Shown here: in pieces, positions 1 to 64,000 of the stretch
Numbering within the stretch: position 1 is the stretch's first letter
How the letters are laid out: every line of letters starts with the position of its first letter
DNA from: Giardia intestinalis
Taxonomy: Eukaryota
Reading direction: 5' to 3' (one strand)
Assembly (NCBI GenBank): GCA_000002435.2
Contig: CM018793.1
DNA length: 64,000 nucleotides
Program-made: the position numbers and the translations under genes
Notes under the pieces: generated by a model
Seen by the model: the letters and a program-made list of their open reading frames with translations, nothing else
The model's database searches: none
What the model was told of the DNA's origin: nothing

Positions 1-124
1 AATCAAAAAGCGTATATTCTTTCTCCTTAAGTCGTTTTCAACTGAAACGGTTAGCCTAGTAGATTACTACACTCATCACTATCATATAGAAAAAGGGCTA
101 TCCTCATCGGTCCTCGACTTCCTC

Positions 125-3100
125 ATGAATCCCTCAACGAAACGGATGCTCCAGAAAGACTCCTTACCAAATATCTATGCATACATGCATCTATATCTCA
201 AGAAAGAAATATATCTCGAAGATCAGAACAAATATTATAGGCTTGACAAGATTTCAGACGACGATGATGCAGAGGAAAACGGCACGTTATTTATGAGGAA
301 GTTCACGGGACCTGGGAAGAAAAACCTTGTTAATTGCTACCTGGGCGACCCCAGTGACCTTCTCGGTGAGGATGGCCAACTGAAGCCGACAGAGGAGGAC
401 GAGGAGGCAAGTGAAGAAGCGCAGCCAGCATATGTTTGTTCCGGCAAGGTTCCCACTCTAGAGCGGATAGAGGTTGACGAGGCCAGCCCCATGCTCCACT
501 TTGCCATGCTCTACATCCGTCTCTTCGGTCTATTTGCTCGTGAGCTGACTCCGGTTATATGCAGCTTATTCGCCAGAGATTGCATACTAAGCAACATACA
601 TCTGGAGAACGAGCTGCTTCGACAGAGCCCGCTTCTGTGCTACAAACTCTTTTGCCGGGTAGTAATATCTAAATTTCAAGAGGCATACCTTCACGATTTA
701 AATGAATGGGCCGAATACATCTGTCCGCAGTCCCATGTCCCAGTTCCCTCATCCCTGCAGGAATCGTCGCAGCCTTCTTCCGTGATTCAGCCAGAGACCA
801 CAGTACCTACTCTGGTTTTGGATCTGGAGCCAGTGTCTACCGACGGAAATCAAACCATCACTGCGGCAGCAGCTGTGGCAGACAGTATAATAACGAGGCG
901 ATTCCTGAGCCAGGGCTTTTTTACCACCTCTGATAGACAGGAGATGGACTTTCTGCACTTTGAGTTTAATTGCCAGCAGATTTCAAAGGATAATAGGCGC
1001 TACGTGACAGGAGGCGATACAGAGGGTCTTTCTAATCTAAAGATTATCTACGCAAATTCCCTAGACTTTGAACTATCGCAGTTCCGTACACTGATAGCCG
1101 CCATCTTCACCTCTGTTACAGAGCTCAAGTGCAACATAGAGCAGCACCTAGAATTCGATCTCCTCTTTCTCTCTCGCAGTGTCGTCCCAGGCTTTGATTC
1201 CCTGCTATCTCTGCAGGACTATGTAATACAGCACGTTCAGAAAGAGATGGAGCTGATTCAGGAGAGCCTCACAGACAACATTCTAAATCCACAGACCTTT
1301 CGAGATGATATTAAGCGTGCAGAGTACCTCACCGAGATCTCATCGTCCCGTATCCCAGACTTCATCACAAGCTACTACAACATGCGCAAGGAGATGCGCA
1401 TACAGTACAGCAGATTGTTGATGGCCAACATGCAAGAGCTTACTCGAGTCAAGGAAGTGTACGGGCTTTCATTGAAGAGGCTTAACGAGAACCTCCATGA
1501 TCGGAGAGCCTTTGACCGGTCCATCCTGCATCTGGAAAGGGATGTCTTTGTGGCATTTGAAAAGCTTCTCTCTTCAATCGGCTCTGTGTCTCAGCTTTGC
1601 TTAGCATTCATTGAGCAGGAGTTCGGCACGAACAATTTACACATTTCAGCCAAAAACCTTGTGTTTAGTTTGTGCTTTGATCCCCTTCAAGATGTGAAAA
1701 AACTGGAAACCGTGTCAGAGGATAGGCATGGTAAGAAAGCAGTCAGTGTCGTTTATCCTCCAAAGTTCCTATTGAATTGTGAAGGCAGTCAGCTCATAGT
1801 CTTTAGCTTTGAGTCACTTCTTGGGTTAGACACTCCACTTGAGCAGTCTGCTTCAACAAAAGGAAGTGGGCGCGGACGGGCTATCGACGGTATGTCCTTG
1901 CCCATCGGCGCAACCATCCCCAGGTACAATGAACCCTGTAACGGAGCTAGTGCCGTTGGCGCAAGCTCCCTTCTCGATCATTCCAAGATGCTGGAGCTTA
2001 TCGAAAACGCAATTGTCGTTACCAAGGACATTATAACGTATATAGAAAATAACCTCCTTCCTCTCCCAGATGTCCTCTACACCAGGTTTGCTACATACAC
2101 GATTAAGATCCTCAAAAATCAGGCGATTAACAAGCTCTTGTCGCTGGTACGGAAGATTCGACAGCACGTTCAGGAGACCATTTATGCAGTTATAAGGGAG
2201 GCGTCTCAAAGAATTCAGGCTTTTAAGGGGTCTCTGGTGGTGGATGTGGACACGCCGGATAACCTGGAGTTGGTATTGCAGTCCAAGAATGCAGCCCAAC
2301 GGTTCCTCACCATCTGGATGCCGGCTGTCTTTGTCTGCCTTCTGGCCTTGCCCAAGATGTCATATCTTGAATCTTACAGACACGTAAGTAGTATTCAGTG
2401 TATTAATAGTGATCCGGAGATAGAGCTTCGTCCAGGCTCTACCGCTCAAGAGCAACAACGATCAACAACTCAGCCCCCAGATATTTACACACTGCTAGAG
2501 TCAGACGTATCCTTCGACCAAAAAATGGACCATCTATTCGACGCGCAGTTCTGGATGCGGTGTCGGAGAGACGTAGAAGTGTATGAAGGCGTGAGGCAGA
2601 AAGAGGTGCAGAAACAAATAGAGAAGCAACAAGAGCTGATCCGTCAGCAGGAAGTGGAAAGGCGGGATATGATCAAGAAGTTAGCCAGAGGCAGCAGCGA
2701 ATTGGCAGATGAAGACCCGGCCTGTCTTCAGAACCTTCACAACGAGTTTGTTTCGGAGAAGGGCCTGCTTTCTGTCAAGAAGATACCTCTCACTCGTAAG
2801 TATCTTTCGTCAGAGGCTAAAGCTTCCAGTATTAAGCTGCAGCCTATCTTGCGCAAGCAATCTGCTCTTGTCAGCTACCGACAGGAGCTGCTCATGCTCG
2901 ATCTCTGCGATTACAAGTTCAACATCCTCGATTTCATTCAACTCCTGGCATCTATTAAGGCGCTAATGAGGCGTGCCGACAGGAACATCCAGGCCAAAAT
3001 ATGTCCATTCTCTAAGTATATTTACTTATCTGTAGAGTACCTCATGTATCTGCGCACAGTCTGCACCAATTATGCTGTCGAGATATGCTACATGACAGCC

Positions 3101-6100
3101 GCCGATCTCATCCTCTCGGTGCGAAATCCCAGCCAGTTTCGAATCAAGTACCCTTACATGACAAGCAATCTAGTTCTCAATCAGATAGACCCCTACTTTG
3201 CGTCAGAGGACATAGAGGTCTCATATGCATATCTCAACTTCTTACAGCGGTCCACCTCTCTGGCCATCACTCGCTATGCAAACGAACGTGCTCTGTCTCT
3301 TTCGGCTCTTTATACAAGACCGAGCGATTCCAATCTTGTTGGGGTGGACTCGGTGGTTACGCTCGATGACTTCCTGGCCTTTCTGATCCAGCGTGTAAGC
3401 GCACAGGACTCGCGACGGGGCTACAACACATCGACAAAAAGTGCTGGCGAGACAGATACCTATTATGACATATACCATATTTTTTCTGACATAGGCCATA
3501 TCGCATCAGAATCACAAAAGATCTACAACTCTCTAGAAAAATGGGCCATGCTTGTTGGAATAAAGCTTTCTATTTCTAAGCCAACCTTCCTTGAGGTTAC
3601 CACCTCGCTAAAGCATCCCATCAGCTTTTTCCTCTCTCTAATTAACATTTATGCAACGTACGCGCAAAGCCTGAAGGCTTCTATAAACTTCTTCAACTAC
3701 AAGTTCTTTGAAAAACACAGCGAGGAGCTTTATTTGGCAGCCAGAGAAATGCATCTTGCCGATAAGCAGAGGTTCAAGTGTGCACAGGAGAAGTCCAAGA
3801 GCCGAAATGTGAAGTCGTCGTCCTTCTTCATTGAAGCACTGGACCAGAGCTCGTCATCAAATCCCCATAGAATCCGTCAATCTGGCGCTGTCCATCGGCG
3901 CTCTCCGGCAGAAAGCACGTTGAAAGGGCAAGTCGCGCACACCGCCTCTGTGGCCAGTATCAGCAGATACATGGATTCAACCATTGTGCTAGATGGGTCA
4001 GCTGCCACATCGTTGCCAATGTCCAGCAAACTCGAGAATAATGCTTCTGATACCCTTCTTACGTTGATAGATAGCATGCAAGAGCTACCACCTAGGTCTG
4101 TGCACTCTCAAGACCCAGGATCTACCAATCTGATGGCGAGCAAGCTCAGAGAGCACTATTATGAATTACCCGATCCGCGCAGTGAGAGTAGCAACTCGTT
4201 ATCGGTCTCCAGCACAGTTGCCAGACATCCGGACTCAAAGGATGACTCTGAGTCAGAGATTATCACCGTTGTGACAGCTGATCAACTTCGGAATGATAAA
4301 GGCGCATCCTCAAAGCTCTTGATGACTCAGCTTGCTAACACGCTCGATCCCGAAGATTGTAAGACTACACCTAGCCACAGTGACGATGATGGTGGTGATC
4401 TGCAAGGCAAGACATCTAGAGTTAGCGAGACAGATTCTGAATATAGCGACGGAAAAGACCCCGACGAAAAGCTAGACATTGGTTTATTGCGTATGCGACG
4501 ACAAGAGCCAACTGGCTTTGCAACGTCATACTCGACTGCACAGATGCGCCTAAACACAGCAGTAGCCGAACGCATTAAATTGCAAACCGGCACTGTCAGG
4601 CCAGCCGCTGCAACAAGGATCATAACTGACATATGCGCTGATCGTCAACCACTCTCTTCATCAGACATAGCAGGTCCAGATACACACCTTACAGATACCA
4701 GTTTTCATATGGAGCCATCGTCATCTGCAACGGATACCAAGAACACGCTGCTCAGGCGACGCCCAAAGCTATCCATTAAGACAGAAGCCGATGAGGAGAA
4801 GCAGGAGCCCTGCATGGAGAGCGTCGACTCTGTTGATCCAGACCTTCTTTCTTACCGAATTCAGCAGATTATAACGGACTATTGTAGGAAGAATGAGCAG
4901 CCGCCCTTCACCGTACAGTACTCCAGCTGGATCGACACTGCCGACAGGGTGGTTCAAGTGCACTTGTTGGCTATCACGCAGCGTATCATCTTCCTTTCAG
5001 AGATACGACGCCTTTTTACCAGCAGATGCTTTGTAGAGCGCCTCTTCACAATGCTTGACAAATCGTGCGGGGACATAAGTGTGACGAACGCCAAAGCCCT
5101 GCTTAAGGCAACCACAGTCGATGATATGACGAGACTGCTTAATGCGCAGAACTTTGCGTTGATAACAAATATGACCAGACAGTATGAGCACAATCTAGCG
5201 GCAGAGAAGAAGCTTCACGAAATCTATAAGTGGATTCTTTCCCTTAAAGTCTGGGTTATTAAGTACAGCCTCGATATTCCCCTTCATACTGCCTTCAAGA
5301 CCTATGTGTCGGCCAAGTTAGGCCGCTCAAAGACTCAGTCACACACAAAAAGATCCTACTCGTCACGTGTAAGCAAAGCGCTTCATCGCCCTGCTCGTAG
5401 CGCAATGGCAGACACATCCCCGAGCTCATATCAACTCATTACACGGATAGACCAGGCACGGCGGCCCGTGACTATTGCAGACGTGGACTGCTCCCTTTAC
5501 TGCCCAATAACTCTTGACTACAGTACGCGGTTCCGGAAGAAATATATCAATCACCACAGGCCAACTAGGGTTCTCCTATTTGACAGGCTGGAGCCATTAA
5601 TAGATCTGTTCAAGGATCAAACCATGGAATACGACGCTGTTTATCAGAAGGCTCGTGTTTCCTGCGCAGATGTTGGACCCGGGGATACGTCACTGAGCAG
5701 CGTATCAATAATTTCTGACGACTCAACCTTCAATGAAACGTCTATCAATGTAACACAATCGACCTCGCACAATGCCTCCGGATCCCGGAAGCGTACTGCT
5801 AGCGCCAGGAGGCGTCCTGCTCAGAGCTATGACATGCAAGAAACTATTGAGCTACCGTATCCTTCTCTCCAGCCCTACCTGCTGAAGGCTATACGGGAAG
5901 CGTTGTTCATGGTCTCCACTGTACTCGGAGATGACCAGATAGTAGAGTCTGTCAAGACAATGGCGCGAAGGCTGCACATTTTCCTCTCGGCCGCAAGGAT
6001 CTTCGCAGCTACCGTTGAAAGAGTACGCATGCACCTTCCGGAGGTGCTTGCACTTCTGAATGTGATATTTGACGAGGTTCCAGAAACGAGCTTTCTGTCC

Positions 6101-9100
6101 ATTGATCTAGAGCGCTATAAAGGCGTAGTAGCAACCCTGCTTCAGGTCCTTCACTTATTCTCCGAGATCTGCGTTGCAATGCATGAGTCAGATAAGAAGG
6201 TTGACTTGGCCAGGTTTTCCAGTCCTTCCTTCGAGCATTTAAAGGCTGTTTCACTGGTAAAGAATAAGAGACTGGACATCCCAAGATTCGAATTCATCTC
6301 CTTCCTCTCTGATCTCACTGATGACACTTCCGAATATAGTGCGCAAACAAAGCACACTAGATTGGCGAGCTACCTTGACGGGGATAGCACCTGTATGCCC
6401 CTTGCTTTTCTCTTTGAACAGCAACAGTACTCGCTGGTTGAGAACTTCATTGCGGCAGCCAACCAATGTGATGGCCTTTTACAAGACGCTAGAGAGCTAT
6501 TTTGGAAGAAGAGAATTGGACATGTTATTTCAGGCCGTCTTGAGCTGGGGCTTGAAAACCTCCCAGAGTCGTTCTATATTGTTTTTAGCAAATTCAACGG
6601 ATCATTCACTAATGCACAGCTTTCCAATCAATTCTTCGACGTGGCGCACACAGGATCTGAAATGAAGCCTCCTCTCCCTGACCACGTACACACCACCCTT
6701 TCTGGTGTCCTCCAACTCCCATCGCAGCGAGACACACGCCTACAGACCACAAGGCATCGAGGTGGGTCCTACGTTAGTGCCAGATCTGCTCTGCCCACTA
6801 CTCGCCTCTCAGCAGACACCTTTAGCAAGCTTAAATATGCATATACATCGGGTCACATCATTGCAAACAAGCTCCTGTACTCTAAAGGTGGCACACAGAT
6901 AAGCTTCTTTGGAATCCAGAGTGGCCACGAAGCCATTCTTTATGATAAGGTAATTAACTTACGATGCCGCTTGCACATGGCGTCTGTACTCCTTCATCCC
7001 AAGATTCTTACCTCGGCCATCCAGGCAGAGTTCCGTAAAGCAATCATCCTTCTCCTCAACGAGCAATATTCTCAATGCCTGTGCTACTGCACCTACCAGG
7101 CAGTTATCTATGCGCTCTCTGCATGCGTGCTCGTCTACCTGGATGGAAGATATGAGTCATTTGAGTACTGCTACTACCACGTTCTTGGTGGACTGAAGCG
7201 AATTATCGAGTGCTCTTATCCGGACCTCCTTGCCCACATGGGCAATGCAAGCGCTTCCATCTTTAACAGCCCAACTGACACTGACACAGCGGTAACAAAG
7301 CTTTTCACTTTAAAGGCAATCTATGCTAGAGTCATAGAGTTCATGAACTTGTTAGACATTATCGCCCTTAGCGTCGTTTCATATATATTCTCACTAAACC
7401 CGCTCTATTTGTCTCGGTTTCACAAACTTGAGCCTCCCTTTTCTCTGCAGAACTACAGTAAGCTTCTAACAAAGTTTTCTAGGAGTGCCATGCTCAACGA
7501 GCGTAGTAAGAAGCAAGGAATCTCACTGTCTTTTATGCATAACAAGTTCACATCATGTCTTTTCTTATCACTTCCGAGTCTGAAGCTGTTCCAGAAGACC
7601 CACTGTAGCTATGACGCCGCAAGAATGGATGAGAAGGCCCTTATTACAGAAGCATACAGAAGGGCTGTAGTGGCCCTGCGGCGAGCAGTCCCATTACGTT
7701 CGGTGCTTGAGATGCAAAGCGCGTCTCATGGACTTTCAGATATAGTCGCAGTTCCGGACATCCGGACAGTGAGTTCTGTGGAGTCCACTAACGATGAGGA
7801 CTTCAGCGACGCACAAGCAGGCACACCAAGCAAAGCGCTAGCGACGTTTTCGAGTGCAGAGATCGCCTGCCTGTCCCCTGGTGTAGCTTCCGCTCCGCCA
7901 GTGGCTAGCGGTGCTGCTGTTTCACATGGATTGTCTAGAGGAGAGGGAGAGACACTCTTTATTGATCCTCTTCCTCGGCTAGTGCCGAACGACATTGTCT
8001 ACATAGATGCAGACGAACATGGGGATATAGACATACCGCTAGAAACTCCTGCGTCTTTGACATCTATTCTGCTAGGGCCGTGGGGACTGAAAGACTTCAA
8101 TCTTGCCCATGTGTCTTGCTGTACTCAGTATGATACGGTTTTTATTGACTACACACACAAACGCAAGTGTGCACTTCTCATCAGCTCATTGATTGACAAC
8201 ATTCCAGTAGTGATATTCACCGACCGGCACATGGGCTATCGAAGCATGGAGGTCCCATACATTCTGGAGCACGCTACGAGATTATCTGGACTACGCTATT
8301 GCTTCCTCAACGTCGCTCCAGGGAAGCTGGAAAGCTATCGCATGGCGATCTATGCAAATATGCTATCCGGAGTGACGACAGTCTTAACGGGACTGGAGCT
8401 CTCCGCCACGGATGGACATGCAGAGTGGGCATTGATATCTGCGTTGTTTACGCTCTCACCTGGAGCAGATTTCCCACCCATCTATGATCGCATAAGCGCA
8501 ACTCCCATGGACTCAAAGGCATATCGCAACTCATGGCACACATCCAGACTCGGAGGAATCATCTTCTGGATTGCAGACGCAGTATGTCTGAACAACAGCG
8601 AGGACCAAAACTACATTGTTTCTGATTGGGCCCTCAAATTTCTTCGCCTCTTTAGGCAAAAGACCCAACTCTACTTTCCCACCTCATACCTCACTAACGA
8701 CTGTCATGTGCTTGCAATGGAATACACTATGGATATGCCTACCTACATCCAGCGCATATCCTTCATTAAGAATCAGTTCAGCGCCAGCATATTTGATCTG
8801 GTCAACAAGAAGGCCACACTATCAGAGAACCTATCCGTAAAGGCGTCCGCTTCTCTCGCAAGTTCTGTCATTTCGTCGAGGGAAACCATAAAAGCAGCTA
8901 CATACGCGGGCAGCAGCCACCTTCCGCGCCTATTCAACGATCTCCACATTGTTTCGGATCTATCCTCATCTTGCACACTCGAGGCTCTCTTTTGCATCAT
9001 CCCACAGTTTTCTAGCCAGCTGGCAATATTTGCAGAGTTCCTATTGCGTCAAACTACCGCTTTTCCAAAGCTGGTCCTGGGGGATATCCGTACCATTATA

Positions 9101-12100
9101 CAGACATTGCAGTCGCCCATTACAGCGCTAAACATGTCTCTTGCCCTGCTCTTTTATTTGACCGTCCTAATGTGGACAGAGGAGACTGCGACAAACCAGT
9201 TTTCTGCGAAACAGATGTATTTGATGGAGTACTTGGCAACATTGTTTCACCTCGATGCACACGAGCGCTCAAGGTTTAAATCTCTGGTAGAGTCTCCTCT
9301 CAGCAAGTTCGAGCAGATCATTCAGACTTACGCTTCAGACACGTATATCTCACAGTTGGGCCTCTTGGCACAAAGCTCTGGCCTCCTCTCTTTGTTTGGC
9401 TCTCACTCGCTTTTCACACTGGGCCGCATTTTGGCAACTGGCAGGCCGTGCCTCCTATTTCTGGACACCATGGACCCCGGAACGCTCACCCGCATTCAAG
9501 CTGGCGTTGAGCATGTGTCACGTCTTCATGTCCTAATAGTCTATAGTATCTATGATCTATTTGAGATGACGGAGTCCATAGAGAGGAGCGCAGATGACAC
9601 CGGCCTCATGCTAGTGTGTGCCGACCCAGCGGACTCTCACTGGATCGGATCCATTTTTGCCATGTGCTCGTGCAGGCAAGAAATATGCCTTCCAAATAAA
9701 ATCAGGTATGTGTTCCCTCGCCATTGTAAAGTAGTCGTTGTGGCGCACTCAAAGTGCCTATCTTTGAGGAAAATATCCTGTCCAAGTATCCACTTTAATC
9801 GAAACGTGCACCTCTCTCCTCTCGGTCTCCTCCAAGTCAGCTTCTCTTCAGTAGCCTTCCTAAATATGAAGTACTTCAATGACATCAGAAACATCGAAAC
9901 AAGCCACCTGTCAACATACAAGGATGTCGTCGAGCACATAGCAATGAAGTATGACGTTGACTATCACCTCTATACGCACGCAGAAGAAACCCGCATCAAG
10001 CAGGACGTCTATCTCAATTACCTCAATTTCTTTTATTACAATCTAACAATCTTGGCGTCGCGAAGAGTATTTAACATGTATGCGTTTACAATCAGGGATT
10101 GGCGCGTACTAAAGGCATTGATCACGCTCTTTCTTGTGTACGATAATGTCCTGAACATCAAGCACTACATGGACGTCATGGACGGCGAGGATTATCGGTT
10201 ATTCATCGGATCCTCCACTAAGCAGCAAGCAAAGCCAGGCTCTGCAGACATAAGGGCCCCAGAACAAAGCACCATGTCTCAGCAGATAGCAAGAACTATA
10301 GAAGCCGTCCTTCCCCCACGCCGTGTCTCTGATCTGAATCCGTATGCAGAGCTTGCTTACTTTTCATATTACGATCAGGAGGAGCGCAGATCAGAGAAAA
10401 ATGAGGCAGAATACATCAAGGAGTGCCGCAAAGACATTGACTTTTCGGCAGTTGGTCTGTCCGACCTGCGCTATATTACCGGAAGCCCTATCTATCTGCC
10501 ATGGGCGAGCAACTTCAGCCGTAAAACGCAGATCATTTGCGAGTTTAGTTACTCCTTTACTAAGCTTATCTTTGTCAACACTAGCACTGCAGAAGTTATC
10601 AGGAGGATCCACTCATCAATCTTTGCCGCCATCTTTAACGCCTTTACCCTTCTTATTGCAGCCCCTTATGAGCTTCATAGCGCAGAGCAGGACAGCGCAA
10701 GCTATCGCTCCTACTATCGGAGATATTTGGAGCTTCTTCCCTCCTTTCTTCACCTTGTGCACAAGTTCTTTTGCCCTGCGTATCTCTTCCATTCTAACCC
10801 ATCAATGCAGCAATGGTTCGTCAGCTTCTATGCGTCTCTCAAGGCTAGCCTGCAAGACCTTTATGCAGTACAGTTATCTATGCACGGCTTTATAGGAGCG
10901 GAGAAATACTGCAGGTACACATGCCTGACCCATACACAGAGCATGTCCGATGTCACACTTCTTCGAGCAGCTAACTTTCTGGGTGTCAAGAACCAACTCC
11001 GTAGTGACGTGGTAGAGCATGTCCAGCTATTCAACTTAAAGTGTGGGCAGCTGGATAGAGAGGCACAGGAGGATCTCTGGATCCCCGGGGAACAGCAGCT
11101 GCCCTCAGCCAGATATGACAAGCTTTCGCTCAGCCAACTAGACAAAGATTCATTTCACACAGCAGAAACATCATCTACCACAGCTATTGCAGATACTCCT
11201 GCTTCTGAGCAGAGTTGCCGCGCATCTACTGATGGCGATTCAGTGCTTCACCGGACTCCCCAAATAGATAACGTTTTGTTGAAAAGATTCGCAGAAAAGG
11301 CCTATGTACACGAATTATTCGATTCTTACCATGACCTTGGCCGTAGTAGAGCTGAAGAATGCATGCACCTGCAAATTGCTGAAGATCTCAAACAAGAGCT
11401 TCCCAGCGATCTACAGCTTAGCGGGCACGATAGTCATCTAAAGCCTGTCACAGACATATCCCTGACAGGTTCTGCTCCTCACTGTAACACCTCCAGGACT
11501 ACTGAAGAGAAACAAGAGCTAGAGGGGCCTGCATCTTACCATAATCCAGACACCACTTCTGAAGCACAGCTTGATTCTGCGCATGCAACTGACTATTTGG
11601 CGTTTGTGCGGCAAACATATCAATTCCTCCCTGTCCCATACCACATAGGAGATGGCTTGTTTTCTAATCCTGCACTATCTCACTATATGCAATTGTATAG
11701 CGATAACGACGTAGAGCCACCACTGATCATAACTACTGAGCTCTCTGCAGTTGCTGTCTTTTTAGCCGGGCTCATTTTAGCAGGTGAGTGCTTTGCTCTG
11801 ACTGGCAAGCGGTTCTCGGGGAAGACAACTCTTCTGAAATTGGCATATGCTCTTCTTCCTCAGAATATTGTGTCTCTAACATCCTTTAGGGTTCCGTGTG
11901 GAGAGGATTTGGACCCGCAGGAATTCATGCAAAGGATCCTTCAAAGAAACCTAGTCTTTAAGCCAGACACAACCAGTCCCGGTGAGCGCTATAGTGTCGC
12001 GTTGCCTGAACGAAAACTCCTCGTCGCTCATATAGAGAGGATCGATCAAGGAGCCTGGGAGAAACTAATGAATCTCAATCTGCAAAGTGGCTTGCTGAGC

Positions 12101-15100
12101 CTTAGCCACAATGTCTCGCAGAGCCTCGAGCTGGGATCAGACAACGTGGGAGTGCTGTTTCTTCCTGGAGTGGTCTTTGCGTATGAGGCCTCCGCCGATT
12201 ACTCCGATCTGTCAAGCAACCAGAATGACCTTTACTTTATACAGCACTCCAGCACCTCCACGCCATCCTTCCTGCATAACTTTCTCTACTGGGGCTTGAT
12301 TCGGCGTCGCTTTCATCTTTCGGACTATGTGCCTCTAAGTGACTCGTCCGCTCCACTCAACGGAGGGCATGCTCTGGAAGATTATTTTTCGAACGCATTG
12401 CTTACCAAATTGCATGAGGCAATCTGTGCAGGACCGTCCAAAGATGTTCAGAACTCCTATACTAGGGTTTCGTATCGAAACAAGACGCCGCAGCTCCACG
12501 AAGAAACACTTTGTAAGCTTCCAGTGCCAAGCGCTGAGCTTCCCAACACTCTTAAGACGTTCGTTCATTTTCTCAAGCAACTGGAGAGCACCACCCCCAT
12601 TTCATCTCTACGCCTTGTTTGGTCGATGCTTCAAAACTCTGCCAGTGACGACGGCTTTCTGGTCACGTCAGTTAATGTTCCTCCTGTTCCTATCTCACGA
12701 GAAAATGCATGCTTCCAGTTTCCGTGCATTAACCTACTGCTATCTACTATCGTCCGTCACACAGAGCTTCCAGTTGATGTGGTTTTTCAATCTATTAGTC
12801 AGCTGATTAATACCAATACCCTCGACGAAGTTCTCAAAGGGAAAGAGGAACTGCCTTCCAGTAGCCTTCCGCTACGAAGGGCAGATCCTGGTAATCTGTA
12901 TCTACTCCATGAAGGGTGGATCCAGGGCCTTAGCTTGCTTCTAAAGCACCATGATCAATCCATTGAGGACTTTGTTATGGATTTAGCTGGCGACTCCTAT
13001 TATATGAAGCACAAGAGGATACTCTATTCGCAGGAGGACCAGTTGAGCGGGCGCAGCCCATCCCACACAAGGGTTCTGCTTCCCTACTTTAGCAAAGCTG
13101 GTCACATGCTGTACTTCAAAACAGACTTAGGTGGCCATAGCTCTCCAGATCGTCGCGCTCTAGCTGCCTCCAGCGGCTTTTTCTCTGACCCCCACTTGAT
13201 TGGAAGCCTTACCTCCGGCCTTGGTCTGATGAGCAAGCTCCGTCCGCAGAGCACTCTTGACTCTGAAAGACTCAAGGCAAAGCTTCCGCAGCATCTTCTG
13301 GACAAGGGAAGCATCTTGATGGGGCGGAGCCTGCGTGCCTCGATGATGAATATAGACGGAGTCCAAACCTTTCCATCTGGCGAGCTGGTCTATCCGCAGG
13401 ATCAAGCAGATTGCCCTGCAAGGGCTGTCAGCTCCAAAGTGCTTTCCTCGGCCAACCTTTGCCGATCGCGCGTAGACATAGATAGCGACTCGTCAGAAGA
13501 AGACGATAAGATGCAGAAAAGCTTTGTGCTTGAGCAGCAAGCCTCTCTGGAAGAGCAGAAACACAACGTTGTTGCGTGCTTATTGTCACGGTGCCGCACG
13601 GTAGCACACGTTGACACCTATGCAATAGCTGCGATTATACACATTTATCTGGCGATTACTAGAGCGTTTCAGTCCAATGTCTTGAAGATGGCAGAGTACC
13701 TCCTTTACATGCGAAGGGGATCAAACCGCGCTTGCCCACAGTTTGTGCAATTCAATCCCTTGGCAAACCCGCCAAGAATGCCCATTATCAACATGCTCGT
13801 TCCATCTGGGTCGACACATTTTGACTCTTATTCCCAATATCTCCAGGTCCTAAGAAGTATAGGGAAGTACGTCATGTTCGACACAGTGGAGTTCTTCGAG
13901 TTTGTTTGTAGAAATACATACAGTCCGAACAATGGAATTCTGAAAATATCTATCGAAAAAAAGGCTGAGACGTTCAGAATCTATGAGAGCGCTGTTTTGG
14001 AAGAAGTTTTAGGAAGTTCGGTTCAGAAGATCGAGCCTGATGCTGCCCCAAAGGCCAAAAAGGAAGTAACCCTCCGGAACGTCTTTCAAGGACGCGTCGC
14101 TTTTGCTAATTACGCGGTCCATTTAGCACGAACTCACCGATTTATCATTGACATCAATCAGGTCCTGCAATACGTCCAGGCAGCAGCAAGATGCATCAAA
14201 CCCGCCAGCACTACGCACGAGGTTTACCACAGCAATAAGGATCCCTTAGAAGATGAAGAAGAGCTGTCAGACGAGGACCAATTCGTCTCTCGTGTCGATC
14301 CACGAGTTCTGCGAAAAATGCCACTCAAGCCAGTCATCTCACCGGATGGAACTGAGTTCAAGAGGAATAACGAAGTGGTGAAGACGTATAGTGGGAAGCT
14401 GTCCAAGACAGATCCTTTCTTCTGGATATTCAAGGAACAGGAGGACAGGACTGGCGGCGGCTTCGTTCCGACGTATGACTACAGACACCACCGGCATCGC
14501 TATTTCAATAAGCTTGTTTCTGTGTTTCTTGATTCTCACGATCCTCGGCAGCTAGTACACTACATCATCCGATCAATGCTTCTCATGGCCCTGGGTTTCA
14601 GCCCTCTCCTCGGTTTTGTTGATCTGTCATATTTCAAGCGTGATGTCTACAACTATCGGACATGCTACACATGTGAGCTATGGCCCTACGTTGACATGGA
14701 GAAAATGCAGACAGATTTGGAGGCTAGCGATCTTGCCGAGCTTGTTCTCACCGAGCCCTGCGACATACTTCTGACGGTCCCTTTCGAGTACCTTGATCGC
14801 AAGAAGATCAGTTTTCTCCCAGAAAGCTGTCCTTACTTCAGCCCCACAGAGCTCAAGTTCCTAGGCTACCTTGTCTCCTTTGTGTATGGACTGCAGCACC
14901 TACTTTCAGAAACAGAGCTGTTGTGGCTTTGTAGTCGCAACCTAGCCATTGTTATTCTCGAGGGCGGCGAGGTGTGCAATACAATCGACTCTGTGCGCTA
15001 TACGGCATTTTCACCCCGCATACACACGGCTTTATTGGAAGAGCGACTCAGCAGGCTACACCCCCGATTAACTACCACATACAATGACGCGAACCAGCAG

Positions 15101-18100
15101 CCTATTTCTCTGCATGTGTCTTCTGCCATGAAGCAAGCATTGAGCAGCCTCGCCACGAAGGGATTGCTGTTGGAGCGCAATATAGGGTCACCTAAGGGAG
15201 ATTCTACTATTGGTTCTCTGGAGAACTCGATTCCGTACCAGTTTCTCAAGATCCTTAACGAGAAATATAATGCAGCAAAGATGCTGAAAAATGGCCCTTT
15301 GCCAGGCGTCCTTCTGATTGCGGAGATAGCATGGAAACTCTATGAGTATCGTGTTGAGACACTTAGCAATATACTACAGGCATGCAATACGATTTTGTGG
15401 GGGGCTAATAGACTCAATGCCGACGAGCTAGTGGCAGACAATGGGCCACAAACGCCGCTTAGCCATATGCACACAAGTAGTGTCAATACCTCTGTGCGGT
15501 CCTTTTCAGCTGTATCGTTTTCTGTGCCTAATACGCAGTCTAGATCAAGGACGAGAAAGCGCGCTCTTAAGTCAAGAACCAGAGACCAGCAGACCACGAG
15601 TCAGACAATTCATGAGTCTGCCTTTGGCATCAACTCATTACTCAGTGAGCCGAAGGGCTTTAAAGCCGAGGCCCTCGATCCAGAGCCGGCTCATGAGGTG
15701 GACAGAGATGAGGTGACACAGCGCTATCTGACTATCATTCAGGAGATGAAATCTGAGTTAGAAGGTCTGCTACCTTGCCAACTTGAAGCGTGTATTGATA
15801 TGGCTGTGAGGTTTCTTTGTCTCAGTGAAGACTGCTTTAGCTCCTCTGATGCTGGCAGGGATGCTGCTTCATCGATGTCCTTATCACAAGGAAAGAGGTC
15901 TGTGTCTGCTTCTATGGCACATGACGTATTTAAGCAACACCGCCATTCTTGTGATAGCGAATCAGATCCGCACTTACCACCTACCTGTGCCTGCACTACC
16001 GACTTTCTCCTCGAAGAGTTCAGCTACTTTACTATCCCAGAGAGCTATCCTACTCCTGCTCTTTTGACAGCGTTTTTCAACATCCTCCACATCAACCTTG
16101 GGGAAGCTTTAGCAATCGCTGAGATCTTGCTTGACTCCAAGGCAAGGTGCTTGCCGGAAGAATTTCGTTCCGGTGAGATGCGGTCTTATGCCAAGAGCTT
16201 GCTCGTTGACAGGAGGATGCTATCTATATTTGCAATATATCTCATATCTGCGCAAATCCCACGACTGGTGCCGCTTCTTCCTTTCAATTATTCATTCATT
16301 GTGGTCCTAGTACTAGAAGCGTGTCAGAGGCCAGCTTTGTTCAAAGACCTGGTACTTCGTCGCAAGGACGCAGACATTGACGTTGATGCAGAATTCCGTA
16401 TTAGCTACGTTAACTGCGCAGTCTCCAAGCAGGAGTTTGCAAAGAGCTTAGATAGCATTCTCCAAGATGACGGTAACCAAGACGGGGCAGTCGTATTATA
16501 TAATTGCTTCTCATGCAAAGGCCAAGCGACAGAGTACTTAGTAACGTTTATTAGCCTCCTATCGAGTGCAACGCTGTTGCATGGCGATACACTCGTCTTC
16601 GATGGAGCCACAAGGATAAGGTTGAAATACGACCTAGCTAGGACTCGATTCTACTTTACTTCAGCTAGAAACGTTGACTACTCCTCTCTATCTAAGTTGC
16701 AAGAGAGCGTTTACCCCATCTATACGCCACAATACTTGCAGCAAGCCCTTATTCACCGGATTGAGGCATTGAAGTCTGGGGAGACCGTCCAGGATCCCAC
16801 CGACGGTCTGAAGGAGTTGTTCATAGATCTTTTTTACTACATGTTGCACTACTGCACAATGTACGACACACACCCTTTGTTCCGCAATCTTCTTCTCCTC
16901 GAAGCAAAGAGGGACGTCATCAGGGAAGTCCTGAAAACTAGCGCGACCATCCACAGTATCACGATGGCAGAGCGCGGCGCCATAAGCTCAGCTAAGCGGC
17001 AGATTATGGGCAGCATTTACAAAGATGCAACTGCACTCCTACCAAAAGTCATGCTCCTGAAGAGAGGCTGCCTAAATGGTCAGCAACTCGAAGATACACC
17101 TCAACTTATGCAGAAAATTGCACAGGCGTATGCCGCACTGTTTGGCTACTTTTATTCTTTAAGCGCGGACTATCAGCAGGTATTATCCCTCCTTACTCCA
17201 AGATTCTTTGCTGGCTGGCTTGACAATATGATCGAGCTGATACACCACAGCAGATGCAGTATGGGCGATCCCACTATCACACAGCTGGTTGGTTGGCTGG
17301 CCCATCATACTGTAAGGTATCCATTACAATATGTTTCTCGTTTGCTCCCGTTAACAAAGATAGAGCCTGTGCTATTCACATGTACGGCCATCTACTGCAC
17401 GGCGCTGGAGCACATGAGCACCAAGGAGCTTAGTGTGATAAAGCTGCTGATTGCTATAGAAGATAATCAGCTGCACACGCTAGAAAGGATTATCTTGCGT
17501 GGAGGCAAGAAGGAGGCAGCTGAGTATGATGCAACTCAACGCCCATTCATCAAGATGCTGTCACTAGCCGAAGAGGACTGCGCTGCAGCAGCACTCATTG
17601 CCAATTGCTGCGGGTTCCCGTCCCAGAAGGCTTCCAATGCATGGATCAGATTGTCCGTTCTATACGCATTTCTACCCAAGCTTGTTGGCCCGTGGGTAGC
17701 CCATTTCAGGAAGGAAAGGCGCTCGTTCGTGAAGTTAGCCTCTGGTAATACCTTCCGTTCATTACTTAATCAGTATCTCGGTTTGGAAAGCGAGCCTGCA
17801 TGCAAATTCATCGGGACAGAAGAACTTTTTCAAAGCAGAGTCGCCGGGGTCAATCGGGATTCGGTCACAGCTATTGACCACTTGATAAGAGACCAACGGA
17901 TCCCCTACTACCAAAGAAAGCGCGCAAAGACCGCGCCGTCCAAGAAGCAGACGGAGGGCGCATACACAAAGAAAGCCACCATAAAGCCAATGATTATCAA
18001 CCAACCCCTTCCTAAGCTGGCGGACAATGTACAAGCAGTAGCACAACCAGAAAAAGACCTCTCTGGGGACAATAGAACCGATGCGACTGTGCACAGGGAA

Positions 18101-21025
18101 GTAGATAGAAGCAATTTACAGATTAAGGAGCTATTTCTACTGAGCTACACATCCATGAATGGCTCTTTCTGTCCGCAAAGGAGACAGCTTCTTACCACTG
18201 CCTCATCAACGGCACAGCAACATGAAGCCGACTCGGATACTCTTCTGCTGCAATCAACCGCTAAAGGGCTGGATTTGGAGCTAGAGAAATGCACTGAGCC
18301 ATTAGCGCTGCCAGCTGACATGACGTCGTATTCCATCAGAACCATATGGAAAGCACTTCTATTGAGCCTGGCATGTGACAGAGAAGCGCGTTCTGATGCA
18401 TGTAGCCTTCTTCTCCGAATCTGTCCACTTTGTAACGTCACAGACACAGTGAAGGAATATTACAAAGAGCTATCCGCTGACAGCACCGCACTCGCCGAGT
18501 TTCTAGGCGTGTCAGGTGGCACGCTTTCTCCCAACTTAACCCTTATAGTCAGAAGCCACCTGTTACCACATTCATGTGAGGAAGAAAGCCAACCATTAGG
18601 TGCGGTTCTACAAGAAATGGATCCTCAAGTATCTGCTGCACGGAGAAATCTACTTTTGTGGTACGACGAGTCTGTTGATATCGAGCGCCTAATCAGCTAC
18701 TCCTATACGTGTGTTTGGAAGAGTCTTTCCTCCTACTCGTCTTTGTCATTCAGTAGATATCCTACCAAGGAAATGCTCATGACACCGGAGTCTGTCATCG
18801 CTGTAATATGCGTAGATCCTAACCTACAAATTTCACACCTCCTTGCTATTAGAGAGGGGCTGTGCGATACGACCGCCGCATCTATCATCATATGCATACC
18901 ATCTAGCTCTAGGCCGTCGGTTACTGTGTCCCAAGTCATAGCGTTAACAAATATCTTCTGCACCCGTACAGAGAGCCTGATAATGCCTGAATGCGTCTTT
19001 AGACGGTACAAGGAGTACTTCACCTTAGTTTTGGCACTAGCGGCAAGAAATACAGACATCGCCAAGCAACTGTGCGCACTGTCCGCAGATGAGTCCCAGT
19101 TGATAGTGTCGCTTCTTTTATTCTTCAGTGCAATGAATCACAAAACCAGTAGGATCTCCTTCGTGGCAAAACAACTGCGCTCATGTGACAGCCACGGATC
19201 TCCTGTCTTTGGTCCGTGCATCGTTCACTCTGAGCATATATACTTCACATGGTTAATAGAAGCATTTTCCACGATGCAGCGCGGATGGGCCACTCTTACA
19301 GAAATACGGGCATTCCTCCAGACGTACATAGCGCCAGAGGAACAAGCATTTATGGAGAACACGGCAGAGGACAACGCAGAGTACGAGCAGACGCATCGTT
19401 ACTCACTTGAATCGCTGATAACAACAGCTGCAAAAATAATGGGCACACTTGCAGCAGAGGCGACTAAGGAGCGAGAGGGCCGCACGAGCGCCTTAGCCGC
19501 GGCAGACAAATCAGCAATCAATCTCTTGAACCTGTCTCTTCCATGTCGCGTAGCACGGGACTTCTCCCAGTCGAAAAAGCAGACGGCTTGCTCGCCTCTT
19601 CGCGCTAATTATCTCCTCGAAAACATTTTCAGCCACCAACTGATCAAAGCCTTTGAGAAGGGCGCTGTCCTCGGAAAGTACCCCCTGGTGTATCCACGTG
19701 TGTGCATTAAGGCTAATTTCTATAGACAAGATGAAACAATAGATGGAGAAGAGCCTCCTATTGACCCAGTGTGTGCTACTGACCTGAGCGCAACCGCGTC
19801 AGCGCCAGATAAACACGCCTCGGGTGAGTGCGCTTACGGGGCCAGTATTTATAATGTCAGCGAACAGGACACGTGCTCTGCAGACAGAGGAAGCTCCTCG
19901 AACAACATATTGTGTTATTTAGATCATGGTGGCAATGCAGGGCAGACAGACACTGATTCAATAGACAGTACAAGCCAGGATCCGCAGCATACATATGCGT
20001 GCGAGATAGAAGACTACACAGTATCATATGCACGGGAAATCGGTACATGTAGCATGGACATAGCCGAAGTATCTGCGCTAGTTACCAGTAGTACACCACT
20101 CATGCAATCCCTTGAGAGCGTAGGTCGCGCCTTCGAGACGCTTGCATCTGTAGCAAGAATCCATGGGACGCCAGAACAAAAGTTCCTCCTAAGTCAGCCT
20201 ACGTGCCTTACTGACAACTCTTCTGCTCAAGAGTATAGTGAAGCGATGCTTAGCTTAGCAGTCCGCGTGATTACGACTGTGTGTGGCGCTCCCCAGACTC
20301 TTTTTTACGATAAGACGATGGAGTATGGAGACGACTCCAGAGGAATCTCACAACTTCTTGTACAGTACTCAACACTCAGCGATTATGCTCGCCCAGCAGC
20401 GCTCCCTTATGCACAGCACTTAGTGGAGGACGCCAGCCTCATGTTGCGGAGTCTCGGACGCTCCGGCGGGCTCATGACAGCACACCCCTGTGTCTATGGA
20501 TCAGCGCTATTTGAAGTCATGGCGTACCACAAACTTAGCTTTGCCAGCGCATACTCTATTCCCCCAGAAAACGTACGCACCGCATTATTCGCCAAGTTCC
20601 CAGATTGTACAGGATATAACCACGCCATCGTAGGCGAAAGCATGATCGTGGAGAAGCGAGAAGACGGGAACCCAGAATACAACTACATACCATTCTGCAC
20701 CAAGCTAGTCGGGATGAAGCTGTATGGAATGCTTTACGACGCACAGACGGGATCTCTAGTGGACTTTATAACTCCCGCACACAGGACTCCGTCTAGAATC
20801 GATGTCTACGCAGTCCCCCTCTGCTACGAACCGAAGGAGGAGACACAGCAGCATACAGACCCAGCCCACCCAGGGAGGCAGGGCCCAGATACGCAGCCCA
20901 ATCCCCTACAATTTGTGCGCGTGCGATGTCCGCCGCTGCCAGGCATATACGCATACTTCAGGAATGAGACCGGCCTGAAGGCCGACGAGCTCCTGCAGCG
21001 GGGGCTGCGCCTGGAGATGGAGTAA
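125..21025 (+). CDS. Giant 6966-aa protein of unknown function, single uninterrupted ORF. It has one P-loop-like motif (GKRFSGKTTLLK) in a dynein-AAA-like context, but no confident family assignment.
   Basis: 20.9-kb ORF with no stops. It ends ...EME-TAA inside AGTAAAC (host-type poly(A) signal). Codon usage is moderate-GC, like the neighbouring genes. Confidence 0.7.
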   Translation: MNPSTKRMLQKDSLPNIYAYMHLYLKKEIYLEDQNKYYRLDKISDDDDAEENGTLFMRKFTGPGKKNLVNCYLGDPSDLLGEDGQLKPTEEDEEASEEAQPAYVCSGKVPTLERIEVDEASPMLHFAMLYIRLFGLFARELTPVICSLFARDCILSNIHLENELLRQSPLLCYKLFCRVVISKFQEAYLHDLNEWAEYICPQSHVPVPSSLQESSQPSSVIQPETTVPTLVLDLEPVSTDGNQTITAAAAVADSIITRRFLSQGFFTTSDRQEMDFLHFEFNCQQISKDNRRYVTGGDTEGLSNLKIIYANSLDFELSQFRTLIAAIFTSVTELKCNIEQHLEFDLLFLSRSVVPGFDSLLSLQDYVIQHVQKEMELIQESLTDNILNPQTFRDDIKRAEYLTEISSSRIPDFITSYYNMRKEMRIQYSRLLMANMQELTRVKEVYGLSLKRLNENLHDRRAFDRSILHLERDVFVAFEKLLSSIGSVSQLCLAFIEQEFGTNNLHISAKNLVFSLCFDPLQDVKKLETVSEDRHGKKAVSVVYPPKFLLNCEGSQLIVFSFESLLGLDTPLEQSASTKGSGRGRAIDGMSLPIGATIPRYNEPCNGASAVGASSLLDHSKMLELIENAIVVTKDIITYIENNLLPLPDVLYTRFATYTIKILKNQAINKLLSLVRKIRQHVQETIYAVIREASQRIQAFKGSLVVDVDTPDNLELVLQSKNAAQRFLTIWMPAVFVCLLALPKMSYLESYRHVSSIQCINSDPEIELRPGSTAQEQQRSTTQPPDIYTLLESDVSFDQKMDHLFDAQFWMRCRRDVEVYEGVRQKEVQKQIEKQQELIRQQEVERRDMIKKLARGSSELADEDPACLQNLHNEFVSEKGLLSVKKIPLTRKYLSSEAKASSIKLQPILRKQSALVSYRQELLMLDLCDYKFNILDFIQLLASIKALMRRADRNIQAKICPFSKYIYLSVEYLMYLRTVCTNYAVEICYMTAADLILSVRNPSQFRIKYPYMTSNLVLNQIDPYFASEDIEVSYAYLNFLQRSTSLAITRYANERALSLSALYTRPSDSNLVGVDSVVTLDDFLAFLIQRVSAQDSRRGYNTSTKSAGETDTYYDIYHIFSDIGHIASESQKIYNSLEKWAMLVGIKLSISKPTFLEVTTSLKHPISFFLSLINIYATYAQSLKASINFFNYKFFEKHSEELYLAAREMHLADKQRFKCAQEKSKSRNVKSSSFFIEALDQSSSSNPHRIRQSGAVHRRSPAESTLKGQVAHTASVASISRYMDSTIVLDGSAATSLPMSSKLENNASDTLLTLIDSMQELPPRSVHSQDPGSTNLMASKLREHYYELPDPRSESSNSLSVSSTVARHPDSKDDSESEIITVVTADQLRNDKGASSKLLMTQLANTLDPEDCKTTPSHSDDDGGDLQGKTSRVSETDSEYSDGKDPDEKLDIGLLRMRRQEPTGFATSYSTAQMRLNTAVAERIKLQTGTVRPAAATRIITDICADRQPLSSSDIAGPDTHLTDTSFHMEPSSSATDTKNTLLRRRPKLSIKTEADEEKQEPCMESVDSVDPDLLSYRIQQIITDYCRKNEQPPFTVQYSSWIDTADRVVQVHLLAITQRIIFLSEIRRLFTSRCFVERLFTMLDKSCGDISVTNAKALLKATTVDDMTRLLNAQNFALITNMTRQYEHNLAAEKKLHEIYKWILSLKVWVIKYSLDIPLHTAFKTYVSAKLGRSKTQSHTKRSYSSRVSKALHRPARSAMADTSPSSYQLITRIDQARRPVTIADVDCSLYCPITLDYSTRFRKKYINHHRPTRVLLFDRLEPLIDLFKDQTMEYDAVYQKARVSCADVGPGDTSLSSVSIISDDSTFNETSINVTQSTSHNASGSRKRTASARRRPAQSYDMQETIELPYPSLQPYLLKAIREALFMVSTVLGDDQIVESVKTMARRLHIFLSAARIFAATVERVRMHLPEVLALLNVIFDEVPETSFLSIDLERYKGVVATLLQVLHLFSEICVAMHESDKKVDLARFSSPSFEHLKAVSLVKNKRLDIPRFEFISFLSDLTDDTSEYSAQTKHTRLASYLDGDSTCMPLAFLFEQQQYSLVENFIAAANQCDGLLQDARELFWKKRIGHVISGRLELGLENLPESFYIVFSKFNGSFTNAQLSNQFFDVAHTGSEMKPPLPDHVHTTLSGVLQLPSQRDTRLQTTRHRGGSYVSARSALPTTRLSADTFSKLKYAYTSGHIIANKLLYSKGGTQISFFGIQSGHEAILYDKVINLRCRLHMASVLLHPKILTSAIQAEFRKAIILLLNEQYSQCLCYCTYQAVIYALSACVLVYLDGRYESFEYCYYHVLGGLKRIIECSYPDLLAHMGNASASIFNSPTDTDTAVTKLFTLKAIYARVIEFMNLLDIIALSVVSYIFSLNPLYLSRFHKLEPPFSLQNYSKLLTKFSRSAMLNERSKKQGISLSFMHNKFTSCLFLSLPSLKLFQKTHCSYDAARMDEKALITEAYRRAVVALRRAVPLRSVLEMQSASHGLSDIVAVPDIRTVSSVESTNDEDFSDAQAGTPSKALATFSSAEIACLSPGVASAPPVASGAAVSHGLSRGEGETLFIDPLPRLVPNDIVYIDADEHGDIDIPLETPASLTSILLGPWGLKDFNLAHVSCCTQYDTVFIDYTHKRKCALLISSLIDNIPVVIFTDRHMGYRSMEVPYILEHATRLSGLRYCFLNVAPGKLESYRMAIYANMLSGVTTVLTGLELSATDGHAEWALISALFTLSPGADFPPIYDRISATPMDSKAYRNSWHTSRLGGIIFWIADAVCLNNSEDQNYIVSDWALKFLRLFRQKTQLYFPTSYLTNDCHVLAMEYTMDMPTYIQRISFIKNQFSASIFDLVNKKATLSENLSVKASASLASSVISSRETIKAATYAGSSHLPRLFNDLHIVSDLSSSCTLEALFCIIPQFSSQLAIFAEFLLRQTTAFPKLVLGDIRTIIQTLQSPITALNMSLALLFYLTVLMWTEETATNQFSAKQMYLMEYLATLFHLDAHERSRFKSLVESPLSKFEQIIQTYASDTYISQLGLLAQSSGLLSLFGSHSLFTLGRILATGRPCLLFLDTMDPGTLTRIQAGVEHVSRLHVLIVYSIYDLFEMTESIERSADDTGLMLVCADPADSHWIGSIFAMCSCRQEICLPNKIRYVFPRHCKVVVVAHSKCLSLRKISCPSIHFNRNVHLSPLGLLQVSFSSVAFLNMKYFNDIRNIETSHLSTYKDVVEHIAMKYDVDYHLYTHAEETRIKQDVYLNYLNFFYYNLTILASRRVFNMYAFTIRDWRVLKALITLFLVYDNVLNIKHYMDVMDGEDYRLFIGSSTKQQAKPGSADIRAPEQSTMSQQIARTIEAVLPPRRVSDLNPYAELAYFSYYDQEERRSEKNEAEYIKECRKDIDFSAVGLSDLRYITGSPIYLPWASNFSRKTQIICEFSYSFTKLIFVNTSTAEVIRRIHSSIFAAIFNAFTLLIAAPYELHSAEQDSASYRSYYRRYLELLPSFLHLVHKFFCPAYLFHSNPSMQQWFVSFYASLKASLQDLYAVQLSMHGFIGAEKYCRYTCLTHTQSMSDVTLLRAANFLGVKNQLRSDVVEHVQLFNLKCGQLDREAQEDLWIPGEQQLPSARYDKLSLSQLDKDSFHTAETSSTTAIADTPASEQSCRASTDGDSVLHRTPQIDNVLLKRFAEKAYVHELFDSYHDLGRSRAEECMHLQIAEDLKQELPSDLQLSGHDSHLKPVTDISLTGSAPHCNTSRTTEEKQELEGPASYHNPDTTSEAQLDSAHATDYLAFVRQTYQFLPVPYHIGDGLFSNPALSHYMQLYSDNDVEPPLIITTELSAVAVFLAGLILAGECFALTGKRFSGKTTLLKLAYALLPQNIVSLTSFRVPCGEDLDPQEFMQRILQRNLVFKPDTTSPGERYSVALPERKLLVAHIERIDQGAWEKLMNLNLQSGLLSLSHNVSQSLELGSDNVGVLFLPGVVFAYEASADYSDLSSNQNDLYFIQHSSTSTPSFLHNFLYWGLIRRRFHLSDYVPLSDSSAPLNGGHALEDYFSNALLTKLHEAICAGPSKDVQNSYTRVSYRNKTPQLHEETLCKLPVPSAELPNTLKTFVHFLKQLESTTPISSLRLVWSMLQNSASDDGFLVTSVNVPPVPISRENACFQFPCINLLLSTIVRHTELPVDVVFQSISQLINTNTLDEVLKGKEELPSSSLPLRRADPGNLYLLHEGWIQGLSLLLKHHDQSIEDFVMDLAGDSYYMKHKRILYSQEDQLSGRSPSHTRVLLPYFSKAGHMLYFKTDLGGHSSPDRRALAASSGFFSDPHLIGSLTSGLGLMSKLRPQSTLDSERLKAKLPQHLLDKGSILMGRSLRASMMNIDGVQTFPSGELVYPQDQADCPARAVSSKVLSSANLCRSRVDIDSDSSEEDDKMQKSFVLEQQASLEEQKHNVVACLLSRCRTVAHVDTYAIAAIIHIYLAITRAFQSNVLKMAEYLLYMRRGSNRACPQFVQFNPLANPPRMPIINMLVPSGSTHFDSYSQYLQVLRSIGKYVMFDTVEFFEFVCRNTYSPNNGILKISIEKKAETFRIYESAVLEEVLGSSVQKIEPDAAPKAKKEVTLRNVFQGRVAFANYAVHLARTHRFIIDINQVLQYVQAAARCIKPASTTHEVYHSNKDPLEDEEELSDEDQFVSRVDPRVLRKMPLKPVISPDGTEFKRNNEVVKTYSGKLSKTDPFFWIFKEQEDRTGGGFVPTYDYRHHRHRYFNKLVSVFLDSHDPRQLVHYIIRSMLLMALGFSPLLGFVDLSYFKRDVYNYRTCYTCELWPYVDMEKMQTDLEASDLAELVLTEPCDILLTVPFEYLDRKKISFLPESCPYFSPTELKFLGYLVSFVYGLQHLLSETELLWLCSRNLAIVILEGGEVCNTIDSVRYTAFSPRIHTALLEERLSRLHPRLTTTYNDANQQPISLHVSSAMKQALSSLATKGLLLERNIGSPKGDSTIGSLENSIPYQFLKILNEKYNAAKMLKNGPLPGVLLIAEIAWKLYEYRVETLSNILQACNTILWGANRLNADELVADNGPQTPLSHMHTSSVNTSVRSFSAVSFSVPNTQSRSRTRKRALKSRTRDQQTTSQTIHESAFGINSLLSEPKGFKAEALDPEPAHEVDRDEVTQRYLTIIQEMKSELEGLLPCQLEACIDMAVRFLCLSEDCFSSSDAGRDAASSMSLSQGKRSVSASMAHDVFKQHRHSCDSESDPHLPPTCACTTDFLLEEFSYFTIPESYPTPALLTAFFNILHINLGEALAIAEILLDSKARCLPEEFRSGEMRSYAKSLLVDRRMLSIFAIYLISAQIPRLVPLLPFNYSFIVVLVLEACQRPALFKDLVLRRKDADIDVDAEFRISYVNCAVSKQEFAKSLDSILQDDGNQDGAVVLYNCFSCKGQATEYLVTFISLLSSATLLHGDTLVFDGATRIRLKYDLARTRFYFTSARNVDYSSLSKLQESVYPIYTPQYLQQALIHRIEALKSGETVQDPTDGLKELFIDLFYYMLHYCTMYDTHPLFRNLLLLEAKRDVIREVLKTSATIHSITMAERGAISSAKRQIMGSIYKDATALLPKVMLLKRGCLNGQQLEDTPQLMQKIAQAYAALFGYFYSLSADYQQVLSLLTPRFFAGWLDNMIELIHHSRCSMGDPTITQLVGWLAHHTVRYPLQYVSRLLPLTKIEPVLFTCTAIYCTALEHMSTKELSVIKLLIAIEDNQLHTLERIILRGGKKEAAEYDATQRPFIKMLSLAEEDCAAAALIANCCGFPSQKASNAWIRLSVLYAFLPKLVGPWVAHFRKERRSFVKLASGNTFRSLLNQYLGLESEPACKFIGTEELFQSRVAGVNRDSVTAIDHLIRDQRIPYYQRKRAKTAPSKKQTEGAYTKKATIKPMIINQPLPKLADNVQAVAQPEKDLSGDNRTDATVHREVDRSNLQIKELFLLSYTSMNGSFCPQRRQLLTTASSTAQQHEADSDTLLLQSTAKGLDLELEKCTEPLALPADMTSYSIRTIWKALLLSLACDREARSDACSLLLRICPLCNVTDTVKEYYKELSADSTALAEFLGVSGGTLSPNLTLIVRSHLLPHSCEEESQPLGAVLQEMDPQVSAARRNLLLWYDESVDIERLISYSYTCVWKSLSSYSSLSFSRYPTKEMLMTPESVIAVICVDPNLQISHLLAIREGLCDTTAASIIICIPSSSRPSVTVSQVIALTNIFCTRTESLIMPECVFRRYKEYFTLVLALAARNTDIAKQLCALSADESQLIVSLLLFFSAMNHKTSRISFVAKQLRSCDSHGSPVFGPCIVHSEHIYFTWLIEAFSTMQRGWATLTEIRAFLQTYIAPEEQAFMENTAEDNAEYEQTHRYSLESLITTAAKIMGTLAAEATKEREGRTSALAAADKSAINLLNLSLPCRVARDFSQSKKQTACSPLRANYLLENIFSHQLIKAFEKGAVLGKYPLVYPRVCIKANFYRQDETIDGEEPPIDPVCATDLSATASAPDKHASGECAYGASIYNVSEQDTCSADRGSSSNNILCYLDHGGNAGQTDTDSIDSTSQDPQHTYACEIEDYTVSYAREIGTCSMDIAEVSALVTSSTPLMQSLESVGRAFETLASVARIHGTPEQKFLLSQPTCLTDNSSAQEYSEAMLSLAVRVITTVCGAPQTLFYDKTMEYGDDSRGISQLLVQYSTLSDYARPAALPYAQHLVEDASLMLRSLGRSGGLMTAHPCVYGSALFEVMAYHKLSFASAYSIPPENVRTALFAKFPDCTGYNHAIVGESMIVEKREDGNPEYNYIPFCTKLVGMKLYGMLYDAQTGSLVDFITPAHRTPSRIDVYAVPLCYEPKEETQQHTDPAHPGRQGPDTQPNPLQFVRVRCPPLPGIYAYFRNETGLKADELLQRGLRLEME

Positions 21026-21164
21026 ACAAAAGCAAAGAAGGAGCGAAACCGTGCGGGCCCGAAGGCTAATGGCATGGCCGCCTGCTCAGCTGCGTGCGGC
21101 ACCCTCCCCGGGCTTCCCCGTTTTATGGAGTGCGAGACGGCTATCTCGGCTGAGGCCATTTACA

Positions 21165-21686
21165 TTACTTGGTGTACACAACCTCGAACTCACGCTCAAC
21201 CCAGGCACGGGCCTCATCAGGGGTTATCTTATGCGACGCACCAACGTGCTGCTGCTGTGCCCGGCGCTTATTGACGCGGAACCCGGGGCGAGAAAGGACC
21301 ACGTAGAAGTCCATACCATAGATACCCATGGACGGGTCGTACTTGATCCCGAGATCAATGTGTTCCGTGATGCCGAACCCGAAGTTTCCAGTGGTGGAGA
21401 AGCAAGAGTAGGGCAGTTCAAAGTTCTTGACGCGGAGGCCGCGCTCGATGATCTCGCGGGCCTTTTCGCCGCGAACGGTGACGTGTGTGGAGATCTTCTG
21501 ACCGCGGCGGATCCCGAAGCCGCGGATGGTGAGGCGAGACTTGGAGAACGTCGGCTCCTGGTCGGTGAGCTGCTGGAGGACCTTAGCAGCCTTTGTCAGC
21601 GCGTCGCCCTCTCCTCCGATGCAGATGTTGAGGACGAGCTTCTCAATGCGGATACGCCTCATGGGGTTCTCACTCTCCTGGGACAT
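21165..21686 (-). CDS. RPL11: 60S ribosomal protein L11 (uL5), intronless, 173 aa.
   Basis: Near full-length match to the eukaryotic L11 pattern (RIRKLVLNIC.GE.GD.LT.AAKVL.QLT.Q.P.FSK.R.T.R.FGIRR..KI..H.TVRG.KA.EI.E.GL.V...EL...[36 protein letters not shown]). The stop sits inside AGTAAAT. High GC3 is typical of highly expressed genes. Confidence 0.9.
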
Positions 21687-21734
21687 CTCGGGGGGACCTT
21701 TTTTCAGCTCATGAATTTCAATTTAAATTACTAG

Positions 21735-24700
21735 ATGGCATGTCCCTCGCCAAGCGCAGAGTTCTCTGATCTCGTCGCTGGAGGTGACCCAGTGGCTTGT
21801 CAGCTACACCCCACGCCAAACCCTATATTGGAGATGGCACCCGAGCACATCTTCGATGACCCGGTCAGTTCATCCCCGGATACCGACCATAGTCTTGGCA
21901 ACGAACCAAACGAAAGCGAGGACGACGACACCGACGAGGATGCCTTTTCTACTGTTTCTCTCAAAGATATTGACACCTTAGTTGCATTCTACGAGACGCT
22001 ACTCAAGCACTCTGTCAATACAGATGCCTTCCATGCCATCTCTAAGGTGACCCTGGATCTGAAGGACCTAAAACTCTGCCACGGTGAGTATCCGAAGGAC
22101 ATGCAGGCCACTCTGGGGGACAGGCTCTACCTTGCAGCACAGCTGACTGACTACTGCATTGTTTGCCTCTCTCTGGTGCCGCATCACGAGAACCTTTTTC
22201 TGAAGATACGGTGCCCGACGTGTCAGGCCGTCGAGTTCTGCTCTGGATTTTGCTCGCTAGAACAAAATACGCATCCTTGTAGGCTTTTGAGCAAGCTAAG
22301 AATGATGTCTCGCTGCAAGGACACGTATATAGATACTTATCGTGATAGGAAGAACATGGTGATAGAGCGAGCCAATATGCTTGAGGCACATCACGCAGAA
22401 GCGCTTGCGCTAGATGCACAGAAGGAGGAGCTTATTCGGCGGCGTGGAGTGAGTGAGGAAATCACGGATTTGCCGGAAAGCAACGCAGAGCTCGTCCTCA
22501 CAGAGAGTGATCAGTATATCTTGAACAAGCTCCAGCCGGTGTGCAATATCTTGGGTCTTACTAGGAAGCTGTACACAAAGAAGGACCAGGTGTTTCTCAA
22601 GGACCTAGCAGAGTCTAGCTTCACCATTGCAGACTTGCGTGTTAAGGATCCGTTCACCTACGCCTTCATACTCAAAATCGCCTTTCTCTTCAGCGGCGGT
22701 ATGACAAAGGTCCAGCAGGAGAAGGATAAGCTCACGAGTGTCCTCAAAGAGATTCGGAAGATGTCTGCTGAGTTCGACTTCAACTACAGCTTTCTTCATC
22801 AGACGCTGACAGACCTGAAGAAGATCATGCTTACAGCCTCCAGCGAAGCTACAGACCTGGCCTCTATCCAGAGCGTGTACCAAGCTTGCAGAAACACCCT
22901 CAGTATGACCGACAAGATCAAGCTTCCTGAGCAGTGTCAAGCCGCTCTAAATGACATCCGGAAGGTGGTGTACTTTTGGAACGAGATACGGATGTCGAAT
23001 CACTTGATTGATGCGCTCAACAGATACTACGACTTTATCAAGGGTATAAATCTTCATGAGGCGCGAAAGAAGCAGCTCCAACAGGAGTCAGCAAACCTCA
23101 CAGACCAGATCAGAGAGTGCCAGGAAAATATAGCTGAAGTCAAGCAGGCCACACTAGAGCTTCAGGCCCGTTTGGATAAGCTCAAGGTTGGTATTTTTCC
23201 TTCGTCAGGTCCATCCCCTGCCGAAGACACTGGTTCAACCGCGGCGTCCGCTGGCGACTCGAATACCAAGCAGCCAAGCATTGTCAAAACCCGTGGAAGT
23301 GTGATGGGAGCCAGCACGGCTGCACATAATGGCGTGACTGATTCACTATTGAAGGAGCACAACCTATCCGCTTTCTCCAATAGCAGCAGGTTACTGGGTA
23401 ATGTAACCTCAGCAACAAGGCCGGCTGCTCATGCTCAGGCCTCCATTGCAGAAGGAAAGGCCTCTACATTAACTCGGTCTCAAGACCCAGATACCTTGCC
23501 GCGTCTATATTCCCAATCAGACGATGGCACACTTACAAATCGTACATCATGCATCTCCACCAACATATTACCTAAGTATCTTAACGAGGCGCAAAACGTA
23601 TTGGCACTATCGACGGTAGATGTAGAGCACGGAGGAACCGAGGAGTCCGATCATCTCCAAAGACAGGAGGGCACACACTCGAAGGGCGGATTGGACAATC
23701 TTCTTTCCTTCTCCGACGTGGTTGTTAGCATTAATGATATCATGTCTGCTCCAACGTCACCCCAACTTCCATCACTGCCGCCACATCAGGTTGAAAATCT
23801 TAGCGAAAGCATATCAGCAGAACCTGCACCTCTTACGAAGCGAAGCATACTTGAGCAGCACCCTCCTATGGCGCCATTTTCTCAATGCGACGGTAGCCCA
23901 GAGATTCCACACCTTGAAAATGCGTTGCACCTTTCTCAAGCACCGCCATTGGACAGATCGCTCTCCAAATCTACCCCCGATGACGTGCCTTTAAACCTTA
24001 CGCGCCCCTTAACGAGATCCGTGAACATCCTTCCTGGAGCCGATGACATAATCGCTTCAGAATCTGACCCTTTGCGTCTAGCAACCATAGCCCGCTCCAT
24101 TATATCCAAGCCCCAGGTGGATACCTGCAAATCTGACAGCAGTCCGCTTCTGACTAGATCCTCAACTAGCGACCAAGTGCTCCTGGAGTTCAACGAGGAG
24201 CAGAACCGAGAGTCCACTACAATGCAGAGCCCCACTTTTGGTGCAGACATGCAAGAAAGCACCGTAAATACCCTGCAGAAGCAGCAGAATCCAGCTCATG
24301 ATCAGGAGCTTCGCATTCGCGAGTCGTCTAACCTACATGTCGCCCATTTCAGATCACTTAGTGACAGCATGCTTACTAATAAAGAAAAATCAAGCGAGAC
24401 AGATCGTGCAGAGAATGTATCGGCGATTCACATTATTCCACCCAAACCCCCGATCAACACATTTAATAAGGCTACCGAGGAAGGCACAGACATGGCAAAT
24501 AGCTGCATCAGAAACTCGACTACATCAGTCACAACGGCGATTAATCAATACGAAGCTGACCCGGCTGCTGGCCGTATCCCTGCAAAGGTGGAAGCACAGA
24601 CAGATACAGACGCATCTTCTCAGACCACAGAGTTTGGACTAAGCTCTCTGACCAGTTCGTCCACACAGACTGATAGACAAACGAGCCATGTGCCCACAGA

Positions 24701-25523
24701 CATTTCTGCAGATCATCCACGGATTCCAGAGCAGGATAGCAAGCATAGGTCACTGTCTGATAGATATAGAGATATGCATGCCAAAATGATAAGGCAAAGA
24801 TCGATATTCGACAACGTTGACGGGGCGTCCAAGAGCACATCTGATGCACGCGGGAATGAACATAAGCTGAGAAAGAGTATGCACATATCAAGCATACCTA
24901 AGAACCTACTTGATTTCAATGTCACTGCAGAGAATACCAATATCCTGGCGTACTTTAACAAGCCTCCGAGCAACCCCAAGTTGAGCCAGGTGGTGCAGCT
25001 CAACTCCCAAAAGATATCAAAATATCTAGATGATCTCACCACATCCATGTACACAACAGAGGTTATATTCTTAGCGAAGGTGTGGAAGACCATGGCCAGG
25101 GGGCTGCTCCTTTTGGGTAGAATAAACAGCTACTACAGCAAGAAGGCAGCTGCTTCAGGAGAGACATATGTGGACAGGGTGGTTGGAACACATGAGCAAA
25201 TGCTTGTCAAACGAATCTATGAGATGATCCTCACCAAGCTGATAAACACTAAGTTCGAATACTACAGCTACATCAAGCTGTGCCAACTTCGTTTCAACAT
25301 GAGCATAGGGACGGCAAAAAACTGCAAGTGGAAGAGCAGCGACGATGTGCTCAAGTTTTCGTTAACCGAGGATCAGTATAGACGCCTTAAACAAGCTAAC
25401 GCCCTCCGAGTTAATACAGAAAAGATGAGCATCGCGCAACGAAAAGCGTTATACACATCCTTAAAGAACTACATCATGGACGGTGTACAGATAGACCCCA
25501 ATGAAGTGTTGAGGGCTGGCTGA
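21735..25523 (+). CDS. 1262-aa protein with an N-terminal MYND-type zinc finger (C-x2-C ... C-x2-C ... C-x3-C ... H-x3-C around CIVCLS...CPTCQAVEFCSGFCSLEQNTHPC), coiled-coil regions and a long S/T-rich disordered region.
   Basis: Long ORF, divergent from RPL11 across a 48-bp promoter region. Cys/His spacing fits a MYND finger. Confidence 0.6.
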   Translation: MACPSPSAEFSDLVAGGDPVACQLHPTPNPILEMAPEHIFDDPVSSSPDTDHSLGNEPNESEDDDTDEDAFSTVSLKDIDTLVAFYETLLKHSVNTDAFHAISKVTLDLKDLKLCHGEYPKDMQATLGDRLYLAAQLTDYCIVCLSLVPHHENLFLKIRCPTCQAVEFCSGFCSLEQNTHPCRLLSKLRMMSRCKDTYIDTYRDRKNMVIERANMLEAHHAEALALDAQKEELIRRRGVSEEITDLPESNAELVLTESDQYILNKLQPVCNILGLTRKLYTKKDQVFLKDLAESSFTIADLRVKDPFTYAFILKIAFLFSGGMTKVQQEKDKLTSVLKEIRKMSAEFDFNYSFLHQTLTDLKKIMLTASSEATDLASIQSVYQACRNTLSMTDKIKLPEQCQAALNDIRKVVYFWNEIRMSNHLIDALNRYYDFIKGINLHEARKKQLQQESANLTDQIRECQENIAEVKQATLELQARLDKLKVGIFPSSGPSPAEDTGSTAASAGDSNTKQPSIVKTRGSVMGASTAAHNGVTDSLLKEHNLSAFSNSSRLLGNVTSATRPAAHAQASIAEGKASTLTRSQDPDTLPRLYSQSDDGTLTNRTSCISTNILPKYLNEAQNVLALSTVDVEHGGTEESDHLQRQEGTHSKGGLDNLLSFSDVVVSINDIMSAPTSPQLPSLPPHQVENLSESISAEPAPLTKRSILEQHPPMAPFSQCDGSPEIPHLENALHLSQAPPLDRSLSKSTPDDVPLNLTRPLTRSVNILPGADDIIASESDPLRLATIARSIISKPQVDTCKSDSSPLLTRSSTSDQVLLEFNEEQNRESTTMQSPTFGADMQESTVNTLQKQQNPAHDQELRIRESSNLHVAHFRSLSDSMLTNKEKSSETDRAENVSAIHIIPPKPPINTFNKATEEGTDMANSCIRNSTTSVTTAINQYEADPAAGRIPAKVEAQTDTDASSQTTEFGLSSLTSSSTQTDRQTSHVPTDISADHPRIPEQDSKHRSLSDRYRDMHAKMIRQRSIFDNVDGASKSTSDARGNEHKLRKSMHISSIPKNLLDFNVTAENTNILAYFNKPPSNPKLSQVVQLNSQKISKYLDDLTTSMYTTEVIFLAKVWKTMARGLLLLGRINSYYSKKAAASGETYVDRVVGTHEQMLVKRIYEMILTKLINTKFEYYSYIKLCQLRFNMSIGTAKNCKWKSSDDVLKFSLTEDQYRRLKQANALRVNTEKMSIAQRKALYTSLKNYIMDGVQIDPNEVLRAG

Positions 25524-25569
25524 GACGGACAGAACAGAACACGGCAAGGTGGTCGTAATGATCTCTTCT

Positions 25570-26787
25570 TCACTTGCCTATCTTAGGGAGACACTTGAGC
25601 GTAGACATGGACCCAGCTAAGGGCGTTGTCATGCTATGAGTAGGAGAGGCAAGCAGTTGTTTAGACCTATTTTCTTGCAGCAATGGCGGCTTAGCGCTTT
25701 TCCCACCTGTGTCCTGATCATAGGCTTGGTGTGCTACAATGCCCCGGAGTCTAATAAGATCTGCTTCTGTTAGGCTCTTAGCTGACTCCACGAGCTCTTG
25801 CGAAATGGCAAGTGCAACCTCGCTAACCTTGGCTGTATTGGTTATGGTGTTCTGTATCTTTTCCACTTTCTTGAGTAAATAGTTGTACTCAATCTCTAGC
25901 ATACTTCTGACTCTGATGATGAATTCGCCAGTATAGTCTGACGCCGTTAATTTCAGCTCACGCAATGTACTGGCATCATAGATGGGTGGATCTACCACCT
26001 GCTCTTCAGGCTCTGGCTGTTTTTCTGGACCTGTCCCGGATTGATCTCTAGTCGGCGGGCTATCAATAGCGTAAAAGTCTACGTCACCTTCATCTTCATC
26101 ACTACCATCACTGTTATCATTACCACTATCCTTCATAAGAGTATGCACCTGTGGCACTACTTGTACTGGAGAAGAAGGGATTGGATTGAGGGCTGGAGCT
26201 GCTTCCTCGAGAGACGGTAAATGCGACGTGTATGCATGTAATGTGGAAGGTGTATCTCCAACCGTACTAGGTGCCGAGGTAGCAAAGAGAGAGTCGCTGA
26301 CATAGCTGATATGTTTAGCATCCGCCTGGCCGGCCAGTGTTTTAACGGTTTTCGAGGAGAGGATGCGTTGGACAACCTTGGATGCTTTAAACTTCTCTTG
26401 CTTGTGATATGCTTCTGCTACCTCGTTAAGACGTCGTGCTTGACTCTTTGACCTCGACACTAGAGCCCTTTTCTCTGGCCCAGACTGTTTCAGCAAGTCA
26501 ACGACCTCTTTAAGCAATGCCTCATGCTCGCCGAAGTGGGGATAGAGACCCATTGTCTGGATCAAGGTACTAGCAGAATCGGAGGCAGTGACCACGTTGG
26601 CAAACATGTCACATAGTATTTCAGCATTGGTCAGCGCTTCATGGTAGACATCTGCATTACGCTCCACCAGATCTTTTCCTACCGCGTGAAGGGCGAAGTC
26701 CCGATCGGCGGGGGTTGTCTTTTCCTGGATGATGTCCCACACCAATCTAATGCCTAGACAGTTCTCTGCTTGTTGAGAGGCCAACAT
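25570..26787 (-). CDS. Hypothetical 405-aa protein.
   Basis: Long ORF with an acidic stretch. It is divergent (about 60 bp) from the ankyrin gene. No recognised motif. Confidence 0.5.
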   Translation of the reverse strand: MLASQQAENCLGIRLVWDIIQEKTTPADRDFALHAVGKDLVERNADVYHEALTNAEILCDMFANVVTASDSASTLIQTMGLYPHFGEHEALLKEVVDLLKQSGPEKRALVSRSKSQARRLNEVAEAYHKQEKFKASKVVQRILSSKTVKTLAGQADAKHISYVSDSLFATSAPSTVGDTPSTLHAYTSHLPSLEEAAPALNPIPSSPVQVVPQVHTLMKDSGNDNSDGSDEDEGDVDFYAIDSPPTRDQSGTGPEKQPEPEEQVVDPPIYDASTLRELKLTASDYTGEFIIRVRSMLEIEYNYLLKKVEKIQNTITNTAKVSEVALAISQELVESAKSLTEADLIRLRGIVAHQAYDQDTGGKSAKPPLLQENRSKQLLASPTHSMTTPLAGSMSTLKCLPKIGK

Positions 26788-26846
26788 GCATGCACAGACA
26801 GCCGGAAATTAGAGGGCACAAAGGCTTTTTACTAATCCTTAACTAA

Positions 26847-28115
26847 ATGATTCTTCCCAACAATCCTACTCCAAAGGACATCGCAAAGTTCCGCAGCCGC
26901 CTCCCAAAGCCGGGGCAGACAAATACCACGGGAAAGACGGCGCTTATGCTTGTAGCTGGGGAAGGTTTGACAGATTTGGTAAGGGAGTATGCCGAGTACA
27001 CTCCTCCTGCGAAAAAGGGCGTACAGCAGCCCAACCCATATTTGAAGGCTAGAGATACCGAGACATGCGCCACAGCCCTCATTATCGCCACAAAGCACCG
27101 CCACACAGAAGCAGCGGCCATCTTGGCCAAGTATGAAGCAGGCATACGCGACAGCCACGGAAGAACGGCTTTAATCTATGCCGCCATAGATGACAATATA
27201 GAGTTAGTTGCCCTTCTCATGGACGCAGAGAAAACGGTGGTTGATAAATCGGGGATGACGGCACTTATGTATGCAGCCAGCAAAGGAAACCTGCAGACGG
27301 TCAAACTTCTTGCACCACTCGAAAAAGGAATGTATACACGCAACCATTTCAATGACACCAGAGAGCAAAGGGAAGAGACCAGGAGAAGCATAACGGCCCA
27401 ACGCATGGCAGTCATGGACGAGATTGCTTGTAATTTGCTTGACCACATTGGTGGGCCAAGTGGCCTGCCACCCATGCACCCCACGCACTCTCCTGGCTTT
27501 TCAGTAGGGACTCGCAGAAGTATGATGCTATCGGCCATTGCTGATGGATCAGCGCCACGCTCCACAAGAGCCAGTATTGACAGCGCTGGAATTCGAAAGT
27601 CAATGAGCATTGCTGCAGAGAGTTTGGCAGAAGATGGCAAAGTAGTCGAGAATGCTGCTTCGTACACAGCTTTGATGCTAGCGGCTAAGGAGCATCATCC
27701 AATGTGTGTGAAGGTTCTGGTCGACTACGAGGCCGGTATCAAGGACCAGATCTTTGAGCAAACAGCGTTAATGAAGTGTCTCTCGGCCATGCACAAGTTC
27801 ATGTCCAGCGGATTCCACGAGGATTATACCAGTGTATACACCGAGTTCTATCAGTGCGCTTCTATTCTCATTCAAAAGGGAGGTGCAAAGGGCGAGCTTG
27901 GCATAGTGGATGTAGAAAGCAGAACAGCCCTACAGCGTATCTTGATGCTTCCCGTCGACGACTCCAACATGGAGGATATCAATGAGCTGATCCAGCTTGC
28001 TTTCAAGGAGTGTCCGCGGGAATATACTCTGACTATAGAAGGATGTGAGATCAGAGGAGAAACTGACCTAGTGCAAGTCCTCAAAAATTTGGAGAACCAT
28101 CCAGTAATAGAGTAA
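26847..28115 (+). CDS. Ankyrin-repeat protein (422 aa). Repeated ~33-aa units of the form G.TALM.AA..G....V..L.
   Basis: Several ankyrin consensus repeats are visible (TALMLVAGEGLTDLV, TALIYAAIDDNIELVALLM, MTALMYAASKGNLQTVKLL, YTALMLAAKEHHPMCVKVLV). The stop lies in AGTAAAG. Confidence 0.8.
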   Translation: MILPNNPTPKDIAKFRSRLPKPGQTNTTGKTALMLVAGEGLTDLVREYAEYTPPAKKGVQQPNPYLKARDTETCATALIIATKHRHTEAAAILAKYEAGIRDSHGRTALIYAAIDDNIELVALLMDAEKTVVDKSGMTALMYAASKGNLQTVKLLAPLEKGMYTRNHFNDTREQREETRRSITAQRMAVMDEIACNLLDHIGGPSGLPPMHPTHSPGFSVGTRRSMMLSAIADGSAPRSTRASIDSAGIRKSMSIAAESLAEDGKVVENAASYTALMLAAKEHHPMCVKVLVDYEAGIKDQIFEQTALMKCLSAMHKFMSSGFHEDYTSVYTEFYQCASILIQKGGAKGELGIVDVESRTALQRILMLPVDDSNMEDINELIQLAFKECPREYTLTIEGCEIRGETDLVQVLKNLENHPVIE

Positions 28116-28212
28116 AGCTATTCATTATAGTGGAATTGCCTGGTCTATCCGTCTAGTTTTTGGTGATCCCAGCTCTTATATCCTCTTGGTCTTGATTTTA
28201 TAGAAGTGCACA

Positions 28213-28228
28213 GGGGCGCAGATTTCGG
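28213..28228 (+). promoter_or_regulatory. Histone-gene upstream motif GGGGCGCAGATTTCGG, about 35 bp 5' of the H2B ATG.
   Basis: It resembles the conserved upstream element reported for Giardia core histone genes, which I recall as GRGCGCAGATTVGG. It is duplicated at 34487..34502. Confidence 0.5.
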
Positions 28229-28262
28229 CTGCGGAAGGGGGGAAAAAGCGGGCGGGAAAGAA

Positions 28263-28655
28263 ATGTCGAAGGTGGAGACGAAGCGCCTGATGAAGAAGAC
28301 GGAGGCCGGGGACAAGGGCGACGCGAAGCGCAAGCACAAGCGCCACGAGACGTACGCGACGTACATCTACAAGGTCCTCCGCTCGGAGAACATCCGCTCC
28401 GAGGCAGACACGGACCTCGGGATCTCGAACAAGGGCATGGAGGTGATGAACTCGCTCGTGAACGACCTCTTCGAGCGCATCGCGTCCGAGGCGTCGAACC
28501 TCGCGAAGATCAGCAAGCGGAACACGATCGGGAAGAAGGACATCGAGTCCGCCGCGAAGCTCGTCATCCCGGGCGAGATCGGCCGCCTGATCCGCGACGA
28601 GGCCGACAAGGCCCTCTCGAAGTTCACGTCCTCGAAGGAGTCCACGAAGAAGTAA
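28263..28655 (+). CDS. H2B: Histone H2B (130 aa), copy 1.
   Basis: Histone-fold core KRHETYATYIYKVL...GIS.KGMEVMNSLVNDLFERIA.EAS.LA...KR.TI..K.I..A.KLV.PGE...A..E..KA..KFTSS is diagnostic of H2B. The ORF-track start at 28206 is a GTG extension. The real ATG at 28263 is preceded by A-rich 'gggaaagaaATG'. Confidence 0.9.
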   Translation: MSKVETKRLMKKTEAGDKGDAKRKHKRHETYATYIYKVLRSENIRSEADTDLGISNKGMEVMNSLVNDLFERIASEASNLAKISKRNTIGKKDIESAAKLVIPGEIGRLIRDEADKALSKFTSSKESTKK

Positions 28656-29376
28656 ATTATAGCCCGCGTGCCGTTTTGCAGAGTGTGCGTCTCAGCTACC
28701 AGCGGTGTGGGGCGGAGCATCGCTGCTGGGGGCGAGAGTCTCGTATTGCGAGGCCGTACCGTTTGAATGGTTTGTAAGGTAATATCTGAGCCGCTGACCT
28801 TCAGAGTAATAGGTGACGCTACACCATTCTCGGAAAAGGTAAAAGAAGCAAGTTCGTCGGAGGTCATACGGCATTCTGGGCAGGAGAAGAAAATCTAATC
28901 TGTCTTTGGATAAGCAGAAGAGGGCTATGCTTTGATGGACACAACAAATCCGTCTACGGCCGCGCTGTGGTTCTGGACACGTCGCCCCAGTGTGAAGGTC
29001 TTATTCTTCGTAGATTCGGAAGATAGATATGAAGAAAGCAGGAAAGCCCTGTCCGTTCTACTCAATCCTCCAGCACACTCCTGCCCAAACGCTACGACTT
29101 GTCTTTCGGCACCATCAGAAGGAGCGCCTGCTAGTGCGAACTCCCCAACATTAGAAGCTAAGGACATGCTCTACCATCCAACTTGAGCGCAATTCCACCG
29201 ACTCACCGAGTGTTGAAGAGCGTAGCTGCAGAGACTCCTGGCGTTGTGATCCATCCAAAGTGTGTATCATGTCTCAGAAAGTGTACATTTATCACCAAAA
29301 AGTGTCCATTGAACGATTTTATTCTGCAATTTCAGCTTTAGCTTACAAATTCACAATTGTTTGCTGCTAGAATTGC

Positions 29377-32300
29377 TTGCCCCTAATCAACAGGAAGGCC
29401 ATGTCCTGGAATACAATCTATAGGGCACACCTTGCGCAAATACCCTATCCTGACGTATTAGCAACGACCAAAGACGGCCGTGCCTTTGGCGCTATGATCT
29501 GGGGGATCAACGACATCTCGTTTTCGGCGTCCTTTGCAAGTAAGCGGCAGGGGGGGCAGCTCGGAATCTGGTTCCGGGTTTCCATTTTTGACATGACCAA
29601 CAGACTCATTGTAGGGAATGAGCTTGTCTCCAAAATTGCCCGTAGTCCATCCTTGACCGATGACGGAGCGTACCGGGAGCTTTCGTCGCCTATGCCTTAC
29701 GTGTTTGTCACTCACGTCCCGCCAGAGCATGGGCTTCTCATCCAGCTCTGCGCTATCATATACACCGGTGAGACCCGCGTTATAGAGTCCCACCCCTCCT
29801 GCTTCGTACCTGAACTAGCCAATAACGTGGTAGTTCAGGATGAAATAGTCTTGGGGTGGACTCTATTTCGCTATGAGGACAAGGGGATACGCAGAATAGA
29901 GTCACTCCTAGCAGAGACAGGTGACACCGCTGTTTTTGAGCAGCAATTAATTCGTGGAAATCCTGCAGACTTGTTTAACGATAGCCATGACGTCCTTTCT
30001 ATCCTATCCAGAAAGAGTAAGGGGAGCAGGAAGGCGCCCTTTCTCCGCTACATCCTATTTAAGTATAAACAGCGGGACCTAGCCATTCCCGATACTCCGC
30101 GTTATGTCATCCCCTTCTTCTCACTCATTGACGCAGTTCATTGTCCTCCTATCTTTGCCCCTCGAGGAAAGGTCAGGCTTCAGAGTCGGCTAGACTGCAT
30201 AGAAGTCCCAGGGACTCTCCTGGACTCTCCAGATCGCACAGAGATGATCCGCTTATCAGTTGACGCAGCAGCAGCGTCGGTTGCACGCTTCTATGACTTC
30301 AACAGCTGCGAAGGGCCTCAGAGCCCGCATGCGTCTAGATCCGGAGCATGCGTGGGAGCCCTTCGGATGGTTGAGACGTACGCATTTGAACAGCACATAA
30401 AAGAGTGTATTGCACAGCTTCTGGCTCCAAAGTTGGCGGATAGAGCAGGCCATGACGTGGATGAGAGAAGCATTCGTATTCACATTTTGGGGTACACTAT
30501 TAAGATCCTCCCCCACGACGGATTTCAGCCCATGGCAGACGCTCCCTACGAGATTCCCCTGGGCTGGATAGCAGAGGGAGGGCGCAGATCTGCATCCAGA
30601 AGGCATCGTAAGAAAATGAGCGCGCCGTCTGACGCCAGCAGGACATTAATGGAATCCCAAAAGGGCGCTCTTTACGACATTTCATCGCGACAAGTTTCCT
30701 CCGAAGCAATGGCTCGGACAGACCTCAAATATGATATGAGTAGCATTCTGCATGCAGACTCCAGATCCAAGAAGAAGCAATCACACAAGAAGGTTGGCCA
30801 TCGGCCTATAGCTGTGCAGATGCATGCGGGGCTTGTTGTCGCCATCTGCGTCACAATATCAATTGGCCTAAATACCACGGGTCACAAGGACATCTTCTTG
30901 CCACGCTGTGAGTTCTGTTTAGGCTGGGGAGCTATCGACGTGCTTCCTGCTTTATTCAGCTCCCAAACAAAAAGCGTCCCATGCACGATTCAGCTTAAAA
31001 CAGAAGACGAGTTCACTGTGGGTGTTCCGGGAATTAACCTGCCGATTCTTAATTGTAACAAGGTCACACGGATTGACATTTGGGCCAAGGATGATGACAT
31101 AATTGAGCGATCCAAGCACGCAAAGCACAGAGCGCATTCGCGATCTACTTCCAATGATGCTCATGGACGCGAACGAAGCTGGTCCAGAGTGCGAAGTTCC
31201 TCGCAAAATAGAGTAGATGCAAAGGCGCGGTCTGCTCAGAGGTCTGCAAGCAGGTACTCAGACACAAGGTCGGCCTCAGAGTCCTACACTGAAGTGTCAT
31301 CTACTAGTGATTCCGAATCTGATGGTGGATACAGCCATACGATGAGTGGATCTACCAGCATGATGGATTGCTTCTATGAATACATATGTCCGGTTGTCTC
31401 GCTTTCATTCCATCTCACAAAGGAAGAGGAGACTGCATCGGCGACAAATCGCAGCTCTCCGAGGGTGCAGGCAATTGCAGAATCGACGAAAAAAGTCGAG
31501 GATTCTCTCGGGCCCAGCGTTGTCCTAAATTCTCCGCAACAGACATCCAGGCTTGACTCAGACAGTGACTCAGACTATATAACCCAGACTCCCACAGTAA
31601 AGCAGAGGAAGGTCCAAGGAAACGATTCGGTTGAATCACTAATTAAGCTTTCGTCAGCGCCAAATACAAGCGATCCCTTGGACGGGTCCCTCGGTGAGGT
31701 GCCTGAAGACATCTCTGACCAAACAGATGGCAGACCGATAGATAAGAATAGCTATGTGTTAGAAGCATCCAGCAGCCCTGAGCGCATTGAGCGAGACCGT
31801 CGCTCTGAGCACTCGCACCGCTCATCGACCCCTTGTAGCAGGGACTCCACTGTGCCCCAGCACCTCCCGCCCATTGGCTTCGAGGCTCAAAGTCGAGGGT
31901 CAGGACCACACACCCAGAAGAAGAGCAAGTGTACAGACGAAGGAGGCGCTAGTCAAGCGAGCAGGGATACCGCGTTACAGATGACTGCAAACTTAGAGCA
32001 GACGTTGACGCAGATCCGAGCATACGACCCCCAGACCTATAGGAAGTATAAAAACTATTCTGAAACACGAGTCCTCGCTATTTCTCCTCTCCAGACACGT
32101 CTCAACGGGATAGGCTTCATACACGCATTGTATCACGGTTCCGGAGGCGATATGCAAGAGGTCTATGGGGAAACCATTAACCTTTCTGATCTCTCTGGTC
32201 CAAAAAATGTCTCTCCATATTACTTGTCAACCCCGGCTCCATTGTCCTCTCAGTTGATTGGCTGTACCATTTCCCTCTGTGTCTTGACTTATGATAGCAC

Positions 32301-34479
32301 ACTGGATCTTGACCAGCTCAAGGCCCGAGCCTACGCCGTTGCATCGTGTTACGTTTCATTCCAAAAGACTCGAGGAGGATCTAAAAGCGCAAAGAGGGCG
32401 TACTATGATCTCTATGGCTACACACTTATTAATGAGCAGGACTTTAGTGATCACATACTTCAGTACAAGGAAAATCTCTCCTTCCAGGTAGATCTGCGGT
32501 CCGTCCATGCCGATAGCTTCTTTGATTTGGCGCGAGAGCCGGAGTTCACCCTCGAGATCAACGTGAAACTGAAAACTATGGAGGAAGCGCACTCCCCGGT
32601 GGTGAACGACATTCCAAACTTACGCTGGGAAGAATATAAGGTTCTTGAAGACACGACCACGGTCACACTAGACCCCAAGCGACCGGAAAGCAAACCCATT
32701 TCTGTGGACGGCCACACTCTAGACCTGCTCGGCACTCAGCGGGACATGACATTGGTAAGAAAAGCTCTTCCGGATAAGAGGCACGTAACAAGGTCTGAAC
32801 TTGTTTCCATCCTGGACAACTATCTGGCTTACGTAGAAAAGGAGAACAGCGCCTTTTATACTGCGGAGAGGCTAACGCAGATGTCAATGCGCGCCTCGCA
32901 GATCTTACAGCAATATGTGTCCATATATCCGCATTACACAGGCTCTGTGTGCCTTTTTCCTGGCTTAGAAAGCTACGAGCGCCGTTACCACGCCAATGAC
33001 CGCCTCGTTGTGTCGCTGATCTCCCCGATGCCCTCTCAATTGGCGCGGCTGGGGTTGCAGCTGGACTATAAAGCTAATGATTTGTACTTCCTGCAAACTG
33101 GTGAGCCAGGCGGACAGATAAATATTAGGAACAGGCCCCACTGGATGCGGATTAGTGAGCATGAGATACACCTTCAGCTGGCCAATCCTCACCACATCGA
33201 CCAAATACTTTCTCCCTATATTGTCGTCTCCTCGTCCAGTCCAGAGGTCTTTATCAGGTCCACTCAGATTCAGCTAGTCTTTCTTCTAGAGTACATCAAG
33301 AAGGGCATAAAGAGGACAGGAACGCCGCTGACTAGCGTGGTAAATGTCAACTGCCATCCGTATATGCCGCTGATAACCAACTTGCGTGTGTGTTTGCCCC
33401 ACGCAGTACCAAAGGAGTTGCAGAGCACAGTCTTTAATGTGGTTTTTGGGGTCAATACGCTTACGCGCGAGGTCTTTCTTGTGAGCCCAGATTGCAACGG
33501 GTGCTATATTTCTCAGCAGGAGGTAGAATATTTGCAGGTACTTAGCGCCACCAGTGGGGCGGCCAAACATAGAGTAGGCGAATCTGCAATCTATGACGAC
33601 GACGTCCTTCTGGAAAACAGCCACTTTTCTAGCGACAGCCAGACTCTGGAGTGTCGGGTTGTGCGGCTAGATGCGCTTGATGACCAGATTCATGGAATTC
33701 AGGGGGACCTTGCCGGACCGTCGGTGCGAACACCGAAGCCGCGATTGGCCATCCTCCCCGGTGCGAACAGGACCTTCTGCTCGCTGCCTCATATCATCAA
33801 GGCCGGCCTGGGAAGAGTCGGCGTTGTATATTTGGTGTGCAGCCTGAACAGGGAGCTGTTGCCCATTTACTTCAGCGAGGGTAACAATTACCATGTCGTT
33901 GAGCTTTGGAAGGGGCAATCTATAGTTCTCAGGTTTGGCATCACGTGGTCGATGTACAGACACACATACAGTGAGATGAGTGCCGGAGTATCCATCCAGG
34001 CGCCCACCCAGCTCATCTCCACTGAAGCATCTCTTATCAATACGATACCAAACGTCTACAACGGCTCCTTCTCGATCCCCGGGCCGGGGGTGTACGTGCT
34101 GTCTCTCTTCCCCGCAGTTGGCGTAACAACTGCAAATCCGTCGGCGCACAAAGGCATAGTGTGTCTAATAAAAGTGAAGGAGATCCCAGAGATCGCACAT
34201 AGGTATAAGGTCACAGTTAAGGGGGTCGAGAACAAACGCTTTCAATACAGTAACCAGGCATCCAGGGGCCCGAATGTGCAAATGGAGAGGCCGTCCATTA
34301 CTAAGCTTCTTAGCGTGACGCCAGGGTCGGAGTCTGAGCCGGGGTCAGGGATTGTAAAGTTCAGGTGCGGAAGGTGGATATGGTGCCGCCCGTACGAAAC
34401 CACCGCGCGGGTATTGGTCTATAGCGCGGAGGACACACAGGCGCCCTATGCGGTCCTATTTTATTTGCGATTTGAATAA
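29377..34479 (+). CDS. Hypothetical 1700-aa protein located between the two H2B copies.
   Basis: Uninterrupted ORF with a Ser-rich disordered middle. No family recognised. The start may instead be the ATG at 29401. Confidence 0.6.
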   Translation: MPLINRKAMSWNTIYRAHLAQIPYPDVLATTKDGRAFGAMIWGINDISFSASFASKRQGGQLGIWFRVSIFDMTNRLIVGNELVSKIARSPSLTDDGAYRELSSPMPYVFVTHVPPEHGLLIQLCAIIYTGETRVIESHPSCFVPELANNVVVQDEIVLGWTLFRYEDKGIRRIESLLAETGDTAVFEQQLIRGNPADLFNDSHDVLSILSRKSKGSRKAPFLRYILFKYKQRDLAIPDTPRYVIPFFSLIDAVHCPPIFAPRGKVRLQSRLDCIEVPGTLLDSPDRTEMIRLSVDAAAASVARFYDFNSCEGPQSPHASRSGACVGALRMVETYAFEQHIKECIAQLLAPKLADRAGHDVDERSIRIHILGYTIKILPHDGFQPMADAPYEIPLGWIAEGGRRSASRRHRKKMSAPSDASRTLMESQKGALYDISSRQVSSEAMARTDLKYDMSSILHADSRSKKKQSHKKVGHRPIAVQMHAGLVVAICVTISIGLNTTGHKDIFLPRCEFCLGWGAIDVLPALFSSQTKSVPCTIQLKTEDEFTVGVPGINLPILNCNKVTRIDIWAKDDDIIERSKHAKHRAHSRSTSNDAHGRERSWSRVRSSSQNRVDAKARSAQRSASRYSDTRSASESYTEVSSTSDSESDGGYSHTMSGSTSMMDCFYEYICPVVSLSFHLTKEEETASATNRSSPRVQAIAESTKKVEDSLGPSVVLNSPQQTSRLDSDSDSDYITQTPTVKQRKVQGNDSVESLIKLSSAPNTSDPLDGSLGEVPEDISDQTDGRPIDKNSYVLEASSSPERIERDRRSEHSHRSSTPCSRDSTVPQHLPPIGFEAQSRGSGPHTQKKSKCTDEGGASQASRDTALQMTANLEQTLTQIRAYDPQTYRKYKNYSETRVLAISPLQTRLNGIGFIHALYHGSGGDMQEVYGETINLSDLSGPKNVSPYYLSTPAPLSSQLIGCTISLCVLTYDSTLDLDQLKARAYAVASCYVSFQKTRGGSKSAKRAYYDLYGYTLINEQDFSDHILQYKENLSFQVDLRSVHADSFFDLAREPEFTLEINVKLKTMEEAHSPVVNDIPNLRWEEYKVLEDTTTVTLDPKRPESKPISVDGHTLDLLGTQRDMTLVRKALPDKRHVTRSELVSILDNYLAYVEKENSAFYTAERLTQMSMRASQILQQYVSIYPHYTGSVCLFPGLESYERRYHANDRLVVSLISPMPSQLARLGLQLDYKANDLYFLQTGEPGGQINIRNRPHWMRISEHEIHLQLANPHHIDQILSPYIVVSSSSPEVFIRSTQIQLVFLLEYIKKGIKRTGTPLTSVVNVNCHPYMPLITNLRVCLPHAVPKELQSTVFNVVFGVNTLTREVFLVSPDCNGCYISQQEVEYLQVLSATSGAAKHRVGESAIYDDDVLLENSHFSSDSQTLECRVVRLDALDDQIHGIQGDLAGPSVRTPKPRLAILPGANRTFCSLPHIIKAGLGRVGVVYLVCSLNRELLPIYFSEGNNYHVVELWKGQSIVLRFGITWSMYRHTYSEMSAGVSIQAPTQLISTEASLINTIPNVYNGSFSIPGPGVYVLSLFPAVGVTTANPSAHKGIVCLIKVKEIPEIAHRYKVTVKGVENKRFQYSNQASRGPNVQMERPSITKLLSVTPGSESEPGSGIVKFRCGRWIWCRPYETTARVLVYSAEDTQAPYAVLFYLRFE

Positions 34480-34486
34480 CTGCACA

Positions 34487-34502
34487 GGGGCGCAGATTTC
34501 GG
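34487..34502 (+). promoter_or_regulatory. Histone-gene upstream motif, copy 2.
   Basis: Same 16-mer, at the same offset from the ATG as copy 1. Confidence 0.5.
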
Positions 34503-34536
34503 CTGCGGAAGGGGGGAAAAAGCGGGCGGGAAAGAA

Positions 34537-34929
34537 ATGTCGAAGGTGGAGACGAAGCGCCTGATGAAGAAGACGGAGGCCGGGGACAAGGGCGACGCGA
34601 AGCGCAAGCACAAGCGCCACGAGACGTACGCGACGTACATCTACAAGGTCCTCCGCTCGGAGAACATCCGCTCCGAGGCAGACACGGACCTCGGGATCTC
34701 GAACAAGGGCATGGAGGTGATGAACTCGCTCGTGAACGACCTCTTCGAGCGCATCGCGTCCGAGGCGTCGAACCTCGCGAAGATCAGCAAGCGGAACACG
34801 ATCGGGAAGAAGGACATCGAGTCCGCCGCGAAGCTCGTCATCCCGGGCGAGATCGGCCGCCTGATCCGCGACGAGGCCGACAAGGCCCTCTCGAAGTTCA
34901 CGTCCTCGAAGGAGTCCACGAAGAAGTAA
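34537..34929 (+). CDS. H2B: Histone H2B (130 aa), copy 2.
   Basis: Identical protein to copy 1. The stop is embedded in AGTAAAT. Confidence 0.9.
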   Translation: MSKVETKRLMKKTEAGDKGDAKRKHKRHETYATYIYKVLRSENIRSEADTDLGISNKGMEVMNSLVNDLFERIASEASNLAKISKRNTIGKKDIESAAKLVIPGEIGRLIRDEADKALSKFTSSKESTKK

Positions 34930-34930
34930 A

Positions 34931-35509
34931 TTATAGCCCGCGTGCTAGTATTAGAAGGAAGGCGCCTGCCAAAGCGAGTCCCAGAAGGCCTCGGCGTCGT
35001 GGAGTGCGCGAGAGGACCTCTAGTAGGAAAGGAGGGACCCGAGGCTGATCAGAGGCCGTGGCGTTTTTCATAGGCAAGAGGTCGCTTGCAAGCATCCCAG
35101 AGAGTAGGTATGCCCTGAAAGCATTAGCATCCGCAAATGCGCGGCAACGAGTTGAGTCAGCAAGAAGACCGGCTAGCTCGGCCTGATGGTTTTCGTGGAG
35201 ATTTGTGTTGACAATGAGAAAGTGGGGCAACCGGAGCTGCATGGCCTCCAAGTAAATCCCAGTCGCTGCGTGGCTAAAGATTACATCCGCGTCTTCAAGG
35301 TACGAAGCGAGCGATGGAGCGTAATCAAAGGAGGACACTTTGAGCCCAATGTTAACTGCAGAGGGCGGCACCTTGAATGGCGAGCTGCCATGCTGAACAG
35401 TCAAGTGGGTAACACCGACTCGGGCCAGCGCCTGAAGAACTTCCTCGTCGCCGAAAATGCAGACCAACTCGTCAAATCTCGTGGTCCCGACTGATGTGAA
35501 AACACGCAT
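34931..35509 (-). CDS. ALG13: ALG13-like UDP-GlcNAc transferase subunit (glycosyltransferase family 28 C-terminal domain) with a C-terminal hydrophobic segment.
   Basis: N-terminus MRVFTSVGTTRFDELV matches the Alg13 signature (M..VFVTVGTT.FD.L). Length is 192 aa. The C-terminus is hydrophobic (LLGLALAGAFLLIL). Confidence 0.65.
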   Translation of the reverse strand: MRVFTSVGTTRFDELVCIFGDEEVLQALARVGVTHLTVQHGSSPFKVPPSAVNIGLKVSSFDYAPSLASYLEDADVIFSHAATGIYLEAMQLRLPHFLIVNTNLHENHQAELAGLLADSTRCRAFADANAFRAYLLSGMLASDLLPMKNATASDQPRVPPFLLEVLSRTPRRRGLLGLALAGAFLLILARGL

Positions 35510-35530
35510 TTTGTTTTAAGTTTCCCCTAT

Positions 35531-36007
35531 ATGACGACAAGCAGCCTCATTGCAGATCTACCGAAGTGGCGGGCTGTGCCTGACGAGCAATATGCAGCGT
35601 TGAAAACAAATGCCCGTTCGCCCAAGGATGCACATGGAGCAAGGGAGTTGACGCCTGCGCAGCGCAACGTGCTCTTCAACCATGGCACAGAACAAGCCTT
35701 TAACAACGAGTACTATGCATGCAAAAGCTCGGGAACATACATTTGTCGCGCTTGCCACCTTGCACTCTTCAGCTCCGGGGACAAGTTTGACTCTGGGACC
35801 GGCTGGCCATCCTTTGTGTCTCCACTTGATTATCGCGTAGTAGCATATACGCATGATACCTCTCATAATATGGAGCGCACAGAGGTGCATTGCGCGAATT
35901 GTGGGGCTCACCAGGGGCACGTGTTCAACGACGGGCCTGCTCCAACAGGTCTTCGCTTCTGCATCAATAGCGCGTCCATCTTATTACGTCCTGAAGATAG
36001 TAAATAG
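35531..36007 (+). CDS. msrB: Methionine-R-sulfoxide reductase B (MsrB/SelR).
   Basis: GTGWPSF motif, CxxC...CxxC zinc ligands (CRACH...CANCG) and the catalytic RTEVHC...HQGHVFNDGP signature. Separated by a 21-bp divergent gap from ALG13. Stop in AGTAAAT. Confidence 0.85.
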   Translation: MTTSSLIADLPKWRAVPDEQYAALKTNARSPKDAHGARELTPAQRNVLFNHGTEQAFNNEYYACKSSGTYICRACHLALFSSGDKFDSGTGWPSFVSPLDYRVVAYTHDTSHNMERTEVHCANCGAHQGHVFNDGPAPTGLRFCINSASILLRPEDSK

Positions 36008-36013
36008 CTTAGC

Positions 36014-38440
36014 TTAAGCAAACGTTGCCTCAAATTCTCTGATTCTCTCTATGGCGCCTTCAATACTGTCGACCGGCTGCACTCGGTTGCGAATCCAAGA
36101 GCTCAGTCTCTCGGTGTGCTCAGCGAACCGGCTATCAAAGAGGATGAAGCTGCACCAATCATCCTTGTGGCGAATTCCTCGTCCCATGCACTGGTTGACA
36201 AGCGTGAACGCATGGTCCATAAGAAATTGCTCGCCGCGTTGTCTGTGTTTTTCCCGCACAATTGGGTCACCCAAATTGGGAAACGGAATACCTACAACAA
36301 CGAGGCGGCGGCATAGGTTGTCCTTGAAGTCCAAGCCTTCACTCACCCTGGCTCCTGCACTGGCGCACAAAATGCACCTGGAGCTACCAAGTGCTAGTGC
36401 ATAGGTCTCCATTAGTTTGTCAACAGACTCTCCTGCTCGCTCAAAGAAAACAGCGGGGACGGATTTGTTGGTCAAGGATGCTGAGAAGATAAGAAAGCGG
36501 TCTCTGATCTTCTCCACGATGCGGTACGATGGAAAGAAGACCAGTGTACCAGTACAATCTCTGCCACTCTTGGCAATCTCCATAATATTCTGGAAGACAA
36601 CATCTACTTGCTCAGGCGTCCAACTTGACGCAACAAAGAGGGCTTTTTGCTGCCCAGTGGCCTTTGTAGTCAGCGAGACCTGTTGAATGAGGGTTCTGCT
36701 GGGGGCTGCCACATGATCTATGGAGCAGCAGCTGTTCGGATCTGCTGGCTGACCAAGAAGCTCCCTACTGTAGTAAGAGAAGGGACCTAGTGTTCCAGAG
36801 ACAAAACATATCTGCGCTTCGTAGTCTCTGCGGCCGTCCCTGGATGTATTAAACAATCTTCTGAAAGGAGACCTAGTCTTGCTGTCCACAGGGGAGCTGA
36901 ATTTATATAGATGTAGTGTCCTGGGTCGGTCTCCGGTCACGTAAGTTTTGTACAGCTCGCGCGTGTCAATCTCTGCAAGAATGCGGATCATGGATACAAC
37001 TGAGTAGATTCTCTGGCGCGGCTTATCGGTCATGTCTGACTCCTTGCACAATCCACACAGTTTTTGTGGAATTCTATTCAATAGAAGAAGATTGAGAGCT
37101 TCACAGAAGTCAAATCCCCTCAGTCTGAGTGAGGTTAATAGTTCGGTGATTGGGGTAAGAACATCGCACGTGGCCGTTTTGCTTAGATATTTCCTAATTA
37201 TGCCGAGGACTGTCGCCAGTCTGTCCAAAAGGCGTGCTGTTGGATTGGGAAGGCCTAAGCGCGTCTGGAGAAGATACTTATTGAGCGCTTTGATAAAGCA
37301 GTCCAGATCATCTTCGGAAACAGTACACGAGTTCCGAGCGTCTAAGGCCCCGGGCATGGCGTGTGCCTCGTCCACTAAAAGGAGAAGCGGGGCCGACTCT
37401 AACAGCCCTAACGATCCTGCAGCACCATGCAGTTCCTCCACGAGCATCGCGTGAGAGAGAAGCACGACAGAAGCATGCATTGCGGCATGCCTAGCGCTAT
37501 AATATGGGCATACACCGAGAGCGCTGCAACGTTCACGGAACGCTGAAGGAGAGCGTATCCCAGACAGACACAATGCAGTGCCCACAAGCACCTTGGCGGG
37601 GCTGTAATAGTTACACCTGGAGTTCTTGCGCAAGTCTTCGCAGAGTTCGCCAAGATCCTCTAGGTCTGCACCTGAAGACGACTGGAGACAGTATGTGTCT
37701 CGCCCAGCCAGCGATACAACGGGGGCAGTGGAGAAGTCAAATTTCTGGGGTCCTTGCTTCTCAATGATCCCTCTGAATCGGCGAAATGCTTCTACAAGCT
37801 GTGCTATCTGCGCATGTGTTCGCGTCGAAAGCAGGACGCATCCTTTCCCCAGGTAGCCCGTAGCACCATTCTCTGGATGGCCCCGGCCATCTATAGCACT
37901 GTGTGGCTGCGTGAGGGACAGATAAGTGTCTAGAGACAAGATCTTGTCCAGACCCAGAAATGCAAAGAGGAACGAATACGAGTTTGCAGCTGCCTGCTTA
38001 CGTAGTGGCTCAGCTGTAAGACTAGGGTCCGTGTGCTTCTTGGAGGCGTACTCCAAAAGAGTCTTCAAAGCATCTGGATTTGCGTAAGACTCTGCTATAT
38101 GGAGGAGTTGCCCAACAAAGGCCCTGTTTATGTGCCTCGAAGCAGAAACCAACTCAGCGGCCGCCTGTTCGCTGGCATCTACAGCCCAGTCAGGGAGCTT
38201 GTTGACACTACCCAGCTTAGTACTTGCACCAGATTGCACAGATTCCACTTTAGAATGGGTGCCTACCAAGTTTTCCAGGCTATTGATCCAATCCCACGCC
38301 GTGTGAAACAGCATCGCCGTCTTCCCGGTCCCTGTGGGGGCGTCCAAAAAGGCAGGAACTTTGTTAGCAATGCAGCGCTTTAAGAAGGATACGCCCTCCT
38401 GCTGCACGGCGTAAGGAGAGAAGGGGAAGAAAGCAAGCAT
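36014..38440 (-). CDS. XPD/Rad3-family Fe-S DNA helicase (DDX11/Chl1- or RTEL1-like), 808 aa.
   Basis: N-terminus FPFSPYAVQ...LDAPTGTGKT (Walker A) is typical of the DDX11/RTEL1/XPD family. There are Fe-S-domain cysteines including the CPYY hallmark. The C-terminal helicase motif VVVGIPFPN...GRGIRH.DD...ILFDSRF is present. Confidence 0.85.
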   Translation of the reverse strand: MLAFFPFSPYAVQQEGVSFLKRCIANKVPAFLDAPTGTGKTAMLFHTAWDWINSLENLVGTHSKVESVQSGASTKLGSVNKLPDWAVDASEQAAAELVSASRHINRAFVGQLLHIAESYANPDALKTLLEYASKKHTDPSLTAEPLRKQAAANSYSFLFAFLGLDKILSLDTYLSLTQPHSAIDGRGHPENGATGYLGKGCVLLSTRTHAQIAQLVEAFRRFRGIIEKQGPQKFDFSTAPVVSLAGRDTYCLQSSSGADLEDLGELCEDLRKNSRCNYYSPAKVLVGTALCLSGIRSPSAFRERCSALGVCPYYSARHAAMHASVVLLSHAMLVEELHGAAGSLGLLESAPLLLLVDEAHAMPGALDARNSCTVSEDDLDCFIKALNKYLLQTRLGLPNPTARLLDRLATVLGIIRKYLSKTATCDVLTPITELLTSLRLRGFDFCEALNLLLLNRIPQKLCGLCKESDMTDKPRQRIYSVVSMIRILAEIDTRELYKTYVTGDRPRTLHLYKFSSPVDSKTRSPFRRLFNTSRDGRRDYEAQICFVSGTLGPFSYYSRELLGQPADPNSCCSIDHVAAPSRTLIQQVSLTTKATGQQKALFVASSWTPEQVDVVFQNIMEIAKSGRDCTGTLVFFPSYRIVEKIRDRFLIFSASLTNKSVPAVFFERAGESVDKLMETYALALGSSRCILCASAGARVSEGLDFKDNLCRRLVVVGIPFPNLGDPIVREKHRQRGEQFLMDHAFTLVNQCMGRGIRHKDDWCSFILFDSRFAEHTERLSSWIRNRVQPVDSIEGAIERIREFEATFA

Positions 38441-38476
38441 CTGGGCGCCTGCTCAGAAAAATCTAAAAATCAAATT

Positions 38477-41434
38477 ATGACATCCCAACTTGATAAGGTG
38501 TTCGAGCATGAGTTGGATGTTGTCCAGTCGTTGAAGGGAACCCTTAGCAAGAAGGACAAGATACACTTTTGTAAGTGGATCTCGCGGTTACAATACATCT
38601 GCAGAACAAAACACGAACGGACTATCCGGAATCGTTATCTCGAGCTTCTTTCGCTTCAGATCCAGCTCCTAGGGCATCTGGAGGAGCCATTCACGCGACT
38701 ACCGCTGGAGGGTAATCTGGAGTCCATTCCTAGCTACTGGTTGGAGCGATTGCAGAAGACCCGCGCAGGCCTCAGCCGGGGTCGCTCCCCACAGCCTCTG
38801 GTCCACGAGCGGCAGGGGCCACAATCTCCACGATTTTCTCACATGGGAATAGGACAACACGTCTCTTCTCTTCCACACCAGTTTGGAGATCACCGGCACG
38901 TCAGCTTTGGCGAAGATAACGCCAATCCAGACGGGTATGCATACGTTAGCAGCGCCTTGGGGGGAAACCTTTCGAACTCAGGCGTCCACACAGACTATAA
39001 ACATGAACTGCCAAAAGGACAGCAGCAGGCGGAGTTCCCACTGTCTTCTTTTAAGGGGGCGTCGTTTACATCGCAGTCTTTTGCCGACGAGCCAGCGCAC
39101 GCTATTACGATGGCTGCACAGAGAGACACTCCAACCTTTGACACTATTAAGGCAGCCAAGCGTGCAAGATACGATACCCCGGATGCCAGCTTGATGCGCG
39201 ATTCTTTCCCTGACATTCAGTACTTACAACTTACGCGGCCGCCACTAACTGACGCGTTGTCCAATAGGATGAATACATTGCTGCAGCACGAAATCCCAAC
39301 ACACCTGCAGGGACACAATCAGATGCAACCTCACTCCTTACAGAGGGGAGCGACCAACAGCGATGCAGACGAAGCAAATGGATATAATATCTCGATTGCA
39401 GAGCTACGTGCCGTGCCCGAGGCAGTGCCTAGTATGGTTGCAAGCGTTCACAAGCTAGTCGCTTCTGTGATAGATAACAGCTCCGTGGTCCACCAGTTCG
39501 GTAGTCCTAGCAGGAGCTGCTCTGGACTGCCGAGAGCTACTGAGCAGAGCCTGTCTGTGGAAAGCATTCGGAGCCGCAGAATCCTGTCAGCTTCACGTAT
39601 GGACAACGGCGCCGCTCCTGCTCTTGCGACTGAACAGCGCTATGTCGTCGCTGCAACAATAGAGGCGCCTATTTCTGCGCACACATCAAGGAGTGGAACG
39701 GCCGCGAGCACACGGTCGGCACGGGGCTCCGAGGCCCTTGCTGATCCTCCTATCGTGACTGCCTCTCAGCGAGACCTGGGCGGCCATCCTGCCACTACTT
39801 TAACGGACGATGGGCCAGACTGCCACGTTACCACAATGAATGTGCTGCACGCCTCGCAAGCACTGATAGAGCCGTCCGAGGCTCGTCCTGTTTTATCGCC
39901 CCGTCGTAGCGCTGTCAGCTATGTAACCTCTGAGGTCCATGCAGAGCCGCTTCCCACAGACTCTCGCCCTGATGGCACTACCGAATCCGTTACCTATAGA
40001 ACGCAAAAGGACTATGCAACGAGCGAACCAAGCTCTGTTGTGCACAGCTACACTAAAGACGGGCTGGGCCCGACCATTGTATCAGATGCGCTTATGACTT
40101 CGACAGACGTGTCTCTGTCAACAGAAGCTGTTGCAGATGCGGATTCTGGGGTAAGAACGCTTATTATCAAGCCGCGCACGTCTTCCTCTGTTCCAGAGCT
40201 AGCTTCTGTCCAGGTAGTTGGGACTATACCACTGAGAGGACCGGAGTCATTTTCAGTTGCGCCTCCCTCAGCTCAGCAGGATAACAATGGAACGGAAAAC
40301 GAGCCCGCTCCTACTGTTCTTTGTGCGCCGTTAGCAATAGCAGACACTACTGCTGTTCAGGAGACTGAGAACGAGGTCCTGACCGCCATCACTGAACTTC
40401 CTGAAGTGGATGCACAGACACTTTACTTAGAAGGAACACATCAGGACGACCACTTGATAAAGCCTGTGAAGGCAGACTTTGTTCCTCATGTCATTCCCAC
40501 GAGCTCTCCAAGAAGTGGGAGCTACAAGTCCGTCATGGCTCTAGATAAGGGTGACATTTCCCCTGCTAGGTCCCCCACAGGTAGTGCCGATTCCAGGCAC
40601 AAAAAGCCGCGGGTGCGACTCTTACCCACTGATTCGCATGAGCCTGTGCGGAAATTAGATACCAGCGCGTCTTTGACCCCAGATGCAGTAGTAGCCCAGC
40701 CAAGCGGACAAGCAAGTTGCGTCGTTGCCAAGTCATCGCCCCGGCGGATGGCAGGACAGAGTCTATATTCAGACCTCCTGTTCAGCCGCATGGAGTCGCT
40801 GGCCTCTTCAATCTCTCAGTCAATTCTTGAGTCTAAAGGTCCAAACCCAGACCTTATCACGCAGCCCCCGATGCCCAAGCAAGACCCGGACCTGGTGGAG
40901 ACGCTACTGACCAAGAAGGAAGGGGCAGGTTCTAGTTTCGTTGCGCCCGACTTGGCAGACGCGGAGGACAACGTTGATCAGTCACTTTACTTTGTTGTCA
41001 CAGACAAGCGAGGTCAGGACGTCCTGTCCCCAGACACGGTTACATGTGAGGCTGCTGGCCGCCGCCTAATCAACTCCAGCCCCCCAGATGACGACGAGGC
41101 CGCCGTGACGGCGATAATGAGCACGTACCAGCATTTCGGGCAGCGGACCTTCGAGGAGCGCAGTCCTAGCTCTGACTTTGATGAACCAGAGCCTCCCATG
41201 GTTGTTTGCGACGCGGGAGATGCCCCGCCGGTCGTGATAAGGGCCGGGGCCGTTGCGCCGCCCATGTCCTTCGAGGAGAACATAGCCCTGCTGCAGAGCG
41301 CCAAGCAGGACGGCTGCATCTCCTATTCGCGGAGCCGCGCCGGGTCCAGGGCTCTCTCTCTGAGCCGGCGGAGCGTGTCGGCAGGCCGGCGCTCCGAGGC
41401 CCCGCCTCTGCAGCCGCAGCGTCACTGTAAATAG
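38477..41434 (+). CDS. Hypothetical 985-aa protein: about 100-aa structured N-terminal domain followed by a long S/T/P-rich disordered region.
   Basis: Long ORF sharing a 36-bp divergent promoter with the helicase gene. No recognised domain. Confidence 0.55.
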   Translation: MTSQLDKVFEHELDVVQSLKGTLSKKDKIHFCKWISRLQYICRTKHERTIRNRYLELLSLQIQLLGHLEEPFTRLPLEGNLESIPSYWLERLQKTRAGLSRGRSPQPLVHERQGPQSPRFSHMGIGQHVSSLPHQFGDHRHVSFGEDNANPDGYAYVSSALGGNLSNSGVHTDYKHELPKGQQQAEFPLSSFKGASFTSQSFADEPAHAITMAAQRDTPTFDTIKAAKRARYDTPDASLMRDSFPDIQYLQLTRPPLTDALSNRMNTLLQHEIPTHLQGHNQMQPHSLQRGATNSDADEANGYNISIAELRAVPEAVPSMVASVHKLVASVIDNSSVVHQFGSPSRSCSGLPRATEQSLSVESIRSRRILSASRMDNGAAPALATEQRYVVAATIEAPISAHTSRSGTAASTRSARGSEALADPPIVTASQRDLGGHPATTLTDDGPDCHVTTMNVLHASQALIEPSEARPVLSPRRSAVSYVTSEVHAEPLPTDSRPDGTTESVTYRTQKDYATSEPSSVVHSYTKDGLGPTIVSDALMTSTDVSLSTEAVADADSGVRTLIIKPRTSSSVPELASVQVVGTIPLRGPESFSVAPPSAQQDNNGTENEPAPTVLCAPLAIADTTAVQETENEVLTAITELPEVDAQTLYLEGTHQDDHLIKPVKADFVPHVIPTSSPRSGSYKSVMALDKGDISPARSPTGSADSRHKKPRVRLLPTDSHEPVRKLDTSASLTPDAVVAQPSGQASCVVAKSSPRRMAGQSLYSDLLFSRMESLASSISQSILESKGPNPDLITQPPMPKQDPDLVETLLTKKEGAGSSFVAPDLADAEDNVDQSLYFVVTDKRGQDVLSPDTVTCEAAGRRLINSSPPDDDEAAVTAIMSTYQHFGQRTFEERSPSSDFDEPEPPMVVCDAGDAPPVVIRAGAVAPPMSFEENIALLQSAKQDGCISYSRSRAGSRALSLSRRSVSAGRRSEAPPLQPQRHCK

Positions 41435-41439
41435 TTGTC

Positions 41440-43950
41440 TGTCGCCGGCCGTGGCACCGGGGCGGTCTTCTGCTGTGCGGCCGCCCTTGGACATTGATCC
41501 GGGGGCTGGGAGCCTGGCGGGCCGCCACCCCTGGGCCAGCGGGTGTCCGGGCGAACCTCCCCACAGTCTGGAGCTGACGCCTGGGGAGCGGTAGCCGCTT
41601 GCACGGTGCCTGGCTCCTGGACGTGTTCCAGCTCATGGGCAAGCCTGAGATTCGTTGTTCTTGGTTCGACCGAGCCCCTGGGGGCACACAGACTCGAGGA
41701 GCCAGCAGTTTGAGCGACACAATGCGAGGGACCAGAGCGTCTCGGATCCATAGAGGGCGCCGCAGGTGGGCGCACAAGACCGACGTTGGTGCACTAGGTG
41801 TTATCATGGCGGGCTTCATGAATAGATGGGAAGCCACATGGAGCACCACAAGGTGAGAGGGTAAGCACTGTGTCCGTGTGTGAGGATGGCCTATGTCTAT
41901 CTCACGTAGCCGGGCTTCCTCCCGCAAAAACGGGTCATCAGGACGACGTCGACCTCTATGAGCCCGTCTGGATGACGCTGTGCCGTCCTGCGCTCAAGGT
42001 CCAGTTGCACGGAGCCATCCTCCTTAGTGCCTGCGTGGTGCTTGGTATCCACTCTTGTGAATGCGGAGCTCAACGGCTGCGCCGACACAGACTGAGCGTC
42101 TGTGGCGAGCCGAGCGGATTGATAGGCGGCTGGTCTGGGGAGGGTGTACAGGAGTGAAGCTAGTTGTTTCCTTGCACCTCAAAGCTAGCCAGGGCGCCGT
42201 CAGGTATGGCCCGGTGGGGGAGCCAGCGGCTAAGGCGTGCGTTGTGTTTGGTTCTGTGTGCTGTAGCTGAGGCCGCTGCCTGCGGGCAACATAGTGCCTA
42301 TCTTAGCGGCGGCCTCTTCCACTTTTGGGTGGTCGGGTGCTTTCCAAGGAGGTGGAGTCGAGCGTTCCGTTGGGTTCGGCGTATAGCTATTCTAGCAGGA
42401 TTAGTGCCTCACCTCCTGGTCTTGGCCCAGGCGCCGCGCGTCGGTGCGCCCACCTGCCCATCTGCTTGCCTCGGGCGCGGTGGAGCCACAGTGCAGAGCG
42501 TTAGGGGGAGGCGGCCACCCACATCTGCGCCTGGGCCCTCCTACCCCACGCCAGCCGTCTGCCCCGCCTGGTTCTCGCCGCTCGGGTCGACTGGTGCATC
42601 CACTCGCGCGGCGCCGCGGCGAAGCACACCGGCGGCGGGTCGCGTCTTTTCGGGCCTGTCTGACTTCTCGTCTAAACTATTTGGCGGACAGATTCCGAAT
42701 TGATTTTGATTCGGCCTCGGGTTGACCTGGTGTCCGGAAATAAAAAGCAGCGACCATGTCTGATGCCACCATTCCGACGCCGCCTCTGGAGCACCCCCCG
42801 AGGCCGCCCGGGATCTTCTCGAGGCTCCTCTGCATCGCTCGAGCCGTTCGAGCCCTCCCCCGCACCGTTCGAGCCGCGTTCCGCGCTGTGATGCGCCTGG
42901 ACCAGCTCACTGTCAGGTTCACGCTCGGCCAGGGGAGGGCTTGCCGCAAGGTCTCGGTTGTGCTCTCCCACGGGAGCCAGCCGAAGTAAACAGCGCCCAG
43001 GGCAGGCCGCGCAGGCTCTTGCCCTGCCCTCCGCAGAGGGGCTTGAGGAAAGGCCTTCCAGGCGCCCGCACGACACCTCGGTGCGACATACCGGCAGCGC
43101 CGGCGTCATTTTATTTTCCGGGAGAGATTCCGATTTGCAATGGTTTGGGTTTTTTGGAAGACGGCGCCGGGTCCCGGGGCGGCCCAGCGCGTGGCGCCGC
43201 GGCATCTCCGGCGGCCGAGAGGCTTGCGGGGGCGCGGGCCGCCGCTCCGACCCAGGGCGCAGGGCCAGCGGCGGCGGGGCAGAGTAGGGCCCGCGGGGCG
43301 GGAGTCCGGCCCAGAGTGTGGGATGGTTGTGGGTCTGCTTCGCCATCGTTGGTGCTGTCGTGGATTGGCCGATGCTCGGGCCCTCCCGGACCTGCGGGGT
43401 GCCTCGTGCGGTGACGATGGAGTCCTCCTTGATGTCGAAGGATGAAAGCCCCGTCGTAGTTGAGGCTGTGGAAGTGGACGAGCTGGGGCCTGTTAGCTAT
43501 TGCGAGCTTGACGAAGGCAGCCCGGACCACGGGGTGCTCCCTTGCACTGGACGGTTTACTCACCACTTAATGGAGGCACTGACCTGTGGCCACAGAGGTC
43601 CGCCACGAGATTGCCCAGAAGCAGCCAAGGTGTCTGTCAAGGGTCCGTGCGCATAAGCTTCACCGGCCTCTCTCAGAGTTTTTACTCTGTCCGTACTAAC
43701 GAGGGGGGACATAAAGAAGCTTATACTCAGGATATGGTTCGAATGGCTCCGGCTGCGAACCATACGTGGCCACTACAACAGGCCGGACCCCGGTGGGAAG
43801 TAGGCCGTCTAACATCGCCTTATCTCTGACGTCCTCCAAGCGAAGAAGCATGCGCGCAAAGCGGTGAGTACATGGGGAAGGGTCTGCCCAAGGCGCCCAC
43901 AGGGTGTTGCAGGGGCCTCTCCGGGAGGAAGGGCCGGAACCCTCCCCGCG
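41440..43950. other. Very GC-rich (about 65-70% GC) stretch of about 2.5 kb. It is apparently non-coding, has many overlapping stop-free ORFs on both strands, and contains repeat modules that recur inside the downstream element.
   Basis: Abrupt compositional change. ORFs overlap on all frames, which is the GC-rich artefact pattern. There is internal dyad symmetry (ccaaggaggtgg...cctcacctcctgg near 42340-42420). Modules are shared with 52468-52610. Confidence 0.5.
43064..43123 (+). repeat. Repeat module A (gcccgcacgacaccNNNgtgcgacatac...T-run...gggag). A second copy lies at 52468..52546.
   Basis: About 70% identity over about 60-80 bp, with the same ordered sub-blocks. Alignment was by eye. 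Confidence 0.5.
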
Positions 43951-43952
43951 CG

Positions 43953-43999
43953 CGTATATCTAGGGATATAGGGGTATATAGTATAGGTATAGGGACAGG
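43953..43999 (+). repeat. Left boundary motif: degenerate TAGGG-type units (cgtatatcTAGGGataTAGGGGtatatagtaTAGGtaTAGGGacagg).
   Basis: Shares an 18-bp identical core (gggatataggggtatata) and about 45 bp of overall similarity with 63457..63507, in direct orientation. Confidence 0.6.
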
Positions 44000-44039
44000 A
44001 CTATAATAGTTTATGTCAATATGGCGCAATATACTAATA

Positions 44040-44130
44040 AATGTGAAATGAACACAAGTGTTTTGTGCAATGGTCACAAACGAAATGTGAACTTAGCACA
44101 AAATAAATGTGCACTGGTCACAGCGCCTCA
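44040..44130 (+). repeat. Iteron-like cluster of 4 AAATGTG[A/C]A units, including two longer copies (tgtgcaatggtcacaaacg and tgtgcactggtcacagcg), just inside the left boundary.
   Basis: The units repeat at about 20-45 bp spacing. Coordinates are approximate. Confidence 0.35.
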
Positions 44131-44622
44131 AATAAAATGCTGGCAGACGTCGTGGGCTTCTCAGAGATCCCCCCTTGCCCTGTTATGGATTCAAATGGTA
44201 AACTAACTCTTCCCAAGCCGCTCGAGCACTATGTCTCGGCGGCGAAACTCTCCCCCCGCAGGCGCCACAAAGGCCGTGAGCTCCTCCAGGAGGCGCTAAA
44301 CAAGGCCTGGGACTCCAAAAAGGAGCTCCAGGACCAAATGTTCAAGCTCTCCGTAAGGGCCGACCGCGACAAGCAAGAGATCGCCGAGCTCAAGGAAAAG
44401 CTTCGCCAGAGCGAGAAGCTGGAGTCTCTCCTTGCGGAAACGAGGCGCAACAACGACTATCTCTCGCAAGCGCTCACGAGAGCTCAGGAGAGGGAAACGG
44501 AGCTCCTAAAGGAACTGGAGGCCGCTAAACAGCAAAATGCGCGCCTTAACGACATGCGCGAGAGCCAGGCGCTTTATACACGCGACCTAGAGGCGGTTCT
44601 CAATAAGATAATGAGTAAATGA
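44107..44622 (+). CDS. Small coiled-coil protein (171 aa).
   Basis: ORF with an A-rich initiator (aaataaaATG) and heptad-like E/K/L-rich sequence. Confidence 0.45.
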   Translation: MCTGHSASNKMLADVVGFSEIPPCPVMDSNGKLTLPKPLEHYVSAAKLSPRRRHKGRELLQEALNKAWDSKKELQDQMFKLSVRADRDKQEIAELKEKLRQSEKLESLLAETRRNNDYLSQALTRAQERETELLKELEAAKQQNARLNDMRESQALYTRDLEAVLNKIMSK

Positions 44623-44671
44623 TCCTAAATAGGCCTATATAGCTTGAATAAAGGAAATCAGGGCCGTTTAC

Positions 44672-45361
44672 TTAAAAATAGAGCTTTTGGGCTTTTATTG
44701 CCACCTTGCGGCAAAGGGGGCACTCTATCGGCCTTCCGCGGATCCTTGCTTGCTCATCGAGGACATTAGCGCATTGTTCGCAGTAGGCGGCATGTCCACA
44801 GGGCATTAGAACGTGCGTGCGCTCCCTGTCTAGGCAGATCACGCACGCAGGCATGGTTACCTTATCGGGCAGACTGCGGCGAAGCATAGGGCGTATTCCG
44901 GCTGCTCGGCGCTTATAGCGCGCACAGGCCTTGCGGACGCGGCTATTTTCCTTCATCAACGCGCTTATCTCGCCTGTGAGCTCGTCGATGCGTTCCTCGG
45001 CTGCGTCGGCGACGTCTGCGGCCGCTCTGTAGTCGAGGATGGCCTCCTCCAGCTCCCTGTTTAGCTTTTCGCACTGTGCGTAGTATGTCTTAAGGCGAGC
45101 CTCGTAGTTCTTATGGAGGATCTCCTGGTCGAATTTTGACGCTTTTAGTGTCTCTCGCAGCCTCTTCAGCTTGAGGCCGCGGTGCGAGGACTGGGCGATG
45201 GCGTGGCGCAAAAGCTGCTTATCGGTCATATCAAGGTCCAGCTCGCTTACCGTGGTAGACGAGCTGGAGACCTCTTCCGATGGAGCGGGGCATGAGGGTC
45301 GCGCAGGAAGGCCTGCAATGCCAGGAAAACTCCCTATAACGTCAAAGACAGGCGTAATCAT
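44672..45361 (-). CDS. Coiled-coil protein with a C-terminal C3HC4 RING finger of IAP-like type (CVICLDRERTHVLMPCGHAAYCEQCA....CPLCR).
   Basis: RING Cys/His spacing at the extreme C-terminus matches the IAP/XIAP-type RING pattern. Confidence 0.65.
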   Translation of the reverse strand: MITPVFDVIGSFPGIAGLPARPSCPAPSEEVSSSSTTVSELDLDMTDKQLLRHAIAQSSHRGLKLKRLRETLKASKFDQEILHKNYEARLKTYYAQCEKLNRELEEAILDYRAAADVADAAEERIDELTGEISALMKENSRVRKACARYKRRAAGIRPMLRRSLPDKVTMPACVICLDRERTHVLMPCGHAAYCEQCANVLDEQARIRGRPIECPLCRKVAIKAQKLYF

Positions 45362-45512
45362 CTAGACGGGTCTTTTTCTCAATATACAATTTCACTTTAA
45401 AATGCTTTGCCGGCGTATATTATAGTGTAACATAGCAAAGTAGTGTAAATAAGAAAAATGGCGCCAAGGACCTCATAGCGCCTGGAGGTTAAAGAAGTGT
45501 AAATCAGCTCAT

Positions 45513-45999
45513 TTACTCATCGCTTTCCTCCTGGAAGTCCTTCGGTATGAAGCCGTGCTTGTAATAGAAGTCTTCCAGGGCGAGGCAGGCCTCCAGGTGG
45601 TCGCGGGCGAGGTCGTGGCGTTGCTCCGAGCTGTAGACGATCCAATTGCCAAGCATGTCGCGCCGCTTGAAGATCTGGATCGCCTTCAGCTGGAGGAGCC
45701 CGTCCGCCGCGCTGAGAACGTCAGGAAGGAGCCTAGAAAAGAAGTTGCTGCACCGTTCTACGTATAGATCGATGAGCATCAGGCGGTTCTTGTTGATGCG
45801 GGCGATCTGGGCCGCCCGGAGCCCGTTGCGGCGGCGGAACGAGCTTTGGCGTAAACCCTTCCGCGGCACCCGTTCGGTCCGGAGGCGGTGGAGCTGCTTC
45901 GTGTACGCGCTGATCAGCTCCCAGAGGCGCCCCTGGGACTCTGCCGCGTCGCACACCAGGATGGCGGGAATGTGGCCGAAAGCTGGTAGGAACATTTGA
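45513..45999 (-). CDS. Hypothetical protein of about 162 aa.
   Basis: The ORF-track ORF 45513..46187 overlaps the start of the 46068 gene. The internal Met at 45999 is preceded by an A-rich initiator on the minus strand (aaaaagccttcaaATG). Stop in AGTAAAT. Confidence 0.4.
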
Positions 46000-46067
46000 A
46001 GGCTTTTTCTTTCGATTTGAGAATCGAATTTAAAGTGTTTGCAACATATACGCCGCACAAAAAATAA

Positions 46068-48542
46068 ATGACGACGAGCTACATCCAGAGCGGCGGCGCA
46101 AGCCTCGAAATCGACCCGCTGACCGGCGAACTCACGTACGAGGACTTCCTCAACGCCATTGAGAAGGCCGAGCTGGAGCCTATCCAACCACCCAAGATCG
46201 ACCTGGGGAGCCCGTATTCCATATTCGGCATTCCCCTTGTCGATCAGATGTTCTCAGACGTCCTCGAGAACATCGACCTCTTCAAACAGGACATCGACAA
46301 GTTCATCGACTACCTCAAACGGAAGATCAAGCTGACGATCAACTGGACTGTGGCGCTTGCCGGCGTCACAACGATCTCGGCGCTCATCGGCGTGATCACC
46401 AGGGAAATCACCAACGCCATCTTCAACATAAAGCGAAAGCAAGAGTGGGAGGACCTCAACGACCCGGACGCTAAGGCAGAGATGATCCCCCAGGCAGACA
46501 TAGAGGCCAAGGAGGAGATCAGCGAAATGAGCGGGGAGGACATCGAACCGCCAAGTCTAGGAGAGATCGAGGAGCCCGTGCTCGATGAAGAAGGGAACGA
46601 GATGTTAAACCCCGACGGCACAACAATGATGACAACCCGCATCGTAGAACTGCCGCGGGACATCTCGGACCAGTACGACCCGATCCCCGAGCCGGTCGAT
46701 CTCTCCGAGGAGCCTCTTACGCCCGAGCTGGCCGAAGAGATAGAGGAGAACGAGGGCGACATCACCCTAGACGTAATCAATAAGCTTATGATGGAGTTCG
46801 ACCCGCAGGGGGTCACCCACGAGCAGAACAACGAGTGGCTCATCGATAGAGGGGTCTACATCCTGCATATCCCCCATCTGTTCCTCAAAAGGGAATGCCT
46901 CCCAGGCGGAATAAGAGCCGGAATCATAAATGGCGCCTGCGGCATGATTAACGGCGTCGTCATGCCTGCCGTGGCGGAACGCTATTCGCGCACGTACAGG
47001 CGGAGAGTTCACGTCTGTCCCTACGAGGAATCCAAAACGCATGCAGACAAGGAGCAATCCCCGGGCGGCAACCTCATGAACGTCCACTGCTGCATGTGCT
47101 TTGAAAAGAAGCGTGTTCTTAAGAAGGGAGATCCCTTATGGGCCGCCAATGTCTGCACCTGCATGCCGCCCTGCGAGTGTCCGTGCCACGAACGCTCGAC
47201 GAGACACATAAGGTATCTGAAGAAGACCTGCAGATCGTTTGCTCAAGAGGCTCCGTTGACTGGCTGGTGGGTTGGTTCTGATTGTATGGGAGACAGTCAT
47301 AAAACATATGAAAAAGACGATTATAACTGTCGATTCTACCCTTATATCTGCTATGAAAATGAAACGTCCGAACGGATAACAGACAAGCCAGAAAGTCGGT
47401 TTAATGTAATTCAGATCTGCCCGTTCTGCCAGATAATGTATGCCTACATCAATATCGTCGGAAAAGGCTACAAGCTCCACCGCTCCAACACAGAGGTCTA
47501 CATCTTCTTCACGAAGGGCGCCAACTCGACGCTGCTCCTCGGCGAGCCGGCGAAGTATTTGGTAACCGGCCCGGCGACCAACAAGACCTTCGACTATATC
47601 AATAAAAACGATAGCGCCTTCGACGACGCCATCTGGGGCCGTAAACCGTTATTCGAGTACCAGGGGCCTATCCAATGCAAGTGCTCCATTGGTCGCCCCA
47701 TATGCACGGCCGCCTTTAAGGGTAATGCCAACGAAGCACACACCAACCTCGTCACATATATAAAGGGCCACGCGCAGAAGATCAAGTACATCTACATGCC
47801 GGACTTCGAGGTGACGGGCGGCGATCCCTGGTGGTACAACGACCAGCACGACTACCAGTCGATCAAGGACCTCTGCATCTTCGACGGCATCCTCGAGCAC
47901 AAGGTCCCCGAGCACGTCTACCGCTTCTACGAGTACCGCCGGCTCCTCGACAAGACGTGGTTCCCGCGGCTCTACCAGGACATCTACAACCAGCTCACCA
48001 AGGACTATCCCGACATTCCCTCAGGCATGGACCATCCCACGGCCAAGAAGTGGAAGAACTGGAAGGCCTGGATGGCGATCGACAAGTTATTGAACGACCT
48101 CATCCCCATCCCGGAGATCTACCCGGAGCTCGCGGACAACCCGAATCCCCTCTTCGCGCGAAAGCCGGTGGGCTGGGAGCAGGCCAGTGAGTGGGGGACA
48201 GAGGCCGTGCCGTACTCGCTTCGCCTTCCCGAGGAACTCCAGCGCATTAAGGACTACCTCATACTGCTGGACAAATACTACCCGGGCTGGAGAGCGTTTC
48301 GCGATGAGCACGATCCGGGCTGGTGGAGCGACTTCTGGCGGCAGATCCCCGTCATCGACAAGGACGCGCGGACGACCATCTTCCTCTACAGCGACCTCCG
48401 GATCGACAGGTATAAATTCGAGATCACCGGGGAGCCCGAGTGGTGGCGCGACTTCTGGGGCCCCACGATCAAGGACAACCTCCCCGACCCCGAGAGACCC
48501 CGCTCGTACCAGGAGGTCCTCGAGGTCGTAAAGGATTACTAA
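46068..48542 (+). CDS. 824-aa predicted type-II or single-pass membrane protein with a large Cys-rich ectodomain.
   Basis: Hydrophobic segment WTVALAGVTTISALIGVIT about 90 aa from the N-terminus. This is followed by an acidic linker and a Cys-rich region (CMCFEKK...CTCMPPCECPCH...CPFCQ). High GC3. A-rich initiator aaaaataaATG. Confidence 0.6.
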   Translation: MTTSYIQSGGASLEIDPLTGELTYEDFLNAIEKAELEPIQPPKIDLGSPYSIFGIPLVDQMFSDVLENIDLFKQDIDKFIDYLKRKIKLTINWTVALAGVTTISALIGVITREITNAIFNIKRKQEWEDLNDPDAKAEMIPQADIEAKEEISEMSGEDIEPPSLGEIEEPVLDEEGNEMLNPDGTTMMTTRIVELPRDISDQYDPIPEPVDLSEEPLTPELAEEIEENEGDITLDVINKLMMEFDPQGVTHEQNNEWLIDRGVYILHIPHLFLKRECLPGGIRAGIINGACGMINGVVMPAVAERYSRTYRRRVHVCPYEESKTHADKEQSPGGNLMNVHCCMCFEKKRVLKKGDPLWAANVCTCMPPCECPCHERSTRHIRYLKKTCRSFAQEAPLTGWWVGSDCMGDSHKTYEKDDYNCRFYPYICYENETSERITDKPESRFNVIQICPFCQIMYAYINIVGKGYKLHRSNTEVYIFFTKGANSTLLLGEPAKYLVTGPATNKTFDYINKNDSAFDDAIWGRKPLFEYQGPIQCKCSIGRPICTAAFKGNANEAHTNLVTYIKGHAQKIKYIYMPDFEVTGGDPWWYNDQHDYQSIKDLCIFDGILEHKVPEHVYRFYEYRRLLDKTWFPRLYQDIYNQLTKDYPDIPSGMDHPTAKKWKNWKAWMAIDKLLNDLIPIPEIYPELADNPNPLFARKPVGWEQASEWGTEAVPYSLRLPEELQRIKDYLILLDKYYPGWRAFRDEHDPGWWSDFWRQIPVIDKDARTTIFLYSDLRIDRYKFEITGEPEWWRDFWGPTIKDNLPDPERPRSYQEVLEVVKDY

Positions 48543-48543
48543 T

Positions 48544-51500
48544 TCACAAGCTGTAGTTCTCGACCGAGCTCCTGGCCCAGTACCAGATCGCCACCCGCTG
48601 GCCGCCGCCAATCTTGCCGATGCTTTTATCATATGCAAAGCGTAGCGTGACGTTGATGTAGCTGTCATTGGAGTTGCCTTCGCGATAGTCGTTCCAGGCC
48701 ACGAAGACGCGGTCGTAGGACGTCACCCAGACGTCGTAGGGCACAATCGAGACGATGCAGTCGTTGCTCTTGCTGATGGCGTCGCTGGGGAGGCTGGACA
48801 TGGAGATCCGCATGAAGCCGTTGCCGTCCGTCGTCTGGCCGGGGATCCACTTCCGGACGAGGTACTGGTACTTCAGCTCTCGGCAGACATAGGTCAGCTT
48901 GTTTGACTGGGCGTTGAGCGTCGCGATGCTGTCCCGGTTCAGCCGGATCGAACTCTCAAAGCCGGAGACGGTCGACTCGAGCCTACTGAGCCTGCTCGAT
49001 GCGGAGCTCAGCGAGCCCTGGAGGTTGCTCACCGTGACTTTGAGGGAGGCGATCTGGTCCCGGTTCTGCCCAACGGACCTCTTGAGAGTCGTTACTTCGT
49101 CTGTCCATATGGCGATGGTATCTGCGTTGTTCTTGATCCTGGTCTCGTTAGCCCTAATTTTGCCTTCGCAATTGGCCACCCTTGTTGTAAGAGCTGATAG
49201 AGCGGTTTCTTGCGTCCTAGTCGTGTCCCAGAGCCCCCGTATGTTGCTCTCGGCGGCGTTGACCCGCGTCTCGAGGGCCGCATAGTCGGTTGTATTGCTC
49301 TTGAGGTCGTTTATGCTAGTCTTCATCTCAGAAATGTCGCTCTCGTTAGTCGCTATGCGCTCTTCATAACCAGCGAGTCGGCCAGACAGAGTGTTGTAAC
49401 GGTCCGATATCTCTGTAATAGTCACATTGAGTCTCTCGATGGTCGCCCGGTCCTCCTCCCTCTCCCTCTCGAGCGCTGCGACCCGGGCCGACAGACCTGA
49501 CACGTCCTGAATAACCGCAGAATCGTCCTTTGAACCCTCCTTGGACTCTAACGCATCGAGGCGCTCGGTAAGCCTTCTGATCAGCTCGTCTTGCGCCACA
49601 ATGCGCTCGGTGAGGAGCCTCCTCTGCTCGGCCGACCGCTCCTGCTCCTCTTCGATCTGGGCTTCCAAAGCATCGTTGCGGGCAGAGGTCAAACTGCTGA
49701 TGGCCTTAACCTGGTACTGCAGCTCCGCGACGAGCTCCCGCAGGTAGTTGTAGGCGCCCTCGAGCTCGGTCCGGATCCCGCTCATGTCTATGATGCCGCC
49801 GACCGGGTCTGTGAACGAGATCCCGTTCCGCTCGAAGAATTGGACAACGACTGTCATCAGGATCTCGATGCGGTTCCGGAAGTCCATGATGTCATTCTGG
49901 TTCTCGGTGAGTCTCTCGATCCGCTTGGCGTGGACCTTCGCCTCCTCCTGCAGCGCTTCGATGGCTACTTGGTCCTCTCCGGCGATGCTCTGAAGCACCT
50001 TGATGTGATTCTTCGCCCGGGCAGCCTCCAGATGCACGAGGGACACGTCCCGGTTGATGTGCGAGAACTCGTTCCAGATAAACTCGAAGCGGTAGAAGAG
50101 GTCGTCGGTCAGGAACTTGTAGATCCTCTTAAACTTGTAATCGTGCTCGTCGAGCCGGTTCTTCGCCTGGATCGCATAGGCAAGGCCTGTGGAGGCGACG
50201 GTCAGGATAGCCGCGTCCAAGGCATAGCCTACGGCCATGTTGATCACGTTGAGCTTCGATCCGATGCCGCCTGTGTTTCCGCCCTTGTTGATTTTGTCCT
50301 GGAGTTTCTTGTAGTCGTTGTCATCGGCCAAAAGCTTCGCCTTGAGGTACTTGACGGCCGCCTGGAGTTTCGTTATCTCGAGGTCGAGCTTCTTGTTGTT
50401 CCGCTCCAAATTCTGGATCTTGGTCTCGTGCTTCAGGGCCCGCTTGCCCAGATAACGCGTCTGGTGCGTGACACGGCCCTGCGAGAGCTTCTTGAGGTTC
50501 TTGATCTTCAGATAGCTGCCCCCGATCTTGTAATTGCCGCCGATGTGCTTGCGAAGTCCGTTGTCCTCGTCTCCGTCTTCGTCCTGGCCCTGCAGCTGGC
50601 GGTAGAGCCACATCGTCTGCTGGTTGACCGTGGCCGCCATGAAATCTGCCCGGGACACGCGGCCGTAGGGAGAAAGCTTCTGGTTGTTCCTGCCAGCCAG
50701 AGAGCCCCCGACCATCTCATAGAGGTACTGGATCTGCTGGAAGAGGGGCTGCTTGCGGAAGTCATCCTGGGAGATGGCGTTCCCTATGCCGATCTTGCCC
50801 TCCAATGCGTCAGGGATGAGATCGTTATCCCTGGTTTTCTTCTTCTTGAGCTTCCGAGGCTTCTTGGGCTTCTGCTCCTTCTTCTTCTTCTTGAGCAGCG
50901 CCTTCTGGTCCGCCATCGGTAAGAGCTCCTCTCGGAAGGCGTAGTTCCCCATCATCATCCACTGGAGGGCGACGATCTTCTGCACGATCGTGAGCCCCCG
51001 CATGTACTCGGACTTGTTCGTCGTGTCGCGCATGTACTCCTCGGGCTGGAAGTTGTTGTTAAAGCCGACGATCGGGGCCGCCTTCTTCATCGCCTTCGTG
51101 AGCTTCCCGCCGTTGAGGGCGATGTTGAAGATGCCCTTCGGCGTATTCTTGAAGCCGATGATCTCCTCCATGAACTTGACAAGAAATACCAGACACGGGC
51201 CCTTCAACGGAGACATCCCATCTAACATGTTTCCGTTGTAGTCTTTGATCTCGTAGTTGTGGGCATTGCAGTAGTACCGGAGAGCACTGGCCTTGTCTTT
51301 TTCGGTCATGAGCTGCGTCGCGCAATGGACGGTCTTCGGACCAAAATATCCCTGAAGACGATGAGTCAGATTTATGTTCAGATTGCTTCCCAAGAGAGCC
51401 CTCCGTTGATCGTCTCTCAAAGCATTACGCTCGCAGAACTCCTTGAGCACATTGAAGTAATACTCTGACGCAAAGCTAAGCTGATCGACGACCTTCTGAA

Positions 51501-51561
51501 GGCTCTCCTTCGTCACGAACTTCCCATCCAACTGCTCCGTGCGGATGATGAGGTTGTTCAT
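48544..51561 (-). CDS. 1005-aa protein with a globular N-terminal domain, a Lys-rich NLS-like stretch (KKKKKEQKPKKPRKLKKKK), a long central coiled-coil and a C-terminal globular domain.
   Basis: Uninterrupted ORF with strong heptad periodicity in the middle third. Confidence 0.6.
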   Translation of the reverse strand: MNNLIIRTEQLDGKFVTKESLQKVVDQLSFASEYYFNVLKEFCERNALRDDQRRALLGSNLNINLTHRLQGYFGPKTVHCATQLMTEKDKASALRYYCNAHNYEIKDYNGNMLDGMSPLKGPCLVFLVKFMEEIIGFKNTPKGIFNIALNGGKLTKAMKKAAPIVGFNNNFQPEEYMRDTTNKSEYMRGLTIVQKIVALQWMMMGNYAFREELLPMADQKALLKKKKKEQKPKKPRKLKKKKTRDNDLIPDALEGKIGIGNAISQDDFRKQPLFQQIQYLYEMVGGSLAGRNNQKLSPYGRVSRADFMAATVNQQTMWLYRQLQGQDEDGDEDNGLRKHIGGNYKIGGSYLKIKNLKKLSQGRVTHQTRYLGKRALKHETKIQNLERNNKKLDLEITKLQAAVKYLKAKLLADDNDYKKLQDKINKGGNTGGIGSKLNVINMAVGYALDAAILTVASTGLAYAIQAKNRLDEHDYKFKRIYKFLTDDLFYRFEFIWNEFSHINRDVSLVHLEAARAKNHIKVLQSIAGEDQVAIEALQEEAKVHAKRIERLTENQNDIMDFRNRIEILMTVVVQFFERNGISFTDPVGGIIDMSGIRTELEGAYNYLRELVAELQYQVKAISSLTSARNDALEAQIEEEQERSAEQRRLLTERIVAQDELIRRLTERLDALESKEGSKDDSAVIQDVSGLSARVAALEREREEDRATIERLNVTITEISDRYNTLSGRLAGYEERIATNESDISEMKTSINDLKSNTTDYAALETRVNAAESNIRGLWDTTRTQETALSALTTRVANCEGKIRANETRIKNNADTIAIWTDEVTTLKRSVGQNRDQIASLKVTVSNLQGSLSSASSRLSRLESTVSGFESSIRLNRDSIATLNAQSNKLTYVCRELKYQYLVRKWIPGQTTDGNGFMRISMSSLPSDAISKSNDCIVSIVPYDVWVTSYDRVFVAWNDYREGNSNDSYINVTLRFAYDKSIGKIGGGQRVAIWYWARSSVENYSL

Positions 51562-51622
51562 CTATTTTAATTTCGCAACCATTTAGAATCAGAATCTCGT
51601 TTCGGAAAATAAAATGGTGTAA

Positions 51623-52150
51623 ATGGCTACTCTCAAAGACCTTCTGAACACCAATCCAATCGGCATGAGCGAGGAGAACTACGCGCAGCTGCTGCGCTCC
51701 CTCGAGACCCTCAACTACGGCCAGCTGCGCCAGTACGTGCTGGCCCGCCTCAAGCCCCTCGTCGACAACGTCCGCAAGCATCTCCAGGAGGACCCTGTCG
51801 GCTCGATCGACCAGGTCCTCGACTTCCAGGACGCCTTCTGCACCAAGGAGCTGATCCAGACCGTCCGCTGGAACCTCGCGCAGTTCCAGGTGAACGCGAA
51901 GAACCCCCGCAAGGCGCCGGCCGTGCGCAGCAAGGAGGCGACGGAGCTCTCGTACGCGACGGACTACAGCTTCCGGCGCATCGTCTACCCGATCGTCGCA
52001 GACCTCGCGAAGATCCTCTACCTCCGCGCCGAGGAGGCGAACGTCCGGAACCCGAACAGCCTCGTGCGCTACATCCCGCTCCTTATCATGTTCAACCAGC
52101 AGAACGCAATCGGCTACCCGCCCCGCGTCGCCTTCCTCGTGACGCCAGTA
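51623..52150 (+). CDS. Hypothetical protein of about 175 aa with an uncertain 3' end.
   Basis: The ORF continues without a stop through the hairpin and repeat region to 52594, encoding a low-complexity P/R/G-rich tail. That tail is probably non-coding, so the true end is unresolved. Alternatives are a frameshift, a pseudogene or an assembly issue. Confidence 0.35.
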
Positions 52151-52172
52151 GTATATATCCTTGTGGTGCCCA

Positions 52173-52220
52173 CTTTCGTTTTTTTGGGCCTGCACGGGGC
52201 TGGGCCCAAAAAAACGAAAG
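52173..52220. repeat. Perfect 18-bp-stem hairpin (ctttcgtttttttgggcc / ggcccaaaaaaacgaaag) with a 12-nt loop.
   Basis: Exact reverse-complement arms were read from the sequence. The T7/A7 tracts give a terminator- or origin-like appearance. Confidence 0.8.
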
Positions 52221-52467
52221 CGTCCCCCACAAGTGCGTCTGCGTGTGCCGGTCCGCCCACTAGGCTCCCACACGCTGGCGCTCGTTTACCTACTTTTCAA
52301 CAGAATAAAAAACCTGTAAATTTTCAAAAAAAATCGCGGCCTCCCCCCGGAACCGCCCAGCGTGGTGCCGTGCACGCCGGGAGGAGACCGCGTTGTCCTT
52401 GGATGTGTGTGATGCGTTCGCGCCCGGTTCAGCTGCCGGCCAGCCTGGTCTGCTCCCTGCCCCCGGG

Positions 52468-52546
52468 CCCGCACGACACCGAAGTGCGACATACAGACAG
52501 CCCGAAAGCAGAAAGCAGGCCAGCGTTATTTTTTTTTTCTGGGAGG
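52468..52546 (+). repeat. Repeat module A copy 2. It is followed at about 52570..52608 by module B (gaattgattctgat...), whose other copy is at about 42691..42714.
   Basis: Similarity by eye to 43064..43123 and 42691..42714. Both module-B copies sit about 30 bp upstream of an 'aaataaaa..ATG' ORF start (52628 and 42756). Confidence 0.5.
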
Positions 52547-52627
52547 CGGCAGTCAGGAAGTGCAAACCATTCTGACGAATTGATTCTGATCTGATTAATT
52601 GATTCAGGGCGGGGAGGAAAATAAAAT

Positions 52628-53074
52628 ATGACGGATGAGCATTTGGGTGGCGGCGACGTTCAACCTGATAGGGACGATGGCGACGCTGGTGTGTCTGGGG
52701 ATAACGGCGTCGTCGTGCAAGAAGACAGCGTCGATCATGCAGGAGATCCTGGACAGACAGAAGGCCCGCCAACAGCAGAGCCAGCCACAGTACCAGCAGG
52801 CGCCGACTCCCCCGCTGTACCAGACGAGCCAATGGATGAGTCAGAGCTACTAGCAGAGCTCGCGTCTGATAAGATTACCATGCCGATGATGGTTATCACT
52901 ATGGGAGGAAGGTTCTTCGACTGCAAGGACGCTGAGCTCACTGTCACGATGAAGGTAAACGACGAGACGATGGAAGGATGCTATGTCTTGATTGGAGATA
53001 CTGTTCAGGAGGGGGAGGATGGAATAAAGTTAATGGGGTTGGTGTTCAAGCGCAAGGACGTGCCGGCAGAGTGA
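52628..53074 (+). CDS. 148-aa protein: acidic disordered N-terminal half plus a small C-terminal domain.
   Basis: ORF with A-rich initiator (aaaataaaatATG). Stop in AGTGAAT. Confidence 0.5.
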   Translation: MTDEHLGGGDVQPDRDDGDAGVSGDNGVVVQEDSVDHAGDPGQTEGPPTAEPATVPAGADSPAVPDEPMDESELLAELASDKITMPMMVITMGGRFFDCKDAELTVTMKVNDETMEGCYVLIGDTVQEGEDGIKLMGLVFKRKDVPAE

Positions 53075-53076
53075 AT

Positions 53077-54543
53077 TCACTTGTAGAAGAGCTGGAAGAT
53101 GGGGGCCCAGTCGCCCTCTATCTTGGCAGAGAAGGGCCTTGCGTCGACAGAGCCGTCGGGGTAGGTGACTATGTGGTCTGCGCGGAAGTGTAACTTGTTG
53201 GTCGGCTTTTCCAGCTCGTGCCACGCCCAGAACAGCGGGTTGATGACTTGGTAGCGGTCGTGGATGCGGCGGGCAGAGACGATGGGATATCTCTCGTGGT
53301 ACTCTTTGCAGTAGAGGTTGATGCGGCTGTCCTTGTTATACCAGACATACGGCGGAATCTTTATGCGCGTTGTAGGAGAGATCGCCTCATAGAGCTTGAT
53401 AAGATCCGTCTTCCTGATGTGCCAGGCAGTGATAAAGTCTGGCGTTATCATTAGCATGGTTACCGTGGTCATCAGAACGAGATCGTCTCCATCTAACCAG
53501 GCCGCGATATAGGGACCGCTTGGGTTAGGCCCTATTTCTTTCAAGAAGTAGTTGTTGATGTATTTGAAGATGTTGACCATGGCGGTCTTAGTGATGACTG
53601 TTCCGCGGAGCGACAGGAAGTACGGGTCCTTGTGGGGGTAGAAGCGTCTGACCTTCTTGCTTGTTACCTCGATATATGCGTCTTTGCCATATTCGAAGGT
53701 GAAGGTCGGCTCAAGGAAGAAAAAGTCAGGGACGCTCAGCTTGGCGACGGGCGAGTGCAGGAGGATGGCATGAGGCTTTTCGAAACGAAAAAACCCCTGC
53801 TTCTTTTCGTGTTCTGCAGACTCCGTGATGAAGAGTTCGAGATAGACGGGAGCGAGGGTGAATGGGCGGTTGTTTTGGTCAAGGATCTCTATGTCGATGA
53901 TTCGGCCCTCATTGATGCGGTGGTTAACGGCGATGTGGGGGTTGATGAGGGAGAAGTTGTTTGTGATGTGCATAACGCCAATGCAGGCCGGCATTGTCAT
54001 GTTGGAGTCAGACGTGCCGCAGACGTTCTTGCAGATGATCTGGAGATACTTGAGGGTGACGGGAGGATAGGGGATGTCTGAGAGGAGGATGCTCCGTTCG
54101 CCTTGCGGAAGGTTTCGGGAGAATAGTTGCTTGGTGGTTCCGAAGCCAAGTGCCCAGGCAGCCGACGGAGAGAGGTTGAGATTTATGAAGTGGTTCTCTG
54201 CTGTGATTGCTTGTGTTAGTATGAAACGAACAAAGCCATCCTCGGTAATGTTTATTTCGACGTTAGCAGATATGCTGTGTGAGATCAGGTCAGCAAGGTT
54301 CTTAGCGACTCCGTCGAATTCGAATAACGTCTGGTTGGCGGTTACGTCGGTAATGTTGAAGGCGCCGATGCTGTCGAATATAGAAAGCGGGGAGTATGCG
54401 CTAACGAGACTCATATAGTGGCCTGTCGGATAGTGAGAGAGGATTTCGCGGATCTTGTTGCTGTATATCGCATGGTTTACGAGACCCTTTCCTATATTTT
54501 TAATTGTTATAACACCTGTCTGCTTTGTCTCGAGTCTCAGCAT
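53077..54543 (-). CDS. 488-aa hypothetical protein, beta-rich by composition. It could be a structural or virion protein.
   Basis: Uninterrupted ORF. It shares a 12-bp A/T-only divergent promoter (tattttttaatt) with the ATPase gene. Confidence 0.55.
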   Translation of the reverse strand: MLRLETKQTGVITIKNIGKGLVNHAIYSNKIREILSHYPTGHYMSLVSAYSPLSIFDSIGAFNITDVTANQTLFEFDGVAKNLADLISHSISANVEINITEDGFVRFILTQAITAENHFINLNLSPSAAWALGFGTTKQLFSRNLPQGERSILLSDIPYPPVTLKYLQIICKNVCGTSDSNMTMPACIGVMHITNNFSLINPHIAVNHRINEGRIIDIEILDQNNRPFTLAPVYLELFITESAEHEKKQGFFRFEKPHAILLHSPVAKLSVPDFFFLEPTFTFEYGKDAYIEVTSKKVRRFYPHKDPYFLSLRGTVITKTAMVNIFKYINNYFLKEIGPNPSGPYIAAWLDGDDLVLMTTVTMLMITPDFITAWHIRKTDLIKLYEAISPTTRIKIPPYVWYNKDSRINLYCKEYHERYPIVSARRIHDRYQVINPLFWAWHELEKPTNKLHFRADHIVTYPDGSVDARPFSAKIEGDWAPIFQLFYK

Positions 54544-54555
54544 TATTTTTTAATT

Positions 54556-55500
54556 ATGCCGCTCGATCTCTCGCTCAAGACTGCGTCTACCAAGGACGCG
54601 CTCGAGTTCCGGGAGAAGCGCTTCCCGGTCTCGAACAACTGCTTCATCCCGATCGTGGGTGTGACGGGCTCTGGGAAGACGACGATCATCATCAACCTCT
54701 TCCGTCTTCTCAATGAGATCTACCGCTACAGCCACATCATCTATGTCGCCGCGAACTACCGCCAGGACGCGACGCTCAGGGCAGCGAACCTCACCCAGGT
54801 AGTTCTCGAGGACTACGTGGAGTTCGAGCAGGAGCGCGAGCATACGAAGCACGTCTACACGGCGAGCACCGATCTGCTGGACGTGGCCATCATGAAGATC
54901 TACGAGCTCCAGGACCTCCACGCGAAGGCCGAGGAGCTCCGGGAGCAGAGGAGGCAGATAGCGAGGGCGATCAAGATCGCGAAGGACCAGCAGCCAGAGC
55001 TCCTCGAGGACCTTGTTGCCCGCTACATCACAATCACCGAGGAGATCGACTCCATAGCGCCGACCAGCGACGGCACGCGTCCGAAGGTCCTCCTCGCCAT
55101 CGACGATAACTCGGGTGCCAAGGCCTTCAAGGTCAACTCTGAGAACAACCTTGTGTACCGCCTCATCAGGGACAGGAGACACCACAACACCTCTGTCCTC
55201 GCCTGCATCCACAACCTCAAGGCCTTCCACGCGCCCTTCCGCATGCATGCGACGGAGTTCATCTTCACGGCAGGTCTCAACAGCCAGGCGCTCAAGGATG
55301 TTTACGAGGACCTGGGGAACATCTTCCCGATCATCAACGAGAAGGCCCAGGACGGCACGAAGGCGTGCGACCTCTTCTGCGGGCTCTACGACAAGGTGAC
55401 GGGCGTCTACCCGAACGACGAGAGCCGCCGCTACTACTTCCTCACCGTCTTCCGTAACGCAAGGGAGCTCAGGGAGAACTTCGACACTGTCCTCAAGTAA
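54556..55500 (+). CDS. Poxvirus A32-like (FtsK/HerA-superfamily) genome-packaging ATPase, with an inserted coiled-coil segment of about 100 aa.
   Basis: The motif order and sequences match the NCLDV/Polinton A32 family. Walker A is FIPIVGVTGSGKTTIIINLF (vaccinia A32: FRMVLTGGSGSGKTIYLLSLF). Then IIYVAANY (A32: IFLFTPVY). Walker B is KVLLAIDDNSG (A32: RFLLIFDDVGD). The family-typical RRHHNTSVLACIHNL matches A32's GRHLNTSIILLCQTY. The true ATG at 54556 is preceded by 'ttttttaattATG'. Confidence 0.75.
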   Translation: MPLDLSLKTASTKDALEFREKRFPVSNNCFIPIVGVTGSGKTTIIINLFRLLNEIYRYSHIIYVAANYRQDATLRAANLTQVVLEDYVEFEQEREHTKHVYTASTDLLDVAIMKIYELQDLHAKAEELREQRRQIARAIKIAKDQQPELLEDLVARYITITEEIDSIAPTSDGTRPKVLLAIDDNSGAKAFKVNSENNLVYRLIRDRRHHNTSVLACIHNLKAFHAPFRMHATEFIFTAGLNSQALKDVYEDLGNIFPIINEKAQDGTKACDLFCGLYDKVTGVYPNDESRRYYFLTVFRNARELRENFDTVLK

Positions 55501-55506
55501 ATAAAA

Positions 55507-55896
55507 ATGCGTGCTCACACCCAGGCGGACGACTACGGTCGCGTCTACACTGTCTCACACCTCCCCTCCTGCGCTGTCCTGCCGACGGGGTCTCCTCCGT
55601 ATGCGCCTCCCCGCGTCGTGCAGGCCTTCAAGGATCCCCTTGCCGGCACGCAGGTTCCCTTCAACTCGAAGAACGACCCGTCCGTGCACCGCATCGTGAA
55701 GGCCCGCCGCTTCGCCTCCCAGTCGAACCTCATCCCCCTCGACTGCAATAGCAACGCAAGGCACATCCAGGTCCCCATGCCCTCCAAGACCCTGACCCAT
55801 GCGATGGCGAAGCGCATCGACCCGTCACTCGCAGACACAAAGAGGCGCACCGCAAAGATGGAAGAGGCCAAGATGCGCATGCGCACGAAGAAGTGA
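55507..55896 (+). CDS. 129-aa basic protein, a possible DNA-binding or core protein.
   Basis: ORF starting directly after the ATPase stop (AGTAAATaaaaATG). Arg/Lys-rich. Stop in AGTGAAC. Confidence 0.4.
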   Translation: MRAHTQADDYGRVYTVSHLPSCAVLPTGSPPYAPPRVVQAFKDPLAGTQVPFNSKNDPSVHRIVKARRFASQSNLIPLDCNSNARHIQVPMPSKTLTHAMAKRIDPSLADTKRRTAKMEEAKMRMRTKK

Positions 55897-55916
55897 ACTC
55901 CTAGGAAAAAAAAATA

Positions 55917-56462
55917 ATGACAGCCAACGTTGACGTTCAGGCGATCGTCGCGGCGGTCCTCGAGAAGCTCAAGGAGCCTGCAGCTCCGAAGAGCGTCTAT
56001 GTGCCCCCGCAGGCCAAGCAGGCGAAGACGCGCATGAAGGAGGTCCCGATCACCGCCCGAGAGGACCCTGACATCGACCCCTACAAGGAGCTCCCCGAGA
56101 TCAACCGCGAGACCCACGAGTACATCTATTGCAAGAATGGGAGGTGGAGGGCCGTCCCCAAGCAGACCCCCGAGCAGATCAAGGAGCGCACGGAGAAGAT
56201 GCTCGAGTCGCGCCTCAGGAAGCGCGCCGAGGCCACCAAGAGGCTCGAGGAGAAGCTCGCCCAGATAAGGGCCGAGAAGATGGAGGAGAGCATGGTCGAG
56301 ACCGTGGCGCCCCCCAAGAGCGAGGAGGAGCACGAGTCGGGCGACGAGGGAGACCCGGAGCTCTCGAAGATCATCGCCGACCACCTCGCCGAGAAGCAGC
56401 GCAAGGAGAGCCATGCAGCAAACGTGTCAAGCGTGTTCGGCGTCTCGGTCACGCATAAGTGA
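55917..56462 (+). CDS. 181-aa highly charged K/E-rich protein.
   Basis: ORF with initiator aaaaaaaaataATG. Probably largely helical or disordered. Confidence 0.45.
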   Translation: MTANVDVQAIVAAVLEKLKEPAAPKSVYVPPQAKQAKTRMKEVPITAREDPDIDPYKELPEINRETHEYIYCKNGRWRAVPKQTPEQIKERTEKMLESRLRKRAEATKRLEEKLAQIRAEKMEESMVETVAPPKSEEEHESGDEGDPELSKIIADHLAEKQRKESHAANVSSVFGVSVTHK

Positions 56463-56478
56463 ATGAAAAAAAAAAATC

Positions 56479-59097
56479 ATGGCGATCGCCATTAACCCCG
56501 ATGTCCGCGAGCTGGACTTCAGCGACAACGTCAAGGTCTCGAAGTTCATGCAGGACTTCTCGGACTTCAGGGCGAAGAAGTGGATCACCTACAGGCCAGT
56601 GAACGCGCCCAGCGAGAGCGAGCCCTTCTTCGGGGGGACGAGACAGTTCATTATCAACATGGGCACGGGTCACATCCTCGACACAATGTATTCTGGGCTC
56701 TGGTTTGAACTTTACTTCCAGAATAATAGTGATGTGGTGTTGTGGCCTATACAGGCTTCTCTTCCTCGCACTTCTTCAGCTTGGATCGAGTCGGTGACGT
56801 TCCAGCATTCGAAGGTGGCAGCCCACATAGATGAACGCCTCTGCGATTACAACGCTGTCAGCACCATCTTTATTCCCGCGAAAGACATCCTCAGTATGAG
56901 GCAGACCTTTTTCACTACGGCAAATCAGCAGTTTGCAGACAATAATATGTTCAATGATGCCGTAGCCGATGATATATATGGCAAGCTTATGCCTGTAGGC
57001 TCGTTGACTACTTCTCGCATATCCCAACAAACCTTTTCTTTCTTCATCCCGCTTCGTTATTTATCAACCATCTTCAATTCAGGCAGATACTTCTTCCCAA
57101 GCCTGCTTCGCGGTAATGGTGAGATGACTCTATCTATTCGCTCTGTTGCTGCGTCTCTTTCAGAGGTGTTTGGTGGTTCTCGCAGTTCTATGGCCATTTA
57201 TATGAATCCTAATTTAAATGATTACCTTTGGTCAACTGCCGCTTCTGACAAAAAGATTAACTGGGATGTTTGTATGTATAATATGAAGTTAGTTACGCTC
57301 TGTCTCGATAACGCTTTTCTTACCAAAGAGTACAACGCCTTCATTGCCAGCGGCCGCAAATTTATTCGCTCTTTCAAAGCCTATAACTACCAGTTCTACC
57401 AGGTCAAGCAGGGTTATAATCGAATTGAGATAGCGAACACCCATCAGTCGATATCGCACATTGTTCTTGCGTTCCAGGTGCCGTATTCTGTACGCGTCGA
57501 TGGTCGAGCTATTTCGATGATGGATAATCAGTCATTTGGTATTCAGAAAACAACAGCGGGCACAACAAGCCAAACGATTAATGCCAAGAACCAGGGCGCA
57601 TTTGTTCCGACACGAGCAAGACCTTCTATGACAGGTCACGCCGGTAATAATTATCAGCCAGCGCCAGACAACCCGTACATTTCAGCATCAAGTCCAAACC
57701 CTCCTTCTGGTACTCGCGCATTTGGTAGAAAGGCGTTTGATCTTGGTACTAGTATAATGTGCAAGATATGGGATAGTGCTAAAAATCTGAACTGGTCATT
57801 TTTAGCACAACCGACTCTTGCCCTTGCGGCCAGTGGCCTTCCTAAGTCAGTACAACCTCTCGTAACAGCAACAGCCAATATGTTAGTTCAGAGTTCCTTG
57901 CAAAGCGCCACTAGAGCTGGAAGTGTTAAAAGACCTGCGCCGAGAACGTCCCAAGAGAATGATTTGTTAAAGCTTCAAAGAAATAATGCCCAAAGCCTAG
58001 CTAGAGGTTTTATGGATCCAAAGAATCGTGATGTTATAGGGACGTTTATTGACGAATTTAACAAATCGACAGGCGGTACTCTTGGAATAACCGAATTTAA
58101 TGCTATAGCACATCAGTTCCTAACTATGAATAATGCCAAAAGTAATTTAACACAAAAACAAAAGGATGTTTTTACAGATCTTATGAATATGAAGAAACTT
58201 GATCCTGTCTCAATTAACTTGATAGCTTATTATGCAACAGATGATGAGAGTGGTCCGTCAGCCATCACCAATGACCAAGTGAAGAATTATCTTTTGAAAC
58301 ACAACATAGATGAAGCTGACATAGATGAGGTGACCGATATTATAGCACGTCATAATTTAGAAACGGCAGGGGTATCTGTCTCCCAGGGAAGACTTGCTTT
58401 AAACGGTTTGGAAATAGATACCAATACCCAGAAAGTCGTTGCCGAGACCATGGATCGAATATTCGGAAGCGATGATACGTTAAAGACTGCCTTTACTGAG
58501 AGTCAGAAGACGTACTTGGCAAAAATTCTCGCAGAGCTGACTGACCAGAACCACTTGGATCATCACAAGTTCTTTACGCAAATGTTCCCCGCCGAGCCAA
58601 AGCAACTCTTTGATCTCGGCATGCACGTTATCGAGAACCTTCAGGTGTACCGCGGGACCGGTAACGGTGAGACGGTCTTTTCAGAACCAATTAACGGAGA
58701 CATGTTCTACCACATAAGTAGGGAGGCAATGGGCGATTCTGCTGAGAACCATCCATTTTTCAGTCTTGAGAATTTCAACAAGGACATGGCAGTAATTGTA
58801 ATTAGTCTCAACACTTTCATGCGCGACGCTCACCACGAGTTCTGGGACGGGTTCAGCACGAACCGCGTTGCTGATCGTCTCTATGTGGAGTTCAATAATG
58901 AGGAGTTTGTCATTCCGGATCTGTCTAAGATTCAACCTTGGTTTGATGATATCGGTTACCAGGATAATTGTATCGGCCTAGACTGCAAGGTCTTCACGAT
59001 CTACGACAACATCTACTTCATCGACCGCGACAACAACCTGAACGTGTCCGACACGCTCCTGCCCCTCCAGGAGGGCCGCATTCCTGGGTCTGACTGA
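56479..59097 (+). CDS. 872-aa candidate double-jelly-roll major capsid protein (large, with insertions), or another virion structural protein.
   Basis: The N-terminal segment W.TYRPVN......FFGG.RQFIINMG.GHILD.MY..L.FEL follows the pattern of the first jelly-roll B-C strands of NCLDV/Polinton major capsid proteins (TNF...FG..V...I.R.GDL......E..L). This is a pattern-level resemblance only. Confidence 0.35.
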   Translation: MAIAINPDVRELDFSDNVKVSKFMQDFSDFRAKKWITYRPVNAPSESEPFFGGTRQFIINMGTGHILDTMYSGLWFELYFQNNSDVVLWPIQASLPRTSSAWIESVTFQHSKVAAHIDERLCDYNAVSTIFIPAKDILSMRQTFFTTANQQFADNNMFNDAVADDIYGKLMPVGSLTTSRISQQTFSFFIPLRYLSTIFNSGRYFFPSLLRGNGEMTLSIRSVAASLSEVFGGSRSSMAIYMNPNLNDYLWSTAASDKKINWDVCMYNMKLVTLCLDNAFLTKEYNAFIASGRKFIRSFKAYNYQFYQVKQGYNRIEIANTHQSISHIVLAFQVPYSVRVDGRAISMMDNQSFGIQKTTAGTTSQTINAKNQGAFVPTRARPSMTGHAGNNYQPAPDNPYISASSPNPPSGTRAFGRKAFDLGTSIMCKIWDSAKNLNWSFLAQPTLALAASGLPKSVQPLVTATANMLVQSSLQSATRAGSVKRPAPRTSQENDLLKLQRNNAQSLARGFMDPKNRDVIGTFIDEFNKSTGGTLGITEFNAIAHQFLTMNNAKSNLTQKQKDVFTDLMNMKKLDPVSINLIAYYATDDESGPSAITNDQVKNYLLKHNIDEADIDEVTDIIARHNLETAGVSVSQGRLALNGLEIDTNTQKVVAETMDRIFGSDDTLKTAFTESQKTYLAKILAELTDQNHLDHHKFFTQMFPAEPKQLFDLGMHVIENLQVYRGTGNGETVFSEPINGDMFYHISREAMGDSAENHPFFSLENFNKDMAVIVISLNTFMRDAHHEFWDGFSTNRVADRLYVEFNNEEFVIPDLSKIQPWFDDIGYQDNCIGLDCKVFTIYDNIYFIDRDNNLNVSDTLLPLQEGRIPGSD

Positions 59098-59112
59098 GTG
59101 AATGGAATAAAA

Positions 59113-64000: not shown

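Follow-up and report, generated by a model that had tools for sequence, protein, structure and literature searches.

The hairpin at positions 52173–52220 is very probably the subterminal palindrome of the terminal inverted repeat (TIR) of an endogenised, protein-primed DNA virus of the Maverick/Polinton type, which lies at a rearrangement junction and carries a spurious ORF tail. For a specific cis function of the palindrome in viral replication or integration, which we infer, the chances are about even. The window, that is, the whole stretch of DNA analysed, is 64 kb of Giardia intestinalis WB chromosome 5. A perfect inverted repeat was read directly at 52173–52190 and 52203–52220 (ctttcgtttttttgggcc-tgcacggggctg-ggcccaaaaaaacgaaag), with 18-nt arms and a 12-nt loop (52191–52202), as the preliminary description had it. 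In a repeat search the arms lengthened to 31 nt (52160–52190 and 52203–52233, 87% complementarity), the extension being an outer 7-bp stem (cttgtgg/ccacaag; 52160–52166 with 52227–52233) separated from the inner stem by a 6 × 6 internal loop. The predicted fold was very stable, with an RNA minimum free energy of −43.8 kcal/mol (z = −4.86; 0 of 200 shuffles folded equally well) and −27.2 kcal/mol with DNA parameters. By chance, ~6e-5 perfect 18-bp inverted repeats with a loop of ≤60 nt are expected per 64 kb. The palindrome at 52160–52233 was the sole strong local inverted repeat in the window. A giant-virus 'hairpin rule', with a hairpin at each gene end, was dropped because only one such repeat was present and the DNA is that of Giardia.

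The hairpin is read through by an ORF at 51623–52594 (323 aa), annotated as GL50803_92663 and 100% identical to NCBI protein GL50803_0092663. This ORF had been described as a read-through, possibly disrupted gene with a low-complexity P/R/G tail, and the description held on both counts. The first in-frame stop was at 52592–52594 and the tail was P/R/G/A-rich. Residues 1–175 shared 59–74% identity with the N-termini of intact 1189–1198-aa polymerases with PF03175 (loci L012, L014, and L019), whereas residues 176–323 showed 19–22% identity, which is the noise level. The genuine portion of the gene, by similarity to the intact polymerases, is a remnant of codons 1 to ~175 of a protein-primed DNA polymerase (pPolB) (51623–52146, plus strand), and the read-through tail without polymerase homology occupies 52147–52594 on the same strand. 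Homology stopped at 52146–52153, where the BLAST match to L001 and L016 ended at 'LVTP', and no reading frame brought it back downstream of the break. Polymerase alignments that reached residues 225–240 were discarded as alignment run-on, given the drop in identity after residue 175. At both genome ends of relatives, the DNA matching the tail was non-coding upstream sequence. Between WB and P15, the repeats differed by 1- and 2-nt indels, and the P15 version had stops in all frames. Given that the repeat starts at the homology break and is laid out in this way in relatives, the 147-aa tail is translated non-coding TIR, and the annotated 323-aa 'protein' reads through the hairpin because the repeat happens to contain no stop codon. 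Judged from these alignments, GL50803_92663 is not a 323-aa protein: it is a 175-codon pPolB stump followed by the non-coding DNA of a viral end.

The TIR spans 481 bp (52147–52627), from the terminus to the start codon of the first gene, and was recognised by its identity to the end repeats of relatives. The WB repeat, on the capsid side, was 92% identical over its full length to the repeat at 2530–3012 of P15 locus L019, which lies on the polymerase side and has different adjoining genes. Complete ~24.5-kb relatives carried the repeat at both ends in inverted orientation, leading at each end straight into the promoter and first gene of the ~24-kb genome, and two ~24.4-kb contigs had collinear gene maps. 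Positions 480–675 of L012 were 99% identical, inverted, to the opposite end of their own contig k141_58354 (24,301 bp), which starts 6–7 nt inside the expected AGTAGT and has the core palindrome at nt 23–69. The AGTAGT, or (AGT)2, motif at 52147–52152 (plus strand) was taken as the physical terminus of the viral genome on the basis of the sequence outside it, which was unrelated in six contexts (WB, P15 L004, P15 L019, L008 left, L008 right, and L005). AGTAGT stood at the homology break in WB, L019, L008 (two copies), and L005, and AGTAAT in the degraded L004 copy. An A/T-rich block (ATATATCC) was located at nt 7–14 from the terminus, and the hairpin (52160) began 13 nt inside the AGTAGT end. 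Vertebrate Mavericks most often end in (AGT)2, a motif that has been tied to jumping-back in protein priming (PMC8097293). The L008 ends were flanked by AATATA and GACGGT with no duplication between them, in a set of copies none of which had host DNA at either side of a complete element.

The region had thus been misplaced when it was described as non-coding DNA inside the element: it is one end of the viral genome, in the form of its terminal inverted repeat, and is now internal in WB because the WB copy is permuted and rearranged. Two further suggestions, a recombination hotspot that disrupted the gene and a replication origin or nick site of the element, point the right way, because the break coincides exactly with the end of the element DNA, 13 nt ahead of the hairpin.

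Other isolates, assembled independently, and metagenomes also contained copies of the hairpin, and the palindrome was kept at a similar distance from the terminus (13–16 nt) in P15 (two copies), L008/L011, L005 (two copies), and L012/L018. Across five distinct sequences from four lineages, 8 of 28 pairs were altered on both sides, a number reached in 0 of 500 shuffles and to be compared with 0–4 such pairs in slid controls. Likewise, 86% of cells were paired in the palindrome versus 40–55% when the partners were slid. The T7GGG/CCCA7 core was invariant, the loop varied freely, and the distance from the end was fixed. The palindrome thus appears, from the pattern of substitutions, to be under selection. 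Symmetry of the stem could also arise by arm-to-arm copying, without functional selection. Counts of G-T and A-C mismatches in the stem showed no strand bias, and therefore did not separate selection at the RNA level from selection at the DNA level. A DNA-pattern scan of the JGI metagenomes and IMG/VR (AGTAGTAT...T6GG...CCA6) returned 37 loci, which were all rejected as chance matches; they had neither flanking complementarity nor relatedness, and one lay inside an 827-aa ORF.

The genes beside the TIR point to the same kind of virus. The pPolB family was assigned from PF03175 (E 2.7e-36) in the 1196-aa protein of L012, with syntenic 1189- and 1198-aa genes in L014 and L019; the window retains residues 1–175 and the fragment at 43410–43617. 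The pPolB of relatives has a long N-terminal domain. The first gene inside the repeat (52628–53074, plus strand, 148 aa) had positional homologues in L003, L004, L002, and L005. Next to it, a 488-aa protein (53077–54543, minus strand) with 34 homologues was modelled with AlphaFold from a 31-sequence alignment (pLDDT 82.7, pTM 0.79). Foldseek against the PDB gave the mavirus penton 6g41/6g42 as best match (E 2e-7, prob 1.00), together with the Sputnik penton 3j26_N, the matches ranging from prob 0.99 to 1.00 and E 2e-7 to 2e-5 with low TM-scores (0.16–0.30). The protein had been considered as the major capsid protein, an assignment that was overturned by the fold search; by its model, it is probably a minor capsid protein with a penton-like jelly-roll fold. 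Its relatives were not found in IMG/VR or the JGI metagenomes. An A32-like packaging ATPase is encoded at 54418–55500 (plus strand; Pfam Pox_A32 E 1.1e-5, 25.5 bits versus a cut-off of 22.8), with syntenic 314-aa genes in all relatives. Because these homologues are 314 aa long, its true start is probably near 54556.

The most conserved protein of the family, a candidate DDE integrase of 342 aa (59113–60141, plus strand), was 85–95% identical across nine copies. All nine gave a weak match to rve (PF00665; E 3e-4 to 6e-4, best 3.3e-4) at ~20 bits versus a gathering cut-off of 32.6, so the integrase assignment is weak and below the Pfam threshold. A profile search of PDB sequences with this protein gave no match, and its single-sequence model had a pLDDT of 35. 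For the major capsid protein, 872-aa and 773-aa candidates were noted, neither with a Pfam match. No adenain-like protease family was matched among the element ORFs scanned against Pfam, a scan that small ORFs or divergent folds could escape. Further genes of the element encode a deoxynucleoside kinase, a RING protein, and a long coiled-coil protein. The Maverick/Polinton features found are a pPolB, terminal inverted repeats, the (AGT)2 end motif, an A32-type ATPase, and a penton.

The permuted WB copy is bounded by a direct repeat of ~50 bp, with the left copy (TATAGGGGTATATA...) at 43949–43995 and the right copy at 63455–63505, both on the plus strand; the published miR27 starts within the latter, at 63495. 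To the left of the element, in GC-rich debris, a polymerase gene fragment (~aa 517–600, exonuclease region) was detected by tblastn and blastn at 43410–43617 (minus strand). An inner-repeat fragment of another copy, with a GCCCGCACGACACC...GTGCGACATAC module and a promoter-like A-rich block, was present at 43064–43150 (plus strand). The 41-kb 'silent gene cluster' of chromosome 5, which was reported in 2013 without explanation, starts at window position 44107. Its ORFs were reported to be essentially untranscribed, with polyadenylated transcripts near zero. The analysis shows that this cluster is an array of Maverick/Polinton-like virus copies.

Small RNAs have been reported from the same DNA. 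The 26-nt Argonaute-associated 'miR25' (TGGGCCCAAAAAAACGAAAGCGTCCC) matched 52201–52226 (plus strand) exactly, spanning the last 2 nt of the loop, the entire 3′ inner arm, and 6 nt of the internal loop. Its reads numbered 786, 5268, and 1400 per library (PMC3937270, Table S1 and read-count table). Published data therefore show that the 3′ arm of the hairpin, as plus-strand RNA of the host copy, gives rise to a 26-nt small RNA bound by Argonaute; this lends some support to the earlier idea of an RNA-processing structure. miR4, reported to derive from ORF GL50803_92663 (PMC11427974), matched 51837–51862 (plus strand) exactly, inside the polymerase remnant, and 17 published 'miRNAs' in all, on both strands, mapped to 50162–63982. 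miR25 and miR4 have been treated as miRNAs of a hypothetical ORF, gene 92663 (Liao et al., 2014, PMC3937270; Saraiya et al., 2011, as cited in PMC11427974). A count of the terms 'transpos', 'cluster', 'siRNA', and 'DNA polymerase' gave 0 for the main text, and the polymerase origin of miR4, the viral-end origin of miR25, and their clustering on a virus-like element are not mentioned in the miRNA papers.

These data raise the strongest alternative, which is nevertheless unlikely: that the hairpin works mainly as an RNA element, namely as a pre-miRNA-like substrate of Dicer that host or virus has selected for making miR25, and that it is conserved for this reason and not for a function at the DNA end. 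The Argonaute-bound RNA on the 3′ arm, whose 5′ end falls at the loop–stem boundary and which had 786–5268 reads per library, fits such an element, and the published pipeline demanded a foldable hairpin precursor (PMC3937270). Rfam added weak miRNA-precursor-like matches, although these reflect only hairpin shape: nothing reached the gathering threshold, and the best match, at 25 bits versus thresholds of 50–89, was generic like all the others. However, discrete locus-specific processing and conservation of the mature sequence were not found. The 26 nt of miR25 differed at one base in P15 L019 and at several in P15 L004. Reads throughout the miR4 ORF, noted by the authors themselves (PMC3937270), and the 17 'miRNAs' on both strands look like locus-wide siRNA production, and polyadenylated transcripts of the region are near zero. 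Moreover, the palindrome is fixed 13–16 nt from the genome end at both ends, one of which has no upstream promoter. A Giardia non-coding RNA gene, an intron, and a trans-splicing signal had also been considered, and GTATGT-like strings in the repeat modules were inspected; with nothing above threshold in Rfam, these candidates were abandoned when the region turned out to be a TIR.

If the palindrome is instead a viral end structure, as we favour, the free viral genome would be a ~24.5-kb linear DNA with AGTAGT at each end, followed inwards by the A/T-rich 8-mer, the palindrome at ~nt 14–87, and ~400 bp up to the promoter of the first gene. In WB, the polymerase gene of an adjacent or concatenated copy would have been fused at codon ~175 to one such end. 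The palindrome would act as a cis-acting end element whose hairpin is extruded either as protein-primed, strand-displacement replication unwinds or displaces the end, or upon binding of the integrase-like protein of the element. By means of the extruded hairpin, the end would be marked or positioned for the enzymes of replication or integration, and the AGT-AGT reiteration would serve the jumping-back step of protein priming. Against this cis role, adenovirus- and phi29-type origins are not known to need a hairpin. In the sole study that surveyed terminal palindromes, these were found mainly in elements lacking pPolB (bioRxiv 10.64898/2026.07.28.741278).

A little less probable than the miRNA alternative is a self-priming (snap-back) origin, as in parvovirus or poxvirus telomeres, in which the folded end primes synthesis and no protein primer is used. 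The hairpin does behave as a DNA foldback point, which counts in favour of the viral end reading too: contig L018 (42.7 kb) is an inverted dimer that turns exactly at the hairpin loop and in which the outer ~10 nt are absent. A 2026 preprint also offers a model of this kind for the palindromes of endogenous virophages and Polinton-like viruses (bioRxiv 10.64898/2026.07.28.741278). However, the extreme end is not formed by the hairpin: all copies have a further 13 nt, (AGT)2 motif included, beyond the stem. In this family the pPolB has a long N-terminal domain, and the end reiteration is of the protein-priming type. The arms of L018 are only 84–91% identical. Palindromic long-read contigs such as L018 can be artefacts.

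Two other explanations are very improbable. The hairpin had been proposed as a transcription terminator, or more widely as a 3′-end processing signal, of the gene at 51623, and it does lie just past the conserved coding part and forms a very stable stem-loop. However, that gene is a truncated pseudogene, and the hairpin comes from a different DNA segment. The stem is followed directly by gtgcgtctgcg, and a bacterial-type terminator scan found no GC-rich stem with a T run at 52160–52240. Elsewhere in the window, the stop codons of Giardia genes carry AGTAAA/AGTGAA-type signals and no hairpin, and the cluster is reported to be untranscribed. Equally improbable is that the repeat and hairpin come from a separate small transposon, and not from the virus itself, inserted in the polymerase gene. 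In L008/L011, two inverted copies of the terminal ~40–300 bp do flank a 1.3-kb AT-rich segment encoding a protein of a PD-(D/E)XK 'transposase' family, but the AGTAGT ends face this segment, which therefore lies outside the repeats. At either end of the ~24-kb genome the repeats run instead into promoter and first gene, and the AT-rich segment is absent from WB, P15, L005, and L012. Finally, an assembly or sequencing artefact, either the frameshift in a longer gene suggested earlier from the odd low-complexity ORF tail or a chimeric palindrome, is effectively refuted by the independent assemblies in which hairpin and repeat recur without the junction, by the small RNA sequenced from the hairpin, and by the lack of any frame that restores polymerase homology downstream.

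A broader proposal is possible but on balance doubtful. The palindrome may have a dual use, as a DNA-end structure of the virus and, once transcribed from an integrated copy, as an entry point for Dicer and Argonaute. Much of the Giardia 'miRNA' repertoire (miR4, miR25, miR27, and ~36 others; 39 of 105 by Table S1 count) might then be siRNA-type silencing of the endogenous Maverick-like virus array that makes up the chromosome 5 silent gene cluster, and the ~24.5-kb metagenome relatives might be a still-circulating Giardia DNA virus. Apart from this proposal, the annotation of GL50803_92663 as a 323-aa protein is corrected, and the silent cluster of 2013 gains an identity. The experimentally studied miR4 and 16 further catalogued putative miRNAs in the window are virus-derived, with miR25 coming from the viral end hairpin. 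A defensive role of Giardia Dicer and Argonaute against integrated DNA viruses, and the role of a subterminal hairpin at the ends of a protein-primed virus, are now testable. The well-known virus of Giardia is an RNA virus; the present results suggest that a DNA virus family with genomes of ~24.5 kb is associated with this host as well.

Comparison with known systems places the element close to the Mavericks. Poxviruses and parvoviruses have hairpin telomeres and concatemer junctions, and the L018 inverted dimer, with the hairpin at its axis, resembles such a junction. Unlike those telomeres, the Giardia end has 13 nt, including the end motif, outside the hairpin and belongs to a genome with a protein-primed polymerase and without a recognisable resolvase. 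The adenovirus ITR origin comprises a terminal CATCATCA reiteration, a core origin (ATAATATACC) at nt 9–18, a dyad-symmetric NFI site, and an Oct-1 site. In both systems a 3-nt reiteration, an A/T-rich block, and a dyad-symmetric element are found within the first ~90 nt of the repeat of a protein-primed genome, but in the Giardia element the dyad is a long covarying stem. The auxiliary sites of adenovirus are short protein-binding sequences that are not known to serve as hairpins.

The terminal inverted repeats of Mavericks/Polintons are said to have been described by Kapitonov and Jurka in 2006 and by Pritham et al. in 2007. These are linear pPolB elements with terminal repeats of 46–1447 bp, (AGT)2 ends, an ATPase, a penton, and a retroviral-type integrase (Barreat and Katzourakis, 2021, PMC8097293). 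The Giardia element shares with them a 481-bp repeat starting with AGTAGT, a pPolB, an A32-like ATPase, a penton-like protein, and a weakly rve-like protein. It differs in its larger genome (~24.5 kb versus ~17 kb), in its deoxynucleoside kinase, RING, and long coiled-coil genes, and in its diplomonad host; the protease, the major capsid protein, and a 6-bp target-site duplication were not found here. It also differs in the covarying 28–31-bp palindrome 13 nt from the end, hairpins and palindromes being mentioned 0 times in PMC8097293. Palindromes of ~50 nt within terminal repeats have been described in endogenous virophages and Polinton-like viruses of Halocafeteria seosinensis, with a proposed role of the hairpin in replication (bioRxiv 10.64898/2026.07.28.741278). 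Unlike these, the Giardia element has a pPolB and a protein-priming end motif, and its palindrome is subterminal. Beyond the Halocafeteria case, the Giardia palindrome shows covariation between its arms and a small RNA from one of them.

Sequence comparison identified the hairpin core at window 52173-52220 as a palindrome in subterminal position within a viral terminal repeat. The preliminary description of a perfect 18-bp hairpin with T7/A7 tracts inside a read-through ORF was confirmed: the 18-mers at 52173-52190 and 52203-52220 were fully complementary, both tracts included, around a 12-nt loop, and the ORF at 51623-52594 crossed them without a stop. The arms reached 31 nt (52160-52190 and 52203-52233), with a 6x6 internal loop followed by a 7-bp outer stem. 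A repeat search showed this to be the sole strong local inverted repeat within the 64-kb window, and the chance expectation for a perfect 18-bp inverted repeat in DNA of this size was ~6e-5. The calculated folding energy was -43.8 kcal/mol as RNA (z = -4.86) and -27.2 kcal/mol as DNA.

The 323-aa ORF was 100% identical to hypothetical protein GL50803_0092663 of Giardia duodenalis, which places the window in the chromosomal DNA of Giardia intestinalis WB. Apart from identical matches, the first search recovered a single homologue, P0002; it runs on over 543+ aa and includes two exonuclease motifs known from protein-primed polymerases, FADFET and FHNLNYDG. Intact syntenic genes in related loci (1189-1198 aa) matched Pfam DNA_pol_B_2 (E 3e-36). 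Against three intact polymerases, identity fell from 59-74% in aa 1-175 to 19-22% in aa 176-323, and homology, both nucleotide and protein, ended at 52146-52153, at '...LVTP'. The pseudogene option of the preliminary description is supported, and the alignments identify the ORF as a polymerase stump. Since the P15 DNA equivalent to the ORF tail contained 1- and 2-nt indels relative to WB and stops in all frames, the comparison shows that the tail is spurious and non-coding.

WB 52147-52627 was 92% identical to a segment of P15 contig ACVC01000219 (L019, 2530-3012). In L019 the repeat occupies the opposite end of the map, where the genes downstream of it lead to an intact polymerase, and its adjoining genes differ from those beside the WB repeat. 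In L004, a second and more diverged P15 copy, the alignment began at the identical first base. A 24,301-bp metagenomic contig (L012) starts TATGTATTCC, followed by the palindrome, and its nt 480-675 recur in inverted orientation at the other end with 99% identity. Because the repeat occurs at the opposite end of L019 and inverted at both ends of the 24,301-bp contig, 52147-52627 is a terminal inverted repeat, which spans the stretch between the genome end and the first gene's start codon. Outside AGTAGT(A)T the sequence was unrelated among WB (polymerase codon 175), the two P15 copies (GC-rich DNA; a truncated 773-aa-family gene), the two ends in the related contigs L008/L011 (an AT-rich segment) and the two copies in another relative, L005 (a truncated copy of the first gene). 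The 24,301-bp contig terminates a few bases short of the expected AGTAGT. In vertebrate Mavericks (AGT)2 is the commonest end motif, and the reiteration is taken to permit jumping-back in protein-primed initiation (PMC8097293). Inside the repeat, two blocks at window 52300-52392, AACAGAATAAAAA(A/G)CCTGTAA and CCCCCCGGAACCGCCCAGCGTGGTGCCGTGCACGCCGGG, were near-invariant between WB and both P15 copies amid diverged surroundings, and may be further cis elements. The inner part held a module, GCCCGCAC-N-GTGCG-ACATAC(C/A)GACAGC, often in two tandem copies (window 52467-52501 and 43064-43098; L005 12040-12110; L012 465-530), then a T/A run resembling an outward-facing Giardia initiator; GTATGT is present in its reverse complement.

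Across related copies, a distance of 13-16 nt separated the palindrome from the end: it was present in WB, P15 (L019 and L004), L008/L011, both L005 copies and L012/L018, and all copies folded into the same two-tier hairpin. Covariation was measured in a five-sequence alignment of 28 rungs, with slid partners and 500 shuffles as controls. Pairing was observed in 86% of cells versus 40-55% with partners slid, and 8 pairs were altered on both sides versus 0-4; none of the 500 shuffles reached the observed values. The T7GGG/CCCA7 core was invariant, the loop was free to vary, and the part forming the internal loop in WB was fully paired in two lineages (L008 and L012). By this alignment, the palindrome is a conserved, covarying part of the repeat.

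Two metagenomic contigs, of 24,301 and 24,474 bp, had an identical complete gene order: two small genes, deoxynucleoside kinase, protein-primed family-B DNA polymerase (pPolB), ~970-aa coiled-coil, ~800-aa and RING genes, followed by genes for 240, ~710-840, 342, ~900, 193 and 129 aa, an A32-like ATPase and a 486-aa protein. The pPolB was identified by Pfam and is intact in relatives, and the packaging ATPase scored above the Pox_A32 cut-off. The 488-aa protein (53077-54543) gave a confident predicted model (pLDDT 82.7), whose best PDB matches were the mavirus and Sputnik penton proteins. The 342-aa protein (window 59113-60141), with 85-95% amino-acid identity across the family and a weak match to rve, the retroviral-type integrase core, in 9/9 copies, is a tentative candidate integrase. 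Its gene is by far the most conserved of the family; identity is 43-84% for the penton-like protein. The Pfam scan of the element ORFs revealed neither a protease nor a major capsid protein. The element is called Maverick/Polinton-like because of its pPolB, Pox_A32-type ATPase and penton-like model.

In L008 (11432-12768) and also L011, two AGTAGT termini of the element face inward onto a 1.3-kb segment of 27-35% GC that precisely fills the space between them and encodes a PD-(D/E)XK 'transposase' family protein (PF12784, E 3e-32); the contigs come from two sequencing runs, and in the right-hand repeat the distal half of the hairpin is missing. The polished long-read metagenomic contigs L018 (42.7 kb) and L005 (33.1 kb) contain giant palindromes of the element (3051-21228 and 6382-19859, arms 87-91% identical), which may reflect either genuine inverted dimers or errors of assembly. 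The axis is the hairpin loop in L018 and duplicated inner-repeat sequence beside a truncated first gene in L005. Past the end of the P15 copy, L004 14139-21317 holds a block of uncharacterised genes, one deoxynucleoside-kinase-like, and may be a different virus-like element.

Compared with the complete genomes, the WB copy (window 43995-63455) is circularly permuted and opened at the TATAGGGGTATATA motif, which in relatives is internal, between the RING and 240-aa genes. In WB this motif is a ~50-bp direct repeat at both borders (GGGATATAGGGGTATATA..., 43949-43995 and 63455-63505), bounding the permuted copy. The border repeat contains TAGGG-like units that resemble the Giardia telomere repeat, and relatives L002 and L005 carry its motif internally. 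It could be a recombination site, origin or promoter. At 52146/52147 the polymerase stump runs directly into the capsid-side repeat at its outer end; with this fusion the second repeat, the kinase, three small genes and ~1000 codons of the polymerase are lost. Ends fused to internal points of other copies were also seen in L019 and L005, and such joins look like scrambled linear-DNA arrays or nested insertions. P15 has the same right-hand flank as WB (L004 656-816 matches window 63989-63820) but not, by comparison with L004, the left-hand junction; the insertion is therefore old and was rearranged later. To the left of the WB copy, 41440-43950 (63-64% GC, no convincing genes) contains a minus-strand polymerase fragment (43410-43617) and an inner-repeat fragment (43064-43150), and is probably what is left of a further, decayed copy. 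The window also carries a single 6966-aa ORF (125-21025) and a 478-bp, 99% identical duplication with a histone H2B gene (28194-28671 and 34469-34945; KRHETYATYIYKVL...); its genes have A-rich initiators right before start codons and AGTAAA/AGTGAA at stop codons. These features agree with an origin from Giardia.

A known small RNA comes from the 3′ arm of the hairpin. miR25 (TGGGCCCAAAAAAACGAAAGCGTCCC; 786, 5268 and 1400 reads), listed among 105 Argonaute-associated putative miRNAs (Liao et al., 2014, Table S1; PMC3937270), matched window 52201-52226 exactly, covering the 3′ inner arm in full, together with the final two bases of the loop and six bases after the arm. miR4, which has been studied experimentally and is stated to derive from ORF 92663 (PMC11427974), lies at 51837-51862, within the polymerase stump. 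Seventeen of the 105 mapped to window 50162-63982, on both strands (miR4, 24, 25, 26, 27, 44-49, 92 and 95-99). By our own count from Table S1, 39 of the 105 fell in ~36 kb (CH991767:1,351,197-1,386,994), which also contains two 'DNA polymerase, putative' genes (PMC3937270). The most abundant of the listed small RNAs, miR27, has as many as 38,917 reads and begins in the right border repeat, at 63495. Liao et al. (2014) reported reads throughout the miR4 ORF and did not mention clusters, siRNAs, transposons or polymerases (PMC3937270). Franzen et al. (2013) independently described, with no explanation, a 'silent gene cluster' of 27 untranscribed ORFs (CH991767:1,345,142-1,386,976). Within the window it extends from 44107 to at least 64000, and its first base, 44107, is that of the first gene past the left border repeat. 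The clustering looks like siRNA production from an endogenous virus array. Once integrated, as in WB, the copy would yield an RNA hairpin that Dicer could cut, through plus-strand transcription at a low level or by read-through.

We favor the palindrome as a cis element of the viral DNA end. It follows directly on the (AGT)2 reiteration and an A/T-rich 8-mer, an arrangement similar to that of the adenovirus origin. When the DNA is unwound or displaced, a hairpin would form, which would then be recognised by replication or integration proteins. The inverted dimer L018, whose centre is the hairpin loop, suggests that the hairpin could serve as a foldback point, although the contig may be an artefact. 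Primary selection at the RNA level and self-priming replication were considered less likely, a transcription terminator or a separate small transposon unlikely, and an artefact very unlikely.

Maverick end motifs and terminal repeats were already known, as were miR25, miR4 and the silent cluster. In the literature searched, we found no earlier report of the cluster as Maverick-like virus copies, of complete ~24.5-kb relatives, of a covarying subterminal palindrome in a pPolB element, or of a viral origin of these small RNAs; each may have been described elsewhere. A July 2026 preprint reports terminal palindromes for endogenous virophages and Polinton-like elements, mostly those without pPolB (bioRxiv 10.64898/2026.07.28.741278).

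Follow-up and report, generated by a model that had tools for sequence, protein, structure and literature searches.

A probable A32-like genome-packaging ATPase of an endogenous Polinton/Maverick-like element in Giardia intestinalis

We identified in Giardia intestinalis a gene that probably encodes a functional A32-like genome-packaging ATPase, belonging to an endogenous Polinton/Maverick-like dsDNA virus element. The gene occupied 54556..55500 on the plus strand of the window, which is the whole 64-kb stretch of DNA that was analysed. One uninterrupted frame of 314 codons ran from the ATG at 54556 to the TAA at 55498-55500, and the resulting 314-aa protein was assigned to the FtsK-HerA superfamily from its translation, Pfam and fold matches. 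The translation was an exact match to KAE8305692.1 / XP_001707471.2. In isolate WB the gene is GL50803_0025071, which is annotated in the database as a hypothetical protein, and it was also found in isolates DHA2, P15 and GS. The orthologues started with MALDL or MSLDL, which backed the ATG at 54556. A minus-strand ORF at 54550-55518 overlapped the gene. It was judged to be an artefact because the substitutions between assemblages fitted the plus frame (dN/dS 0.11). In the searched literature, we found no paper describing the ATPase gene, and one neighbouring gene ID was a PCR typing marker.

The sequence-only reading had proposed an intact ORF with Walker A, Walker B and RHxNTS motifs, and all of these were located at 54556-55500 (+). 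Conservation was monitored in an alignment of 21 homologous sequences, with identity down to 18%, in which G40, K41, D71, D184, R208 and H209 were invariant. The Walker A motif (P-loop) GVTGSGKTT was at aa 35-43 (54658..54684, +) and contained G40 and K41. The Walker B motif LLAIDD was at aa 179-184 (55090..55107, +), where D184 was invariant and D183 nearly so. The family-typical GRHxxxS block was represented by RRHHNTS at aa 207-213 (55174..55194, +), including R208 and H209; its RHHNTS part (aa 208-213, 55177-55194) was followed by VLACIH. At the end of the sensor-1 strand stood H219, a position held by Q in most members of the family. FRMHATE at aa 228-234 (55237..55257, +) aligned with the family-wide R.N block, for example GRANITH of vaccinia. 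R229 in this block was nearly invariant in the same alignment and may act as the arginine finger. The motifs were more than a chance resemblance, because the Pox_A32 profile (PF04665) scored above its cut-off and the same motifs were invariant across the 21 homologues.

Signals of host type were found on both sides of the gene. The A+T-rich spacer TATTTTTTAATT (12 nt, 54544..54555) separated the start codon of the ATPase from that of a divergent 488-aa ORF, and was presumably a Giardia-type initiator. A spacing of 11-20 nt between the two start codons was also seen in the related loci L002 and L001. At the other end, AGTAAAT (55496..55502, +) lay across the stop codon and fitted AGTRAAY, which we take to be the Giardia polyadenylation consensus.

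The family assignment was examined with profiles. Pox_A32 was the top Pfam match, with 25.8 bits against a curated cut-off of 22.8. The earlier assignment to the A32 / FtsK-HerA family was thus borne out: KAP, AAA+ and ABC, which had been named as competing top profiles, gave lower scores, all under their own cut-offs. With the full-length protein, the Pox_A32 alignment spanned only aa 31-90, and many generic P-loop families matched weakly. When aa 105-167 were removed, the Pox_A32 score rose to 34.8 bits and the alignment covered profile positions 16-152, through Walker B and the RRH block. An exhaustive hmmsearch of 1.84 billion cluster representatives gave 36 relatives. Pox_A32 was matched by 16 of the 21 aligned remote homologues (best E 1.7e-20), and Adeno_IVa2 by one. 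Word-indexed protein searches with the single sequence and with 9- and 21-sequence profiles gave Giardia-type sequences and one distant match only. The PDB sequence search gave nothing significant, just ABC-transporter P-loop matches, and an IMG/VR scan and phage tblastn gave no relatives.

Structure prediction was consistent with the profile results. With a shallow alignment, AlphaFold gave a pLDDT of 50 and modelled only a helical hairpin well. With 20 remote homologues added, the pLDDT was 84 and the pTM 0.83. The best solved structural neighbours of this model were the STIV2 B204 packaging NTPase, HerA, VirB4 and FtsK. In BFVD, a collection of predicted viral structures, there were 76 matches at E<1e-3, and the named ones were mostly A32-like packaging ATPases. 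Among the best 50 of these 76, about three quarters were named, and nearly all of those were A32-like packaging ATPases or other NCLDV P-loop NTPases. The best viral neighbours came from ASFV, mimivirus, adenovirus, mavirus and adintovirus, and were in each case A32-like ATPases. The modelled fold was therefore of the FtsK-HerA P-loop type, with viral packaging ATPases nearest.

The region that interrupted the profile alignment was predicted to be an antiparallel helical hairpin of 63 aa (aa 105-167, 54868..55056, +). Its helices, aa 105-145 and aa 147-167, formed an insertion after a beta-strand and ahead of the Walker B strand in the AlphaFold model, and the pLDDT of the hairpin was 90-98 in both the shallow- and the deep-alignment runs. 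The sequence-only reading had described a coiled-coil insertion of ~100 aa here. The insertion was real, and the string KAEELREQRRQIARAIKIAKDQQPELLEDLVARY was present at aa 124-157, but its size was 63 aa. Deletion of exactly aa 105-167 gave the best Pox_A32 alignment, which was almost gap-free with 142 residues on 137 profile positions; the insertion was therefore ~63-66 aa and not ~100. Hydrophobic residues occupied 9/11 and 6/6 of the heptad a/d positions. Charged residues made up 37% of the hairpin, with a net charge of -5.

The dN/dS of the hairpin was 0.08 between assemblage A and the assemblage-B-like copy. Between lineages with 60% identity, non-synonymous divergence was 0.53 in the hairpin versus 0.21 in the rest of the ATPase, with hairpin length kept. 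The spacing from the Walker A lysine to Walker B was 143 aa, and 71-187 aa in the nearest relatives. The insertion had been called not typical of A32 homologues. This was partly right, but among the nearest relatives long spacers were frequent, with a spacing of at least 108 aa in 13 of 20. Long spacers at the hairpin position were common in the clade, including the genomic copies of the free-living diplomonad Hexamita inflata. The hairpin is a clade feature rather than a unique oddity, and since it is common to the nearest relatives, the ATPase is not unprecedented.

The gene was part of a unit of ~19.5 kb (unit 1, 43949..63491), which was delimited by a ~40-nt direct repeat at both borders (43949-43985 and 63455-63491) and by ORF homology. 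Its ORFs were homologous to those of the related loci L001, L011 and L002, and its gene order was rearranged relative to L001/L011. The left flank consisted of Giardia host genes. On the right side followed a second, diverged unit, as seen from locus L012, which gave at least two diverged tandem units. A supposed third unit left of 43.9 kb was only compositional noise. A tRNA-like string near 63850 was unsupported by ARAGORN or Rfam, and tRNA-linked integration was rejected.

Unit 1 began with a 171-aa ORF, followed by a RING ORF (44672-45361, -), a 160-aa ORF (-), an 824-aa ORF (46068-48542) and a 1005-aa coiled-coil ORF (48544-51561, -). A 323-aa ORF (51623..52594, +) was PolB-N-like; its first ~150 aa matched, by tblastn and phmmer, the N-terminal part of the L001/L011 protein-primed PolB. 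The PolB match was confined to these ~150 N-terminal residues (51713-52153), and the polymerase domain was absent from unit 1. After a 148-aa ORF came the 488-aa orphan ORF (53077..54543, -), which is unannotated and divergent from the ATPase. This partner of the ATPase was conserved in L001, L011 and L002, and its amino acid identity between assemblages A and B was 47%, with a dN/dS of 0.38. Its position and size make it a candidate capsid protein. Downstream of the ATPase, ORFs of 129 and 181 aa were followed by an 872-aa orphan ORF (56479..59097, +), GL50803_0016690, which was the second capsid candidate. When it was compared with its ~505-aa orthologue, aa 258-336 and 691-870 alone were conserved. 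An alignment that grouped it with genes of L001/L011 was dropped, the genes being non-orthologous. Searches of Pfam, PHROG and PDB by sequence, with single sequences and profiles, gave nothing for the 488-aa or the 872-aa ORF, and neither showed sequence homology to a capsid family.

An rve-like ORF of 342 aa (retroviral-type integrase core; 59113..60141, +) was located 3.6 kb downstream of the ATPase. Four of its orthologues matched Pfam rve (E from 6.6e-5 to 1.8e-3), and these matches, like that of the ORF itself, stayed under the cut-off of 32.6 bits. Its comparison with the HIV integrase core by hhalign was non-significant, and the third catalytic residue was not placeable. The unit ended with a 773-aa ORF (60138-62459) and a 276-aa ORF (62585-63415, -). 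The latter was rejected as a protease, having no protease motif or family, and Pfam gave no adenain-like cysteine protease among the ORFs of unit 1, L001, L011 or L008. In the region of 40-64 kb of the window, there were no terminal inverted repeats, and the direct repeat was found instead.

The relatives of the ATPase pointed to the same type of element. Orthologues with 60% identity were on 19-20-kb contigs (L001, L011) with a full 1148-aa protein-primed PolB, and such contigs were assembled repeatedly from different samples. Two of these 19-20-kb contigs are ERZ27287779 k141_64424 and ERZ27273579 contig_3874. A relative with 21% identity was on a 15.1-kb contig (L008), which also carried a protein-primed PolB and ended in terminal inverted repeats with 66-nt repeats. 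Free-living relatives were checked for single-copy conserved host orthologues. The homologues of Hexamita inflata were multi-copy, and relatives lay beside protein-primed PolB. Against 56 named references, the best phmmer matches were Guil3 and PLV-INO1. Neighbour-joining grouped the ATPases of Giardia, Hexamita and the metagenomes into a clade of their own (86/100 bootstraps) beside the protist Polintons, with the sister link unsupported (16/100 bootstraps); the tree supported no particular deep placement of the clade.

Polinton-like viruses, virophages and NCLDV had been put forward as possible placements. An origin from virophages (Maveriviricetes) was rejected, as the ATPase was far from those of Sputnik, OLV, YSLV and mavirus in the tree and virophage markers were not found. 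For NCLDV, we scanned all un-nested ATG-start ORFs of at least 120 aa in 41-64 kb and most of the large upstream ORFs. No Pfam match to NCLDV core genes (D5-like primase-helicase, VLTF3, non-protein-primed PolB, NCLDV-type major capsid protein) was obtained among the scanned ORFs, and this origin was also rejected. The element had the size of a Polinton/Maverick, about 15-20 kb, with 19.5 kb between direct repeats in a eukaryotic chromosome. It is Polinton/Maverick-like, and not an NCLDV or virophage.

Selection was estimated between assemblage A and the assemblage-B-like copy. The dN/dS of the ATPase was 0.11 at a synonymous divergence of 0.6, and values across all eight module genes were 0.11-0.56. 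Seven ORFs neighbouring the ATPase were intact in both assemblages. The dS of neighbouring genes was uneven, from 0.23 to 1.9. Amino acid identity between assemblages was 42-56% for the putative structural genes and 90% for the ATPase and the rve-like ORF. As judged from these substitutions between assemblages, purifying selection acts on all of the module genes, which fits host exaptation and an active virus equally well.

Several other explanations were weighed against these data. If the protein were an unrelated P-loop NTPase (KAP, AAA+, ABC, STAND or SF2 helicase-like), resembling A32 in the Walker motifs only, the short full-length Pfam alignment at aa 31-90 and the weak generic matches would be accounted for. 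However, all alternative families stayed under their cut-offs, and the alignment without the hairpin extended through Walker B and the RRH block. Fold searches gave the FtsK-HerA clade with viral packaging ATPases first, and the relatives matched Pox_A32 with E down to 1.7e-20. This explanation is extremely improbable. The loss of the polymerase, the gene order shuffled relative to L001/L011 and the lack of terminal inverted repeats in unit 1 could also suggest a decaying fossil, that is, the remnant of an ancient integration without present function. Such decay is hard to reconcile with an intact ORF at a dN/dS of 0.11 and a synonymous divergence of 0.6, with catalytic motifs that were all invariant, and with seven neighbour ORFs likewise intact in both assemblages, and we regard it as very unlikely.

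Co-option by the host deserved more attention, but we also consider it unlikely. Here the units would be immobile relics, and their morphogenetic genes, including the ATPase, would have been co-opted by Giardia and no longer serve a virus. Possible uses of such a cluster are a defence or particle-forming system like integrated mavirus, or a system like a gene-transfer agent. It would agree with a unit 1 that has neither a polymerase domain nor terminal inverted repeats, with every ORF being intact at a dN/dS of 0.11-0.56 between assemblages, with the presence of the gene in WB, DHA2, P15 and GS, and with the host-type expression signals beside the ATPase. In contrast, the uneven dS (0.23 to 1.9) and the 42-56% identity of structural genes versus 90% looked like viral mosaicism and not vertical descent, and the close relatives were contigs of ~19-20 kb with full PolB that recurred across samples. 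Insertion-site orthology between assemblages was not demonstrable because the contigs break at the unit borders. The reading as a packaging ATPase of a Polinton/Maverick-like virus element was preferred.

By analogy with STIV2 B204, PRD1 P9 and vaccinia A32, the packaging ATPase would form a ring at a single vertex of the capsid, where its hydrolysis of ATP would drive linear dsDNA into the preformed shell. Catalysis would involve K41 of Walker A, D183/D184 of Walker B, the RRH of aa 207-209 and R229, the candidate arginine finger. The acidic hairpin at aa 105-167 would lengthen the link to the Walker B strand. Its most likely role would be that of an arm that docks fast-evolving protein partners of the vertex or capsid and does not bind DNA, which is pure inference. 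Unit 1, without a polymerase domain and terminal inverted repeats, is probably not autonomous. A tentative and rather doubtful extension is that the selected, tandem, polymerase-less units still build DNA-filled particles with a morphogenetic module made up of the ATPase, its docking hairpin being specific to the clade, and of orphan structural proteins that evolve fast. The units would then be either mobilised in trans by a PolB partner or exapted by the parasite to defend itself or to transfer DNA.

In Giardia, a major parasite of humans, the known mobile elements are a few LINE-like retrotransposons, and the best-known virus has a dsRNA genome. CRESS (circular ssDNA) viruses are also reported to have Giardia as an implicated host (PMC7493932). 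A conserved and seemingly selected DNA-virus morphogenetic module in assemblages A, B and E, together with PolB-bearing metagenomic relatives, suggested that diplomonads have a lineage of Polinton-like viruses that has gone unrecognised. If the units do build particles, this would be the first known capsid-forming DNA virus system in a diplomonad, and candidate genes for particle formation are GL50803_0025071, GL50803_0016690, GL50803_0025075 and the unannotated 488-aa ORF. Since the family and its meaning are well known, and since published supplementary trees (Yutin et al. 2015, PMC4642659) already include genes of Giardia for a Polinton-type ATPase and a protein-primed PolB (the full PolB being GI 559178763), the result is an annotation gain and a lead, without conceptual surprise.

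The ATPase was finally compared with named systems. Another A32-like ATPase of Giardia (GI 253746051, isolate GS) was already in the tree of Yutin et al. 2015 (PMC4642659). It shares host species and superfamily with GL50803_0025071 but is a different gene; BLASTP gave no correct alignment between them, and it was absent from the 64-kb window and all related loci compared. B204 of STIV2/STIV (PDB 4KFR, 4R2H) represents a minimal core of 204 aa with 10-13% identity to the Giardia protein, which is extended by ~28 residues at the N-terminus, by the hairpin and by a longer C-terminal region of helices. With vaccinia A32 (OPG160) and Pox_A32, the Giardia protein shares the succession of blocks from Walker A and Walker B to GRHxNTS...(Q/H) and R.N, and DRRHHNTSVLACIH...FRMHATEF of Giardia was aligned without gaps to FGRHLNTSIILLCQ...GRANITHF of vaccinia. 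It differs from vaccinia A32 in the 63-aa hairpin ahead of the Walker B strand, in H219 for the sensor-1 Q and H231 for the R.N asparagine, and in its location in a 19.5-kb integrated element and not a poxvirus genome. The Polinton ATPases of Trichomonas vaginalis and Entamoeba invadens and the ATPases of Polinton-like viruses belong to the same family; the reference sequences of Guillardia theta element 3, PLV-INO1, T. vaginalis and E. invadens were those of Yutin et al. 2015 (PMC4642659). Unlike Polintons, the Giardia unit was without a detected protease, recognisable capsid genes or terminal inverted repeats. As in Polintons, a protein-primed PolB and an rve-like gene accompanied the relatives.

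GL50803_0025071 encodes an A32-like packaging ATPase that is part of a Polinton/Maverick-like endogenous virus of Giardia and falls in a diplomonad-associated clade with a helical hairpin ahead of the Walker B strand. The gene at window 54556-55500 (+) was a single intact ORF of 314 codons. An exact-sequence look-up matched it to G. intestinalis WB (ATCC 50803; KAE8305692.1 / XP_001707471.2), where it is annotated as 'hypothetical protein'. An older annotation placed the start at an upstream ATG, giving 342 aa. The start at MxLDL, common to the ATPase orthologues, was the start coordinate of the sequence-only reading, and each motif quoted there was found in the translation. Walker A (GVTGSGKTT) spanned aa 35-43, Walker B (LLAIDD) aa 179-184, and RHHNTS aa 208-213; the charged, helical string covered aa 124-157. 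An overlapping 322-aa ORF on the minus strand was judged to be an artefact because substitutions between isolates matched the plus frame. The divergent starts of the ATPase and a 488-aa ORF were separated by only 12 nt of A+T-rich spacer, and AGTAAAT overlapped the ATPase stop codon. We take these to resemble the host initiator and polyadenylation signals of Giardia.

Pox_A32 was the best Pfam match of the ATPase (E 8.9e-6, 25.8 bits, cut-off 22.8), and generic P-loop families formed a lower-scoring tail, all sub-threshold. The native protein aligned over aa 31-90 only. When aa 105-167 were deleted, the score rose to 34.8 bits, and the alignment covered 142 residues across 137 profile positions, reaching past Walker B and the RRH block. 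Each of 11 alternative deletions scored below this value. Word-indexed searches returned only Giardia-type sequences; when 1.84 billion cluster representatives were searched exhaustively with hmmsearch, 36 relatives were recovered. In an alignment of 21 sequences with identity down to 18%, G40, K41, D71, D184, R208, and H209 were invariant, and D183 and R229 were nearly so. Pox_A32 was matched by 16 of these sequences (best E 1.7e-20), and Adeno_IVa2 by one. With this alignment, the AlphaFold model was confident (pLDDT 84, pTM 0.83). Chains of B204, the genome-packaging NTPase of STIV2/STIV, made up 15 of the best 16 Foldseek matches in the PDB. Against predicted viral structures, the model gave 76 matches at E<1e-3, and most of the named ones were packaging ATPases of the A32-like type or other P-loop NTPases of NCLDV. 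They included ASFV B354L, adenovirus IVa2, entomopoxvirus OPG160, Sputnik V3, and proteins of mimivirus, medusavirus, mavirus, an adintovirus, haloarchaeal virus PH1, and a corticovirus. Since sequence, profile, and fold agreed, the A32-like assignment made from the sequence alone was supported; the finding was real and its interpretation was right.

In the model, the insertion formed a pair of antiparallel helices, aa 105-145 and aa 147-167, preceded by a beta-strand (aa 100-103) and followed by the strand of Walker B (aa 178-183). The pLDDT of the helices was 90-98, even in a shallow-alignment run that otherwise failed. Hydrophobic residues occupied 9 of 11 heptad a/d positions in one helix and 6 of 6 in the other, and 37% of the hairpin was charged, with a net charge of -5. 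A real extra segment was thus present as first described, but the deletion scan set its length at ~63-66 aa rather than ~100 aa. The view that it was unusual among A32 homologues held only in part, as the hairpin was not unique. Walker B lay 143 aa from the lysine of Walker A in the Giardia ATPase and 71-187 aa from it across the relatives. Long spacings were common to the closest relatives (130-187 aa), including two multi-copy families of the free-living diplomonad Hexamita inflata. Within G. intestinalis, hairpin and core were equally constrained (dN/dS 0.08 and 0.115). Between the 60%-identical lineages, non-synonymous divergence was 0.53 in the hairpin and 0.21 elsewhere in the protein, and hairpin length was kept. 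Because the arm was acidic, fast-evolving, and constant in length, we suggest that it may serve as a docking surface for proteins and co-evolve with structural partners. Pfam also gave a weak, sub-threshold match (E 0.0013) to the coiled-coil arm of seryl-tRNA synthetase, which probably reflects no more than shared coiled-coil character.

The ATPase lay in a compact gene block that filled the 19.5 kb between two copies of a direct repeat of ~40 nt (CGTATAT..GGGATATAGGGGTATATA..), at 43949-43985 and 63455-63491. Its 18-nt core had 0.01 matches expected by chance. The repeat marked the left edge of each unit; it may serve as a promoter or attachment site or represent a terminal sequence. Upstream host genes encoded an ankyrin 21.1 protein, an XPD-type helicase, a DUF4485 protein, and a giant orphan protein. 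The last was an uninterrupted 6,966-aa ORF (125-21025, +), and neither half matched a Pfam family at E<=1e-3. The ORFs of this first unit had homologues on two metagenomic contigs of 19-20 kb, L001 and L011, with a 60%-identical ATPase, and the gene order was rearranged relative to them. Both contigs carried a complete 1148-aa protein-primed PolB, of which only the first ~150 residues were matched in the window, within a 323-aa ORF. Searches of the first unit for terminal inverted repeats, a protease, and a recognisable capsid family were all negative. A 342-aa ORF (59113-60141, +) gave sub-threshold rve integrase matches that were reproducible in four orthologues. The first two catalytic aspartates were placed at D15 and D71. 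By manual reading of an uncertain alignment, alanine stood at the expected catalytic-glutamate position in all four orthologues, and the integrase may be inactive. Host-like accessory genes were present within the elements: a C3HC4 RING-finger protein in the first unit (44672-45361, -; E 1.4e-12) and a deoxynucleoside / thymidylate kinase in L001 (13635-14450, -). The orphan ORFs at 56479-59097 and 60138-62459 contained lineage-specific middle inserts of ~350-450 aa compared with their L001/L011 orthologues (~505 aa and 326 aa), and showed just 42-56% identity between Giardia assemblages. At the very end of L011, a long-read contig, a perfect-looking palindrome (17939-18004; 31-nt arms, 4-nt loop) may represent either a terminal hairpin or an artefact of assembly.

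A second diverged unit began directly after the first (window 63455-64000). The Logan contig L012 was identical to window 52602-64000 and extended 7.5 kb beyond into this unit (L012 10800-18935). There it encoded a RING ORF, 162-aa, 175-aa, and 809-aa ORFs, a 958-aa ORF (-), and a PolB-N-like ORF. The second unit and the left half of the first (window 43900-52600) were colinear and shared 67-77% nucleotide identity. The locus therefore comprises two or more diverged units arranged head to tail. A G+C-rich low-complexity tract with GGCGGG/GGCAGG-type repeats lay between them (63500-63800).

The WB copy was compared with the assemblage-B-like copy L002, and all module genes were intact in both. 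The dN/dS values (amino acid identity) were 0.11 (91%) for the ATPase, 0.18 (78%) for the 129-aa ORF, 0.21 (56%) for the 872-aa ORF, 0.26 (90%) for the rve-like ORF, 0.38 (47%) for the 488-aa ORF, 0.41 (61%) for the 181-aa ORF, 0.41 (42%) for the 773-aa ORF, and 0.56 (68%) for the 276-aa ORF. Across the eight genes, dS ranged from 0.23 to 1.9. A divergence mosaic of this sort is characteristic of viral modules. It speaks against a dead fossil and is compatible with an active or mobilisable element and with host exaptation alike. The wider locus was of more interest than the insertion, as its polymerase-less tandem units were still under selection and carried putative orphan structural genes. 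L002 also contained a ~1.6-kb insert (1453-3063) that looked like a small transposon, flanked by inverted repeats of ~50-100 nt and encoding a 254-aa PDDEXK_2 protein. The matching place in the window (52160-52233) held only a palindrome with 31-nt arms.

A remote ATPase with 21% identity was encoded on a 15.1-kb contig with a protein-primed PolB and terminal inverted repeats made of 66-nt repeats, which is a bona fide Polinton-like genome. The Giardia ATPase and 11 relatives were added to the trimmed 56-reference alignment of PMC4642659; its best pairwise matches among the references were Guillardia element 3 and PLV-INO1. The 12 added sequences grouped as a single clade in 86 of 100 bootstraps of a neighbour-joining tree, although they were picked as Giardia-profile matches and placed into a fixed alignment, and the tree method is crude. 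This clade was distant from the NCLDV and virophage clades. It adjoined protist Polintons in the full tree, with a bootstrap of only 16/100. No description of GL50803_0025071 was found in the literature searched. In supplementary file 4 of Yutin et al. 2015, an ATPase of G. intestinalis isolate GS (GI 253746051) adjoins Trichomonas and Entamoeba Polintons in the packaging-ATPase tree, and a protein-primed PolB of G. intestinalis (GI 559178763) is also included (PMC4642659). Neither lies within the window. GI 253746051 is an A32-like ATPase distinct from GL50803_0025071, very divergent and unrelated-looking. At least two distinct lineages of Polinton type are therefore present in Giardia.
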